Shown here: piece by piece, positions 1 to 40,302 of the stretch
Numbering within the stretch: position 1 is the first letter of the stretch
Layout: every line of letters starts with the position of its first letter
Source: Candidatus Fervidifonticultor sextus
GTDB lineage: Bacteria; Sysuimicrobiota; Sysuimicrobiia; Sysuimicrobiales; Humicultoraceae
Reading direction: 5' to 3'
Length of the DNA stretch: 40,302 nt
Assembly (NCBI GenBank): GCA_031459875.1
Contig: JAVKHQ010000024.1
Coordinates: 1 to 40,302 of the forward strand
Made by a program: the position numbers and the translations under genes
The notes under the pieces: model-generated
Databases searched by the model: none
What the model saw: the letters and a program-made list of their open reading frames with translations, nothing else
What the model was told of the DNA's origin: nothing

Positions 1-96
1 CTGTGCGTCACACAAAGCCTTCGTCGGGTGGTGTCCCAACTCTTTTTCAGGTCAGCGCTTCAGGCCGTTCCTGGAGCCCGTGCGTAACTCCTGTCA

Positions 97-303
97 ATGA
101 AACTCAGCAAGAACATGGGAACGCTAGACCGCATCATCCGGCTGGTGGTTGCCGCCGTGATCGCTGTCTTGTACTTCACCGGCAATCTTTCTGGACTGGC
201 GGCTATCATTCTGGGCATTCTGGCCGTCGCCTTCATCGTTACCAGCGTGGTTGGCTTTTGCCCGACGTATCTGCCGTTCGGTCTTTCCACCCGCAAGCAA
301 TAG
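97..303 (+). CDS. DUF2892 (YgaP-like) small inner-membrane protein
   Basis: 68 aa with NMGTLDRIIR...GFCPTYLPFGLST signature and two hydrophobic helices. Confidence 0.9.
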   Translation: MKLSKNMGTLDRIIRLVVAAVIAVLYFTGNLSGLAAIILGILAVAFIVTSVVGFCPTYLPFGLSTRKQ

Positions 304-479
304 CCGCTTGCAGTGGGCGAGGTCAAAACAGGCGGGGTGGTTTGGATCTCAACAGGCTGACGGCGACCGATCTCGAAGAGGCCACCCGACACTGCATGGA
401 GCGAACGGTTCCGCCCTGCTACCATGATTCGGGCGTGCTTGTAATACCCGCCCCGCCGCTCATGCTTGCCGTTAGGCGG

Positions 480-607
480 CGCAGAATCACCAGGAGGAGG
501 CGGCGCTCGCCCAGGGGGCGAAGCAGGCCCTGGCGGAACAGAGCCTCGAGACGCACGGGTGTGAACTCCTCGAGAGGTCACCCGACCCCGGGGGCGAAGA
601 TGGCAGT
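480..607 (-). pseudogene. Possible IS91-family transposase relic
   Basis: Minus frame reads TAIFAPGVG*PLEEFTPVRLEALFRQGLLRPLGERRLL, resembling from memory the segment after the HUH motif of IS91-like transposases; in-frame TGA at 578-580. Confidence 0.3.
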
Positions 608-612
608 CCGCG

Positions 613-1527
613 TTATGCGCGCCTGTGCAGCCGCGGGTCCAGCGCATCCCGCAGCCAGTCGCCTACCAGGTTGATCCCCACCACCAGCACCATCAGCGCC
701 ATCCCCGGCATGATGGACGGCCACCAGGCGCCGGAGAACAGGTACTTGTATCCGTTGTCGATGAGCAGGCCCAGCGAGGGAGTGGTAAGTGGCATGCCCA
801 CTCCGAGGAACGAGAGGGTGGCTTCGGTCACGATCACGCGCGGCATCGCCACGGAGATCAGAACGATCACCGGTGTCAGGACGTTGGGCAGGATGTGGCG
901 GGCCATGATGCGCCGGTCGACGGCGCCCAGCGCCCGGGCCGCCTCGACAAACTCCTTCTCGCGGATCGCCAGCGTGCTCCCCCGCACCGTCCGGGCAAAC
1001 TCGGCCCACCCCACGACACCGACCACGATGATGAGCTTGTACAGGCCCCGACCCCAGATGGCCGCGATGGCGAGCGCCACCAGCAGGAACGGCAGCGAGA
1101 GCTGCATGTCGGCGGCGCGCATGAAGAACGCGTCCACGCGGCCGCGATAGTAGCCCGACGTCACGCCCGCGGTGACCCCCAAGGCGACCGAGAGGGCGAT
1201 GCTGAGTACGCCGAAGACGATGGAGATACGCAGGCCGAATAGGATGTTGCTGAGCAGGTCCCGGCCGACGGCGTCGGTTCCCAGCGGGTGCGGGCCGCGC
1301 AGCCAGGTGGGCGCCGCCAGGCGCCGGCCGAGGTCCTGCGCCTGCGGATCCCATGGGGCGAACACGGGCGCCAGGGCCGCCAGGACGATCATCACGCCCA
1401 GCAGGACGCCGCCGGCCACGGCCGTCGGGCTCGAGCAAAACGCCCGCCAGGCCCACGCCCCGGGCCGGGTCAGCCGTGGGGCGGCGGCGACGGCTTCCGC
1501 CGTGGATCGGGCCAGGACGCGCGCCAT
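613..1527 (-). CDS. dppC: Peptide/nickel ABC transporter permease (DppC/OppC type)
   Basis: HPLGTDAVGRD, EFVEAARALGA (EAA loop), HILPN, GDWLRDALDPR. Confidence 0.95.
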   Translation of the reverse strand: MARVLARSTAEAVAAAPRLTRPGAWAWRAFCSSPTAVAGGVLLGVMIVLAALAPVFAPWDPQAQDLGRRLAAPTWLRGPHPLGTDAVGRDLLSNILFGLRISIVFGVLSIALSVALGVTAGVTSGYYRGRVDAFFMRAADMQLSLPFLLVALAIAAIWGRGLYKLIIVVGVVGWAEFARTVRGSTLAIREKEFVEAARALGAVDRRIMARHILPNVLTPVIVLISVAMPRVIVTEATLSFLGVGMPLTTPSLGLLIDNGYKYLFSGAWWPSIMPGMALMVLVVGINLVGDWLRDALDPRLHRRA

Positions 1528-1533
1528 GCTCCC

Positions 1534-2451
<918 letters not shown>

Positions 2452-2454
2452 GGA

Positions 2455-4036
2455 CTACCTGAACTTGATGTCGGCGGCCAGGACGTACTCGTCGACCCGC
2501 ACCGGCATCTCGATCCCGGCCTTGACCCCGCGGGTCAGCTCCTCGAAGTAGAGGGGGATCTTCCCCACATCCTGGCGGGTCAACTCGGCCGCCTTGTGAA
2601 ACGCCTCCAGCCGCTTCTTCTCGTCCATCTCGGTGCGCATGATGTCGATGAGCTTGTCGAGTTCAGGATTGCAGTAGCGCCCGTAGTTGGCCCGGCCGTA
2701 GCCGGTCTTGGGATCCACGCAGCCCAGCAGCGCGGCCCAGTTGGAACTGGAGATCAGCGTCAGCCACCCGCTCATCTGGAAGCTGGTGTCGAAGGCGCGC
2801 ATCCGCGGGAAGTAGATCAACCGCGGCATCCCGTTGAGGGCCACGTCGATGCCGACCCGCTTGAGCATCCCGACCAGGGCCAGGCCCACCTCGCGGTCGT
2901 TGACGTAGCGGTCGGTGGTCACGTCCAGGCGCACCGAGAACCCGTTGGGATACCCGGCCTCGGCCAGCAGGCGCTTGGCCCGCGAGGGGTCGTAGATGGG
3001 CCGGCGCACCTTCGGGTTGTAGCCGAACATGAACGGCGGCAGGATCTGCTCCGCCGGCGTCGCCGCGCCACCCATGACCTGCTCGACGATCTCCTTGGTG
3101 TTGACGGCGTGGTAGATCGCCTGGCGCACGCGGACGTCCTTGAACGGGTTGGGGGCGCCGTCGGGCAGGCCCGGACTCCCGGCCGGGTGCCGCCCGCCCC
3201 GATCGCGGTGGACGTCCATGGCCAGGAAGATCAGGCGCGGCCCCTGCTTGCGCAGGACCCGGTGGCCACCGCTCCTGGTCACCCGGGGGATGTCCGGGAT
3301 GGGTACGCTCTCGATGACGTCCACTTCGCCGGCCAGCAGGGCCGCCACGCGGGTCGCACCCTCGGGGATGGGCTTGATGGTCACGCGCGTCGCCTGCGGC
3401 TTTGGGCCCCAGTAGGTGGGGTTGGCCTCCAGCACGATCCGGTCGTCGCGGACCCATTCGACGAACCGGAAGGGGCCGGTGCCGACCGGCCGGCGCGCCA
3501 GCCCCTCGTCCCCGACCTCGCGCGCGTGGCGGGGGCGGCAGCATGTAGACGTTGTTGGCCAGGTTGGCGACGAGGTCGGGCGACGGCTCCGACGTGACGA
3601 GCCGCACGGTCAGGTCGTCGACCACCCTGACCTCCTTGATGAGGCTCACGTACGCCTTCAGCAGCGACCTCGGGTGGTCCCGGCTGCGCTCGATGCTGAA
3701 CTTGACCGACTCGGCGTTGAAGGGCTCACCGTTGTGGAACCGCACCCCGGGTCGGAGCTTGAACTCCCAGGTCAGGGCGTCCAGCGCCCGCCACGAGGTG
3801 GCCAGGACCGGGACCAATCTGGCGTCCGGATCGTTGTCGACCAGCGGCTCCATGATGTGGCGCTGGACGCTGAACGTCGTGCTGATGGCGCTCAGCATGG
3901 GGTCCATGGTCTCCGCGTCACCCGTGATGGCGATGGTGACCGGACGGCCCTGGGCGAAGTTGGTCGGGGCCAGGCCGGCGATCAGGGCCAGGGCGACGGC
4001 TGTGGCGATCGCGACGTGTGCGGCCCACCGCGTCAT
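2455..4036 (-). pseudogene. Family-5 ABC substrate-binding protein (DppA-like), split by a +1 frameshift (real lesion or sequencing error)
   Basis: N-half in ORF 2663..4042 (signal peptide, WEFKLRPGVRFHNG) and C-half in ORF 2455..3435 (NPFKDVRVRQA, AKRLLAEAGY). Removing one G from the G5 run at 3531-3535 gives MLPPRHAREVGDEGLARRPVGTGPF. ATG 4036 overlaps the upstream TGA (ATGA). Confidence 0.9.
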
Positions 4037-5415
4037 GTCCATCCCTCCCTGTGGACGACCGAATACCGAAGTTGTTTTGCTCGTGCCGCCGACTCTCCTT
4101 GTGGCGTCACCAATAGCATACCGCGCCGCCCCTCGACCCGTCCGTCGCCCAGCACGATCCGTCCGGCGGCGGCCGACCAGGTGGCCCGGCCGGCGGCCAG
4201 GTCCAGGACCGTGACGTCGGCGTCGGCACCGACCCCCAGGTGTCCCTTCGAGGACACGCCCAGCACCCTGGCGGGGTTGAGGCAGGCCTTGACCACGAAG
4301 TCCCGCAGCGTCCAGACGCCCAACTCGACCAGCATCAGCCCGTGGCGGACCAGGACGTTGCGCGGGATGGCGCCGCCGTCGGTGCTCAGGCTGTCGACTA
4401 CGAACCGGCCCCCGCGCCGGGCGGCGGCCAGGAGGATGGCGGAGGGGATGTGGTTGACCGGAAACGACACCCCCGCGTCAGTCCCCCTGGCCCGCCAGGC
4501 CGCGAGACCGGTCTCCGGGTCCGCCAGGACGACCGTCCCGTCCGCGAGGTGGTGGATCCTCGCGTAGCCTGCGGCGATGGCATCCTCCAGTCCCCGCTCG
4601 GTGGGTTCGTAACCGCCCAGCCGCAGGCAGGTCCTGGTGACCTCGCTGATGGGGACGCCGCCGCTACAGCGCGCCGACGTCCCGTTGTACACCGATAGGT
4701 ACGAGTCGCTGACGGCCTCGGAATACGCCGTCAGGAGGTCCAACGCCCGCTGCGCCTCGGCGACCGGGTCGCCGGTCGCCTGGCCCCGGCAGTACGAGTT
4801 GATGTGTGCGATGTGGACGCGCCGCCCGCCCGCCAGGTCCAGCGCCTCGGCCAGGCCCCGGATGTCCGAGCCCGTCTGCGTGGTGCCCACGTGGAAGGCC
4901 ACGTAGCACCGTCGCGCCGCCGCCGCAGCGATGGCGCGCTCGGTGGCCGCCGGCGTGAGGGGGTAGTGGCCGCCGAGGATCTTGACGCCGATGGCTCCCG
5001 AGGCCAGAGCCCGATCGACGGCGTCCGCCAGTTCGACGGCCGACGGGTCGCGGGACGAGACCGTCGCGCCAGGGACGAGCGGGTATAGGAACGCGACGTT
5101 GAGCCCGGCTCCGCCGGCCGATAGCGCATCGGCCAGGTCATCGAAGGCGCCCGCCAGGTCCAGCGCCGTGACCACTCCGGTCTCCGCGACCATCCGATGG
5201 CCTTGGGAGGCGCCGAAGTGGCGCGAGAGATGGGTATGGACATCAATGACTCCCGGGATGACGACCTGTCCGGCTACATCGATGGTGCGCCGGGCGCCTG
5301 TGGTAATCCGACCCACCTCGGCCACCCGACCATCGCGGATGGCCAGGTCGGCCGGACCATCGATGTGGTTGGCGGGATCCAGCAGCCGCCCGCCGACGAA
5401 CGCCAGATCGTGCAC
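4033..5415 (-). CDS. Metal-dependent amidohydrolase (dihydroorotase/D-aminoacylase-like)
   Basis: PGVIDVHTH, GVKILGGH, FHVG, HIAH, STDGG, NPARVLG..KGHL.VGADAD; GTG start with GAGGAGG RBS. Confidence 0.9.
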   Translation of the reverse strand: MHDLAFVGGRLLDPANHIDGPADLAIRDGRVAEVGRITTGARRTIDVAGQVVIPGVIDVHTHLSRHFGASQGHRMVAETGVVTALDLAGAFDDLADALSAGGAGLNVAFLYPLVPGATVSSRDPSAVELADAVDRALASGAIGVKILGGHYPLTPAATERAIAAAAARRCYVAFHVGTTQTGSDIRGLAEALDLAGGRRVHIAHINSYCRGQATGDPVAEAQRALDLLTAYSEAVSDSYLSVYNGTSARCSGGVPISEVTRTCLRLGGYEPTERGLEDAIAAGYARIHHLADGTVVLADPETGLAAWRARGTDAGVSFPVNHIPSAILLAAARRGGRFVVDSLSTDGGAIPRNVLVRHGLMLVELGVWTLRDFVVKACLNPARVLGVSSKGHLGVGADADVTVLDLAAGRATWSAAAGRIVLGDGRVEGRRGMLLVTPQGESAARAKQLRYSVVHREGWT

Positions 5416-5464
5416 GCTGTGTGCCTCCTCTTGGCTGATGTGGCCGGATGCGGGTCAATCCCCC

Positions 5465-5473
5465 TGGTATAAT
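5465..5473 (+). promoter_or_regulatory. Extended -10 promoter for tRNA-Ser
   Basis: TGGTATAAT ending 7 nt before the tRNA 5' end. Confidence 0.75.
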
Positions 5474-5480
5474 GAGCCCC

Positions 5481-5571
5481 GGAGAGGTGGCTGAGCCCGG
5501 TTGAAGGCGGCGGACTTGAAATCCGTTAGGGCGGCAAGCCCTCGTGGGTTCGAATCCCACCCTCTCCGCCA
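5481..5571 (+). tRNA. tRNA-Ser (anticodon TGA)
   Basis: GGAGAGG/CCTCTCC acceptor stem, anticodon arm GCGGA-CTTGAAA-TCCGT, long variable arm, GGTTCGAATCC, discriminator G, encoded CCA. Confidence 0.97.
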
Positions 5572-5663
5572 ATCCCCCGCCCCGACCGCCCGATTGCCGC
5601 GCTGGCGCAGGAAGTCTGACCCGCGCCCTCTTGGGGCACCCACTAGTCGGAGAGGAGCGCCCA

Positions 5664-6686
5664 TTGGGACCGCTCGCTGTTGTCACCTGCCCGCGCTGCG
5701 GCGTGGAAAACCCGGCTGCAGCACAGTTTTGCGGCCGCTGCTGGGGATACCTCCACGGGCCGACCTGCCCGAGCTGCGGCCGACAGTCCTCCCGGGCGGG
5801 CGCCAGGTATTGCGAGCACTGCGGGAAGGACCTGGCCGCCTCTGAGCCCGGGATGGCGCCGGAGGCACTTCCTGTGGGGGAGACCCATGCAGGCCCCGAG
5901 GCCGCGGCGCCGCTCGGGACGCCGATCGCTGAAGTCCCTACCGCCGAAGCCCCTGCCGCTGAAGTCCGTGCCGCTGAAGCCCAAGCTGCCGGAGAACCTC
6001 CTGTCGAGGAACCCGTCGCCGAGGAACCCGTCATCGAGAAGCCCGTTGCTGAGGGACCCCTCGTCGAAATCCCCTCCCTGGAGGAGGTCGTTCCGGCAGA
6101 ACCCGTCCCGGAGGCACAGCCTGCGCCTGCGGAGCCGCCCCCGCCGCATCAGCCCCAGAAGGAGGGGCGCCCCGCCTCCCGGCCGGGCAAGGCCGCACCG
6201 CCCGGTCTTCCCTCGTGGGCCGTCGTCGCCTTGTTCGTTGTGGCCATCGCCGGCGCGCTGGTCGTTCGTCAGCAAACCGACGTGCGGGGACGAGACGCCC
6301 TAGCGCCGCCCAGGGCTCCGGTTCCATCGCCCCAGGTTGGGGGCACGGACCAGGCGCAACCGGCCGTCGCGCCGTCGCCGGTTCCGGTCAGTCCCACGCC
6401 CACCCCGAAGCCGGCGGTGGGCATCCTCCAGATCGGCACCGCTCCGGCTGGCGCCCGCGTTGAGTTGGACGGCACCCCGGTCGGCATCACGCCGTTGACC
6501 CTGGCGGAGGTGAAGCCCGGGAGGCACGCGGTCAGGGTCAGCAGGGCCGGCTTCCGCTCGGTCAGCCGCGAGGTGGAGATCGCAGACGGCGAGAGGGTCA
6601 TCCTCGACCTCACCCTGACCCCGGCGCCCCCGCCGGCACCGCGGCGGGTCAGGGCGACGCCCCCACCGCCACCCCCGCCGCCGTGA
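5664..6686 (+). CDS. Double zinc-ribbon, single-TM, PEGA-domain protein
   Basis: CPRC/CGRC/CPSC/CEHC motifs, acidic EEPVA-type repeats, TM (WAVVALFVVAIAGALVV), PEGA (TAPAGARVELDG..VGITPL...G.H.VRVSRAGF); TTG 5664 chosen for its AGGAG RBS. Confidence 0.85.
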   Translation: MGPLAVVTCPRCGVENPAAAQFCGRCWGYLHGPTCPSCGRQSSRAGARYCEHCGKDLAASEPGMAPEALPVGETHAGPEAAAPLGTPIAEVPTAEAPAAEVRAAEAQAAGEPPVEEPVAEEPVIEKPVAEGPLVEIPSLEEVVPAEPVPEAQPAPAEPPPPHQPQKEGRPASRPGKAAPPGLPSWAVVALFVVAIAGALVVRQQTDVRGRDALAPPRAPVPSPQVGGTDQAQPAVAPSPVPVSPTPTPKPAVGILQIGTAPAGARVELDGTPVGITPLTLAEVKPGRHAVRVSRAGFRSVSREVEIADGERVILDLTLTPAPPPAPRRVRATPPPPPPPP

Positions 6687-6711
6687 TCGGGGATCCCCGG
6701 AGGCCAGCGCC

Positions 6712-7701
6712 GTGGCTCGTCGACGGGTGAGGGATCACAGCCGACCGGGCAGCGTGTGGGGGCTGGTCGTGCTGAGCGTGATCGCGGCGACCGCCTTGCA
6801 CAGCACGGGCGATGCGCTCGCCGGGCCTTCGGCCCAGGCGTACCTGGAGCAGGCCATCATCCTCTACAACAGGGGCGAATGCGGCAGGGCCATCGTGCTC
6901 CTCACCAAAGCAGTGGCGGCCGCGCCCAGGTACGTGCGGGCGTACTCCTGGATGGGATTCTGCTATGCGACGCTGGGTCGGACCCGCGAGGCGGTGGCGG
7001 CGTTCAACCGCGTGATCGCCCTGGCGCCCGGAAGCGAGGATGCCCGAATCGCCAGGCAGTGGATCGCCAGGCTGCAGCGGCCTGCGGTGCGGAGGCCGAC
7101 CCCGACTCCCCTGGCGGCTCCGTCTCCGGCCCCCACGCCGCCCGGCCTGGTTTATCTGGTGAGCCTCCCCGCCGCCGCCGGCGTGACGGTGGACAACCGT
7201 CCCCGGCAGATCCAGTTGTTCGGGGTGATCTACCGGCACGCGCTGGTCGAACGGCGCAACTGGTGGCGGGGGCGACGCTCGATCGAGCGGGAGTGGAGGG
7301 TCGTCTACAACCTCCAGAGGCGGTTCTCGCGATTCCGCGCGCTCGCGGGGGTGGAGGACGGGTCCCCCCCGGAGTTCACCGCGACCTTCGAAGTCCGCGC
7401 GGACGGCACCGCCCTGTTCGAGGGTCACCCCAAGCGGGCCGGGGACGTCCCCGACGCCCTGGACCTCGACGTTGCCGGTGTCCTGCAACTCGAGATGATC
7501 GTCCGCGGGTACGACCCGCTGCACACGCGGGATCTGTCGGTCGTGTGGGCGGACCCTGCGCTGGACGCGCGGCCGGCGGTCACGCAACCGGCGCTCCCGC
7601 CGTCGCCAGCCGGGCCGCCGTCGCCAGCCGGGCCGCCGGTGCCCCCACCGGCGTCACCGCCGCCTGCCTCCCCGCCGGCATCGCCGTCCCCTGGAGGCTA
7701 G
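6712..7701 (+). CDS. Secreted TPR + NPCBM/NEW2-like domain protein
   Basis: Signal peptide, TPRs (AYSWMGFCYATLG..REAVAAFNRVIALAP), NPCBM-like YNLQRRFSRFRALAGV..FEVRADG..LDVAGVLQLEM..VWADP, Pro-rich tail. Confidence 0.8.
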   Translation: MARRRVRDHSRPGSVWGLVVLSVIAATALHSTGDALAGPSAQAYLEQAIILYNRGECGRAIVLLTKAVAAAPRYVRAYSWMGFCYATLGRTREAVAAFNRVIALAPGSEDARIARQWIARLQRPAVRRPTPTPLAAPSPAPTPPGLVYLVSLPAAAGVTVDNRPRQIQLFGVIYRHALVERRNWWRGRRSIEREWRVVYNLQRRFSRFRALAGVEDGSPPEFTATFEVRADGTALFEGHPKRAGDVPDALDLDVAGVLQLEMIVRGYDPLHTRDLSVVWADPALDARPAVTQPALPPSPAGPPSPAGPPVPPPASPPPASPPASPSPGG

Positions 7702-7708
7702 TCGGACC

Positions 7709-8059
7709 CTACGCGGCGTACTTCCTGGCCCAGTCGCTGACGACCGGGATGGAGACCTCCTTGCCGTTGTACGCCTGAACGGCCCAATAGATGGAAAGGA
7801 TCAGCCACGCGATCCACAGGATCGGCCCGGTCACGATCACCAAAAGCCAGCCCAGGAAGGGGATGTTGCCGAGGATCATCAGGCCGACGTAGATGATCAC
7901 CCACGCGATGCCCCAGAACAACGCCGTCCACCCGTGGTGCCGCATGAAGGCTTCCTTCTTCATGTCGGTGAGCACGATGATCAGGGCGATGATCCAGATG
8001 GGATAGGCCAGGGCGGCCAGGAGTTTGTTCGACTGCTCGGACGTGGGCTGGCTGCTCAT
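7709..8059 (-). CDS. DUF4870/Tic20-like membrane protein
   Basis: LAALAY...FMRHH...QAYNG...IPVV pattern, hydrophobic; GAGGAGG RBS. Confidence 0.85.
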   Translation of the reverse strand: MSSQPTSEQSNKLLAALAYPIWIIALIIVLTDMKKEAFMRHHGWTALFWGIAWVIIYVGLMILGNIPFLGWLLVIVTGPILWIAWLILSIYWAVQAYNGKEVSIPVVSDWARKYAA

Positions 8060-8150
8060 GCGCTCCCTCCTCGTTGCGGCTGGTAACGCCGCGGAACGTT
8101 ACTTCCTTCGAATCCGCCGGTGAAGTTCCTCCTTGGCCGGAGCCGCCGCT

Positions 8151-8156
8151 TATAAT
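8151..8156 (+). promoter_or_regulatory. -10 box (TATAAT) of the large operon
   Basis: Perfect TATAAT 9 nt upstream of ATG 8166; no SD in between. Confidence 0.6.
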
Positions 8157-8165
8157 GGAAGCACG

Positions 8166-9140
8166 ATGTCCGCCACGACAGTCCGTTCGGCCCGGGTGGA
8201 GGCGCTGGTCTCCGAGATCCGCGAGGTGACCGGGGGAGCGCCTGTCGTGGTGGCGTTTTCCGGGGGGCTCGACTCCTCGACCGTGGCCGCGCTGGCCAGA
8301 GAAGCCCTGGGCGCGCCCCACGTGCTCCTGGTTACCGTGAACATGGGCCAGTACGCCTACCGACGCGGCAACGAGATCGTATTGGAGATGGCCGAGCAGC
8401 TCGGGCTGCAGCAGCGCTGCCTGCTGGGACAGCAGGCGCAGCACGTCGTTCAGCGCAGCGGCCCCGCCTGCAACCGCTGCACCCGCCAGATCAAACTGGG
8501 GATGGTGAAGGCGGCAGCCCGCGGCCGGCTGGTGCTCACCGGGTCCAACCGCAGCGACACCTGGGGCCAGATGGGGGTCAAGCTCAGCAACGGCTACTAC
8601 TCCCCCCTGATCGACCTGGACAAGCCGCAGATCCGCGCCATCGCCGACGAACTCGGCCTGCGGATCCCGCGGATCGGCGAGCACTGGGGCCGCGAGGGCT
8701 GCACCCTCAAGCACCTGCTCAAGCCCCTGGTCAACCCCGACTACCACGGCCGCGCGGTGGCCGAGGCCAACGAGGTGCTGCTGCGTGTGCTGGCCGAAGC
8801 CCGGTTTGCCGCCGAGGTGGCCAACGTGAAGATCGTCGGCCCGCTGCGCCGGAACATCGGGCTGGTCAACGTCCGACCGCAGCCGCCCGAAGAGGTGAAG
8901 GCCGCCGTGTGGGGAGCCCTGCGCGAGCTGCCGGTCTTAGACGAGGTCCGCTTCGTGGAGGGGCCGGTCCGGCTGGTCGTCAGGATCGGGCCGGCACTGG
9001 CCGGCGATGCTGCCGGCCGGTACTGGATCGAGCACGGCCGCCTGGCGCCCGACTTCGCGCACCCGATCGAGGTGGAGTGGCACCCGAGCGCAGACGGCCG
9101 GCTCCATACCTTCCACGTGCTCGACGCCGTGGCGCTGTAG
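8166..9140 (+). CDS. PP-loop ATP pyrophosphatase, LarE/ExsB-like putative sulfur insertase
   Basis: VVVAFSGGLDSS PP-loop, ACNRC, TGSNRSD, SPLIDLDKPQIRAIADELGL, GCTLKH. Confidence 0.8.
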   Translation: MSATTVRSARVEALVSEIREVTGGAPVVVAFSGGLDSSTVAALAREALGAPHVLLVTVNMGQYAYRRGNEIVLEMAEQLGLQQRCLLGQQAQHVVQRSGPACNRCTRQIKLGMVKAAARGRLVLTGSNRSDTWGQMGVKLSNGYYSPLIDLDKPQIRAIADELGLRIPRIGEHWGREGCTLKHLLKPLVNPDYHGRAVAEANEVLLRVLAEARFAAEVANVKIVGPLRRNIGLVNVRPQPPEEVKAAVWGALRELPVLDEVRFVEGPVRLVVRIGPALAGDAAGRYWIEHGRLAPDFAHPIEVEWHPSADGRLHTFHVLDAVAL

Positions 9141-9141
9141 G

Positions 9142-10464
9142 ATGGCGCCGGTGGCTCCTGCGCGCCTGGTAGCCGGCAGGATTCCCGCCGCACCCGCCCG
9201 AACCTGCGAGCCGATGGTGGGACGTCGCATCGCCCTCTTCGTCACGCTCCTGGTCCTCCCGCTGGCGCCCGGCCGCGGCATCGGGGCGCCGTCGATCAGC
9301 ATTGAGTTCTGGACGATCTCGCTGCAGCCGTTCTTCACCGACTACATCAACGGGATGGTCGCGGCCTACGAGCGGGCCCATCCCGGGGTGAGGATCCGCT
9401 GGGTGGACGTCCAGTTCGGGGCCATCGAGCAAAAACTGCTGGCGGCGCTGGCCGGCGGGGTCGCCCCCGACGTCGTCAACCTGAATACCGAGATGACGGT
9501 CCGTTTGGCCGAGCGGAGCGCGCTGGTGGACATGGACGCCGCAGTCCCCGCAGCGGCCCGCGGCCGCTACTTCGACGGCCTGTGGCGCTCGACGCAGGTG
9601 CGGGGCCGGACCTACGGCATCCCCTGGTACGTCGTGCCCAACGTCATCGCCTACAACACGGCCCTCTACCGGCGGGCGGGCTTGAACCCCTCGCAGCCGC
9701 CCCAGACCGAAGAGGAGATGATCCAGCACGCCCGGACCATCAAAGACCGCGCCAGGGTCTACGGGTTCATGCCCAACGTGGACGGCGTGCGGATGCTGCA
9801 CCGGTTCCAGGAGAACGGTCTGCCGGTCCTCAGCCCCGACGGCAAGCGCGCGGTGTTCAACTCCCCCGCCCACGTGGAGTACCTGAGCCGCTATGTCGAC
9901 CTCTTCAGGCAGGACTACTTCCCCGAGGACACCCTCCGGCGCGGTTACCTGGGCGCCACCGAGCGGTACAGCGCCGGGCAGCTCGGCATGTTGATCACCG
10001 GCCCGCAGTTCCTCCTGCGCGTGAAGCGGGACAACCCGGAGGTGTACGCGCAGACGTTCGTGGCGCCGTATCCCAGGGGGAAGGGGAATACCCTCCATCT
10101 GGCGACCATGACGGTGGCCGTGCCGCGCGCCAGCCGGAACACGGAAGCCGCGGTGGACTTTGCGCTGTTCGTCACCAATGACGAGAATCAGCTGGCGTTC
10201 AGCCGGCAGGTGGTCGTCTTCCCCTCGACCCGCCAGGCCGCCAGCGACCCCTTCTTCCGGCAGGGCGGCGCCGCGCCCGAGGACGTCGCCCGCAAGGTAG
10301 CCGCGGCCGATCTCCCGTACGCCCGCGACCTCAGCGTGATCGTGCCCCACGCCGGAGACCTGTTCCGCGTGTTCCGCGAGGCGGTCGAGAGCGCGTTCTA
10401 CGGGAAGCGGACCCCCAGGGAGGCGCTGGACTGGGCGGTGGCACAGTGGAATGCGCGCCTGTGA
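9142..10464 (+). CDS. Carbohydrate ABC transporter substrate-binding protein (start may be 9214)
   Basis: IEFWTISLQPFF, PDVVNL, YGIPWY, IAYNTALYRRAGL; signal peptide from Met 9214. Confidence 0.92.
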   Translation: MAPVAPARLVAGRIPAAPARTCEPMVGRRIALFVTLLVLPLAPGRGIGAPSISIEFWTISLQPFFTDYINGMVAAYERAHPGVRIRWVDVQFGAIEQKLLAALAGGVAPDVVNLNTEMTVRLAERSALVDMDAAVPAAARGRYFDGLWRSTQVRGRTYGIPWYVVPNVIAYNTALYRRAGLNPSQPPQTEEEMIQHARTIKDRARVYGFMPNVDGVRMLHRFQENGLPVLSPDGKRAVFNSPAHVEYLSRYVDLFRQDYFPEDTLRRGYLGATERYSAGQLGMLITGPQFLLRVKRDNPEVYAQTFVAPYPRGKGNTLHLATMTVAVPRASRNTEAAVDFALFVTNDENQLAFSRQVVVFPSTRQAASDPFFRQGGAAPEDVARKVAAADLPYARDLSVIVPHAGDLFRVFREAVESAFYGKRTPREALDWAVAQWNARL

Positions 10465-12596
10465 GGGTCGCCCTGGCGCTGGCGCTCGCGGCCGCCGTGG
10501 CGCAGGCTGGGGCCGCGCCGGCGCGGGCCGGGCAGGATCGCTCCGTCGACCGGCTCCGACCGGCCCCGCGCGAGACCCGCATCATCCCTCTGCCGAAGTC
10601 GCTGCGCTGGCTGGACGGGGCGTTTGAGGTCACACCCGCCGGACGGATCCTCGTGGGCGCAGCGGCCCAGCCCGAAGACCTCTACGCCGCGCGCGACCTG
10701 AACCGGGAGCTGGCGGCCTGGGGCGCGCCCCCCCTGGAGGTCGTGCGCGCCGTCGCCGGCAGCGTGCCCGCCGGGACGATCGTCATCGGGGAACCCTCCC
10801 TCAACCCGCTGGCAGCGGACCTGCTGGCCCGCGACGGTCTGCGGGTCGCTCCCGGGGATCCGGGACCCGAGGGCTATGTGCTGCTCGTGACACCCGGGTA
10901 CGTCGTCGCCAGCGGCGCCGACCGCCGGGGAACCTACTACGCGGTTCAGACGCTGCGGCAACTGCTGGGCCGCGCCGACGGCCGCCTCGTCTTCCAGGGG
11001 GCCGCCATCCGGGACTGGCCCGACCACCGGATCCGCGCCGTCCACGTGCTGCTGGACGACGCCTCCGACGTCTTTCACACGGCCATGATCGAGCGCATTT
11101 TCAGCCGCTACAAGTTCAACATGCTGATTGCCCAGGCCGACTACGTGCGGTGGGACAGCGCGCGGAATCTCTGGCATCCCGGCGGCGCGACGAAGGCGCA
11201 GGCGGCGGCGGTCGTGGCGGCGGCCCGCGCCCACCTCATGGACCCGGTCCCGCTGATCCCTACCCTCGGCCACGTGGGCTGGCTGTTTGCCAACGACCAG
11301 AACCTCGACCTGCTGGAGATGCCGGCGGAGGCCGCCCCGGCGAGGTTCGTCTACCATCCGTTGAACCCGCGCGTCTACCAGGTCATCCTGCCGATCCTCG
11401 ACGAAGCGGTCGCGCTGTTCCGGCCGCGCTACCTCCACATCGGCCACGACGAGGTGCGCAACGTGGTCCCCTTCCCCTGGTCGGAGGAAGGCCGCCGCCT
11501 GGGCTTCGGCGAGCTCTTCGTCCGCGACGTCCTGCGGCTCTACGAGCACCTGGCATCGCGCGGCGTCGGCACGATGATGTGGGCCGACGTCCTGCTGTCC
11601 AGCGAGTACGTGCCCGAGTGGGCGCGGCTGCCGCGCGATATCCTGATGGTCGACTGGCAGTACCAGGCCGCGGCGCGCTATCCGAGCCTGGACCGGCTGC
11701 GGGCCCTGGGGTTCCCGGTGCTGGGGGCGACCTGGCACGGCTTTGCCAACAACGCGGCGCTGGCGCGCGACGCCCTGCGGGCGGGAGCCGCGGGGTTGGT
11801 CCGGACGACCTGGACGGGGTTCTTCGGAAACCGTGCGGCCCTCCAGTCCCAGTACCAGCAGCTCTACAGTTATCTCGTGGCGGCGGATCACTTCTGGCAT
11901 GCCGGCCGGGCCGACCCGTCCATGGACGAGATCGCGGCGGCCGCCCGCTTCCGGGCCGACTGGCACCAGGTGCGCGAGAACCCGCAGCCGGCCTCCGGCC
12001 GTCCCCTGGACCTGCGGGCGGTGGCGAACCGCAGCCACACGGACGACGGGTCTGGCTGGCTGGGGAAGGGACCCGCCTACGACCTCCGGGGTCTCCCGAT
12101 GGGGCTGCAGCGGTTCGGCGGGGTCCCCTTCCTGATCCTCGACCCCCTGGAGCGGGACGGTCGGAGCATCGTCATGCTGCGGGGGAGCCGCCCGCCGGCC
12201 TCCGACCTGCCCGACCGGGTGCGCATCGGCGCCGGGTTCGCCGCCGCCGGGCTGTGTTTCCTCCACGCGCTCCCGTACCCCGCGTCGCAGTTCGGGCAGG
12301 TGGTGGCCACCTACCGGGTGCGGTTCGCAGACGACGGCGTCGCGGCCATCCCGGTCCGCTACCGGCAGAACATCGGCACCTGGCTGGAAGACCCCGCCTC
12401 GATCGATCACGAGATCGTCTGGACCGGCCGGACGAGATCCGGCGTGCCTGTCCGGCTGTCCATGCTGTGCTGGACGAACCCCGACCCGCAGCGTCCCATC
12501 CTAACCATCGACCTGGAGGCCGCAGGCGCCGAGTCCGCCCCGGCGATCTTCGCCATCACGGCGCTGGAGCGGCCACGCGGGCCGGCACATCCGTGA
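10461..12596 (+). CDS. Secreted GH20 beta-N-acetylhexosaminidase with extra C-terminal domain
   Basis: GH20b domain (IIPLPK, PEGYVL, G.YYAVQTLRQL, IRDWP), catalytic HIGHDE, MMWAD, DWQY; GTGA overlap with the SBP stop. Confidence 0.9.
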   Translation: MRVALALALAAAVAQAGAAPARAGQDRSVDRLRPAPRETRIIPLPKSLRWLDGAFEVTPAGRILVGAAAQPEDLYAARDLNRELAAWGAPPLEVVRAVAGSVPAGTIVIGEPSLNPLAADLLARDGLRVAPGDPGPEGYVLLVTPGYVVASGADRRGTYYAVQTLRQLLGRADGRLVFQGAAIRDWPDHRIRAVHVLLDDASDVFHTAMIERIFSRYKFNMLIAQADYVRWDSARNLWHPGGATKAQAAAVVAAARAHLMDPVPLIPTLGHVGWLFANDQNLDLLEMPAEAAPARFVYHPLNPRVYQVILPILDEAVALFRPRYLHIGHDEVRNVVPFPWSEEGRRLGFGELFVRDVLRLYEHLASRGVGTMMWADVLLSSEYVPEWARLPRDILMVDWQYQAAARYPSLDRLRALGFPVLGATWHGFANNAALARDALRAGAAGLVRTTWTGFFGNRAALQSQYQQLYSYLVAADHFWHAGRADPSMDEIAAAARFRADWHQVRENPQPASGRPLDLRAVANRSHTDDGSGWLGKGPAYDLRGLPMGLQRFGGVPFLILDPLERDGRSIVMLRGSRPPASDLPDRVRIGAGFAAAGLCFLHALPYPASQFGQVVATYRVRFADDGVAAIPVRYRQNIGTWLEDPASIDHEIVWTGRTRSGVPVRLSMLCWTNPDPQRPILTIDLEAAGAESAPAIFAITALERPRGPAHP

Positions 12597-12615
12597 GGCG
12601 ATAGGAGGCAACCGC

Positions 12616-13092
12616 GTGAAAGACCGCGGCGTCGTGCTCGCCATCCACCTGCAGCCAGCCAGGGGGCAGCCGCCGCGCTCTGTCGGCCAGGCGCGGGCGC
12701 TGGTGGGCTTTGGCCTGGAGGGTGACTGCCACGGCAAGCACCGCCCCGGGAGTGCGCGTCAGGTGCTGCTGGTCGACCGCCGGACCCTGGAGGCGCTGGG
12801 CTTCGAGCCCGGCGCGCTGCGGGAGCAGCTGACCGTGGACCTGCCGGGTCTGGACAGCCTGCCGCCCGGGGTCCGCCTCACCGTCGGCGAGGCGGTCCTG
12901 GAGGTCACCGGTGCCTGCCACCCGTGCGAGGTGATCGGCAGGATCAACGCCGTGGCCGATCCGTATGCGCTCCGGGACGCCCTGGTGGGCCGGCGGGGCG
13001 TCCTGGCGAAGGTCATCGAGGTGGTGGGCGAGGGCCGCATCCGCCCTGGCGACCCGCTCGTGGTCCAGGCGCCTGCGCCGGCGTCGCCGTGA
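12616..13092 (+). CDS. MOSC domain protein
   Basis: GLEGD.H, RQVLL, PGALREQL, LEVTGACHPC, RRGVLAKV..G.IRPGD; AGGAGG RBS. Confidence 0.9.
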   Translation: MKDRGVVLAIHLQPARGQPPRSVGQARALVGFGLEGDCHGKHRPGSARQVLLVDRRTLEALGFEPGALREQLTVDLPGLDSLPPGVRLTVGEAVLEVTGACHPCEVIGRINAVADPYALRDALVGRRGVLAKVIEVVGEGRIRPGDPLVVQAPAPASP

Positions 13093-14105
13093 TGCACCTG
13101 GCCGGGCGCCTCGTCGTGGAGCAGGTCGAGAGCCAGGCGCTGCGGGGCAACCCGCTGGGCGACCCGCACGTCCGTCAGATTCCCGTCTACCTGCCACCCG
13201 GCTACGAGGCCGGCACCGCGGCCTACCCCACGATCTACTGGCTGCACGGCTTCACCGGCATCGGGCTGTCGGCCATCAACGCGAACCCGTGGGTGCCGTC
13301 GTTGCCCGAGTGCATGGACCGGGTCATCGCCGCCGGCGCGCCCCCGGCCATCCTGGTCATGGCCGATGGCTTCACGAAGTTCGGCGGCAGCCAGTACCTG
13401 AACTCCGAGGCCACCGGGCGCTACGAAGACTTCATCGTCGCTGACCTGGTGCCGTACATCGACGGCCGGTACCGGACCCTGGCCGACGCGGCGCACCGGG
13501 GGGTGGACGGCAAGTCCAGCGGCGGCTACGGCGCGCTGGTGCTGGCCATGCGCCACCCCGATGTGTTCGGCGCCGCGGCCGCGCACTCCGCCGACATGTA
13601 CTTCGAGGTCTGCTACATGCCCGACTTCTGGAAGTTCTGCACCATCGTGGCCAGGCACGGAGGGGTGGAGGGATTCCTGCGCGCCTTCCTGGAGATGCCC
13701 AAGAAGACCCCCGAGGCGCTGACCGCCGTCAACATCGCGGCCATGGCCATGGCGTATTCGCCCAATCCGAACCGGCCGCCGTACTTCTTCGACCTGCCCT
13801 TCGATCCCCACACCGGAGAACTCGACGAACAGACCTGGGCACGCTGGCTGGCCTGGGATCCGGTCCGGATGGCCGGGCGCCACGCGGACGCGCTGCGCGC
13901 GCTCCGGCTGCTCTACTTCGAGTGCGGCGCCCGTGACCAGTACCACCTCCATCTGGGCGCCCGGTTGCTCCACCAGCGGCTGGAGCGGCTGGGGATCCGG
14001 CATGAGTACGTCGAGTTCGACGACGACCACACGTCCATCAACTACCGCTACGTGGAATCCCTGCGCCGGCTCTGCCACGCGCTGGCCGGACCCCATGGCG
14101 GCTGA
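13092..14105 (+). CDS. Alpha/beta-hydrolase esterase (CE1/Fes-like)
   Basis: VYLPPGY, WLHGFTG, GKSSGG nucleophile elbow, CGARD, DDDH; TGATG overlap. Confidence 0.9.
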   Translation: MHLAGRLVVEQVESQALRGNPLGDPHVRQIPVYLPPGYEAGTAAYPTIYWLHGFTGIGLSAINANPWVPSLPECMDRVIAAGAPPAILVMADGFTKFGGSQYLNSEATGRYEDFIVADLVPYIDGRYRTLADAAHRGVDGKSSGGYGALVLAMRHPDVFGAAAAHSADMYFEVCYMPDFWKFCTIVARHGGVEGFLRAFLEMPKKTPEALTAVNIAAMAMAYSPNPNRPPYFFDLPFDPHTGELDEQTWARWLAWDPVRMAGRHADALRALRLLYFECGARDQYHLHLGARLLHQRLERLGIRHEYVEFDDDHTSINYRYVESLRRLCHALAGPHGG

Positions 14106-15033
14106 GGTCCCGGCCCCCGCCTCCGCCGCCCGCCCGGTCGGGCTGTTCGGGCTCTCCCGCCGGCAGTGGCAGACCACCCTGGTCGCCTACCTGTTCCTGC
14201 TCCCGGCGCTGCTGCTGCTGAGCCTGTTCACGTTCTACCCCGTGGCGTTTGGGACCGCGCTCAGCCTCTTCGACTACGATGTCATCTCCCCGCCCCGCTT
14301 CGTGGGGCTGGACCACTTCCGCGCGCTGTGGGCCGATCGGTACCTGTGGATCGCGCTGGCCAACTCGGTGAAATTCCTCCTGGTGGTCCCGGTGCTGCAG
14401 GCCTGCTCCATCGGCCTGGCGGTGGCCGTCAACCGGCCGCTGCGCGGCATCCGGTGGTTCCGCGCCGCCTACTACCTGCCGGTGGTGACGTCCATGGTCG
14501 TCGCGGGGCTCATGTGGCGCTGGCTGCTGGAGCAGGACGGGGTCGTCAACTTCGCCCTGCTGCGCCTCGGGGTGCTCGAGCGGCCGGTGGCCTGGCTGGG
14601 GCACCCGGACCTGGCGCTGTACGCCGTGATGTTCGTGACGCTGTGGAAGGGCCTGGGCTACTACATGGTGATCTACCTGGCCGGGCTCCAGGCCATCCCA
14701 CCGGAGGTGGAGGAGGCGGCGGTCACCGACGGCGCCTCGCGCTGGCAGGTCTTCCGGTGGGTCACGATGCCCTTGCTGCGGCCCTCGATCCTGCTGGCGT
14801 CCACGATCTCGGCGATCGCGGCCCTCAAGGTCTTCGAGGAGATCTACGTGATGACCGGCGGCGGGCCCATGTTCCGGACCTACACGATGTTCTTCTACAT
14901 CTTCGACAAGGGCTTCCAGCAGCTGGACCTGGGCTACGCCGCAGCCATCGCGGTCGTGCTGGCCGCGGCCGTGATGGCGCTGTCGGCGGTCAACTTCCGG
15001 ATCTTCCGGCAGGGAGGGTGGACGTATGACTGA
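14095..15033 (+). CDS. Carbohydrate ABC transporter permease 1
   Basis: YLFLLPA, IYLAGLQAIP.E..EAA..DGAS EAA motif. Confidence 0.95.
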   Translation: MAAEVPAPASAARPVGLFGLSRRQWQTTLVAYLFLLPALLLLSLFTFYPVAFGTALSLFDYDVISPPRFVGLDHFRALWADRYLWIALANSVKFLLVVPVLQACSIGLAVAVNRPLRGIRWFRAAYYLPVVTSMVVAGLMWRWLLEQDGVVNFALLRLGVLERPVAWLGHPDLALYAVMFVTLWKGLGYYMVIYLAGLQAIPPEVEEAAVTDGASRWQVFRWVTMPLLRPSILLASTISAIAALKVFEEIYVMTGGGPMFRTYTMFFYIFDKGFQQLDLGYAAAIAVVLAAAVMALSAVNFRIFRQGGWTYD

Positions 15034-15868
15034 GTCCCGACTGCCGGGTCGTCCAGGCGCCGCGGCAGTAGCCGCCCGCTACGCGATGCTGGTGGCACTG
15101 GCCGCCTTCACCACCTTCCCGCTGCTGTGGCTGGCGTCGGTGGCGCTGCGCACCACCGGCGCCGTCTTCGGCTTCCCCCCGTCGCTCGTGCCGTGGCCGC
15201 CATCGCTGGCCAACTTCGCAGCCGTGTGGCACACGATGCCCCTGCCCCGGTTCTTCCTCAACACCCTGCTCCTGTGCGGCGCCGCCGTGGCCCTGAACCT
15301 GATCTTCTGCTCGATGGCCGCCTACCCGCTGGCCCGGATGGAGTTTCCCGGCCGCCGGCTAGTCTTCGCGCTGCTGCTGTCCACCCTGATGCTGCCCGGC
15401 CACGTGGGCCTGATCGTGAACTTCGTGACGCTGCTGCGGCTGCGTCTGGTCGACACCTATGCCGGCGTGCTGCTGCCCGGCGCGGTGTCCGTCTTCGGGA
15501 TCTTCCTGCTCCGGCAGGCCTTCCTGACCGTGCCGCACGACCTGGAGGACGCGGCGCGCATCGACGGCGCCTCCGAGTGGACCATCTGGTGGCGGGTGAT
15601 GGTGCCGGTGATTTCACCGTCGCTGGCGGCGCTGGCCCTGTTCGAGTTCGTCGCAGTCTGGAACTCGTTCCTGTGGCCGCTCATCGTGCTGAAGTCGCCG
15701 GAGAAGTACCCGCTGGCCGTCGGATTGCTTTACCTGTCGGGCCTGTTCGCCCACAACACCCGGGCGGTGGCAGCCGGCGCGGTATTGATGACGCTGCCGA
15801 TCCTGGTCGTGTTCCTGTTCACCCAGCGCTACTTCGTGCGCGGGCTGACGCTGGGGGCGGTCCGGTGA
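15026..15868 (+). CDS. Carbohydrate ABC transporter permease 2
   Basis: DLEDAARIDGASE, WNSFLWPLI, QRYFVRGL..GAV. Confidence 0.95.
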   Translation: MTESRLPGRPGAAAVAARYAMLVALAAFTTFPLLWLASVALRTTGAVFGFPPSLVPWPPSLANFAAVWHTMPLPRFFLNTLLLCGAAVALNLIFCSMAAYPLARMEFPGRRLVFALLLSTLMLPGHVGLIVNFVTLLRLRLVDTYAGVLLPGAVSVFGIFLLRQAFLTVPHDLEDAARIDGASEWTIWWRVMVPVISPSLAALALFEFVAVWNSFLWPLIVLKSPEKYPLAVGLLYLSGLFAHNTRAVAAGAVLMTLPILVVFLFTQRYFVRGLTLGAVR

Positions 15869-15896
15869 GGCCCCCGCAGTCGTCGCGGGGGCGGCG

Positions 15897-17405
15897 ATGA
15901 GGCGGGTGCTCTTCATCCCGCTCGACGATCGGCCGGCCACGCGCGTGACGGTGCTGGACCTGCTGCCGCTGCTCGGCGCCGCGTGGGACACACCGCCGAA
16001 GGACCTGCTCGGCCACCGCCGGAGGCCGGCAGACCTGGACGCCCTCTTCCGCTGGGCGGAGCGCGAGGCCGAAAGCGCCGACGCTCTGATCGCCCCCGCC
16101 GAGGTGTTCGTCCACGGCGGGCTGGTCCCCTCGCGGCTCTCCGTGGATCCCCTGGAGGTGCTGTGGCGACGGCTCGACCGCCTGGTGCGGCTGGCCGGCC
16201 GGGTGCCCACGTATCTGTCCGCGACCAACCCCCGCATCCCGGCCGGCGGCGCCGACGAGGAGCCGGGCTACTGGGCCGAGTACGGCGACCGGCTGCGCGC
16301 GTACTCGACGCACCTGGACGCCGGGGCGCTGGCGGGCGACGACGCGCGCGTGCGCCGCGCGCTGGAGGCCCTCGACGGCGTGCCGGCCGCCGTCGTCGAC
16401 GACTTCCTCCGCCGCCGACGCCGGCAGCTGCTGGTCAACCTGGAACTCATCCTGCTGGCAGCCCAGAGCCGCCTGGCCGCGCTGCTGATCGGTCAGGACG
16501 ACGCCGAACCCCACGGATTCCCGCGCGCCGATCTCGCAGTACTCCAACGGTTCCGCGAACGCTGCGGGGCCGGCCGTGCCTGCGTCTCGGTCGGCGCCGA
16601 CGAACTGGGAGCCCGGTTGCTGGCGCGGCTGGCGGTGGACGCCTCCGGCCGCTCGCCGCGCGTGGCCGTCCGGTACACCTTCCCGGAGGCCAGGCGCAGC
16701 GTGCCGCGCTACGAGCCGTTCCCCCTCGAGGACACGGTGGCCGGCCACCTGGAGGCCGCGGGGTGCACCGTCGCGGCCGGCGACGCCGAGATCCTGCTGT
16801 GGGTGCACAACTTCGCCGGCGCCCAGCAGCGGGAATCGCGGGACCAGCGCGGCGCGCCGCCGGCGCCGGTCCGGACGGTGGCCGCCGCCCTGGCCGAGGC
16901 GGCTTCGCGGGGCATCGTGTGCGGGTGCGCCGACGTGCGGTTCGCCAACGGCGCCGACGACGCGCTGGTGCGGTCGCTGCTGGCGCGGGAGGACCTGGCG
17001 GGCCTGGCCGGGTACGCGGGGTGGAACACCTGCAGCAACAGCCTGGGTACCGTCCTGGCACAGGTGATCCTGGCCTACGGCGCGCAGTCCCACCTGGGTG
17101 AGGCGCGCTTCCGGCAGATCCGCCGGCGCTACCTGACCCGGCGGCTGCTCGACGACTGGGGGTACCAGACGGTCGTGCGGCCCTACCTGGCCGACGAGGT
17201 GGTGGGGGCGTTGGGCGCCGATGCGACCCGCCTGGGGCCGGCCGCGCCGGCGGTGCGCGAGGTGGCATTGCGCCGGTTCCACGAGGAGATCCTGCCGCCG
17301 GTGGAGCGGGCCCTCGGGCCGGCCGGCTTTGCGGACCTGGCGTTTCCCTGGGACCGTCTGTTCGAAGTCGAGGTCCGGTTTTCCGATGAGCCGCAGGGCA
17401 TGTGA
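15897..17405 (+). CDS. DUF4127 family protein
   Basis: FIPLDDRP, GGLVPSR, GQDD, GADE, ADV.FANGAD, YAGWNT.SNSLGT, LLDDWGYQ, FPWDRLFE. Confidence 0.88.
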   Translation: MRRVLFIPLDDRPATRVTVLDLLPLLGAAWDTPPKDLLGHRRRPADLDALFRWAEREAESADALIAPAEVFVHGGLVPSRLSVDPLEVLWRRLDRLVRLAGRVPTYLSATNPRIPAGGADEEPGYWAEYGDRLRAYSTHLDAGALAGDDARVRRALEALDGVPAAVVDDFLRRRRRQLLVNLELILLAAQSRLAALLIGQDDAEPHGFPRADLAVLQRFRERCGAGRACVSVGADELGARLLARLAVDASGRSPRVAVRYTFPEARRSVPRYEPFPLEDTVAGHLEAAGCTVAAGDAEILLWVHNFAGAQQRESRDQRGAPPAPVRTVAAALAEAASRGIVCGCADVRFANGADDALVRSLLAREDLAGLAGYAGWNTCSNSLGTVLAQVILAYGAQSHLGEARFRQIRRRYLTRRLLDDWGYQTVVRPYLADEVVGALGADATRLGPAAPAVREVALRRFHEEILPPVERALGPAGFADLAFPWDRLFEVEVRFSDEPQGM

Positions 17406-18750
17406 CGTGGCGGTGATCGGCGGCGGGCCGGCGGGCAGCGTGGCCGCCATCGCCGCGGCACGGGAGGGTGCGCGCGTCGTGCTCGTCGAACGCTACGGCT
17501 TCCTGGGCGGAACGCTGACGGTCGCCATGGTGGCGCCCATGATGGGGTTCCACGCCGGGAGCCAGCAGGTGGTCCGCGGCATCCCCGGCGAGATCGTGGA
17601 CCGGCTGGTGGCCATCGGCGCCTCGCCCGGGCACGTGCCCGATCCGATTGACTTCTGCGATTCGGTGACCCCGTTCGACTACGAGGGACTCAAGCGCGTC
17701 CTGTTGGAGCTGGCCGTGGAGGCCGGCGTCGAGTTGTGGCTCCACACCGTCTTCCTGGACGCCCGCGTCGCTGCCGGTACCGTCCAGGCCGTCCGCGTCT
17801 GGCAGAAGGACGGGGAGAAGGAGATCCGTGCGCCGGTGTTCGTGGACGCCTCCGGCGACGGCGACCTCTCGGTGGCCGCCGGCGCGCAGGCCGAGATCGG
17901 ACGGCCCGAAGACCACCGCCCGCAGCCGATGACCCTGATGATCCGCCTGGGCGGCGTGGACTGGGACGCCGTGATGGACTACATCGGGCGCCACCCCGAC
18001 GAGATCCAGCACGGGCAGGGGATCCACGGGCGCATCGAGGTCTCGTGGTTGAAGGGGCTGCCCACCCGCGGGTTTGCCGGATTCGGCGCGCTCGTGCGCG
18101 AGGCCCGCCAGCGCGGGGAGTGGACGGTTCCCCGCGACCGGCTGCTGGTCTTCGAGGGCGTGCGGGCCGGAGAAGCCGTCGTGAACACCACGCGGGTGCT
18201 GGGCCGCCTGGGCATCCGGGGCGACGACCTGGCCCGTGCCGAGGTCGAGGGCCGGCAGCAGGCCTATCAGGTGGTGGACCTGCTGCGCCGCCGCGTGCCG
18301 GGATTCGCCGGGGCCTACCTGCTCGAGACGCCGGCCCAGATCGGCGTGCGCGAGACGCGGCGCATCGTGGGAGACTACGTGCTGACCGCCGAGGACATCC
18401 TGGCCGCCCGGAAGTTCGACGACGCCATCGCGTGCGGCGCCTACCCCATCGACATCCACGACCCGGCCTCGGACCGGCTGGTGACCCGCCGCCTGCCGCC
18501 GGGCGAGTACTACACGATCCCGTACCGATGCCTGCTCCCCCGCGGAGGGGAGAACTGGCTGACGGCCGGGCGCTGCATCTCGGCCACCCACGAGGCGTTT
18601 GCGGCCTTCCGGGTCTCGGCCATCGTCATGGCCATCGCGCAGGCGGCCGGGACAGCGGCGGCGATGGCGGCGCGGGCCGGGATCCGACCCCGGGCGATCG
18701 ACCCGCAAGTCCTCAGGCAGGTCCTGCGGGAGCGGGGCGCGTTCGTGTAG
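17386..18750 (+). CDS. FAD-dependent oxidoreductase (PF12831-type)
   Basis: DVAVIGGGPAG, VDASGDGD, GVRETRRI.G.YVLT, YPIDIH, IPYRCLLP, AGRCISATHEA. Confidence 0.92.
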   Translation: MSRRACDVAVIGGGPAGSVAAIAAAREGARVVLVERYGFLGGTLTVAMVAPMMGFHAGSQQVVRGIPGEIVDRLVAIGASPGHVPDPIDFCDSVTPFDYEGLKRVLLELAVEAGVELWLHTVFLDARVAAGTVQAVRVWQKDGEKEIRAPVFVDASGDGDLSVAAGAQAEIGRPEDHRPQPMTLMIRLGGVDWDAVMDYIGRHPDEIQHGQGIHGRIEVSWLKGLPTRGFAGFGALVREARQRGEWTVPRDRLLVFEGVRAGEAVVNTTRVLGRLGIRGDDLARAEVEGRQQAYQVVDLLRRRVPGFAGAYLLETPAQIGVRETRRIVGDYVLTAEDILAARKFDDAIACGAYPIDIHDPASDRLVTRRLPPGEYYTIPYRCLLPRGGENWLTAGRCISATHEAFAAFRVSAIVMAIAQAAGTAAAMAARAGIRPRAIDPQVLRQVLRERGAFV

Positions 18751-18792
18751 GTCCGCGTCGTCGGCACCACCGCGCGGACGACAGGGGTCTCA

Positions 18793-19080
18793 CTATTCGC
18801 CCATGAACCGCAGGAAGATGGGGACCAGGATCGCGATGACGACGAGGGTGAGGATCCAGTAGAACTGCCGATCCATTCGGGACACAAGCTCTCTCCCAAG
18901 CCCTCCAATCTGCTGGTCAATCCTTCCGGTGAGCCTGGACTCGACGCCGTCGATCCTGCTGCTGAGCCTTGCGTCGAGGTGATCGAGGCGAGCCTCAATG
19001 CTCCCCAGGCGCTCGCTGATCTGCTCGTAGGCGCCTTCGAGGTGCGCCATGCGGACCTCGAGCGGATTGACGGCCATCAC
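18793..19080 (-). CDS. Small coiled-coil protein with C-terminal TM anchor (DUF1640/Bdr-like)
   Basis: Heptad-like IEARLDHLDARL..RIDGVESRL..RID followed by WILTLVVIAILVPIFL; GAGGAG RBS; extended -10 TGATAGAAT at 19104-19096. Confidence 0.8.
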   Translation of the reverse strand: MMAVNPLEVRMAHLEGAYEQISERLGSIEARLDHLDARLSSRIDGVESRLTGRIDQQIGGLGRELVSRMDRQFYWILTLVVIAILVPIFLRFMGE

Positions 19081-19302
19081 AGACTCCTCAGGGGAATTCT
19101 ATCATGCGGCGGCGCCGTCACTTCCCGTCTATCTCTCGGCTGGCTGGGCCTCGTTTTCAACCCCCCATGCTGGCGGGTGCGGCAGGGGGCCCGCCACCGC
19201 TCGTTGCCCCGGGCAGGCCCGCGGCAACCCCCAGGAGCCGGCCGCGGTGCCCACGAAGTGTGCTCCCCGTGCGCCTGCATCGTGTCCCGTCGGTGATCGG
19301 CG

Positions 19303-19974
19303 ATGGCTGATCCCCTCTCCCGGCGCGGCCTGTTGATCGTCAGCCTCCCGCGCAACGATGTGGCCCTGGCGCGGGCTGCGGCCGCTGCCGGCGCGGACCT
19401 GCTCAAGGTGCACGTTAACGTCCGCCACCGGGCGTCTGGCACGCGGTTTGGGTCCCTCGACGACGAGGAGGACGCGATCGCCCGGGTCCTGGAGGTCGGG
19501 CTCCCGACGGGCCTGGTGCCCGGCGAAGAAGCGATGGTGACCCCGGACCAGGTCCCGCGCCTGCGGCGGTTCGCCTTTCTCGACGCGTTCGTGACCCGGC
19601 TTCCGCTCTTCCTCTACGACGTGGGCGTCCCGGTGATCCCGGCGATTCCGCACGACTATCCGGCCGAAGCGCTGGGCTCGCTGGGCGCGCTGCCCGGCGA
19701 GTGGTTGGAGGCGGCGCTGGTCCCGCCGGAGGGGTACGGTCTGGATCCGGTCGCCGACGACCTGGTGGCGCTGGCGCGCCTGGGGGCGATCTCCCGTCGC
19801 CGGCTCATTGTGCCGACCCAGCGGCGGATCCGGCCCGAGGACGTGAGCCGCTACTTCGCCATCCCGCAGGTCTGGGCGGTCATGATCGGCGCCGTGGTGG
19901 CCGGACGGACGGCCCGCGGCCTCGGCCGGGCCACCGAGGCGTTCCGCCGCGCCCTGGAGGCGCTGGCGCCGTGA
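19303..19974 (+). CDS. Uncharacterised ribulose-phosphate-binding TIM-barrel protein (NanE-like fold)
   Basis: LIVSLP, AAAAAGAD.LKVH, LIVPTQ, C-terminal AVMIGAVV phosphate-binding-like strand. Confidence 0.6.
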   Translation: MADPLSRRGLLIVSLPRNDVALARAAAAAGADLLKVHVNVRHRASGTRFGSLDDEEDAIARVLEVGLPTGLVPGEEAMVTPDQVPRLRRFAFLDAFVTRLPLFLYDVGVPVIPAIPHDYPAEALGSLGALPGEWLEAALVPPEGYGLDPVADDLVALARLGAISRRRLIVPTQRRIRPEDVSRYFAIPQVWAVMIGAVVAGRTARGLGRATEAFRRALEALAP

Positions 19975-20014
19975 CGCCGCCGGTGTCCGGGGGTTGCGAG
20001 GCGCAGGCAGCGCC

Positions 20015-21022
20015 GTGATCGTCGAAGCGCGCGCGCCCACCCGCATCGACCTGGCCGGCGGCACCCTTGACATCCATCCTTTGTACCTGCTGGAGGATGA
20101 CGCCTGGACGGTCAACGCCGCGGTGGAGATCCCGGTGCGCGTGCGCCTGACTCCGGCGCGCTTGGGGTTCGTTGTCGCGTCGAGGGATCTCGGCCACCGC
20201 GTCGCGGCGGAGTCGGTGGCCCACCTGCCCACCGGCGGGCCGCTGGACCTGGCCTGCCGGGCCCTCAGGGCCGCCGCGCCCCATCGGGGGCTCGTGGCCA
20301 CGCTCGAATCCTCTGCGCCGCCGGGCTCGGGCCTGGGCGCGTCGTCGGCGCTGCTGGTGGCGCTGCTGGCGGCCCTCGACCGCGCCTCGCGCCGGCGCCG
20401 CAGCCTCGCCGACCTCGTCGCGCTGGCCTGGCGCCTGGAGGCGCAGTCGCTGCGGACGCTCACGGGCCGGCAGGACTACCTGGCCGCCGTGCGCGGCGGC
20501 GTGAATGCCATCCGCTTTGGGGTCGACGGCGACCATGTCGAGCCGCTGCTGCCCGCGGCGTCTGCCCGCCGGGCCCTGCAGGGACGCCTCGTCGTCGCCT
20601 ACACCGGCCGACCGCATACCTCCGGCCTGACCAACTGGGGCGTCGTCCGCGCCTACCTGGACGGGGTGCCCGGCACCGTGAACCGGTTGCGGCACATCGC
20701 CCGGGTCGCCCGTGAGATGCGGGACGCCCTGCGCGCCCGCGACTTGGATGCCCTGGGCGACCTGGTCGCGCAGGAGTGGGCGTACCGGCGCGAACTGGCC
20801 TCGGGCGTCTCCACCCCGGTGATCGAGCGGGCACTGGCCGTGGCACGCCGGCACGGCGGGCTCGCCGGCAAGGCCTGCGGCGCCGGCGGCGGCGGCTGCG
20901 TGCTCATCGTCGTCCGCGCGGGCCACAAGGGGCGGTGCGAGGCCGGCCTGCGCAATGCCGGCTTCCCCGTGCTGCGGGTGCGGATCGCCCCGCGGGGGCT
21001 GCGGGTGCGGGCTGTGGGGTAG
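20015..21022 (+). CDS. GHMP-family sugar kinase (HddA-like)
   Basis: APTRIDLAGGTLD, PPGSGLGASS, GRQD, KACGAGGGGC. Confidence 0.9.
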   Translation: MIVEARAPTRIDLAGGTLDIHPLYLLEDDAWTVNAAVEIPVRVRLTPARLGFVVASRDLGHRVAAESVAHLPTGGPLDLACRALRAAAPHRGLVATLESSAPPGSGLGASSALLVALLAALDRASRRRRSLADLVALAWRLEAQSLRTLTGRQDYLAAVRGGVNAIRFGVDGDHVEPLLPAASARRALQGRLVVAYTGRPHTSGLTNWGVVRAYLDGVPGTVNRLRHIARVAREMRDALRARDLDALGDLVAQEWAYRRELASGVSTPVIERALAVARRHGGLAGKACGAGGGGCVLIVVRAGHKGRCEAGLRNAGFPVLRVRIAPRGLRVRAVG

Positions 21023-21036
21023 GCGACCTGGCCGGC

Positions 21037-22227
21037 ATGGCGCTGCGCACCGACCGCAACCTGCACCTCCTCTTCGCCTCGCTTCTGCTCTGGATGTTCG
21101 GCATCGCCCTCTACGAGCACCTCATCCCCATCCACGCCCGCAACCTCGGTGCCTCGGCGGTCGAACTCGGCACGCTGTTCACGCTGCGCCACCTGGGCCT
21201 GGCCGTCGGCTTCCTGATCGGATGGGCGGTGGTCGACCGGCTGTCCCGGCGCACGCTCATGGTCGCCTCGTGGCTGCTGGGCGTACCAGTGCCGCTCATG
21301 CTGGCCGCCGCGCCCACGTACCTCTGGTTGCTGCCGGGGCTGCTGCTATATGAACTGACCTACTTCGGGCTGCCCGCGATCCAGGCGTACGTCGCCGACC
21401 GCGTACCGGCCGGCGAGCGGGCCTCGGCTTACGGCATCATGGGGACGATCACCTCGGTCGGCTTCCTGGTCTCGCCGACCGCTGGCGGGGCGATGGCCGA
21501 CCGGTGGGGCATTCCCACCGTCCTGGTGGTCGCGTCCGTGCTCTTCCTGCTGTCTGCGATCCTGATCTTCAGGGTGCAGCACAGCGGGCCGGGCACCATG
21601 CCGGCCGCAGGATCCGCACGGCTGTCGTGGCAGGACGTCCGGCCGTTGCTGCCGGTGCTGGCGTTTTACGCGGGCACGCAACTCGTCGTCTACCTCACGG
21701 TCCCGTTCCTGGCGCCGTTCCTGCGCGAGGTGCGCAGGCTCTCGCTGGCCGAGATCGGCGTCCTCGGCTCCATGGTGGCGGTGGGCGCGGTGGCGCTGAC
21801 CCCGGTTGCCGGCCGGCTCGGCGACCGCTTCGGGACGGCGCCGGTGCTCGCCGGGCAACTGGTGGTGTTCGCTATGGGGATCCTCCTGACGGTCCTCGGC
21901 CCGGCCGCATTGCTGCCCCTGTTCGCCGTGCTCCGCTGCCGCGCGCCGCTCAACGCTCTGGCCCAGGCGATGATCGGGGCGCGGGCGCCCTCGGCCATCG
22001 TCGGCCGGACCTTCTCGATCGCCGGGATGCTCTCGGCGCTGCTCGCGGCGTTCGGGTCCTTCGTCGGCGGGTTCGCCTACCGCGCCGACCCGGCGTTGCC
22101 GCTGTATCTCTCTGCGGGGCTCGCCATCACCCTGGGGGTGGCGCTCTTGCGGGGAACGGGGAGCGCGGCATCCCTGCCGGCGGACGCGCGACCGGCCGCC
22201 GACCCCCCGGAGGCCGGAGAGCCGTGA
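21037..22227 (+). CDS. MFS transporter
   Basis: About 12 hydrophobic segments; G.VVDRLSRR and AGRLGDRFG motif-A loops. Confidence 0.9.
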   Translation: MALRTDRNLHLLFASLLLWMFGIALYEHLIPIHARNLGASAVELGTLFTLRHLGLAVGFLIGWAVVDRLSRRTLMVASWLLGVPVPLMLAAAPTYLWLLPGLLLYELTYFGLPAIQAYVADRVPAGERASAYGIMGTITSVGFLVSPTAGGAMADRWGIPTVLVVASVLFLLSAILIFRVQHSGPGTMPAAGSARLSWQDVRPLLPVLAFYAGTQLVVYLTVPFLAPFLREVRRLSLAEIGVLGSMVAVGAVALTPVAGRLGDRFGTAPVLAGQLVVFAMGILLTVLGPAALLPLFAVLRCRAPLNALAQAMIGARAPSAIVGRTFSIAGMLSALLAAFGSFVGGFAYRADPALPLYLSAGLAITLGVALLRGTGSAASLPADARPAADPPEAGEP

Positions 22228-23390
22228 CGCTCGAGGAAGCGGTCAAAGCGCGGGCCGTCGAGATCGGCTTCGATCTTGTCGGGATCACCACGGCGGATCC
22301 GTTCCCCGAGGCCGACGCCGCCTACCAGCGATGGATCGAGGCCGGCATGCACGCGGGCATGGCGTACATGGCGGCCCACCGCGACCGTGTGGGCTCCCCG
22401 CGCCGCGCGCGGCCCGGCGCCCGATCCATTGTGGCCGTGGCGATGAACTACTACGCCGGCGAGCCCTCCCCGCCGCAGGACGGGGAACTGCGCGGCCGGA
22501 TCGCCCGGTACGCCTGGGGAGACGACTACCACCGGGTGATGGAGACGCGGTTGCGCGCGCTGAGCGGGTTCCTCGTGGCGCAGGGCGCGACGCTGGCCCA
22601 CTACTACGTGGATACCGGTCCGACCCTCGACCGCGCCATCGCCCAGCGCGCGGGGTTGGGCTGGTGCGGCCGCCACAGTTGCCTGATCACGAAATCCTAT
22701 GGCACCTGGGTCGTGCTGGGCGAGATCCTCACCGACCTGGCGCTCCGGCCCGACCCCCCGGCTGAGGGCGACTGCGGATTGTGCTGGAACTGCATGCACG
22801 GGTCCGAAGCCTGCCCGACCGGCGCCATCGTCGCCCCCGGGGTCGTGGACGCGCGCAGGTGCATCTCCTACTGGACCATCGAGCACCGCGGCTGGATCCC
22901 CCGCGAGGTGCGGCCCGCGCTCCAGGACATGATCTTCGGCTGCGACCTCTGCCAGGAGGCCTGCCCGTTCAACCGGCTGGCCAGGCCCACGGCGCATCCC
23001 GAGTTCCGTCCGCGGCCCGAGATCGGCACGCATCCCAGGCTGCTGCCCCTGCTGAACCTTTCCGAGGCAGACTATCACCGTCTCTTCCGCCGCAGCGCGG
23101 TCAAGCGGGCCGGCCGCAGCGGGCTGCGCCGCAACGTGGCCGTCGCGCTGGGCAACCTCGGCGATGAGCGCGCGGTCCCCGGGCTGACCGCCGCGCTGGG
23201 CGATCCCGCCGACCCGGTGGTGCGGGGGCACGCGGCCTGGGCGCTGGGCCGCATCGGGGGCCGGGCCGCGCGGGATGCCCTGGAGGCCGCGCGCCGCACC
23301 GAGTGCGATCCCGCAGTGGCCGGCGAGATCCAGGCCGCGCTGGAGGAGGGATGGGAGGTGCCGGCGCGGCGCGAATCCGATTACCGGTGA
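22224..23390 (+). CDS. queG: tRNA epoxyqueuosine(34) reductase QueG with C-terminal HEAT repeats
   Basis: IARYAWGDDYH, YVDTGP, AGLGW.G, DARRCISYWTIE, FGCDLCQEACPFN, LRRNVAVALGN, VRGHAAWALG. Confidence 0.95.
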   Translation: MTLEEAVKARAVEIGFDLVGITTADPFPEADAAYQRWIEAGMHAGMAYMAAHRDRVGSPRRARPGARSIVAVAMNYYAGEPSPPQDGELRGRIARYAWGDDYHRVMETRLRALSGFLVAQGATLAHYYVDTGPTLDRAIAQRAGLGWCGRHSCLITKSYGTWVVLGEILTDLALRPDPPAEGDCGLCWNCMHGSEACPTGAIVAPGVVDARRCISYWTIEHRGWIPREVRPALQDMIFGCDLCQEACPFNRLARPTAHPEFRPRPEIGTHPRLLPLLNLSEADYHRLFRRSAVKRAGRSGLRRNVAVALGNLGDERAVPGLTAALGDPADPVVRGHAAWALGRIGGRAARDALEAARRTECDPAVAGEIQAALEEGWEVPARRESDYR

Positions 23391-24313
23391 GCGCGCTGGC
23401 CCTCTGGACTGGTCTGACGAAGATGGCCGTGCTCGCGGCCGCGGCCGTTGCGGCGCAGCCCGGCTTCGCCTCCCTGCACGTGGACATCTGGCCCGAGCAC
23501 GACGATCCCAGGGTGCTGGTGATCTACCGCGGCACGCTGAACAGCGCCGTCAGCCTGCCCTATGCCCTGACCTTTGACATCCCCACCTCGGGCCAGGTGA
23601 ACGCCGCCGCCTACCGCGCCGCAGACGGCCAGCTCTATTCGGTCCCGTATCAATACCGGCAGGACGGCGACCGCCTCCAGGTGACCATGACCATCCCCGA
23701 GCGCGGGTTCCAGTTCGAGTACTATGTGGACGCGATCAGCGGGCTGCCGCAGCGGTCGTTCTCGGTGAGCCTGGTCTTCCCGCTTCCGGCAGACGACCTC
23801 CGAGTCTCCGTCGAAGAGCCGCTGCGGTCGTCGGCATTTGTGCTGGCCCCGGCGGCGGACGGCTCGACGGCGACCGCCGCGGGGTTGTTGCATCACCTCT
23901 ACGCGGTGGGGCCCTGGCCTGCCGGCAGGACCTGGAGCGTGAGGGCGACCTACCGGAAGCCGGACGCCACCCCTTCGGTGCCGCGCGCCGTGGCCGCCCC
24001 CGGTCCTGCGCCTGGTGGACCTGCGGCCGTCACGCCGTCGCCTGGGACGGTGTCGGGCTGGCTGTGGGGCGCGGCCGCCCTGCTGGGCGTCGTCGGCGTG
24101 GCGGTCGTGGGAGTTCGTCTGGGCTGGTGGAGGCGAGGGGGACAGCGGACACCCGGCCGGGCCCAGGGGGCGCGGCCCGCCCCGGCCGTAGGGGCGCATT
24201 CGAAGGAGAAGCGGCGCCGGGGCGGCCCGGTGCGCGTGCACTGCGCCGCCTGCGGGGCCCGCGCCAGGTCCGGGGACCGCTTCTGTAGCCGCTGCGGGAA
24301 GCCGCTGCCGTGA
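23387..24313 (+). CDS. Membrane protein: exported N-terminal domain, TM, C-terminal zinc ribbon
   Basis: Signal peptide, VDIWPEHDDPRVLVIY, FQFEYY, TM helix, CAACG..RSGDRFCSRCG; GTGA overlap with queG. Confidence 0.8.
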   Translation: MSALALWTGLTKMAVLAAAAVAAQPGFASLHVDIWPEHDDPRVLVIYRGTLNSAVSLPYALTFDIPTSGQVNAAAYRAADGQLYSVPYQYRQDGDRLQVTMTIPERGFQFEYYVDAISGLPQRSFSVSLVFPLPADDLRVSVEEPLRSSAFVLAPAADGSTATAAGLLHHLYAVGPWPAGRTWSVRATYRKPDATPSVPRAVAAPGPAPGGPAAVTPSPGTVSGWLWGAAALLGVVGVAVVGVRLGWWRRGGQRTPGRAQGARPAPAVGAHSKEKRRRGGPVRVHCAACGARARSGDRFCSRCGKPLP

Positions 24314-24362
24314 GGTACGGTGCGCGCCCTGGAGGAGACCGGCTGTTCGAGGAAGAATAGGG

Positions 24363-24371
24363 TGGTATAAT
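24363..24371 (+). promoter_or_regulatory. Extended -10 promoter for tRNA-Gly
   Basis: TGGTATAAT, identical to the motif upstream of tRNA-Ser. Confidence 0.75.
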
Positions 24372-24383
24372 TCGAGATAGCGA

Positions 24384-24458
24384 GCGGGTGTAGCTCAGCG
24401 GTAGAGCATCGGCTTCCCAAGCCGAGGGTCGCGGGTTCAAATCCCGTCGCCCGCTCCA
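24384..24458 (+). tRNA. tRNA-Gly (anticodon CCC)
   Basis: GCGGGTG/CGCCCGC acceptor stem, TCGGC-TTCCCAA-GCCGA anticodon arm, GGTTCAAATCC, TCCA end. Confidence 0.97.
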
Positions 24459-24495
24459 GCCCACATCCAGAGCGGGTTCTCCCAACTTGGTCCGA

Positions 24496-24678
24496 TCAAT
24501 CGGCGCGCGACAGCCTGCTTTCCGTCGTTTCCACGAATGCCTTGCCCCAATAGCATTCGTCGCACAGGCGGAGCGAGACGCCTTGCTCCTCCGCCGTGAT
24601 CGTTGCTCGCCGCAGACCGCAACGGTAGCAGCTATCCGTCGGCTCGATCTCGCGTCCCTGCCATACGATTGGCTTCAT
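24496..24678 (-). CDS. Small CxxC...CxxC (zinc-finger-like) protein, 60 aa
   Basis: MKPIVWQGREIEPTDSCYRCG...RLCDECYWG; GGGGA upstream; co-oriented just downstream of the OsmC gene. Confidence 0.65.
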   Translation of the reverse strand: MKPIVWQGREIEPTDSCYRCGLRRATITAEEQGVSLRLCDECYWGKAFVETTESRLSRAD

Positions 24679-24709
24679 GGTGCGATCCCCCGGTCGTGAT
24701 GTGCCGGGC

Positions 24710-25186
24710 TCAGGGAACCGGTGCCGGTGGTCTTGCTGTTGGGGCATCGCCGGCCTCCCCAACCCTGACAGCGACGTCTACGGGCACGCCGTGCCGGACG
24801 CTCTCGGTAACGATGCAGAAGTCCTCAAAGAGCTGGCGGCACCGCTCTACCGACCCCTGCTGGGCAGGATCGACCCCGCTGACGTCAATCTCGACGTTGA
24901 GGCCGGCCACCCGCCACCGCCCGCGGTCGTTGCGCCGGATTGAGGCCGTGACTTCTGTGGTGATGCGGGCGCCTTCCACGCGCGATTTCTGCAGGCAGAA
25001 CTGCAGGCTGCTCGACAGGCAATGCCCGACGGCCACCGCCAGCATCCGGGCCGGGTTGGGACCCTGGCCGCGGCCGATGGGCGGGGCTTCATCGACCGTG
25101 AGCGCCCAATGGGGCTGCTCCATCTCCACGGCGAAGCGGTACCCTTCGTGCTGGGTCAGCCGGACCGTCGCCTGCATCTCCTCCAC
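24710..25186 (-). CDS. OsmC/Ohr family protein
   Basis: DEAPPIG.GQGPNP, AVGHCL, FEDFCIVTESV (two conserved Cys); GGAGGT RBS before GTG 25186. Confidence 0.9.
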   Translation of the reverse strand: MEEMQATVRLTQHEGYRFAVEMEQPHWALTVDEAPPIGRGQGPNPARMLAVAVGHCLSSSLQFCLQKSRVEGARITTEVTASIRRNDRGRWRVAGLNVEIDVSGVDPAQQGSVERCRQLFEDFCIVTESVRHGVPVDVAVRVGEAGDAPTARPPAPVP

Positions 25187-25325
25187 TTGACCTCCCACCC
25201 TTCGGGCCCATTCCCCCTTTGTTGTCCGCCGCCACGGGCCCCGATCGGAGCCCCCGCAGGCGGTGAGCGGGACTCTTCGACCTGCGCTGCCGCATGGTCC
25301 TCAGCCCGCCCACCGCCAGGCGCCA

Positions 25326-25787
25326 TTACTGAACTGATACGGTGACCTTCTTCGGCATCACCGCAGGGCTCTTGGGTAGCGTGATCGCCAGCACGCCCTG
25401 GCGGAACGTCGCCTTGACCTTGTCCCCGTCCACCTCCATGGGCAGGTCGAACGTCGCCGCAAACCGCCCCACCGGCCGCTCTCGGCACAGGTAGCGCTCC
25501 TCGGCGACGTCCTCCGCCTTGCGCTGCCCCCTGACGGTGAGCACGGTTCCTTCCAGAGTGATCTGGATGTCCTCCTGGCTGACACCGGGGAGGTCGATCC
25601 TGGCCTCCAGGTGGTCCCCGGCGTCAAAGAGGTCTGCGTCGGGAACCACGACGGAGTCCTCTGCCCTGCGCAGCCGCCGGGGGACGATCCCCCGCTCGAC
25701 CCAGCGGTCCACCTCACGGCGCAGGTCCTCCATCTCTTTCCACGGATTCCACGTATGGATCGCGGACCGAACCGGTACCAGACGCAT
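25326..25787 (-). CDS. Hsp20/alpha-crystallin small heat-shock protein
   Basis: DLPGVSQEDI, LTVRGQRK, RERPVGRF, ATFRQGVLAITLPK; GGAGG RBS. Confidence 0.95.
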   Translation of the reverse strand: MRLVPVRSAIHTWNPWKEMEDLRREVDRWVERGIVPRRLRRAEDSVVVPDADLFDAGDHLEARIDLPGVSQEDIQITLEGTVLTVRGQRKAEDVAEERYLCRERPVGRFAATFDLPMEVDGDKVKATFRQGVLAITLPKSPAVMPKKVTVSVQ

Positions 25788-25829
25788 CGTCATTCCCTCC
25801 TGTGCTTCGGATGTGCAGATCTCGCCCAG

Positions 25830-25858
25830 ATCATACCCTACCCCCCAGGGTAAGTCAA
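25830..25858 (-). promoter_or_regulatory. Sigma70 promoter of hsp20-osmC
   Basis: TTGACT (25858-25853), 17 bp spacer, TATGAT (25835-25830). Confidence 0.8.
25839..25852. promoter_or_regulatory. CsoR/CstR/RcnR-type operator
   Basis: TACCCCCCAGGGTA (TAC-C-tract/G-tract-GTA) inside the promoter spacer; a family repressor is encoded about 850 bp away. Confidence 0.7.
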
Positions 25859-25876
25859 GAGGGACGCTGCCCCCGC

Positions 25877-25906
25877 TTGACAGCCATCCCTTCAGAAAGC
25901 TATACT
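25877..25906 (+). promoter_or_regulatory. Sigma70 promoter of the PDO-repressor operon
   Basis: TTGACA (25877-25882), 18 bp spacer, TATACT (25901-25906). Confidence 0.75.
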
Positions 25907-25937
25907 CTACCTGGTAGTGTAACATTTTGGGAGGAGG

Positions 25938-26678
25938 GTGGCTGAGTCCATGGCGCTGCTGAAGCCGGCGGATATACAGGCCTTGCGCGCGCGGTTCGCC
26001 CGGGACCTGATGCATCCTGTGACGATCACCTTGTTCACCTCATCGGCTGGCGGCCTGACCGTGCCCGGGGTGGACTGCCGGTACTGCGGGACGACCCAGC
26101 AGTTATTGGAGGAGGTCGCGGCGCTGGATCCTCGCCTCACCCTGGTGATCCGCAGCATCGTCACCGAGCGCGGTGCCGCGCGGGCCGCCGATGTGGAGAG
26201 GATCCCTGCCATCCTGATCGGCCGCAACGGGGACGCACGCATCCGCTACTATGGGATTCCGGCCGGCTTTGAGTTTAGCGTGCTGGTCGATGGCCTGGTC
26301 GCTGCGTCCCGTACAGATGGCGACCTGAGCCCGCAGACGCGCCAGGCCCTGAGGGCACTGACGAAGGATGTGCACCTGCAGGTCTTTGTGACCCCCACCT
26401 GCCCCTACTGCCCCCGGGCGGCGCACCTGGCCTATGCGATGGCCGCAGCGTCCCCGCGGGTGCGGGCGGACGTCGTCGAGGCGAACGAGTTCTCCGCGTT
26501 GGCCGAACGCTATGAAGTCTACGGTGTCCCGAAGATCGTGATCAATGACGTGGTGAGCTTCGAGGGCGCCGTTCCCGAGCCGGCGTTCCTGTCCTACGTG
26601 CTCCAGGCCGTCGGGCCCGACCCCGATGGGGGGTACGCGGAGCATTCCAGCCGCCAGGGAGTCGAATCGCGCGCGTAG
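25938..26678 (+). CDS. Protein disulfide oxidoreductase (double thioredoxin fold, AhpF-NTD/PDO type); start may be 25950
   Basis: CRYC and TPTCPYCP active sites, GIPAGFEF, VYGVPKIVIND, FEGAVPE. Confidence 0.92.
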   Translation: MAESMALLKPADIQALRARFARDLMHPVTITLFTSSAGGLTVPGVDCRYCGTTQQLLEEVAALDPRLTLVIRSIVTERGAARAADVERIPAILIGRNGDARIRYYGIPAGFEFSVLVDGLVAASRTDGDLSPQTRQALRALTKDVHLQVFVTPTCPYCPRAAHLAYAMAAASPRVRADVVEANEFSALAERYEVYGVPKIVINDVVSFEGAVPEPAFLSYVLQAVGPDPDGGYAEHSSRQGVESRA

Positions 26679-26703
26679 GTCCGGACTGAGGAGGAATCCT
26701 TTT

Positions 26704-26988
26704 ATGTCGCCTTCGGTGAAGGTCAGCGATGATGTCCTTGAGTCGGTCCAGGCGCGGTTGCGGCGTATCGAGGGCCAGGTCAAAGGGCTGCAGCGCATGC
26801 TGGCGGAGGGCCGGGACTGCGCCGAGGTAATCCAGCAGACGGCCGCGGTCCGATCGGCCCTCGACGGCGTGGCACTGGAGTTGCTGAGGGCGGGACTGGA
26901 GCAGTGCGTGCGGGATGAAGTCAGGGGCAAGTCCCGCGACCGCCGGGCGCTGGACAGGCTCCAGCGGGCATTCCTGACGCTGCGGTAA
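26704..26988 (+). CDS. CsoR/RcnR/CstR-family transcriptional repressor
   Basis: RLRRIEGQVKGLQRML.E.RDC.EV..Q..AVRSAL...GLEQC; GAGGAGG RBS. Confidence 0.93.
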   Translation: MSPSVKVSDDVLESVQARLRRIEGQVKGLQRMLAEGRDCAEVIQQTAAVRSALDGVALELLRAGLEQCVRDEVRGKSRDRRALDRLQRAFLTLR

Positions 26989-27120
26989 CTTCTCCCCACA
27001 ACGAAGTGGAGGTGCCGCATGCCGGACGTGACGTAACCGGGAGACGGCGTGCGGCTGCCGGCCGATGGGGAAACGGCGCGGGCCCGCGGAAGCGGTTCCC
27101 CAGGGCGTGCTTCGGCGCCT

Positions 27121-27549
27121 TCAGCCTCTCAAGTGCAGGAACGCAATACCGGTGTAGCGTCGGAAGTCGGCGTCGAACGCCACGAGCCGGGAGCCGCTGG
27201 CTGCGGCGAATGCGGCGAGGTAGGCGTCCGTCCACTGCCCGCCGCGCACGTCGAGCGTGCCGCTCCACCGCGCCAGCCACTCGTCCAGTCCGGCCGGCTC
27301 GGCCAGAAAGACGATCCGCGGGGTGGACAACCAAGTCGCCAGCGCACGCCAGGCCGCCGCGCCGTCGAGCGTGACCTCGCCGAGGACGCGCGGGTTCGTC
27401 GGGTGACGCAGCAGGGCGAGGGCCGTGACGCGGCAGAAGGCAAGCTGCTCGCCGGCTTCCACATCCCAGTAGCGCCGGGCGCGCTGGTAGTGAACGTGGT
27501 CGGGCGCGCTCAGAGGCAGCCACACGCTAACGTCGAGCAGATCGGGCAT
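27121..27549 (-). CDS. vapC: VapC-family PIN ribonuclease toxin
   Basis: LLDVSVW, H.HY..ARR.W, WTDAYLAAFA, LVAFDADF. Confidence 0.9.
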   Translation of the reverse strand: MPDLLDVSVWLPLSAPDHVHYQRARRYWDVEAGEQLAFCRVTALALLRHPTNPRVLGEVTLDGAAAWRALATWLSTPRIVFLAEPAGLDEWLARWSGTLDVRGGQWTDAYLAAFAAASGSRLVAFDADFRRYTGIAFLHLRG

Positions 27550-27661
27550 GCTTGTCCAGATCCTCTTCCTCCTCGATGCTCCGGAGGAGGGCTCGCGGGA
27601 CTGCCTGCCTGCTTGGCGGACAGGACCCAGGAATCTCGGCGGACGCGTCCAGCGTCAGCAT
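27527..27661 (-). pseudogene. 44-aa chimeric scar ORF: N-terminus of a second VapC fused to an antitoxin C-terminus
   Basis: MLTLDASA (PIN beta-1 like)...ALLRSIEEEEDLDKHARSARR*, overlapping the vapC start. Confidence 0.55.
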
Positions 27662-27837
27662 CACCGGCGCCGTGCCCACCGGGCACGCAACCAGGCTTCA
27701 CTCTTCCGCCCGGACAGGTTCGGGTCGTAGCCTGCCCCTCCAAACTCGGGCGTCGGTCACTTTTCAACCGACACGCACCGCTGCACCGCCTCTCGGATCA
27801 TGGCCGCGGATGGACGCCCCAAGCGCTTGGCCAGTTG
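27661..27837 (-). pseudogene. Degenerate CopG/RHH antitoxin (VapB-like)
   Basis: QLAKRLGRPSAAMIREAVQRCVSVEK*PTPEFGGAGYDPNLSGRKSEAWLRARWARRR*; internal TGA at 27757-27759; N-terminal strand missing. Confidence 0.65.
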
Positions 27838-28105
27838 TACGTCACCCGCCGAAACAGGACGGCAAGCTTCCGCCACGGCGGAGGAGCTGTTGGCACCCGG
27901 CGAGGTCGGCCAGAGAGGAGTCCGGCCGCATGCTCCACGGAGGCTTCCTGTCACGACGCCATCCCCGTCCGTACCCGCGTCCCCCTCCCCGAAAGGGAAA
28001 ACCATCCAGGCTGTAGAACGGGCAGGCATCGAGGGAGATCCAAGGAACGTCTACCAGGACCTCTACGAACGCACCCACTTCAGGAGGGACGGAGGGGAGG
28101 CCGAC

Positions 28106-29368
28106 ATGGAGCGGGGAGTCCGGCGACGTGTGAGGGTGGCTCCATTCCAGATCGTGGTCCCGTTGGTGGTGGTGGCCGCGCTCCTGGCGGGGTGGGGAGG
28201 CGGGCCGGCCTTCCAGGCCAGGGCGGCGGCCCCGAGCGCCACGCTGGCGATCCTGCACTTCAGCGTGATCAAGGGCACCACCTGGTCCGGCGCTCACGAC
28301 CGCGCCGGCAAGCGCATCGCCCAGAAGTACCCGAACGTGAAGTACGTCTTCCGCGAGGAAGTCGGCCCCGACCTCACGGTCCCCTACGCCGAAGAGCTCA
28401 TCCGACAGGGGGCCAACATCGTGGTAGGGAACGCGGAGTTCATGGGGCTGCCCTTGAAGGACATCGCGGACAAGCACCCCACCGTCTACTTCGGGTCGGT
28501 CGTCGCCAGCGATGTCACCACCAAACGGAACTTCATCCGCTTCTTCCCCAGGCAGTACCAGGCCCTCTACCTCGAGGGACTGATTGCGGCCGCCCTGACC
28601 CGCACCGGCAACATCGGGATCGTCTCCGCCTTTCCCAACGTCCAGGTGATCCGCCGTCAGGCCGGCTTCTTCCTGGGCGTGCAGGATGGGGCCAAGGCCC
28701 TCAACAAGCGCGTGACGGTCTACGTGAAGTACGTCGGCGACTGGTACAAGCCCGCGGAAGAGCGGGAGGTGGCCGCCACCCTCGTGAGCCAGCAGAAGGT
28801 GGACGTGCTCACCCAGCAGACCGACTCCGGCTCCCCGCTGGACGTGGCCGGGGAGAAGAAGATCTGGTTCGTCGGCAAGGACATGGACGTGGTCGGGTTC
28901 TACGGCTGGTCCAGCCCCGACACGGTGGCCGTCTCGTTCGACACGCGCTGGGAGGTGCTCTACGACCGCATGGTCAGGGAGTGGCTGGCCGGCAACCAGA
29001 ACCCGCGCACGTTCCTCTATCTTGGCATGAAGGACACCATGACCCTGGCGGACGGCACGGTGGTCGCCGCCGTGGACATCATGAACAACAAGAAGGTGGG
29101 CATCGACGCCATCAGCCCCAAGGCCCGGCCGCTCATCCCCGCCTCGATCCTCAGGCTGGTGGCCCAGCGCCGGGAGCAGATGATGAAGGGTCAGTGGGAT
29201 CCCTTCCAGGAACACGCCTTCGTGAGCAACGGGACCGGGCTGGCGCTCAAAGATACCCCGATTCCCGCCAAAGGGACGGTGGTGAAGAAAGCCGGAGAGA
29301 TGCCGGCGGACACGTGGCTCCTGGGGAAGTTCAACTTCGACCTCAACGGACTGACCATCCTCAAGTGA
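28106..29368 (+). CDS. BMP-family ABC transporter substrate-binding protein (nucleoside/purine class)
   Basis: TWSGAH, YLEGLIAA.LT.TGNIG.V.AFP, WYKP.EERE.A, DVLTQQTDS; GGAGG RBS. Confidence 0.9.
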   Translation: MERGVRRRVRVAPFQIVVPLVVVAALLAGWGGGPAFQARAAAPSATLAILHFSVIKGTTWSGAHDRAGKRIAQKYPNVKYVFREEVGPDLTVPYAEELIRQGANIVVGNAEFMGLPLKDIADKHPTVYFGSVVASDVTTKRNFIRFFPRQYQALYLEGLIAAALTRTGNIGIVSAFPNVQVIRRQAGFFLGVQDGAKALNKRVTVYVKYVGDWYKPAEEREVAATLVSQQKVDVLTQQTDSGSPLDVAGEKKIWFVGKDMDVVGFYGWSSPDTVAVSFDTRWEVLYDRMVREWLAGNQNPRTFLYLGMKDTMTLADGTVVAAVDIMNNKKVGIDAISPKARPLIPASILRLVAQRREQMMKGQWDPFQEHAFVSNGTGLALKDTPIPAKGTVVKKAGEMPADTWLLGKFNFDLNGLTILK

Positions 29369-29420
29369 GGCGGGTGGGGGCATCAGCCGGCGGCGGGGTC
29401 CTGCAGTGACCTGACCTTCC

Positions 29421-30944
29421 GTGGAACCCATCCTCGCGGCCCGGGGCATCACGAAGCGTTTCCCCGGGGTGGTTGCTTGCGACCACGTGGACCTGGACGT
29501 CGGGGCCGGCGAGGTCCATGCGATCCTGGGCCAGAACGGGGCCGGCAAGACCACCCTGATGAACATCCTGTTCGGCCTGGTGCAGCCCGACGAGGGCACC
29601 CTGTACCTGCGGGGGCAGCGGGTCCATTTCCGGTCTCCCCACGATGCGCTCGCACAGGGGATCGGCATGGTCCACCAGACCCGGAGACTCGTGTCGGCGC
29701 ACACGGTGCTGGAGAACATCGTGTTGGGCCACCCCCGCGTGCGCGGCTTCCTCCGCCTGGGCGGCGCGCGCGCCGAGGTGGAGGCGCTGTGCGCCCGGTA
29801 CGGCTTCACCGTGGACCTCGGCGCCAGGGTGTGGCAGTTGTCCGAAGGGGAACGGCAGTGGGTGGAGATCCTCAAAGCCCTCTACCGCGGCGCGAAGATC
29901 TTGATCCTGGACGAGCCCACCTCGGTGCTCACCCCGCCGGAGGTGAAGACCCTTCTGGCGGGCCTGCAGGCGCTGGTCCGCGACCAGGGAGTCACCGTCC
30001 TCCTCGTCACCCACAAACTGCCCATTGTGAAGGCCGCGAGCCACAGGGTGACGGTCCTCCGGTCTGGGAAGGTGGCGGCGTGCCTGCGGACTGCGGAGGC
30101 CACCGAGGAGGCCCTGGTCCAGCACATGGTCGGCCGCGACGTCGCCTTCCGCATGCCGGACCGCCCGGCGGCATCGGGCCGCCCGCTGCTCCACGTGGAG
30201 CGGCTTTCCGCCTTCAACGACAAGGGCCTGCCCGCCCTGCGCGGGGTCTCCTTCTCCCTCCGGGAGGGCGACATCCTGGGCATAGCCGGGGTCACCGGCA
30301 ACGGCCAGGAGGAACTCGCCCAGGTCCTGGCCGGCCTGCGTCCCGCGGCTTCGGGCAGGGTCCACTATGACGGCCGCGACGTAACCCGCCTCTCGCCCCT
30401 GGACCGATGGCGGCTCGGGATCGGCTACATCCCGGCCGAGCGCGCCGAGGTGGCGTCCATCGCCGCCTTCTACCTGACGGAGAACACGGCCCTCAACTAC
30501 CACTTCGACGCCGCGTTCACCCGTCGCGGCCTGCTCGACGACGCGGGTCTCCGGCGGCTCACCCGGCACATCCTGTCCACCTTCCACGTGAAGGCCCCCA
30601 ATGAGTACGCCCGGGCGCAACATCTGTCGGGAGGCAACCTGCAGCGGCTCATCCTGGGCCGGGTGCTCTCCCGCGCCCCCCGGCTCCTCATCGCGCAGCT
30701 CCCCACCCAGGGCCTGGACGTGGAAGCCACCGCATTCGTCCGCGCCAGACTCCTGGACGCCAAGGCGGAGGGGACGGCCGTCGTGCTGATCTCCGAGGAC
30801 CTGGACGAGATCCTGTCGCTCAGCGACTGGGTGGCCCCCATCTACGAAGGCCGCTTCGTGGCCGTCCTCCCGCGCGCGGACGCCGACGCGGAGCGGGTCG
30901 GTGCGATGATGGCGGGGCTGCTCGGGAACGGGGCCGTCCGGTGA
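29421..30944 (+). CDS. Tandem ABC ATPase (CUT2/nucleoside uptake)
   Basis: GQNGAGKTT, LSEGERQ, ILDEPT, LSGGNLQ, LISEDLDE. Confidence 0.95.
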   Translation: MEPILAARGITKRFPGVVACDHVDLDVGAGEVHAILGQNGAGKTTLMNILFGLVQPDEGTLYLRGQRVHFRSPHDALAQGIGMVHQTRRLVSAHTVLENIVLGHPRVRGFLRLGGARAEVEALCARYGFTVDLGARVWQLSEGERQWVEILKALYRGAKILILDEPTSVLTPPEVKTLLAGLQALVRDQGVTVLLVTHKLPIVKAASHRVTVLRSGKVAACLRTAEATEEALVQHMVGRDVAFRMPDRPAASGRPLLHVERLSAFNDKGLPALRGVSFSLREGDILGIAGVTGNGQEELAQVLAGLRPAASGRVHYDGRDVTRLSPLDRWRLGIGYIPAERAEVASIAAFYLTENTALNYHFDAAFTRRGLLDDAGLRRLTRHILSTFHVKAPNEYARAQHLSGGNLQRLILGRVLSRAPRLLIAQLPTQGLDVEATAFVRARLLDAKAEGTAVVLISEDLDEILSLSDWVAPIYEGRFVAVLPRADADAERVGAMMAGLLGNGAVR

Positions 30945-32080
30945 GGCTGGGACGCTACGAGGTCAGCCTGGAGCCACGGCCAGACCCTCCGACCATCTAC
31001 ACCGTCCTGACCGCGGTGGCGGCCATCCTGCTGGCCCTGGTCCTCTCCAGCGTGCTCTTCCTCTCGGCCGAGACCACACTGCTCGGCGCCTATCGAACGG
31101 TGTTCTCGTACGCCTTCTTCAACCCCCACGGCCTCCTGGCCACGGTCCAGCGGTCCATCTACCTGCTGTTCTGCACCTATGCCTTCCTCGTCCCCCTCCG
31201 GGCGGGCCTCTGGAACATCGGCCTGCCGGGCCAGGTGTTTGCCGGAGGCCTGGGGGCGTTTGCCGTCCCCTTCTTCCTCGGGCGCAGCCCCCAGGGCGTC
31301 CTGGCGCCGTGGATGCTCATCGGGCTCATGGTCGCCGCCGCCGCGGCCGCAGGCGCGGCGGTCGGCGGCTTCGCCGGCACGCTGCGCGCCAGGCTCCAGG
31401 TCAACGAGATCCTCGTCACGATGATGCTCAACTCGATCCTCTTCTGGCTGGTCGCCTACATGATCAAGGAGGGCGGTCCGTTCATGGGTGAGACGGCGGA
31501 GGGTGAGAGCTTCAGCCTCCCAGCCCCGTTGTACGCGCCCCTGTGGGGAGGTGTGCCCTTTACGGCCTTGCTGGCGCTGGGTGCGGCGGTCTTCCTGGAT
31601 GTCCTCTTTGCGAAGACGGCGCTGGGATATCGCATTCGGGCCCTGGGCGAGAACCCCGCCGCCGCGCGCTACGGCGGCATCAATCCCGCGGCGCTGTCCC
31701 TGCTGGTCTTCCTCCTGGGCGGCGCCTTCGCGGGGGTGGCCGGGTACCACACCTTCACGGCGATCCCCGGCATCTACAAGATTCCCGGGAACTACGGCTT
31801 CTACGGCGACCTGAGTTTCTACGGGATCATCTCGGCGCTGATCGCGCGTCGGTCCGCCCTCGGCGCCGTGCCCATCGCCGTGCTCTTCGGTGGCCTGTCG
31901 CTGGGGGCTCGATTTGCCCAGGGCGCGCTGCGACTGCCGTTCGGGGTCGACTACGCCCTGCTCGGCCTGCTCATGATGACCTTCGTCGCCTCCCACGTGC
32001 TCTACAGCTTCCGCCTGACCTGGCGGCGGATTCCCTCCGAGGCCGTGCAACCCGTCCCGACCGAGCTGCCCGAGGGATGA
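30941..32080 (+). CDS. ABC permease (nucleoside-type) 1
   Basis: RAGLWNIG..GQ, VNEILVTMMLN, GYRIRALGENPAAARYGGI. Confidence 0.93.
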   Translation: MRLGRYEVSLEPRPDPPTIYTVLTAVAAILLALVLSSVLFLSAETTLLGAYRTVFSYAFFNPHGLLATVQRSIYLLFCTYAFLVPLRAGLWNIGLPGQVFAGGLGAFAVPFFLGRSPQGVLAPWMLIGLMVAAAAAAGAAVGGFAGTLRARLQVNEILVTMMLNSILFWLVAYMIKEGGPFMGETAEGESFSLPAPLYAPLWGGVPFTALLALGAAVFLDVLFAKTALGYRIRALGENPAAARYGGINPAALSLLVFLLGGAFAGVAGYHTFTAIPGIYKIPGNYGFYGDLSFYGIISALIARRSALGAVPIAVLFGGLSLGARFAQGALRLPFGVDYALLGLLMMTFVASHVLYSFRLTWRRIPSEAVQPVPTELPEG

Positions 32081-32086
32081 GGAGCG

Positions 32087-32962
32087 ATGTGGGAGCTGCT
32101 GGCCCGAAGCCTGGACGCGTCCGCCATCTTCCTGCTGGCGGCGCTGGGGGAGCTGGTCAATCAACGCTCGGGCGTCCTCAACGTGGGGCTCGAAGGCCTG
32201 ATGCTGTTCGGTGGCACCGCGGCCTTCATCCTGACCCAGACGACGGGCAGTTTCCTGCTGGGCTTCGTCGGGGCCCTGACCATCGGAGGGCTGCTGGGAG
32301 GGGCCCACGGCTTCTTTTCCATCACGCTGCGGGGCGATCAGGTGGTGAGCGGCATGGGCCTGTGGATTCTCAGTTTCGGTCTCACCACCTTCCTCGGTAG
32401 CCCCTACACGGGCCCCCTGGGTCTGGGACGCATCCCCAGCGTCCTGGGTCTCTCGCCGTTCTTCCTGCTGGGGGTCGCGCTGGTGGCGACCACCTGGCTG
32501 GTGCTCTTCAGGACGGGCCTGGGGCTGGCGATCCGGTCCGCCGGCGAGAATCCGGCCGCCGCAGAAGCCTCAGGCATCCCCGTCGTCGCGATCCGCTACC
32601 TGTGTGTTGCGTTCGGCGGCGTGCTGGCCGGCCTCGCGGGGGCCACCTACACGCTGTCGTACAACCCCGTGTGGACCTACAACTTCCTCATGGGCTGGGG
32701 GTTCGTGAGCCTGGCCCTGGTGTTCTTCTCCATGTGGAACCCCTGGATCTTGCTGGCGGGGGCCTCGTTGTTCGGGGTGATGTGGCAGCTGTCGCTCAGC
32801 CCGGAACTCGTCCTGCCGGGGGTCCTCTCCCGGTACGTGTGGCGGGCCGTGCCCTTTGCCATCACGATCCCGATCCTGGTCATCATCTCCACGTCCTGGT
32901 TCCGGACCCGGTGGGGGCTGGCGAAACCCGAGGCGCTGGGCCGGCCCTACGCCAAGGGGTAG
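32087..32962 (+). CDS. ABC permease (nucleoside-type) 2
   Basis: LAALGE..QRSGVLNVGLEG.M, GLAIRSAGENPAAA, PEALGRPY. Confidence 0.93.
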   Translation: MWELLARSLDASAIFLLAALGELVNQRSGVLNVGLEGLMLFGGTAAFILTQTTGSFLLGFVGALTIGGLLGGAHGFFSITLRGDQVVSGMGLWILSFGLTTFLGSPYTGPLGLGRIPSVLGLSPFFLLGVALVATTWLVLFRTGLGLAIRSAGENPAAAEASGIPVVAIRYLCVAFGGVLAGLAGATYTLSYNPVWTYNFLMGWGFVSLALVFFSMWNPWILLAGASLFGVMWQLSLSPELVLPGVLSRYVWRAVPFAITIPILVIISTSWFRTRWGLAKPEALGRPYAKG

Positions 32963-33076
32963 CCCCTCCGATAGGACTTCGGCGATCAGCGGGTGCGCCT
33001 CTCGCTTCAGCGCGTCGGCAGCCGCGCGCGCCTCGAAGGCCTAGATGCGCCTCGTGGTTTCCTCTTCGACGGCCTG
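32963..33076 (-). pseudogene. Possible relic of a restriction-modification specificity (HsdS-like) C-terminal helix
   Basis: QAVEEETTRRI*AFEARAAADALKREAHPLIAEVLSEG with internal TAG at 33041-33043. Confidence 0.25.
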
Positions 33077-33112
33077 ACCTCTTCAAGTGAATCGGGTGAG
33101 AGCAGGTGGCAC

Positions 33113-33757
33113 CTACCGCAGGACCGCCAGCGCCAGCTTGATGTACTCCAGCACCACGCTCTCCGTGTCCTGCGCCCGCCGCCACCACTGACCTGGATCG
33201 AAGAGGTCCCTCTGGACCGGGTAGATCCGGACCTCCACCGATGAACCGGCGAAGGCTTTGCGGAACAGGTACCGCGTCCGGCGCGTGTGGTAGGACGACG
33301 TCACGACGATGGCCCGCCGGATTCCGAGGGCCTCGAGCATAGGACGGAGGTAGCGGGCCTGCTCTGCGGTGCTGGTCGACCGCGACTCGATGCGCAGTGC
33401 CCGGGCGGGGATCCCGTGGGCGAGCGCCTGGTGCCTGAGCAGGTCCGCGATGGGGGCACCGGCCCACTGTTCGCCTCCCGACAGCACGACCAGCGGCGCG
33501 TATCCGGCCTTGTAGAGGTCGGCGCCCTGGCGCACGCGCTCGTCGCGTCGGCCCCCGGAGAGGACGACGATGGCGTCGGCGCGTTCGAGGGGATCCTCGA
33601 CGACGAGGAACCGGCCGACGGCGGTCAGCACGGGCCGGTGCAGGCCGAGGGCCACCGCGCCGGAGAGCGCCACCGCCGCCAGCACGATCACCCCCGCAAC
33701 GGTCAGGAGGAGGCGGAAGCCGCGCCGCATGGGCGACCGGGACCGCGCCACGGTCAC
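33113..33757 (-). CDS. YdcF/DUF218 (ElyC/SanA-like) membrane-anchored protein
   Basis: ADAIVVLSGG, LSGG, E.RSTST.EQA, IVVTSSYHTRR, EYIKL. Confidence 0.92.
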   Translation of the reverse strand: MTVARSRSPMRRGFRLLLTVAGVIVLAAVALSGAVALGLHRPVLTAVGRFLVVEDPLERADAIVVLSGGRRDERVRQGADLYKAGYAPLVVLSGGEQWAGAPIADLLRHQALAHGIPARALRIESRSTSTAEQARYLRPMLEALGIRRAIVVTSSYHTRRTRYLFRKAFAGSSVEVRIYPVQRDLFDPGQWWRRAQDTESVVLEYIKLALAVLR

Positions 33758-35181
33758 TCCAGGTGGGCCGAGAGGTCCACCGGCACCTCTGAGGGGTGGA
33801 GCGCGCGGGCGATGCGCAGGTGCGGTTCCTCCTCCAGGCGCACCGTCTGCGGAGGCACGGGCCGCCCCAGGCTGTCGGTGAGGATCTTGACCACGGGACG
33901 CTCCGTGTCGCGCTCACCGGGTCGGACGACCACGCCTGCTTCGCCGCCGGCCAGCGCAACTGCCGTGCCCACGGGATAGCGGCCCATGGCGCTGACGAAC
34001 CCGCGGACCATCAGGGGATCGAAGAGCCGGCCCGCCCCGTCTTCCATGAACTGTATCGCCTCATGGGGCAGCATGGCGCCTCCGTCGGGACGCGTCGAGG
34101 ACGTCGCGGCGTCGTAGAAGTCTGCCACGGCCACCAGGCGCGTCAGGGGATGCGGGGCCTGTCGCATCACCAGCCGCGGATAGCCGGAGCGGTTGAGGTT
34201 GACGTGGTGCTCGAAGGCGACCACCATCGCCAGCCGCGACAGCCCGGGCAGGTTGCGCAACAGGTGCGCCCCGTAGAACGCGTGGCGCCTCACCTGGGCG
34301 CGCTCGTCCTGGGAGAGCGGCCCGGACTTTGTCAACACCTCCTGGGGGAGCCGGACCTTCCCGAGGTCGTGCAGCAGGGCGGCCAGGCCCAACGTCACCG
34401 TCAGGGGTCTGGGCACCTCCAGGTGCAGGCCCGTCAGCAGCGAGAGGATCGCCACGTTCACCGAATGGTGCGCCGTCTCCTGGTCGTAGTGCTTCAGCGC
34501 CGCGATCCCCAGCAGCGCCGCCCGGTTCTCGGTCATGAGGTCGATCAGCGAGGTCACGATCATGGTGGCCTTGCGCAGGTCGAGGGGCAGTTCCCGGGAA
34601 GCCTGGTAGTACAGGTCGTCCACGACCCGCAGCCCGGCGCGGTAGACGTCCCGGGCGTCCACCCGGAACTCCACCTGCTCTTCCGGCGACAGCGGCCGGG
34701 GGCCGGTCACCACGATGTGACGGACCTCCCGCTGCTCCAGGAGTTTCTGCGGGCCGCCGTGGGCCTTCAGTTCGGGCGGCCGCAGGTTGAGGATCTCGAC
34801 CAGGTGCCCGACCTCCCACGCCTCGACGCCGGCGTGGAACTCGATGGATCCGACCTCCCGCTCGGCCAGTTCGGAGAGCAGGGTCGCGAGCCGCAGGCTC
34901 TCCTCCAGCAGGATGGTCCGGCCCACGTGGAACATGTCCTCGTGGATGAGCACGCGCAACAGCGACCGTCCCGCGCTGAGCTCTGTGATCTCGCGGTGCA
35001 GCTCGGCGATGGTCCTGGCCGTGACGGGATGCTCGAATCCGTAGAGGGTGGCCGTGCGCCGGGCCCGGGCCAGGGTGTGGAGGAGCTCGCCCGGGCGTCT
35101 GCGCCGGGCACCCCCGAGGACCGCGGCGAGGGCCTCCGCGCCAGGCCCGGGCGCTGCTCCGGGGGCGGCGTGTTCGGTCAC
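33754..35181 (-). CDS. HD-GYP domain protein (putative cyclic-dinucleotide phosphodiesterase)
   Basis: HSVNVA, LLHDLGK, HAFYG, EHH..NRSGYP, VADFYDA; GTGA overlap with the HEAT gene. Confidence 0.9.
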   Translation of the reverse strand: MTEHAAPGAAPGPGAEALAAVLGGARRRRPGELLHTLARARRTATLYGFEHPVTARTIAELHREITELSAGRSLLRVLIHEDMFHVGRTILLEESLRLATLLSELAEREVGSIEFHAGVEAWEVGHLVEILNLRPPELKAHGGPQKLLEQREVRHIVVTGPRPLSPEEQVEFRVDARDVYRAGLRVVDDLYYQASRELPLDLRKATMIVTSLIDLMTENRAALLGIAALKHYDQETAHHSVNVAILSLLTGLHLEVPRPLTVTLGLAALLHDLGKVRLPQEVLTKSGPLSQDERAQVRRHAFYGAHLLRNLPGLSRLAMVVAFEHHVNLNRSGYPRLVMRQAPHPLTRLVAVADFYDAATSSTRPDGGAMLPHEAIQFMEDGAGRLFDPLMVRGFVSAMGRYPVGTAVALAGGEAGVVVRPGERDTERPVVKILTDSLGRPVPPQTVRLEEEPHLRIARALHPSEVPVDLSAHLE

Positions 35182-37268
35182 GGCCCGGGGTGGGGGCCGC
35201 CGGCGGCGTGGCGGCGTTGGGGCTGAGGCGCGCCGCCCTCGATGACGGACGCGGTCGCCGCCGCCAGACGGCGCAGTTCCCGGCCTCGCGTCCCCCACAG
35301 GAACCACGAGCGGGCGATCTTCCGGACGACCGGCAGGCTCTGCTTGGCGCCCAGGCGGGCCAGGGCCTCCAGGGCGGCACGCTTCAGCGCGAACTGTCGG
35401 TGGAAGGGATCGGGCCGCTCCAGGATCGCCAGGATCCTGGGCATGGCCTGCCACGCCTGCCAGGTATCGAGCGACTCCAGGGCCCGGAGCCGGAGACGCT
35501 CGTCGGGATCGTCGAGGAACGCACCGAGGGTGGCCTGGGCCTCCTCGGTCCCGATCGCGGCCAGTGCATCCAGGGTCTCGCGGCGCACGCGATAGTCGGG
35601 GTGATCGACCAGCCGACCCAGATAGGGCACGGCGCGCGCAGAACGGAGGCGTCCGAGGATGCTGGCGATGTTGCGGACCAGATACCAGCGCGCGTCGCCG
35701 ACGAACTGCCCCAGGTCGTCGATGCGGCCCCGGTGGAATTCCACGATCAGGTCGCACAGCATCGCGCGGGCCCCGCCCCGCGACTCGGTGCCGAGGGCCC
35801 GGACCATCGGTGCCACCAGGTGATCGGCCAGCGCCGCCAGGATGGCGCGGATCTGCCGCTCGGTAGGGGTGTCGCGGCTGGCCCACAGGGCGGCCAGCAG
35901 CTCCTCCACCAGCGGGCCGTCGGCCGTCTTCCTCAGGATGTCGGCGGCGGTCGTGCGCAGGATGCCGGTCTCCGAGGCGGCGATCTCCTTCAATCCCGCC
36001 AGCAGGCTGGCCAGCAGGGGATACTCCCGCTGGTCGGCGAGCCAGGTCAGGTGGGCCATCAGGGCGTCGGCGACGTCGGCGATTTCCTTCCGGTGCTTCT
36101 CGTCGGCGTCCCGCAAAATGTCCACCAGGGTCGTGGAGACCTCCCGCATGACCGACGGTTCATCCACGTTGGCGGCGAATCCGGGGGCCACGCCCGCCAG
36201 GTCGACGCCCGGGGCCGCGCCGTCGAACTCGAACTCCGGGGGCAACGCGGCCGCCCGGCGTGGTGGCTGGAGCTCTGGCCAGACCCTGTCGGTCAGCCAG
36301 TTCGGCCCGCGGTCGGGCGGTCGAAGCTTCGCATCCAGCATCGTCAGCACGGCCCGCGCCTTCTGGCTGTCGGCGCACAGGGCCCGCAGGAACATGGTCA
36401 CCTGCTTCTCGACGTCCTTGCCGCTGACGGACTCGTGGATCACCTGAGCGAGCTGGTCGGCCGAGAGGTGCTGGCCCAGCAGCCGCACCGCCCCGTCGCC
36501 GGCGGCGTGCCGGACCAGGGCGCGCATGAGCGCGAGCCGGACCGGCTCGCGCACCATGAGGTGGGCGCCGGCCACATGGGCGTAGAGCCGCGCCTGCTCC
36601 TCGAAGGGCTCGTCGAGCATCATGCGGTCCAGGTTGCGCAAGGCCAGGTAGAGGTGTTCGCCCTCGTCGGCGAGAGTGCTGCTGAGGTCGCCGGACATGG
36701 ACGCGATGCCTTCCAGCAGCGCCTTCGTCTGCTCGGGCCCCGCCCGCAGGATCTCGATGACCCGCTCGCGCTCCTGGGGGGCAGGGCGCCCGCGGCGCAG
36801 CATCTCGAGGATGCCGGCCAGGTCCAGGTCGAGGTCTTCCTCCTCATCCTGCGACGCCAACTCCGCAACCTGGATGTTGCCGGCGCCCGCCTGCCGCAGC
36901 AGGGTGCGGACCCCACCGGCGGTCTCCAGGCCCCCGCGGTCCATGCTCAGCGCCGAGACAAAGGTGGTCAGCGCCTGATCGCTGACGGCCGGCATGATCT
37001 TGAAGTAGGTGATCTTGCGGGTGAACAGGTAGAAGGCCAGGTTCGCCTGAGGGCCGGTCTTGAAGGGCATGCCGTCGACGATGAGGGCGTGCTTGGTGAC
37101 GCGGACCGCAAACGGTCCGTAGGCATCCCCGTAGGCGCGCAGCGCCGTGATCAGCTTCTCAATGGCCCTGGTGATGACAGGGTGCGGCGGGGGGTAGAGG
37201 GCGAACGTCTTGACCGCCACGCCCAGCCCCCGCAGGACCCGCTCGGCAGCCTGCGCCTTCGGCTCCAT
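35178..37268 (-). CDS. HEAT-repeat protein
   Basis: RWYLVRNIASILGRL, HPDYRVRRETLDALAAIG, DPDERLRLRALESL; N-terminal LYPPPHP domain. Confidence 0.88.
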   Translation of the reverse strand: MEPKAQAAERVLRGLGVAVKTFALYPPPHPVITRAIEKLITALRAYGDAYGPFAVRVTKHALIVDGMPFKTGPQANLAFYLFTRKITYFKIMPAVSDQALTTFVSALSMDRGGLETAGGVRTLLRQAGAGNIQVAELASQDEEEDLDLDLAGILEMLRRGRPAPQERERVIEILRAGPEQTKALLEGIASMSGDLSSTLADEGEHLYLALRNLDRMMLDEPFEEQARLYAHVAGAHLMVREPVRLALMRALVRHAAGDGAVRLLGQHLSADQLAQVIHESVSGKDVEKQVTMFLRALCADSQKARAVLTMLDAKLRPPDRGPNWLTDRVWPELQPPRRAAALPPEFEFDGAAPGVDLAGVAPGFAANVDEPSVMREVSTTLVDILRDADEKHRKEIADVADALMAHLTWLADQREYPLLASLLAGLKEIAASETGILRTTAADILRKTADGPLVEELLAALWASRDTPTERQIRAILAALADHLVAPMVRALGTESRGGARAMLCDLIVEFHRGRIDDLGQFVGDARWYLVRNIASILGRLRSARAVPYLGRLVDHPDYRVRRETLDALAAIGTEEAQATLGAFLDDPDERLRLRALESLDTWQAWQAMPRILAILERPDPFHRQFALKRAALEALARLGAKQSLPVVRKIARSWFLWGTRGRELRRLAAATASVIEGGAPQPQRRHAAGGPHPGP

Positions 37269-37419
37269 GGCGCGCTCCGTGGCTCGAAGATGGCCGGCGC
37301 CGGGCCCGGCATCGGGTACTCCTACTAGCCCCTATGCCCATTTCCTGCAGCGGCGGGGGAGGCGCAGGGCGCACCCGTCCGGCCCCCACGAACGGCGGCG
37401 TCGAAGCGGGTGGGCGCTC

Positions 37420-38565
37420 CTATGGATCTGGATCCCGGTCGAAGGGTACGTAGTCGAAATCGAGCCCGAAGTGCCGGGGACCCAGCAGGGCCAGGCCAGC
37501 AGGCGTATGCCACACCGGATCGAGCGCCCTCATGGCAAAGACCACCACCCGCCGCCCCGGGGTGACGTCCCCGAGGGTCGTCAGGGGCCGGAGCGTGTCG
37601 GCGTCCAGGACGGCGATCACGTCCGGGCTGGTGGCGATGACCGACTCATCACGCCAGACGGCATGGTGCTCATTCTTGACCCAGATACGGTAGTCGGCCC
37701 CTGCAGAGGCCCCGACGCCGCGGAGCCGGTAGGTGAGTTCGCGGAAGGTGTACGGTTCTGTGTTCCGCCACTCCGTCGCCACCGCCTCGGCTTCGCAGAG
37801 AACCCGTCCGCCGGTCAGTTCGATGAGCGGCCGCAGAGGGTCGGGTGAGCCGATGCCCGCCCGCAGCGCCGCACCCGCCCGAATGGCCTGCAACAGGCTG
37901 CCGCGGACCAGCGCCGGCCTGGCGTCGCGGACCTGGACGAGGTGACCGGTGGTCCCGATGCCCCGTCCGTACGCCGCGCGGCTCACCATCCGCCCCAGCC
38001 GGTCCACCATGGCCGCCCCGACCGCCGACTTGACGATGGTGATGTTGCCCCAGCGGTCAACCATGACCACCGGGGTCGGGGGCCGGCCGAGCAGTTCCAT
38101 CTTGGAGAGGTTCAACTCCGGAATCGCGCGGCCCACGTAGTCGCCGTCCAGCGTCGGGACGCCGAGTTCGAGACCGGTCACAATCGTCGCCGCCGTGGCC
38201 GCGCTGGACAGTTCCATGGACACGAGGGCACCGAGGTTCACCCCGGCGAATGCGGCCAGCTCGCGGGCCGCGGTGACGAGCCGCTCCACGAGCCCATAGC
38301 GCTCTTCGACGAGGCCGAATGGGGCCAGCTCCTCCGCCGGCGGCGGCTCATCGGGATCCTTGCCGCCGACGATGATCGCCCAGCACGTCCAGGCGTCGGC
38401 TGGCAGTTCATCGGGACTGACCAGGGTGATGGACCGCCCGGCCCGGATCGCCGGTGCGAGCAGCCCCAGACCGGCTTCGACCCGGCCGCCCCCACCGGTG
38501 CCGAAGAACGCCAGCCCGGTACAGAGGTCCTCGACGGTGCGAAGATCGTTGATCACCGTGGGCAT
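37420..38565 (-). CDS. DUF917 family protein
   Basis: GLAFFGTGGGG, LDGDYVGRAIPEL, IWVKNEH, ATSPDVI, LGPRHFGL..DYVP; GAAGGGAG RBS. Confidence 0.88.
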   Translation of the reverse strand: MPTVINDLRTVEDLCTGLAFFGTGGGGRVEAGLGLLAPAIRAGRSITLVSPDELPADAWTCWAIIVGGKDPDEPPPAEELAPFGLVEERYGLVERLVTAARELAAFAGVNLGALVSMELSSAATAATIVTGLELGVPTLDGDYVGRAIPELNLSKMELLGRPPTPVVMVDRWGNITIVKSAVGAAMVDRLGRMVSRAAYGRGIGTTGHLVQVRDARPALVRGSLLQAIRAGAALRAGIGSPDPLRPLIELTGGRVLCEAEAVATEWRNTEPYTFRELTYRLRGVGASAGADYRIWVKNEHHAVWRDESVIATSPDVIAVLDADTLRPLTTLGDVTPGRRVVVFAMRALDPVWHTPAGLALLGPRHFGLDFDYVPFDRDPDP

Positions 38566-38580
38566 GTGCGTCTCCCTTCC

Positions 38581-40278
38581 TCAGTGTGTGTCGAAGACGG
38601 CCTGGTACTCGGCGACCTTGAGCCGGATGGCCTCCAGTTCGGCATCGGTGGGCCGATCGGGATCTGCGGGGGGCGGCAGGGCTCCGAATCGGAGCAGACA
38701 CGCCATCAGGAGGATGCGCGCCTTGGTCGCCGTCAGGTTCCCGCCGCCGATGAACAGCCCGCGGGGTGGCGTGAAGCCCTCGTTGTTCCCCCGCCCCACG
38801 CACACCACCGGCATGCCCCTCCGGACCGCCAGGTGCAGGACGCCCTCTCGGGCGTTGGAGCTCAGCAGGCCGTAGGGCGCCAACCCCTCGGCGACGAACC
38901 CGGCCAGCGGCGCGGTGCGCAGGTTTCGATCGATTTCGGCGAGGAGTTCTGTCTCACGGGCGGGGTCGCCCTCGTAGTCCTCGTCGAGGAAGCCGACGTC
39001 CTTGATCACCGTGACCCGGGGGATGGCGGTTTCCAGGAGGGCTCCGTCGGCGTCCTTGACAGGCACCATGACGGCCTGCGGGGCCGGCATGGTTCCCACG
39101 ACTCCGGGAACCTGGCGCGGGAGTCGGGCCAGGTTGACCTCGGAGAGATACGTGTGGCGCCTCGCCGGCAGGTATGTCAGCGTCGGTCGGGCCGCGTGCC
39201 CCACGCCGCCGATGATCCCGCCGTGGCCGCCGGTGGCCACATAGCCCCCCGGGCGGGCGTCCGCCTTCTGGACATCCCGAGCAGCGAAGATCCGCTGCTC
39301 CTGGATGAGCACCACGCCGGCCCGGTTCCTGCCGGCTTCGTCTGCCCAGATCCTCGAGACGATGTACTCGACCGAGTCCACGATGTTCCTGTCTCCGTCG
39401 TTGCCGAGCTGGCCGTGCGTGCGCTGGGCTGCGCACCCGGCGAGGGGCACCGTGATGTCCAAAAGCAGATTGAACCAGTACACCATCTCCTCAATGCGCG
39501 GGCTGCCCTGGGTCCAGATGGCGCCCAGGTATCGGCCGGTAGCGAGGACCTGCTGCACGGTGTTGGTCACCCGAGCCAGCGAGCGCCGCGGAGGGGAGGC
39601 GCCGAAGTGGTACGGACGATAGGGAAAGAAGTCACGTCCCAGCCGTTCGGGAGGAATGTCGCCCTCGCCCACGTCGGTCCGGAAGGCGGCAGGCAGGCCC
39701 TTTGTATATCCTGCGGGAGGCAGGACCCGGAAGAAGTCCACCTCGACCCGCGACGAAAGCAGGTTGCCCAACCCCTTCTCGCCGATCCCGAGCCGGTCGA
39801 TCTCCTCAAAGGTCCGGGACCCGTCGGGATAGTAGGGCTGGCGGGCTAGGTGTGGAGGAGCGCCCGGGTAGGCGCACTCTTCCTCCCACGGCCTGCCGTC
39901 GGCCTGGCGGGCCATGTAGGGCAGAGGGTAGAGGCCGTCCTCAGGCCGTAAGACGACTTCATAGACGGGAACGTCCTCCGGGCTCTGGCGCTCCCGGTGG
40001 AAGCCCCCCTGGCGGTCGAGGTACCCGTCGGGAGGGGCGTACAACTCTGCGGCATCCCGCTCCAGGGGGTGGGCGCTGAACTGCTCGACGTAGACCGTCA
40101 CCGGAGCGGCGAGCCGCTGGGGGCGCAGCACGTCGAAGCGCGGCCGGGAGCCGTCCGGATTCGTCAGCAGGGGCAGTCCGTACTTCTCGCGAGCTTTGTT
40201 GCTGGTGACCAGAGGCGGGCTGTTCTGAATGGTGGCGTTGGGTCCTGAGAAGTGCGCGATCCGCGGTTTGCCGGTCAT
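38581..40278 (-). CDS. Divergent asparaginase/glutaminase-fold protein
   Basis: FSGPNATI, TQGSPRIEE..YW, AAQR, IFAARDVQK, G.V.EG...YG, GMPVV.VGRG, GGNLTATKARILLM. Confidence 0.8.
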   Translation of the reverse strand: MTGKPRIAHFSGPNATIQNSPPLVTSNKAREKYGLPLLTNPDGSRPRFDVLRPQRLAAPVTVYVEQFSAHPLERDAAELYAPPDGYLDRQGGFHRERQSPEDVPVYEVVLRPEDGLYPLPYMARQADGRPWEEECAYPGAPPHLARQPYYPDGSRTFEEIDRLGIGEKGLGNLLSSRVEVDFFRVLPPAGYTKGLPAAFRTDVGEGDIPPERLGRDFFPYRPYHFGASPPRRSLARVTNTVQQVLATGRYLGAIWTQGSPRIEEMVYWFNLLLDITVPLAGCAAQRTHGQLGNDGDRNIVDSVEYIVSRIWADEAGRNRAGVVLIQEQRIFAARDVQKADARPGGYVATGGHGGIIGGVGHAARPTLTYLPARRHTYLSEVNLARLPRQVPGVVGTMPAPQAVMVPVKDADGALLETAIPRVTVIKDVGFLDEDYEGDPARETELLAEIDRNLRTAPLAGFVAEGLAPYGLLSSNAREGVLHLAVRRGMPVVCVGRGNNEGFTPPRGLFIGGGNLTATKARILLMACLLRFGALPPPADPDRPTDAELEAIRLKVAEYQAVFDTH

Positions 40279-40302
40279 ACCGTCACCCTTCCTCCGGTCT
40301 CG

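Follow-up and report, generated by a model that had tools for sequence, protein, structure and literature searches.

A narrow family of LarE-related PP-loop ATP pyrophosphatases beside a sugar-uptake operon in Candidatus Fervidifonticultor sextus

The DNA analysed here (the window) is a stretch of 40,302 nucleotides from Candidatus Fervidifonticultor sextus, a member of the Sysuimicrobiota, in which a gene for a 324-residue PP-loop ATP pyrophosphatase (8166-9140, + strand) precedes a sugar-uptake operon. Pfam and NCBIfam profiles, an AF2 model and fold matches assign its product to a distinct family resembling both LarE and GMP synthase (GMPS). Divergent from it is a gene for a DUF4870 membrane protein (7709-8059, - strand; Pfam 45.9 bits), a recurrent neighbour that lies adjacent to, or within 3 kb of, the PP-loop gene in most related loci. 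On the + strand, the operon opens with an ABC sugar solute-binding protein (SBP; 9214-10464; SBP_bac_1, 112 bits), followed by a GH20-like protein (10446-12596; Glyco_hydro_20b 61.9 bits, catalytic domain only 28.8 bits) and a stand-alone MOSC protein of 158 residues (12616-13092; PF03473, 42.9 bits against a cut-off of 22.7). Beyond these lie an esterase (13092-14105; PF00756, 84.1 bits), two ABC permeases (14173-15033 and 15026-15868; BPD_transp_1, 55.5 and 57.8 bits), a DUF4127 protein (15897-17405; 364 bits) and an FAD-dependent oxidoreductase (17221-18750; PF12831, 415 bits), whose PF12831 match starts at residue 62 and whose actual start probably lies after 17221. The GH20-like gene is variable: among 13 related operons of sufficient length, 9 have it, and MOSC is found in 7 of 13. 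A sequence-only reading of the locus had described the PP-loop gene as embedded in the operon, with MOSC three genes downstream and no lar or queD/E/F gene in the window. MOSC is indeed the third gene downstream, after SBP and GH20-like, and no lar or queD/E/F gene occurs among the window ORFs scanned; the PP-loop gene, however, flanks the operon on its 5' side, lying 73 bp upstream of where SBP starts. That reading made no mention of a + strand gene for the epoxyqueuosine reductase QueG at about 22.3-23.4 kb (22300-23390, start approximate), recognisable by its QueG_DUF1730 (22395-22616), Fer4_16 and HEAT domains.

Regulatory signals around the gene are sparse. A TATAAT hexamer at 8151-8156 (+ strand), 9 nt before the ATG, is possibly a promoter of the PP-loop gene itself, which would give a very short leader; the hexamer went uncalled by the consensus promoter scan because it lacks a -35 element. 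That scan called no + strand promoter, and its sole promoter-like match, on the - strand, falls within the GH20-like gene, as does the sole terminator-like match, both counts being at chance level. Since the gap to SBP is 73 bp and the terminator scan found nothing between the two genes, co-transcription in this genome is possible. A search for riboswitches and other RNA elements in 7000-13500 returned none, bar two sub-threshold matches to miRNA models.

The motifs first noticed at the locus (SGGLDS, CNRC, a later GC motif and an SPL..K..IR..A..LGL segment in the PP-loop protein, CHPC in MOSC) can all be read in the translations. The SGGLDS loop (S32-S37; 8259-8276, + strand), the site of ATP alpha/beta-phosphate binding, is invariant at S32, G33, G34, D36 and S37 in 19/19 family sequences and sits on a Rossmann-like alpha/beta fold, as is characteristic of the PP-loop ATP pyrophosphatase superfamily. 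CNRC (C102-N-R-C105; 8469-8480, + strand) supplies two candidate [4Fe-4S] ligands; the third invariant cysteine belongs to the stretch R176-E-G-C179-x-x-x-H183-L184 (8691-8717, + strand; REGC at 8691-8702), in which R176, E177, G178, C179, H183 and L184 are all invariant columns of the 19-sequence alignment. C102, C105 and C179 are unchanged in every one of these sequences, across 29-100% identity, and only one further cysteine, at position 85, is present in the protein. The segment YSPLIDLDKPQIRAIADELGL (8598-8660, + strand) does carry the SPL..K..IR..A..LGL pattern, but its description as LarE-like does not stand as a specific mark of LarE: NAD synthetase and GMP synthase align over it as well. 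The CHPC of MOSC (12916-12927, + strand) is the invariant C101-x-P-C104, both cysteines being kept in 18/18 sequences. The gene encodes a bona fide MOSC protein with a conserved cysteine region, comparable to stand-alone YuaD/YiiM-like proteins and the MoaC-MOSC fusion PRK14499.

The AF2 model of the PP-loop protein (pLDDT 90.6) has a predicted two-domain fold like that of the GMP synthase ATP-pyrophosphatase subunit and of [4Fe-4S]-LarE. By VIA-align it superposes on GMPS 2dpl with Z 20.7 (251 aligned, rmsd 3.5), on the [4Fe-4S]-LarE 8cnz with Z 18.1 (234 aligned, rmsd 3.5) and on LarE 5udq with Z 18.0 (240 aligned, rmsd 3.4). The GMPS subunit (GuaA-B; 2dpl, 3a4i, 6jp9) is the best whole-length structural match, over model residues 5-297 (Foldseek E 1.6e-14), and shares the arrangement of a PP-loop domain followed by a C-terminal alpha/beta domain; unlike GMPS, however, with which sequence similarity is limited to the PP-loop, the family has a cysteine triad. 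The C-terminal domain (about residues 190-324; 8733-9137, + strand) is family-specific, with invariant A219-N-x-K222..G225, N235 and P238, and has no Pfam or NCBIfam match, yet its fold is covered by the C-terminal domains of GMPS and LarE (model ranges 5-297 and 6-306). No fused forms of this domain occur among proteins of 568-2000 residues, which is weak evidence. The family is also uniformly basic, with a pI of 8.3-9.9 in 19/19 members, where 19 LarE-like proteins have a median of 6.4.

By sequence, the closest relative is LarE. TIGR00268 is the best-scoring NCBIfam model, albeit at 48.9 bits against a cut-off of 150 and over residues 25-166 only, and hhalign joins the N-terminal 160 residues, the only part that aligns, to LarE-like proteins with 99.7% probability (E 1.8e-25), a signal far beyond chance. 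The CxxC motifs are in register, C102 and C105 aligning with the CxxC of mmLarE-[4Fe-4S] in 8cnz, for which our statements rest on the PDB title and the alignment, and with that of the LarE-like profile A3. The C-terminal halves share no sequence similarity (E 0.45), and C179 falls outside the region alignable by sequence. The spacing is CxxC-73-C here, compared with Cys92, Cys95 and Cys172 of Thermotoga maritima LarE, which passages of PMC9283937 assign to a [4Fe-4S] cluster and catalytic sulfur transfer. Together with the invariance of the triad, these alignments uphold the description of a LarE-type PP-loop enzyme with a CxxC...C pattern. The resemblance to the [4Fe-4S]-LarE proteins of T. 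maritima and M. maripaludis (8cnz) extends to the SGGxDS loop, the CxxC in register, a third cysteine some 75 residues later and the two-domain fold. In place of CL[AS]SR and RVR in LarE, however, the family has C-[KT]-L-K-H and A-N-V-K. According to passages of PMC9283937, the C-terminal domain of L. plantarum LarE binds substrate phosphate through S180, R212 and R214; the second domain here resembles that of LarE in fold, but for lack of sequence similarity these residues cannot be mapped onto it.

The protein belongs to a narrow, uncharacterised PP-loop ATP pyrophosphatase family that is sister to LarE, not nested inside it. In a quick tree of 41 rows with few outgroups, a branch with SH-aLRT 96 separates the 19 family rows as one clade from 19 LarE-like rows, and neither the tree nor the profiles cluster the protein with canonical LarE or QueC. 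The outcomes that the sequence-only reading had named as refuting it thus did not turn up, the three cysteines being conserved and larB and larC missing from the 96%-complete genome. Only 13 clusters were recovered at E<=1e-30 among 1.84 billion representatives, and the ESM Atlas returned the family's own clusters only, most commonly from Thermotogota and under generic names. Within the phylum the family is present in 77/94 genomes; outside it, occurrence is sporadic (Thermotogota, Synergistota, Coprothermobacterota, Caldisericota). Members are named in databases as QueC, ExsB, asparagine synthase-related, LarE or '7-cyano-7-deazaguanine synthase'. Two further identities can be set aside. That of NadE is rejected on partial cover of the Pfam NAD_synthase profile (35.5 bits, cut-off 21; residues 14-130 on profile positions 9-120 of 242), a TIGR00552 score of 33.5 bits against 63.65, short of a full-length NadE match, and a separate 246-residue NadE encoded on contig C10. 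That of GMP synthase is rejected on a TIGR00884 score of 30.7 bits against a cut-off of 338.75 and a true GuaA (494 bits) on contig C5.

The gene's surroundings differ between lineages, in counts that are not independent because the 94 genomes of the phylum come from a single order. SBP lies downstream of the PP-loop gene in 17 loci at >=75% identity, but the operon is next to the orthologue in 0/21 loci at 65-72% identity, and its gene order next to the homologue in 0/26 loci of distant relatives (39-49% identity; one representative scanned per recurrent neighbour cluster); the link with the sugar operon is confined to one family. Elsewhere the neighbours are QueG, HSP20/CorA, SHMT/CoaB, RNase III or IscS-IscU. 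QueG is the conserved downstream partner of an older syntenic block: it lies downstream on the same contig and strand in 23/23 f4, f5 and f7 genomes with both genes (0.3-2.7 kb away in 22, 8.8 kb in one), and 10-15 kb downstream, with the sugar operon in between, in 10 f1 genomes. In a low-GC lineage of nine loci, a thioredoxin-like gene precedes the PP-loop gene in 9/9, and farther upstream, where contigs reach, are CcdA (7 loci), IscU/NifU (5) and a class-V aminotransferase of the cysteine-desulfurase type (2); DUF2148 follows in 6. In another lineage RNase III follows the PP-loop gene in 5/5 loci. Together with the basic pI, these two settings hint at sulfur chemistry and an RNA substrate.

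We propose, with a probability of roughly 0.55, that the PP-loop protein is a stand-alone ATP-dependent sulfur insertase, probably bearing a [4Fe-4S] cluster, with a substrate that is probably a nucleotide or tRNA. Family identity, cysteine conservation, the fold, the lack of pathways for QueC and the nickel-pincer nucleotide, and the patterns of synteny and occurrence are observed here; the cluster, the transfer of sulfur and the kind of substrate are what we infer. By homology, the SGGLDS loop would bind ATP and the enzyme would adenylate a carbonyl or carboxyl oxygen of the substrate; C102, C105 and C179 would hold the cluster, whose fourth iron would carry sulfide delivered by a cysteine desulfurase; and this sulfide would displace AMP to yield a thiocarbonyl or thiocarboxylate. 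The enzyme would work alone, its place at the head of a sugar operon being a feature of one family, that of the window, in which the operon separates the PP-loop gene from QueG, two genes that other families keep close together. As to the substrate, a nucleotide, either free or, more probably, as part of tRNA, is suggested by the two-domain fold shared with GMPS and LarE, by the basic pI of all members and by neighbours related to RNA or tRNA; the neighbours and the pI are soft evidence.

A more specific version of this proposal, which we think less likely than not, is that the family is a hitherto unrecognised [4Fe-4S] tRNA thiolase able to replace ThiI or another classical thiolase in these mostly thermophilic lineages. 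TtuA and NcsA carry a three-cysteine [4Fe-4S] cluster, and the family shares with TtuA/NcsA, ThiI and MnmA its PP-loop adenylation chemistry (structural Z 12.9-14.6) and, like them, is basic and scattered among housekeeping genes; it differs from them in lacking zinc fingers, a THUMP domain and the MnmA barrel, and their structural scores are below those of LarE and GMPS. The genome itself encodes MnmA and one TilS-like protein, with no ThiI, TtuA or TtcA found. Every genus of the phylum has ThiI, the PP-loop family or both, and the four genera that lost the family all keep ThiI.

The three cysteines and the invariant His183 could equally make up a Cys3His zinc site of the kind seen in other PP-loop enzymes. 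The protein would then be an ammonia-using amidoligase of the NadE/GMPS/QueC kind, with C102, C105, C179 and perhaps H183 binding structural zinc. Its best structural match is the GMPS subunit and its best Pfam match NAD_synthase, His183 lies four residues past C179, and QueC, according to passages of PMC13329287, has a zinc bound by cysteines. We nevertheless judge the amidoligase unlikely: LarE is the closest sequence family, with the CxxC in register with its cluster ligands; a three-cysteine pattern of the same spacing binds [4Fe-4S] in T. maritima LarE; the gene sits behind IscS-IscU in one lineage; and the genome has true NadE and GuaA genes at other places.

The sequence-only reading had looked instead to the operon, suggesting that the PP-loop and MOSC proteins serve it together, through new thio-sugar or thiocarboxylate chemistry or through a sulfur cofactor for DUF4127 or the flavoprotein. 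Proximity speaks for this: the PP-loop gene lies on the same strand just upstream, with no predicted terminator, the order PP-loop then SBP is kept in 17 related loci, and of the 24 genomes that carry PP-loop and MOSC genes, 22 have MOSC 0.1-3.6 kb downstream on the same strand of one contig, in two gene contexts (the other two are fragmented assemblies with the genes on different contigs), the pair being directly adjacent, at 87-130 bp, in genus g14. The phyletic patterns, however, come apart. MOSC orthologues are kept in 6 genomes of g17 and g19, genera without the PP-loop gene, and 52-53 genomes have the PP-loop gene without such a MOSC (counts for MOSC are 1/23 in f4, a weak match, 0/12 in f5 and 0/8 in g12). 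In g17 the order GH20-MOSC-permease-permease-DUF4127 exists with the PP-loop gene nowhere in the genome, and in g19 the nitroreductase...MOSC-SHMT-CoaB block is otherwise intact but cleanly lacks that gene. DUF4127 is found in all four PP-loop-less genera and is absent from the PP-loop-positive g14, g16 and most of g29; even among related operons, MOSC is missing from 6 of 13. Distant members lie in non-sugar contexts, the lone GHMP kinase neighbour not being orthologous to that of the window (E 0.11), nor the hydrolase beside distant members to the window's esterase (E 0.34). MOSC and DUF4127, like LarA and QueF, each show a phyletic pattern independent of that of the PP-loop gene, and a joint function in the operon is improbable. 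A complex prediction for the PP-loop and MOSC proteins scored 0.00 (mark 0.32), which speaks neither for nor against binding. The tie between the two is gene proximity only, which looks like inherited synteny, although their closeness may reflect selection and not ancestry alone; under the stand-alone insertase, the nearby MOSC gene would most simply be a relic of that synteny, not a sulfur carrier.

A divergent but true LarE, making NPN, the nickel-pincer nucleotide, as cofactor for a LarA homologue, is very improbable. The genome does hold a Lar_N homologue on contig C12 (134 bits), LarE is the top NCBIfam model, and 17/19 LarA-positive genomes of the phylum also carry the family. Yet LarB/LarC adjoin about half of LarE genes according to passages of PMC13329287, and a search of this 96%-complete genome gave no LarC match at E<=0.001, for LarB only a 23.8-bit PurE-like match and no LarE over the TIGR00268 cut-off; Lar_N occurs in 19/94 phylum genomes against 77/94 for the family, leaving at least 60 carriers without LarA. 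The missing LarB and LarC, this phyletic mismatch and the score far below cut-off, with the separate clade, basic pI and a C-terminal half unrelated in sequence, lead us to reject it.

A non-canonical QueC whose preQ0 would come from salvaged CDG, a reading suggested by certain database names and brought to mind by QueG being the next gene in 8 genomes and by canonical QueC in 0/94 phylum genomes, where QueF (64/94) and QueG (55/94) are common, is scarcely credible and is rejected on the QueF/QueG patterns: genus g19, without the family, keeps QueF (6/7) and QueG (7/7), f5 carries the family (11/12) with QueF in 0/12, the genome has no QueD, and the protein scores 28.6 bits against 150.3 on TIGR00364, over the PP-loop residues 28-86 only, and has no C(x)8CxxCxxC zinc motif.

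These results open no route to new thio-sugar chemistry. They do correct a propagating annotation error, as the names QueC, ExsB, asparagine synthase-related and LarE all fail the tests applied here. If the proposed mechanism is true, the family would join TtuA/NcsA, archaeal ThiI and LarE as the fourth lineage of PP-loop sulfur insertases that depend on a cluster, a lineage with a C-terminal domain of its own and with conservation throughout an uncultured phylum of hot springs and in scattered thermophiles.

The window, with a GC content of ~70%, is contig C17 of a 3.05 Mb genome that is 96% complete, and its relatives are hot-spring MAGs carried under the labels Armatimonadota, Sysuimicrobiota or Candidatus Fervidifonticultor. 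A 324-aa PP-loop protein is encoded on the forward strand at 8166-9140, and translation places its SGGLDS motif at 8259-8276, CNRC at 8469-8480, YSPLIDLDKPQIRAIADELGL at 8598-8660 and REGC at 8691-8702. A perfect TATAAT hexamer without a good -35 element lies at 8151-8156, 9 nt 5' of the ATG, and the transcript may lack a leader or carry a very short one. The same strand continues downstream with genes for an ABC solute-binding protein (9214-10464), a GH20-like protein (10446-12596), a 158-aa MOSC protein (12616-13092, with CHPC at 12916-12927), an esterase, two permeases, DUF4127 and a PF12831 flavoprotein, followed by a 223-aa protein without a Pfam match (19303-19974), a GHMP kinase, an MFS transporter and QueG (22300-23390). 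The GH20-like protein matches domain 2 well (61.9 bits) but the catalytic domain only weakly and in part (28.8 bits, positions 76-243 of the 348 in the profile); in three related loci (L020, L021 and L049) the 223-aa protein is conserved at ~80%. Translation and domain matches bear out the motifs and downstream genes of the sequence-only reading. Its account of the PP-loop gene as embedded in a sugar operon was wrong, as the gene flanks that operon, and the 'SPL...LGL' segment that it took for a LarE-like mark is common to NadE and GMP synthase.

The PP-loop family is a narrow one: of 1.84 billion representatives scanned, 158 matched at E<=0.001 and just 13 at E<=1e-30, the remainder being LarE-like proteins that align over residues 10-167 only. 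Full-length relatives, at 29-45% identity, occur in MAGs that carry the labels Thermotogota, Synergistota, Coprothermobacterota and Caldisericota. The family profile, aligned with a profile of 19 LarE-like proteins, matches it across the N-domain (E 1.8e-25) as far as residue 168 and keeps the CxxC in register; between the C-terminal halves there is no similarity (E 0.45). A quick tree, in which GuaA is a long, unreliable branch, separates the 19 family members by one branch (SH-aLRT 96) from 19 LarE-like rows. The AF2 model (pLDDT 90.6, from a 19-row alignment) is closest in fold to the GMP synthase ATP-pyrophosphatase subunit (Z 20.7), with which Foldseek concurs, and scores Z 18.1 against [4Fe-4S]-LarE, 18.0 against L. 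plantarum LarE and 12.9-14.6 against NcsA, ThiI, QueC, MnmA and TtuA. LarE is the top NCBIfam model, at 48.9 bits (cut-off 150) and over residues 25-166 only; QueC (28.6 bits, cut-off 150.3), NadE (33.5, cut-off 63.65) and GMPS (31.3, cut-off 338.75) likewise fall short. The genome encodes a genuine GuaA (494 bits) and NadE, as well as MnmA, one TilS-like ATP_bind_3 protein, Tgt and QueF; it has no canonical LarE, QueC or QueD, no match to LarC and no LarB, for which the sole match is PurE-like (23.8 bits). The checks that the sequence-only reading proposed, an HMM comparison with LarE, QueC and NadE and a genome-wide search for larB and larC, do not lead back to LarE. The family is genuinely uncharacterised and mis-named in databases. 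Separately, a LarA-type Lar_N homologue (locus L001, contig C12:120706-121317, 134 bits) is encoded in this genome without LarB, LarC or canonical LarE; this LarA homologue may be an orphan that either does not use the nickel-pincer cofactor or obtains it by another route.

Invariant across the 19-member alignment are the PP-loop, C102, C105, C179, H183 and a C-terminal A-N-x-K..G...N..P motif; C85 is not. The CxxC aligns with that of the solved [4Fe-4S]-LarE structure 8cnz. T. maritima LarE, as described in an excerpt of PMC9283937, holds its [4Fe-4S] cluster by Cys92, Cys95 and Cys172, a spacing that the 102/105/179 of the PP-loop protein nearly matches, and passes on non-core sulfide supplied by IscS. 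On the preferred reading, the PP-loop enzyme would adenylate its substrate in an ATP-dependent step, whereupon cluster-bound sulfide would attack the adenylated substrate, as in LarE/TtuA-type chemistry; a rival reading would make the protein a zinc-binding amidoligase. Among 26 further loci with distant relatives, mostly from low-GC metagenomes, no partner gene is common to the context groups, which include galactokinase-[PP]-hexapeptide transferase-hydrolase, aminomutase-[PP]-HAD-Lnt, NusB-PP-loop fragment-[PP]-MtnA-AlaRS and [PP]-RNase III-XerC-RelA/SpoT (preceded by PurK-PurE in the sole representative locus scanned), [PP] being the family gene. Sulfur or Fe-S supply is hinted at by one context alone, (cysteine-desulfurase-type aminotransferase)-IscU-CcdA-thioredoxin-[PP]-DUF2148. 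In this low-GC lineage (L066:4696-9650 and its sisters L057-L060, L062-L064 and L077) a thioredoxin-like gene precedes the family gene in 9/9 loci, DUF2148 follows in six, and upstream, where contigs extend, are CcdA (seven), IscU (five) and the aminotransferase (two), all genes on one strand.

The sequence-only reading proposed that the PP-loop and MOSC proteins may make a thio-sugar, a thiocarboxylate or a cofactor for DUF4127 or the flavoprotein, and distributions across 94 species genomes of the phylum, all from a single order, support none of these links. (The counts take in two genomes, G016 and G024, that are flagged unpublished; no conclusion depends on them alone, because G015 repeats the pattern of G016 for genus g5.) The PP-loop family is present in 77/94 genomes (47/54 high-quality) and missing from the entire genera g5, g7, g17 and g19; Lar_N, in 19/94, is far rarer. 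The MOSC orthologue, in 35/94, is distributed independently, occurring in the PP-loop-less g17 (2/2) and g19 (4/7) whereas it is essentially missing from the PP-loop-positive families f4 (1/23, weak) and f5 (0/12) and genus g12 (0/8). DUF4127 (72/94) is found in all four PP-loop-less genera and missing from the PP-loop-positive g14, g16 and most of g29.

Gene order likewise offers sugar uptake no support. The solute-binding protein gene comes next in 17 loci whose PP-loop orthologue is at least 75% identical; 13 of these extend far enough to show the rest, seven of them with MOSC and nine with GH20, which the other four lack. The operon is found at none of 21 loci with a 65-72% orthologue, where the neighbours are a peptide ABC system, QueG, HSP20, DUF4870, CorA or a glucosaminidase-hyp184-MOSC-SHMT-CoaB run, and the distant contexts differ again. 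A single observation favours a functional link between the PP-loop and MOSC proteins, the position of MOSC 0.1-3.6 kb downstream on the same strand, in two different contexts, in 22 of the 24 genomes with both genes (the other two being fragmented assemblies with the genes on separate contigs), but we consider such a link, as a facultative one, unlikely: each gene persists without the other and all genomes come from one order, and their closeness is therefore read as inherited synteny. In g19 (L137 and L139) the nitroreductase-[AHSA1]-glucosaminidase-hyp184-MOSC-SHMT-CoaB block is intact and only the PP-loop gene is gone. In g17, which belongs to another family, MOSC is once more part of the sugar operon (GH20 end-MOSC-permease-permease-DUF4127; L138, G045:C37:1-3634) and the PP-loop gene is nowhere in the genome; the MOSC-operon association is thus older and firmer than that of MOSC with the PP-loop gene. 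All 23 f4, f5 and f7 genomes that have both the PP-loop gene and QueG carry QueG downstream of the former on its strand and contig (as the next gene in eight); in 10 genomes of f1, the window's family, QueG is 10-15 kb downstream, with the sugar operon between. These arrangements are most simply explained by an old PP-loop...QueG neighbourhood that acquired the sugar operon in f1.

Canonical QueC is absent from all 94 genomes, and the distributions of QueC, QueF (64/94; found in g17 and g19, not in f5) and QueG (55/94) together rule out the PP-loop family as its substitute. With no QueC in the phylum and no QueD in the window's genome, yet QueF, QueG and that genome's Tgt retained, the pattern suggests salvage of preQ0 for queuosine synthesis.

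ThiI is encoded in 42/94 genomes, including all four PP-loop-less genera and 13 of the 17 PP-loop-less genomes; the four genomes with neither are 65-85% complete. Among the 94 genomes no genus lacks both ThiI and the PP-loop family (chance probability ~0.06-0.08, phylogeny ignored), a complementarity that is a lead only, because 12 genera have both. The window's genome has neither ThiI nor any TtuA/TtcA-type protein. Together with a GMPS/LarE-like second domain, a pI of 8.3-9.9 in all 19 family members (LarE-like proteins have a median of 6.4) and neighbours that include QueG, RNase III, NusB and AlaRS, this absence is a soft pointer to a nucleotide or tRNA as the substrate of the family.

Follow-up and report, generated by a model that had tools for sequence, protein, structure and literature searches.

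Related systems

In Gram-positive bacteria, the nan clusters for sialic acid and ManNAc combine NanE, the ROK-type kinase NanK, an RpiR regulator and an ABC importer. The DUF4127 loci of Bacillota and of the host's order-mates resemble them, holding NanE, ROK and RpiR genes with a CUT1 importer. The locus studied here, in a 40,302-nucleotide window (the whole stretch of DNA that was analysed) of Candidatus Fervidifonticultor sextus, differs: it has no NanE, ROK or RpiR gene, with NanE on contig C10 and ROK on contig C22; no N-acetylneuraminate lyase NanA was found in the locus or, above cut-off, in the genome (best match 137 bits, cut-off 382); and ManNAc would derive from DUF4127 and not from a sialate lyase. 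The locus also recalls peptidoglycan recycling (NagZ, AnmK, MurQ, NagA), in which cleavage outside and import are accompanied by stripping of a C3 acid substituent and by phosphorylation, although its orphan enzymes are unrelated to these four. In the host, MurNAc is handled by a separate murQ-anmK locus, located with nagZ and nagA on contig C45, so that the operon would be a second route.

As for the sugar-binding protein (SBP), its best solved relative is MsBP from Synechococcus MITS9220 (6WPM/6WPN), an orphan encoded beside mreBCD that binds Zn and phosphate-modified sugars (PMC8938411); in contrast, the SBP gene lies within a full catabolic operon. Loci for the use of xanthan, known in Paenarthrobacter and Microbacterium, are described in the available text of two papers (PMC12772297; bioRxiv 10.64898/2026.04.20.719765): besides an ABC importer, they hold genes for an FAD-dependent oxidoreductase and a kinase as well as manA, and a lyase frees 4,6-pyruvyl-mannose (PMC12772297). 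The likeness lies in the importer, the oxidoreductase and the kinase, whose roles in xanthan loci are putative, and in a glycan capped by a 4,6-pyruvylated manno-sugar; unlike here, the xanthan sugar is mannose and not ManNAc, the glycan is opened by a PL8 lyase and not a GH20, and no DUF is named in the available text, the flavoproteins being matched by description.

Finally, for the pyruvylated ManNAc polymer, the available excerpts describe how TagA and CsaB synthesise it and how SLH domains bind it (PMC6801904), report CsaB and SLH as common among diderm Terrabacteria (bioRxiv 10.1101/2021.05.31.446380), and, in a 2026 study, call the enzymatic basis of depyruvylation unresolved (PMC13750104). 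Unlike its synthesis, the breakdown of pyruvylated wall polymers is not described; the operon offers two enzyme candidates, one transporter and one defined disaccharide.

Organization of the locus

An ORF and profile search placed the 11 ORFs of the locus on the + strand, with the families given in the preliminary description, whose account of nine closely packed genes followed by an antisense insert, a barrel protein and a GHMP kinase was borne out, all ORFs and tight junctions being real:

8166..9140, + strand: PP-loop ATPase, LarE-like (profile score far under the cut-off); passenger, outside the system
9214 (or 9142)..10464, + strand: CUT1 sugar-binding protein (SBP), MsBP/ChiE-like clade (PF01547); core
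10461..12596, + strand: exported GH20, likely disaccharide-releasing (intact H-x-G-H-D-E motif); optional member
12616..13092, + strand: stand-alone MOSC domain; accessory or passenger confined to the family
13092..14105, + strand: CE1-like esterase (G-K-S-S-G nucleophile motif); family-restricted accessory
14095..15033, + strand: ABC permease, MalF/UgpA type; core
15026..15868, + strand: ABC permease, MalG/UgpE type; core
15897..17405, + strand: DUF4127, cytoplasmic form, predicted hydrolase freeing ManNAc (PF13552, E 1e-108); core
17386..18750, + strand: PF12831 flavoprotein, barrel-linked type (E 3e-124); core, sometimes lost
18793..19080, - strand: 95-aa coiled-coil ORF; recent insert, outside the system
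19303..19974, + strand: orphan ribulose-phosphate-binding TIM barrel; putative partner of the flavoprotein
20015..21022, + strand: GHMP kinase, HddA/fucokinase (C1-kinase) type; family-restricted accessory

The junctions from the SBP through the flavoprotein gene measured, in order, -4 (GTGA), +19, -1 (TGATG), -11, -8, +28 and -20 nt. The gap between the PP-loop and SBP genes is 1 nt with the SBP start at 9142 and 73 nt with that at 9214, near which the alignments of SBP relatives begin. The same packing continued past the GHMP gene through an MFS gene into the tRNA-modification gene queG (GTGA overlap at 22224); hence, packing alone does not delimit the pathway. The antisense ORF had no Pfam family above cut-off and one paralogue, on contig C1; it matched nothing in any relative's locus, and of the 12 Sysuimicrobiota loci with both flavoprotein and barrel, 9 have a distance of 18-129 nt between the two matches, so that the insertion is recent.

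Conserved core and neighbouring genes

Judged from its recurrence, the core is composed of the SBP, both permeases, DUF4127 and the flavoprotein of family PF12831, with GH20 as an optional member. The core recurs jointly in Sysuimicrobiota, Deinococcus and Bacillota: the gene order is nagZ / SBP-GH20-permeases-FAD-DUF4127 in Deinococcus, NanE-RpiR...ROK-FAD-GHL10-DUF4127-SBP(51%)-GH20(40%)-permeases in one Bacillota genome (G265), and NanE-SBP-permeases-FAD-DUF4127-ROK in two order-mates (G033, G036). Within the host's family, the DUF4127 locus was retained in 22 of 24 genomes. The locus is a genuine, conserved cluster for sugar import, and some of the genes grouped with it are likely no more than neighbours.

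By its distribution, the PP-loop gene is a passenger: it occurred in 37 of 41 relatives irrespective of DUF4127, including six of the seven negative ones, adjoined the locus only in the host's family, and was on a separate contig in all 11 DUF4127-positive genomes outside it; its match to the LarE sulfur transferase model (TIGR00268) was 48.8 bits, below the cut-off of 150. In the host's family, GH20, MOSC and esterase genes were present in 8, 7 and 11 of 14 loci, respectively; MOSC is probably a passenger, and the esterase could strip O-acetyl groups, a different esterase flanking DUF4127 in Priestia. Regarding the GHMP kinase, found in 20 of the 24 family genomes and in none of five from family f2, sequence comparison placed it in the HddA/fucokinase anomeric (C1) type, with 85.7 bits against the NCBIfam HddA heptose-7-phosphate kinase cut-off of 600; such a C1 kinase is a poor fit to a 6-phosphate epimerase step.

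The preliminary description had proposed an undescribed N-acetylhexosamine salvage system built from orphan families, and this stands for the DUF4127/flavoprotein core. A single pathway of all eleven genes is not supported, given that PP-loop, MOSC, this esterase family and GHMP occurred in none of 40 Bacillota DUF4127 loci; of the partners expected beside DUF4127, SBP, GH20, PF12831 and NanE recurred. The suggested phosphorylation followed by epimerisation was not upheld either, the kinase being of the anomeric type and the barrel not shown to be an epimerase.

Importer and GH20

The SBP matched 6WPM (MsBP) best in the PDB, with an E value of 1.5e-60 against 8.8e-24 for the next match, and orthologues 48-70% identical adjoined DUF4127 in other families, in Deinococcus and in the Bacillota genome G265. 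It keeps the positions of MsBP D173 and F248; R125 and R228, the arginines linked to anion binding in MsBP, align to Asn and Leu and are not kept, so that the anionic-sugar preference of MsBP does not simply transfer. Close to these positions, an R-G motif was conserved in 25 of 25 orthologues of at least 48% identity and in none of three weaker ones. As for the other CUT1 components, the locus encodes SBP_bac_1 and two permeases and contains no ABC ATPase gene; a MalK-type ATPase is available only in trans, three elsewhere in the genome being candidates.

The exported GH20 has the GH20b domain and the catalytic barrel, with the H-x-G-x-D-E pair intact; it also occurs in Deinococcus (L067) and Bacillota (L096) loci. 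The Arg that blocks subsite -2 in HexNAcases was placed through a D-x-x-R-H motif, which we take to mark it; at this position, 15 of 15 orthologues have Ser, in an alignment anchored on this sequence motif. The top PDB matches were lacto-N-biosidase-type enzymes, 8HVB (E 3e-15) and 9FYL (E 2e-13). Like such lacto-N-biosidases and N-acetyllactosaminidases (PMC11776370), the protein keeps the catalytic D-E and apparently misses the blocking Arg, although it is very distant from them and its predicted subsite -2 sugar is ManNAc, not Gal. Thus, it seems closer to enzymes that release disaccharides than to the terminal HexNAcase assumed at the outset.

DUF4127

Across 131 sequences, R80, R113, R174, D202, D235, N351, N377, T378, N381 and G384 were invariant, and five arginines beyond the three invariant ones were nearly so. 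Modelling gave two alpha/beta domains with a pLDDT of 97; in the structure searches run, the model matched no known glycosidase fold (Foldseek TM at most 0.2) and no close solved fold was found, its best structural hit covered single domains only (Z 9.3 and rmsd 2.7, over 98 residues), and no PDB sequence matched at E 1. The literature searched yielded no paper mentioning DUF4127 or an N-acetylmannosaminidase.

Among 13 long matches scanned of 150, DUF4127 was fused to PF12831 in five, to ROK in three and to GrpB in one; these fusions, and its adjacency to NanE and ROK kinases, point to ManNAc as the sugar. NanE, the barrel or both were present in 33 of 34 DUF4127-positive relatives, and neither was in five of seven negatives; in Deinococcus and in several of the order-mates, NagZ lies next to the operon. 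Against this reading, NanE occurred in just 5 of the 40 Bacillota loci. The Carnobacterium locus (nanE-HAD-DUF4127-PTS IIC-rpiR) encodes neither a ROK kinase nor any named glycosidase, which fits DUF4127 as a disaccharide splitter. A signal-like N-terminus was found in 25 of 35 parsed Bacillota copies, 24 of them having none of the probed catabolic neighbours, as would suit a hydrolase that acts on the wall and needs no cofactor.

Flavoprotein and barrel

The PF12831 flavoprotein occurred in 9 of the 40 Bacillota DUF4127 loci. Three points count against the main reading: in the tree, the locus flavoprotein fell outside the NanE-linked clade; flavoprotein and barrel are also found together in loci of hydantoinase type that have no DUF4127; and the family is broad, being found also beside organic-acid transporters. 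In L131, a PF12831 gene adjoins that of a PL8 lyase carrying Golvesin domains; however, the xanthan parallel is weakened by its presence near PL8 in only 4 of 16 PL8 loci, which are two sister pairs.

The barrel, modelled with a pLDDT of 96, is of the ribulose-phosphate-binding type, with Z values of 17-19 to TrpA/BX1 and KGPDC/HPS; NanE was not among the matches listed. It has no Pfam family and did not match PF04131 (hhalign probability 2.5, E 0.019), so that no test run identifies it as NanE; one Atlas cluster carries an automatic NanE-like name. Barrel and NanE never shared a locus (five NanE and four barrel loci among the 40 from Bacillota); at the genome level, the barrel occurred without NanE in seven genomes, and both in 15 of the 34 DUF4127-positive relatives. 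The flavoprotein was near the barrel in 8 of 8 Bacillota loci retrieved, and by this association the barrel is its partner.

Link with the wall polymer

The host genome has csaB, tagA/wecG and SLH proteins. In Bacillota, DUF4127 occurred in 46 of 248 csaB-positive and 1 of 52 csaB-negative genomes, the centre genome being left out and kinship ignored by the test. Exported DUF4127 copies adjoin SLH genes in three loci (L054, L102, L116), and another faces a DUF5693-tagA-LCP-csaB operon (L100). Nevertheless, the pyruvylated-polymer reading is countered by the 202 of 248 csaB-positive Bacillota with no DUF4127 match, and the csaB link by the presence of csaB in 39 of 41 relatives, both with and without DUF4127. 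Two controls that carry csaB, S. elongatus and T. maritima, gave no DUF4127 match, and three DUF4127 carriers reached through their loci had no csaB above cut-off. The earlier suggestion of the cell's own wall polymer as substrate stays plausible, with the core tied to NanE, ROK, NagZ and csaB.

Proposed pathway and alternatives

In the preferred reading, which falls just short of an even chance, the core would salvage CsaB-pyruvylated ManNAc-GlcNAc fragments of the secondary wall polymer, DUF4127 being predicted to free the ManNAc unit. Salvage of a ManNAc-containing wall glycan is probable, the chances of a pyruvylated substrate are evenly balanced, and DUF4127 is only tentatively the glycosidase. 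Cutting at GlcNAc, the exported GH20 would liberate (pyruvyl-)ManNAc-beta1,4-GlcNAc from the non-reducing terminus; the ABC system, an importer by sequence, would bring in this disaccharide with a shared MalK-type ATPase; and DUF4127, acting as a beta-N-acetylmannosaminidase, would break the beta-ManNAc bond. The flavoprotein and barrel might then take off the pyruvate ketal or convert the capped sugar in some other way, and kinase and epimerase steps would lead ManNAc and GlcNAc into the NanE/NagA route, whose genes are present elsewhere; in this family alone, a shortcut to nucleotide sugars through a 1-phosphate may be provided by the GHMP kinase. A broader proposal is speculative and rather unlikely: DUF4127 as a new glycosidase family, a beta-N-acetylmannosaminidase of unmatched two-domain fold with cytoplasmic and exported forms, and PF12831 proteins as removers of 4,6-pyruvate ketals from manno-sugars in wall recycling and xanthan use, would constitute the missing turnover route for the pyruvylated ManNAc wall polymer to which SLH proteins are anchored across Terrabacteria.

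With the same substrate, the roles could be swapped, which we judge unlikely: DUF4127 would be a pyruvate-ketal hydrolase, its arginines holding the carboxylate and its aspartates protonating the ketal, and the flavoprotein and barrel would break or epimerise ManNAc through a 3-keto intermediate. The conserved arginines and invariant acids suit this chemistry, 3-keto-gulonate-6-phosphate decarboxylase is among the barrel's structural neighbours, and exported copies beside csaB/SLH genes could free SLH-bound proteins through de-pyruvylation. Moreover, a Gfo/Idh/MocA dehydrogenase and an AP_endonuc_2 barrel, which are parts of redox glycoside cleavage, flank DUF4127 where no flavoprotein was seen (L052, L056, L090). 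However, the PTS IIC loci (Carnobacterium, L060), where C6 would be phosphorylated, keep DUF4127 without the flavoprotein, and a 4,6-ketal would presumably block this phosphorylation; the two xanthan papers, in which pyruvyl-mannose is handled, name no DUF protein in their available text.

About as unlikely is that the operon scavenges a non-pyruvylated ManNAc/HexNAc glycan from other cells or debris (a teichoic-acid linkage unit, capsule or chitin-like oligomer), the csaB link being a lineage effect. The finding of DUF4127 operons on plasmids, and in genomes negative for csaB, would agree with it, as would a chitinase flanking DUF4127 in B. timonensis (L098) and the annotation of the SBP clade as ChiE-like, predicted for chitobiose (PMC8938411); but retention in 22 of 24 family genomes looks more housekeeping than patchy, exported copies face wall-biosynthesis genes, and NanE is not needed for chitin. 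Least probable is the joining, in the host's family, of two unrelated modules, an SBP-permease-DUF4127 unit for ManNAc and a unit of flavoprotein and barrel that serves a different small molecule, with GHMP, MFS and queG simply following. In its favour, besides the position of the flavoprotein outside the NanE-linked clade, family f4 and two f2 genera keep the first unit without flavoprotein or barrel, and these two are found in DUF4127-free loci of hydantoinase type that show no clear tie to sugars (L137, L139, L140), accompanied by genes for hydantoinase A, an RraA-like aldolase and an amidohydrolase. Yet both adjoin DUF4127 on branches separate from one another (B. timonensis L098, L107-L109, the host's order), and among random Bacillota, DUF4127 was present in 7 of the 8 with the barrel and in 40 of the 292 others. 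DUF4127 was also found in the controls Thermus thermophilus and Deinococcus radiodurans, both routine for gene deletion.

The window organism, Candidatus Fervidifonticultor sextus, appears from sequence comparison to have a conserved, undescribed salvage system for N-acetylmannosamine (ManNAc), with the pyruvylated wall polymer as its likeliest substrate and with the same layout as known salvage operons; in this organism's family it is padded with passenger genes, and the literature searched gave no described function for its central enzymes, DUF4127 and the PF12831 flavoprotein. The preliminary description had proposed an undescribed amino-sugar salvage system at 8166–21022 (plus strand), and this stands as a conserved, probable ManNAc system, but several of the genes listed there are likely passengers.

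Organization of the locus

The eleven genes encode, in order, a PP-loop ATPase, a binding protein (SBP), GH20, MOSC, an esterase, two permeases, DUF4127, the flavoprotein, an orphan TIM-barrel protein (the barrel) and a GHMP kinase; genes, families and junctions were all found as first described. The following features are relevant to the layout:

2455–4042, minus strand: oligopeptide-binding protein SBP_bac_5, matched in two overlapping frames (profile 2–99 and 134–349), apparently a frameshift or split gene
5544–7701, upstream of the locus: exported zinc-ribbon/PEGA and TPR/NPCBM proteins, the TPR gene being retained at that place in several family members
8166–9140, plus strand: PP-loop ATPase
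18793–19080, minus strand: antisense ORF between flavoprotein and barrel, a recent insert
19303–19974, plus strand: barrel

Flavoprotein and barrel are directly adjacent in most relatives. Dense gene packing runs past the locus, through an MFS gene, into queG, and therefore the junctions do not mark the limits of the pathway. A promoter scan returned 2 sites against 0.5 expected, one of them (19076–19105) immediately before the barrel, and terminators in the locus were at chance level. One run from the same study, considered as RNA evidence, yielded short contigs, some of them foreign, that carried no information on co-transcription. The DUF4127 proteins of the window and of Ca. Fervidifonticultor octavus (Ca. 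Sysuimicrobiota by tree labels) share 96% identity.

Conserved core and passengers

DUF4127 is present in 34 of the 41 genomes of the order, own genome included; of the 14 family loci spanning PP-loop to DUF4127, 8 have GH20, 7 have MOSC and 11 have the esterase. In a Bacillota sample of 301 genomes (77 DUF4127 match rows, 40 regions fetched), the 40 regions held permeases (10), flavoprotein (9), NanE (5), ROK (5), the barrel (4), an SBP of the window's clade (4) and GH20 (1). Near-copies of the core exist in Deinococcus (nagZ, SBP (48%), GH20, permeases, flavoprotein, DUF4127) and in one Bacillota genome, G265 (NanE, RpiR, ROK, flavoprotein, GHL10, DUF4127, then SBP (51%), GH20 (40%) and permeases). 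This recurrence across the family, Bacillota and Deinococcus therefore defines the system as SBP, permeases, DUF4127 and flavoprotein, to which GH20 is an optional addition; the idea of eleven genes forming one conserved pathway survives for these core genes, but not for PP-loop, MOSC, window-type esterase and GHMP kinase, found in 0 of the 40 Bacillota regions. In several loci (L072–L074, L081, L109), a double GNAT acetyltransferase repeatedly adjoins DUF4127, often with NagZ.

As for the PP-loop ATPase, its membership was rejected, its occurrence being independent of DUF4127: it is in 37 of 41 order genomes, and of the 7 that lack DUF4127, 6 still carry it. Outside the family it sits elsewhere in the genome, on another contig in 11/11 DUF4127-positive genomes, and is missing from the locus in all 8 such genomes with upstream DNA read. 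It has 65–95% identity across the whole order, with C-x-x-C and G-C motifs, and scores under every NCBIfam cut-off; it is probably a conserved housekeeping enzyme. The GHMP kinase comes after the barrel in 20/24 family genomes, and it was not found in f2, another family of the order that includes two barrel-bearing genomes. Its closest relatives are heptose-7-phosphate and fucose kinases, which phosphorylate C1; thus it is no natural partner of a 6-phosphate epimerase.

The sugar, the barrel and the flavoprotein

The simplest reading of the sugar is ManNAc of non-sialic-acid origin. Caldicoprobacter, Priestia, Carnobacterium and two order-mates have NanE, ROK and RpiR as neighbours of DUF4127, and the 13 longest of 150 representative DUF4127 matches include fusions with PF12831 (5), ROK (3) and GrpB (1, the protein match P0006). 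Among the 34 DUF4127-positive relatives, NanE alone occurs in 11, the barrel alone in 7 and the two together in 15, while one, a genome 78% complete, has neither; 5 of the 7 DUF4127-negative relatives are without NanE and without the barrel. In the own genome, no nanA scored over cut-off, and murQ-anmK, nagZ and nagA are on another contig. Its nanE lies within a second ABC sugar-uptake operon (L068:8076–11002, contig C10), where a 303-aa gene without annotation separates nanE from the binding protein.

Structure comparison (predicted model; Foldseek top 1000 re-scored) placed the barrel protein among ribulose-phosphate-binding TIM barrels. Profile comparison gave no convincing link to NanE; homology to NanE, absent among the structure matches shown, was rejected as unproven. 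The barrel is rare (9/301 Bacillota), and DUF4127 occurs in 7 of 8 random barrel-bearing Bacillota vs 40 of 292 others. All 8 fetched barrel loci (8 of 10 barrel copies) carry a flavoprotein 40–45% identical to that of the window; 4 are without DUF4127, three of these in hydantoinase-type clusters. In a quick tree with long-branch warnings, one supported clade gathers the nine flavoproteins from DUF4127 loci that have no barrel (eight of these loci with NanE or ROK close by), and the flavoproteins linked to a barrel fall outside it; this split therefore suggests two flavoprotein types, with the barrel accompanying one type rather than simply replacing NanE. Loci L137, L139 and L140 combine barrel, PF12831 flavoprotein, a stand-alone hydantoinase A-like gene (713–727 aa) and unannotated ORFs without DUF4127, possibly a separate undescribed pathway. 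In L042, a gene set at 11590–14785 (minus strand), 2-oxoacid:ferredoxin oxidoreductase-like judging by its motifs, is antisense between DUF4127 and barrel, where the flavoprotein would stand.

DUF4127 and the proposed wall-polymer substrate

The predicted DUF4127 structure is confident (pLDDT 97) and has two alpha/beta domains, but the fold search with the whole model identified no family, solved-structure matches being limited to single common domains; an ESM Atlas search returned DUF4127 clusters only. Invariant residues comprise arginines, aspartates and an N-T-x-x-N motif, with no cofactor motif recognised among them. In family f2 (L075, L076, L077, L080), the DUF4127 profile is matched in two pieces (1–128 and about 175–488) in one open frame, and therefore residues about 129–174 are replaced or missing there.

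Since exported forms exist, DUF4127 is argued to be a hydrolase, which could act on a glycosidic bond or on the pyruvyl ketal. The Carnobacterium operon (nanE, HAD phosphatase, DUF4127, PTS IIC, rpiR) bears on this choice: a disaccharide-type PTS would supply a 6'-phospho-disaccharide needing cleavage before NanE acts, and DUF4127 would be the sole candidate for that step. By this reasoning, beta-ManNAc cleavage is favoured over ketal hydrolysis, although not decisively. As for the substrate, a pyruvylated wall polymer is the leading candidate, at about even odds. CsaB is reported to pyruvylate the beta-ManNAc of repeats of ManNAc-beta1,4-GlcNAc, to which SLH domains bind (PMC6801904). The own genome has csaB over cut-off (adjoining DUF5693), a tagA/wecG gene and three SLH proteins, and DUF4127 occurs in 46 of 248 csaB-positive vs 1 of 52 csaB-negative Bacillota (Fisher p 0.0013, kinship ignored, centre genome excluded). 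However, most csaB carriers are without DUF4127, three DUF4127 carriers are without csaB over cut-off, and csaB is in 39/41 genomes of the order.

Of 40 Bacillota DUF4127 copies, 35 were parsed (5 were not) by a crude hydrophobicity check by eye, 25 being signal-bearing and 10 plain; all 10 plain copies are inside importer or catabolic operons, and 24 of the 25 signal-bearing ones had no neighbour among the genes probed. SLH proteins, acyltransferases or polysaccharide deacetylases lie next to some of the latter, one of which is opposite DUF5693-tagA-LCP-csaB. Exported copies are spread over several branches of a FastTree tree; the window protein is of the plain form. Both in the own genome (L069:10561–12537) and in the csaB-tagA-LCP operon of a Bacillota genome (L100:5792–7747), the gene immediately upstream of csaB is DUF5693, a candidate wall-polymer synthesis protein.

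As for the flavoprotein, xanthan loci are suggestive only, by analogy, of a role on pyruvylated sugar; the literature searched gave no function for PF12831 in bacteria of this kind. The Paenarthrobacter locus, as reported, combines PL8 with a kinase, manA, an ABC importer and an FAD-dependent oxidoreductase, for which two supplementary tables give 42- and 60-fold over-abundance (PMC12772297). Microbacterium is described with a similar unit, whose flavoprotein is named XutN, its authors assigning pyruvylated-mannose cleavage to another gene, xutH, as a proposal (bioRxiv 10.64898/2026.04.20.719765). In the family of genome G173, PF12831 is ≤10 kb from 4 of 16 PL8 genes, with Golvesin domains in one of the two scanned.

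Binding protein and GH20

The best solved relative of the window SBP is MsBP, from Synechococcus, reported to bind zinc and phosphate-modified sugars, not plain ones (PMC8938411). This anionic preference was not assumed for the window SBP, where Asn and Leu take the places of MsBP R125 and R228 in an alignment with a 19-residue offset, D173 and F248 being retained; its clade has another conserved R-G motif close by.

The window GH20 keeps its catalytic pair, and in 15/15 GH20 orthologues a Ser is aligned, by a motif, with the Arg that blocks subsite −2. Its best matches are lacto-N-biosidase-type enzymes, described as being without that Arg (PMC11776370), and the enzyme may release the whole disaccharide repeat.
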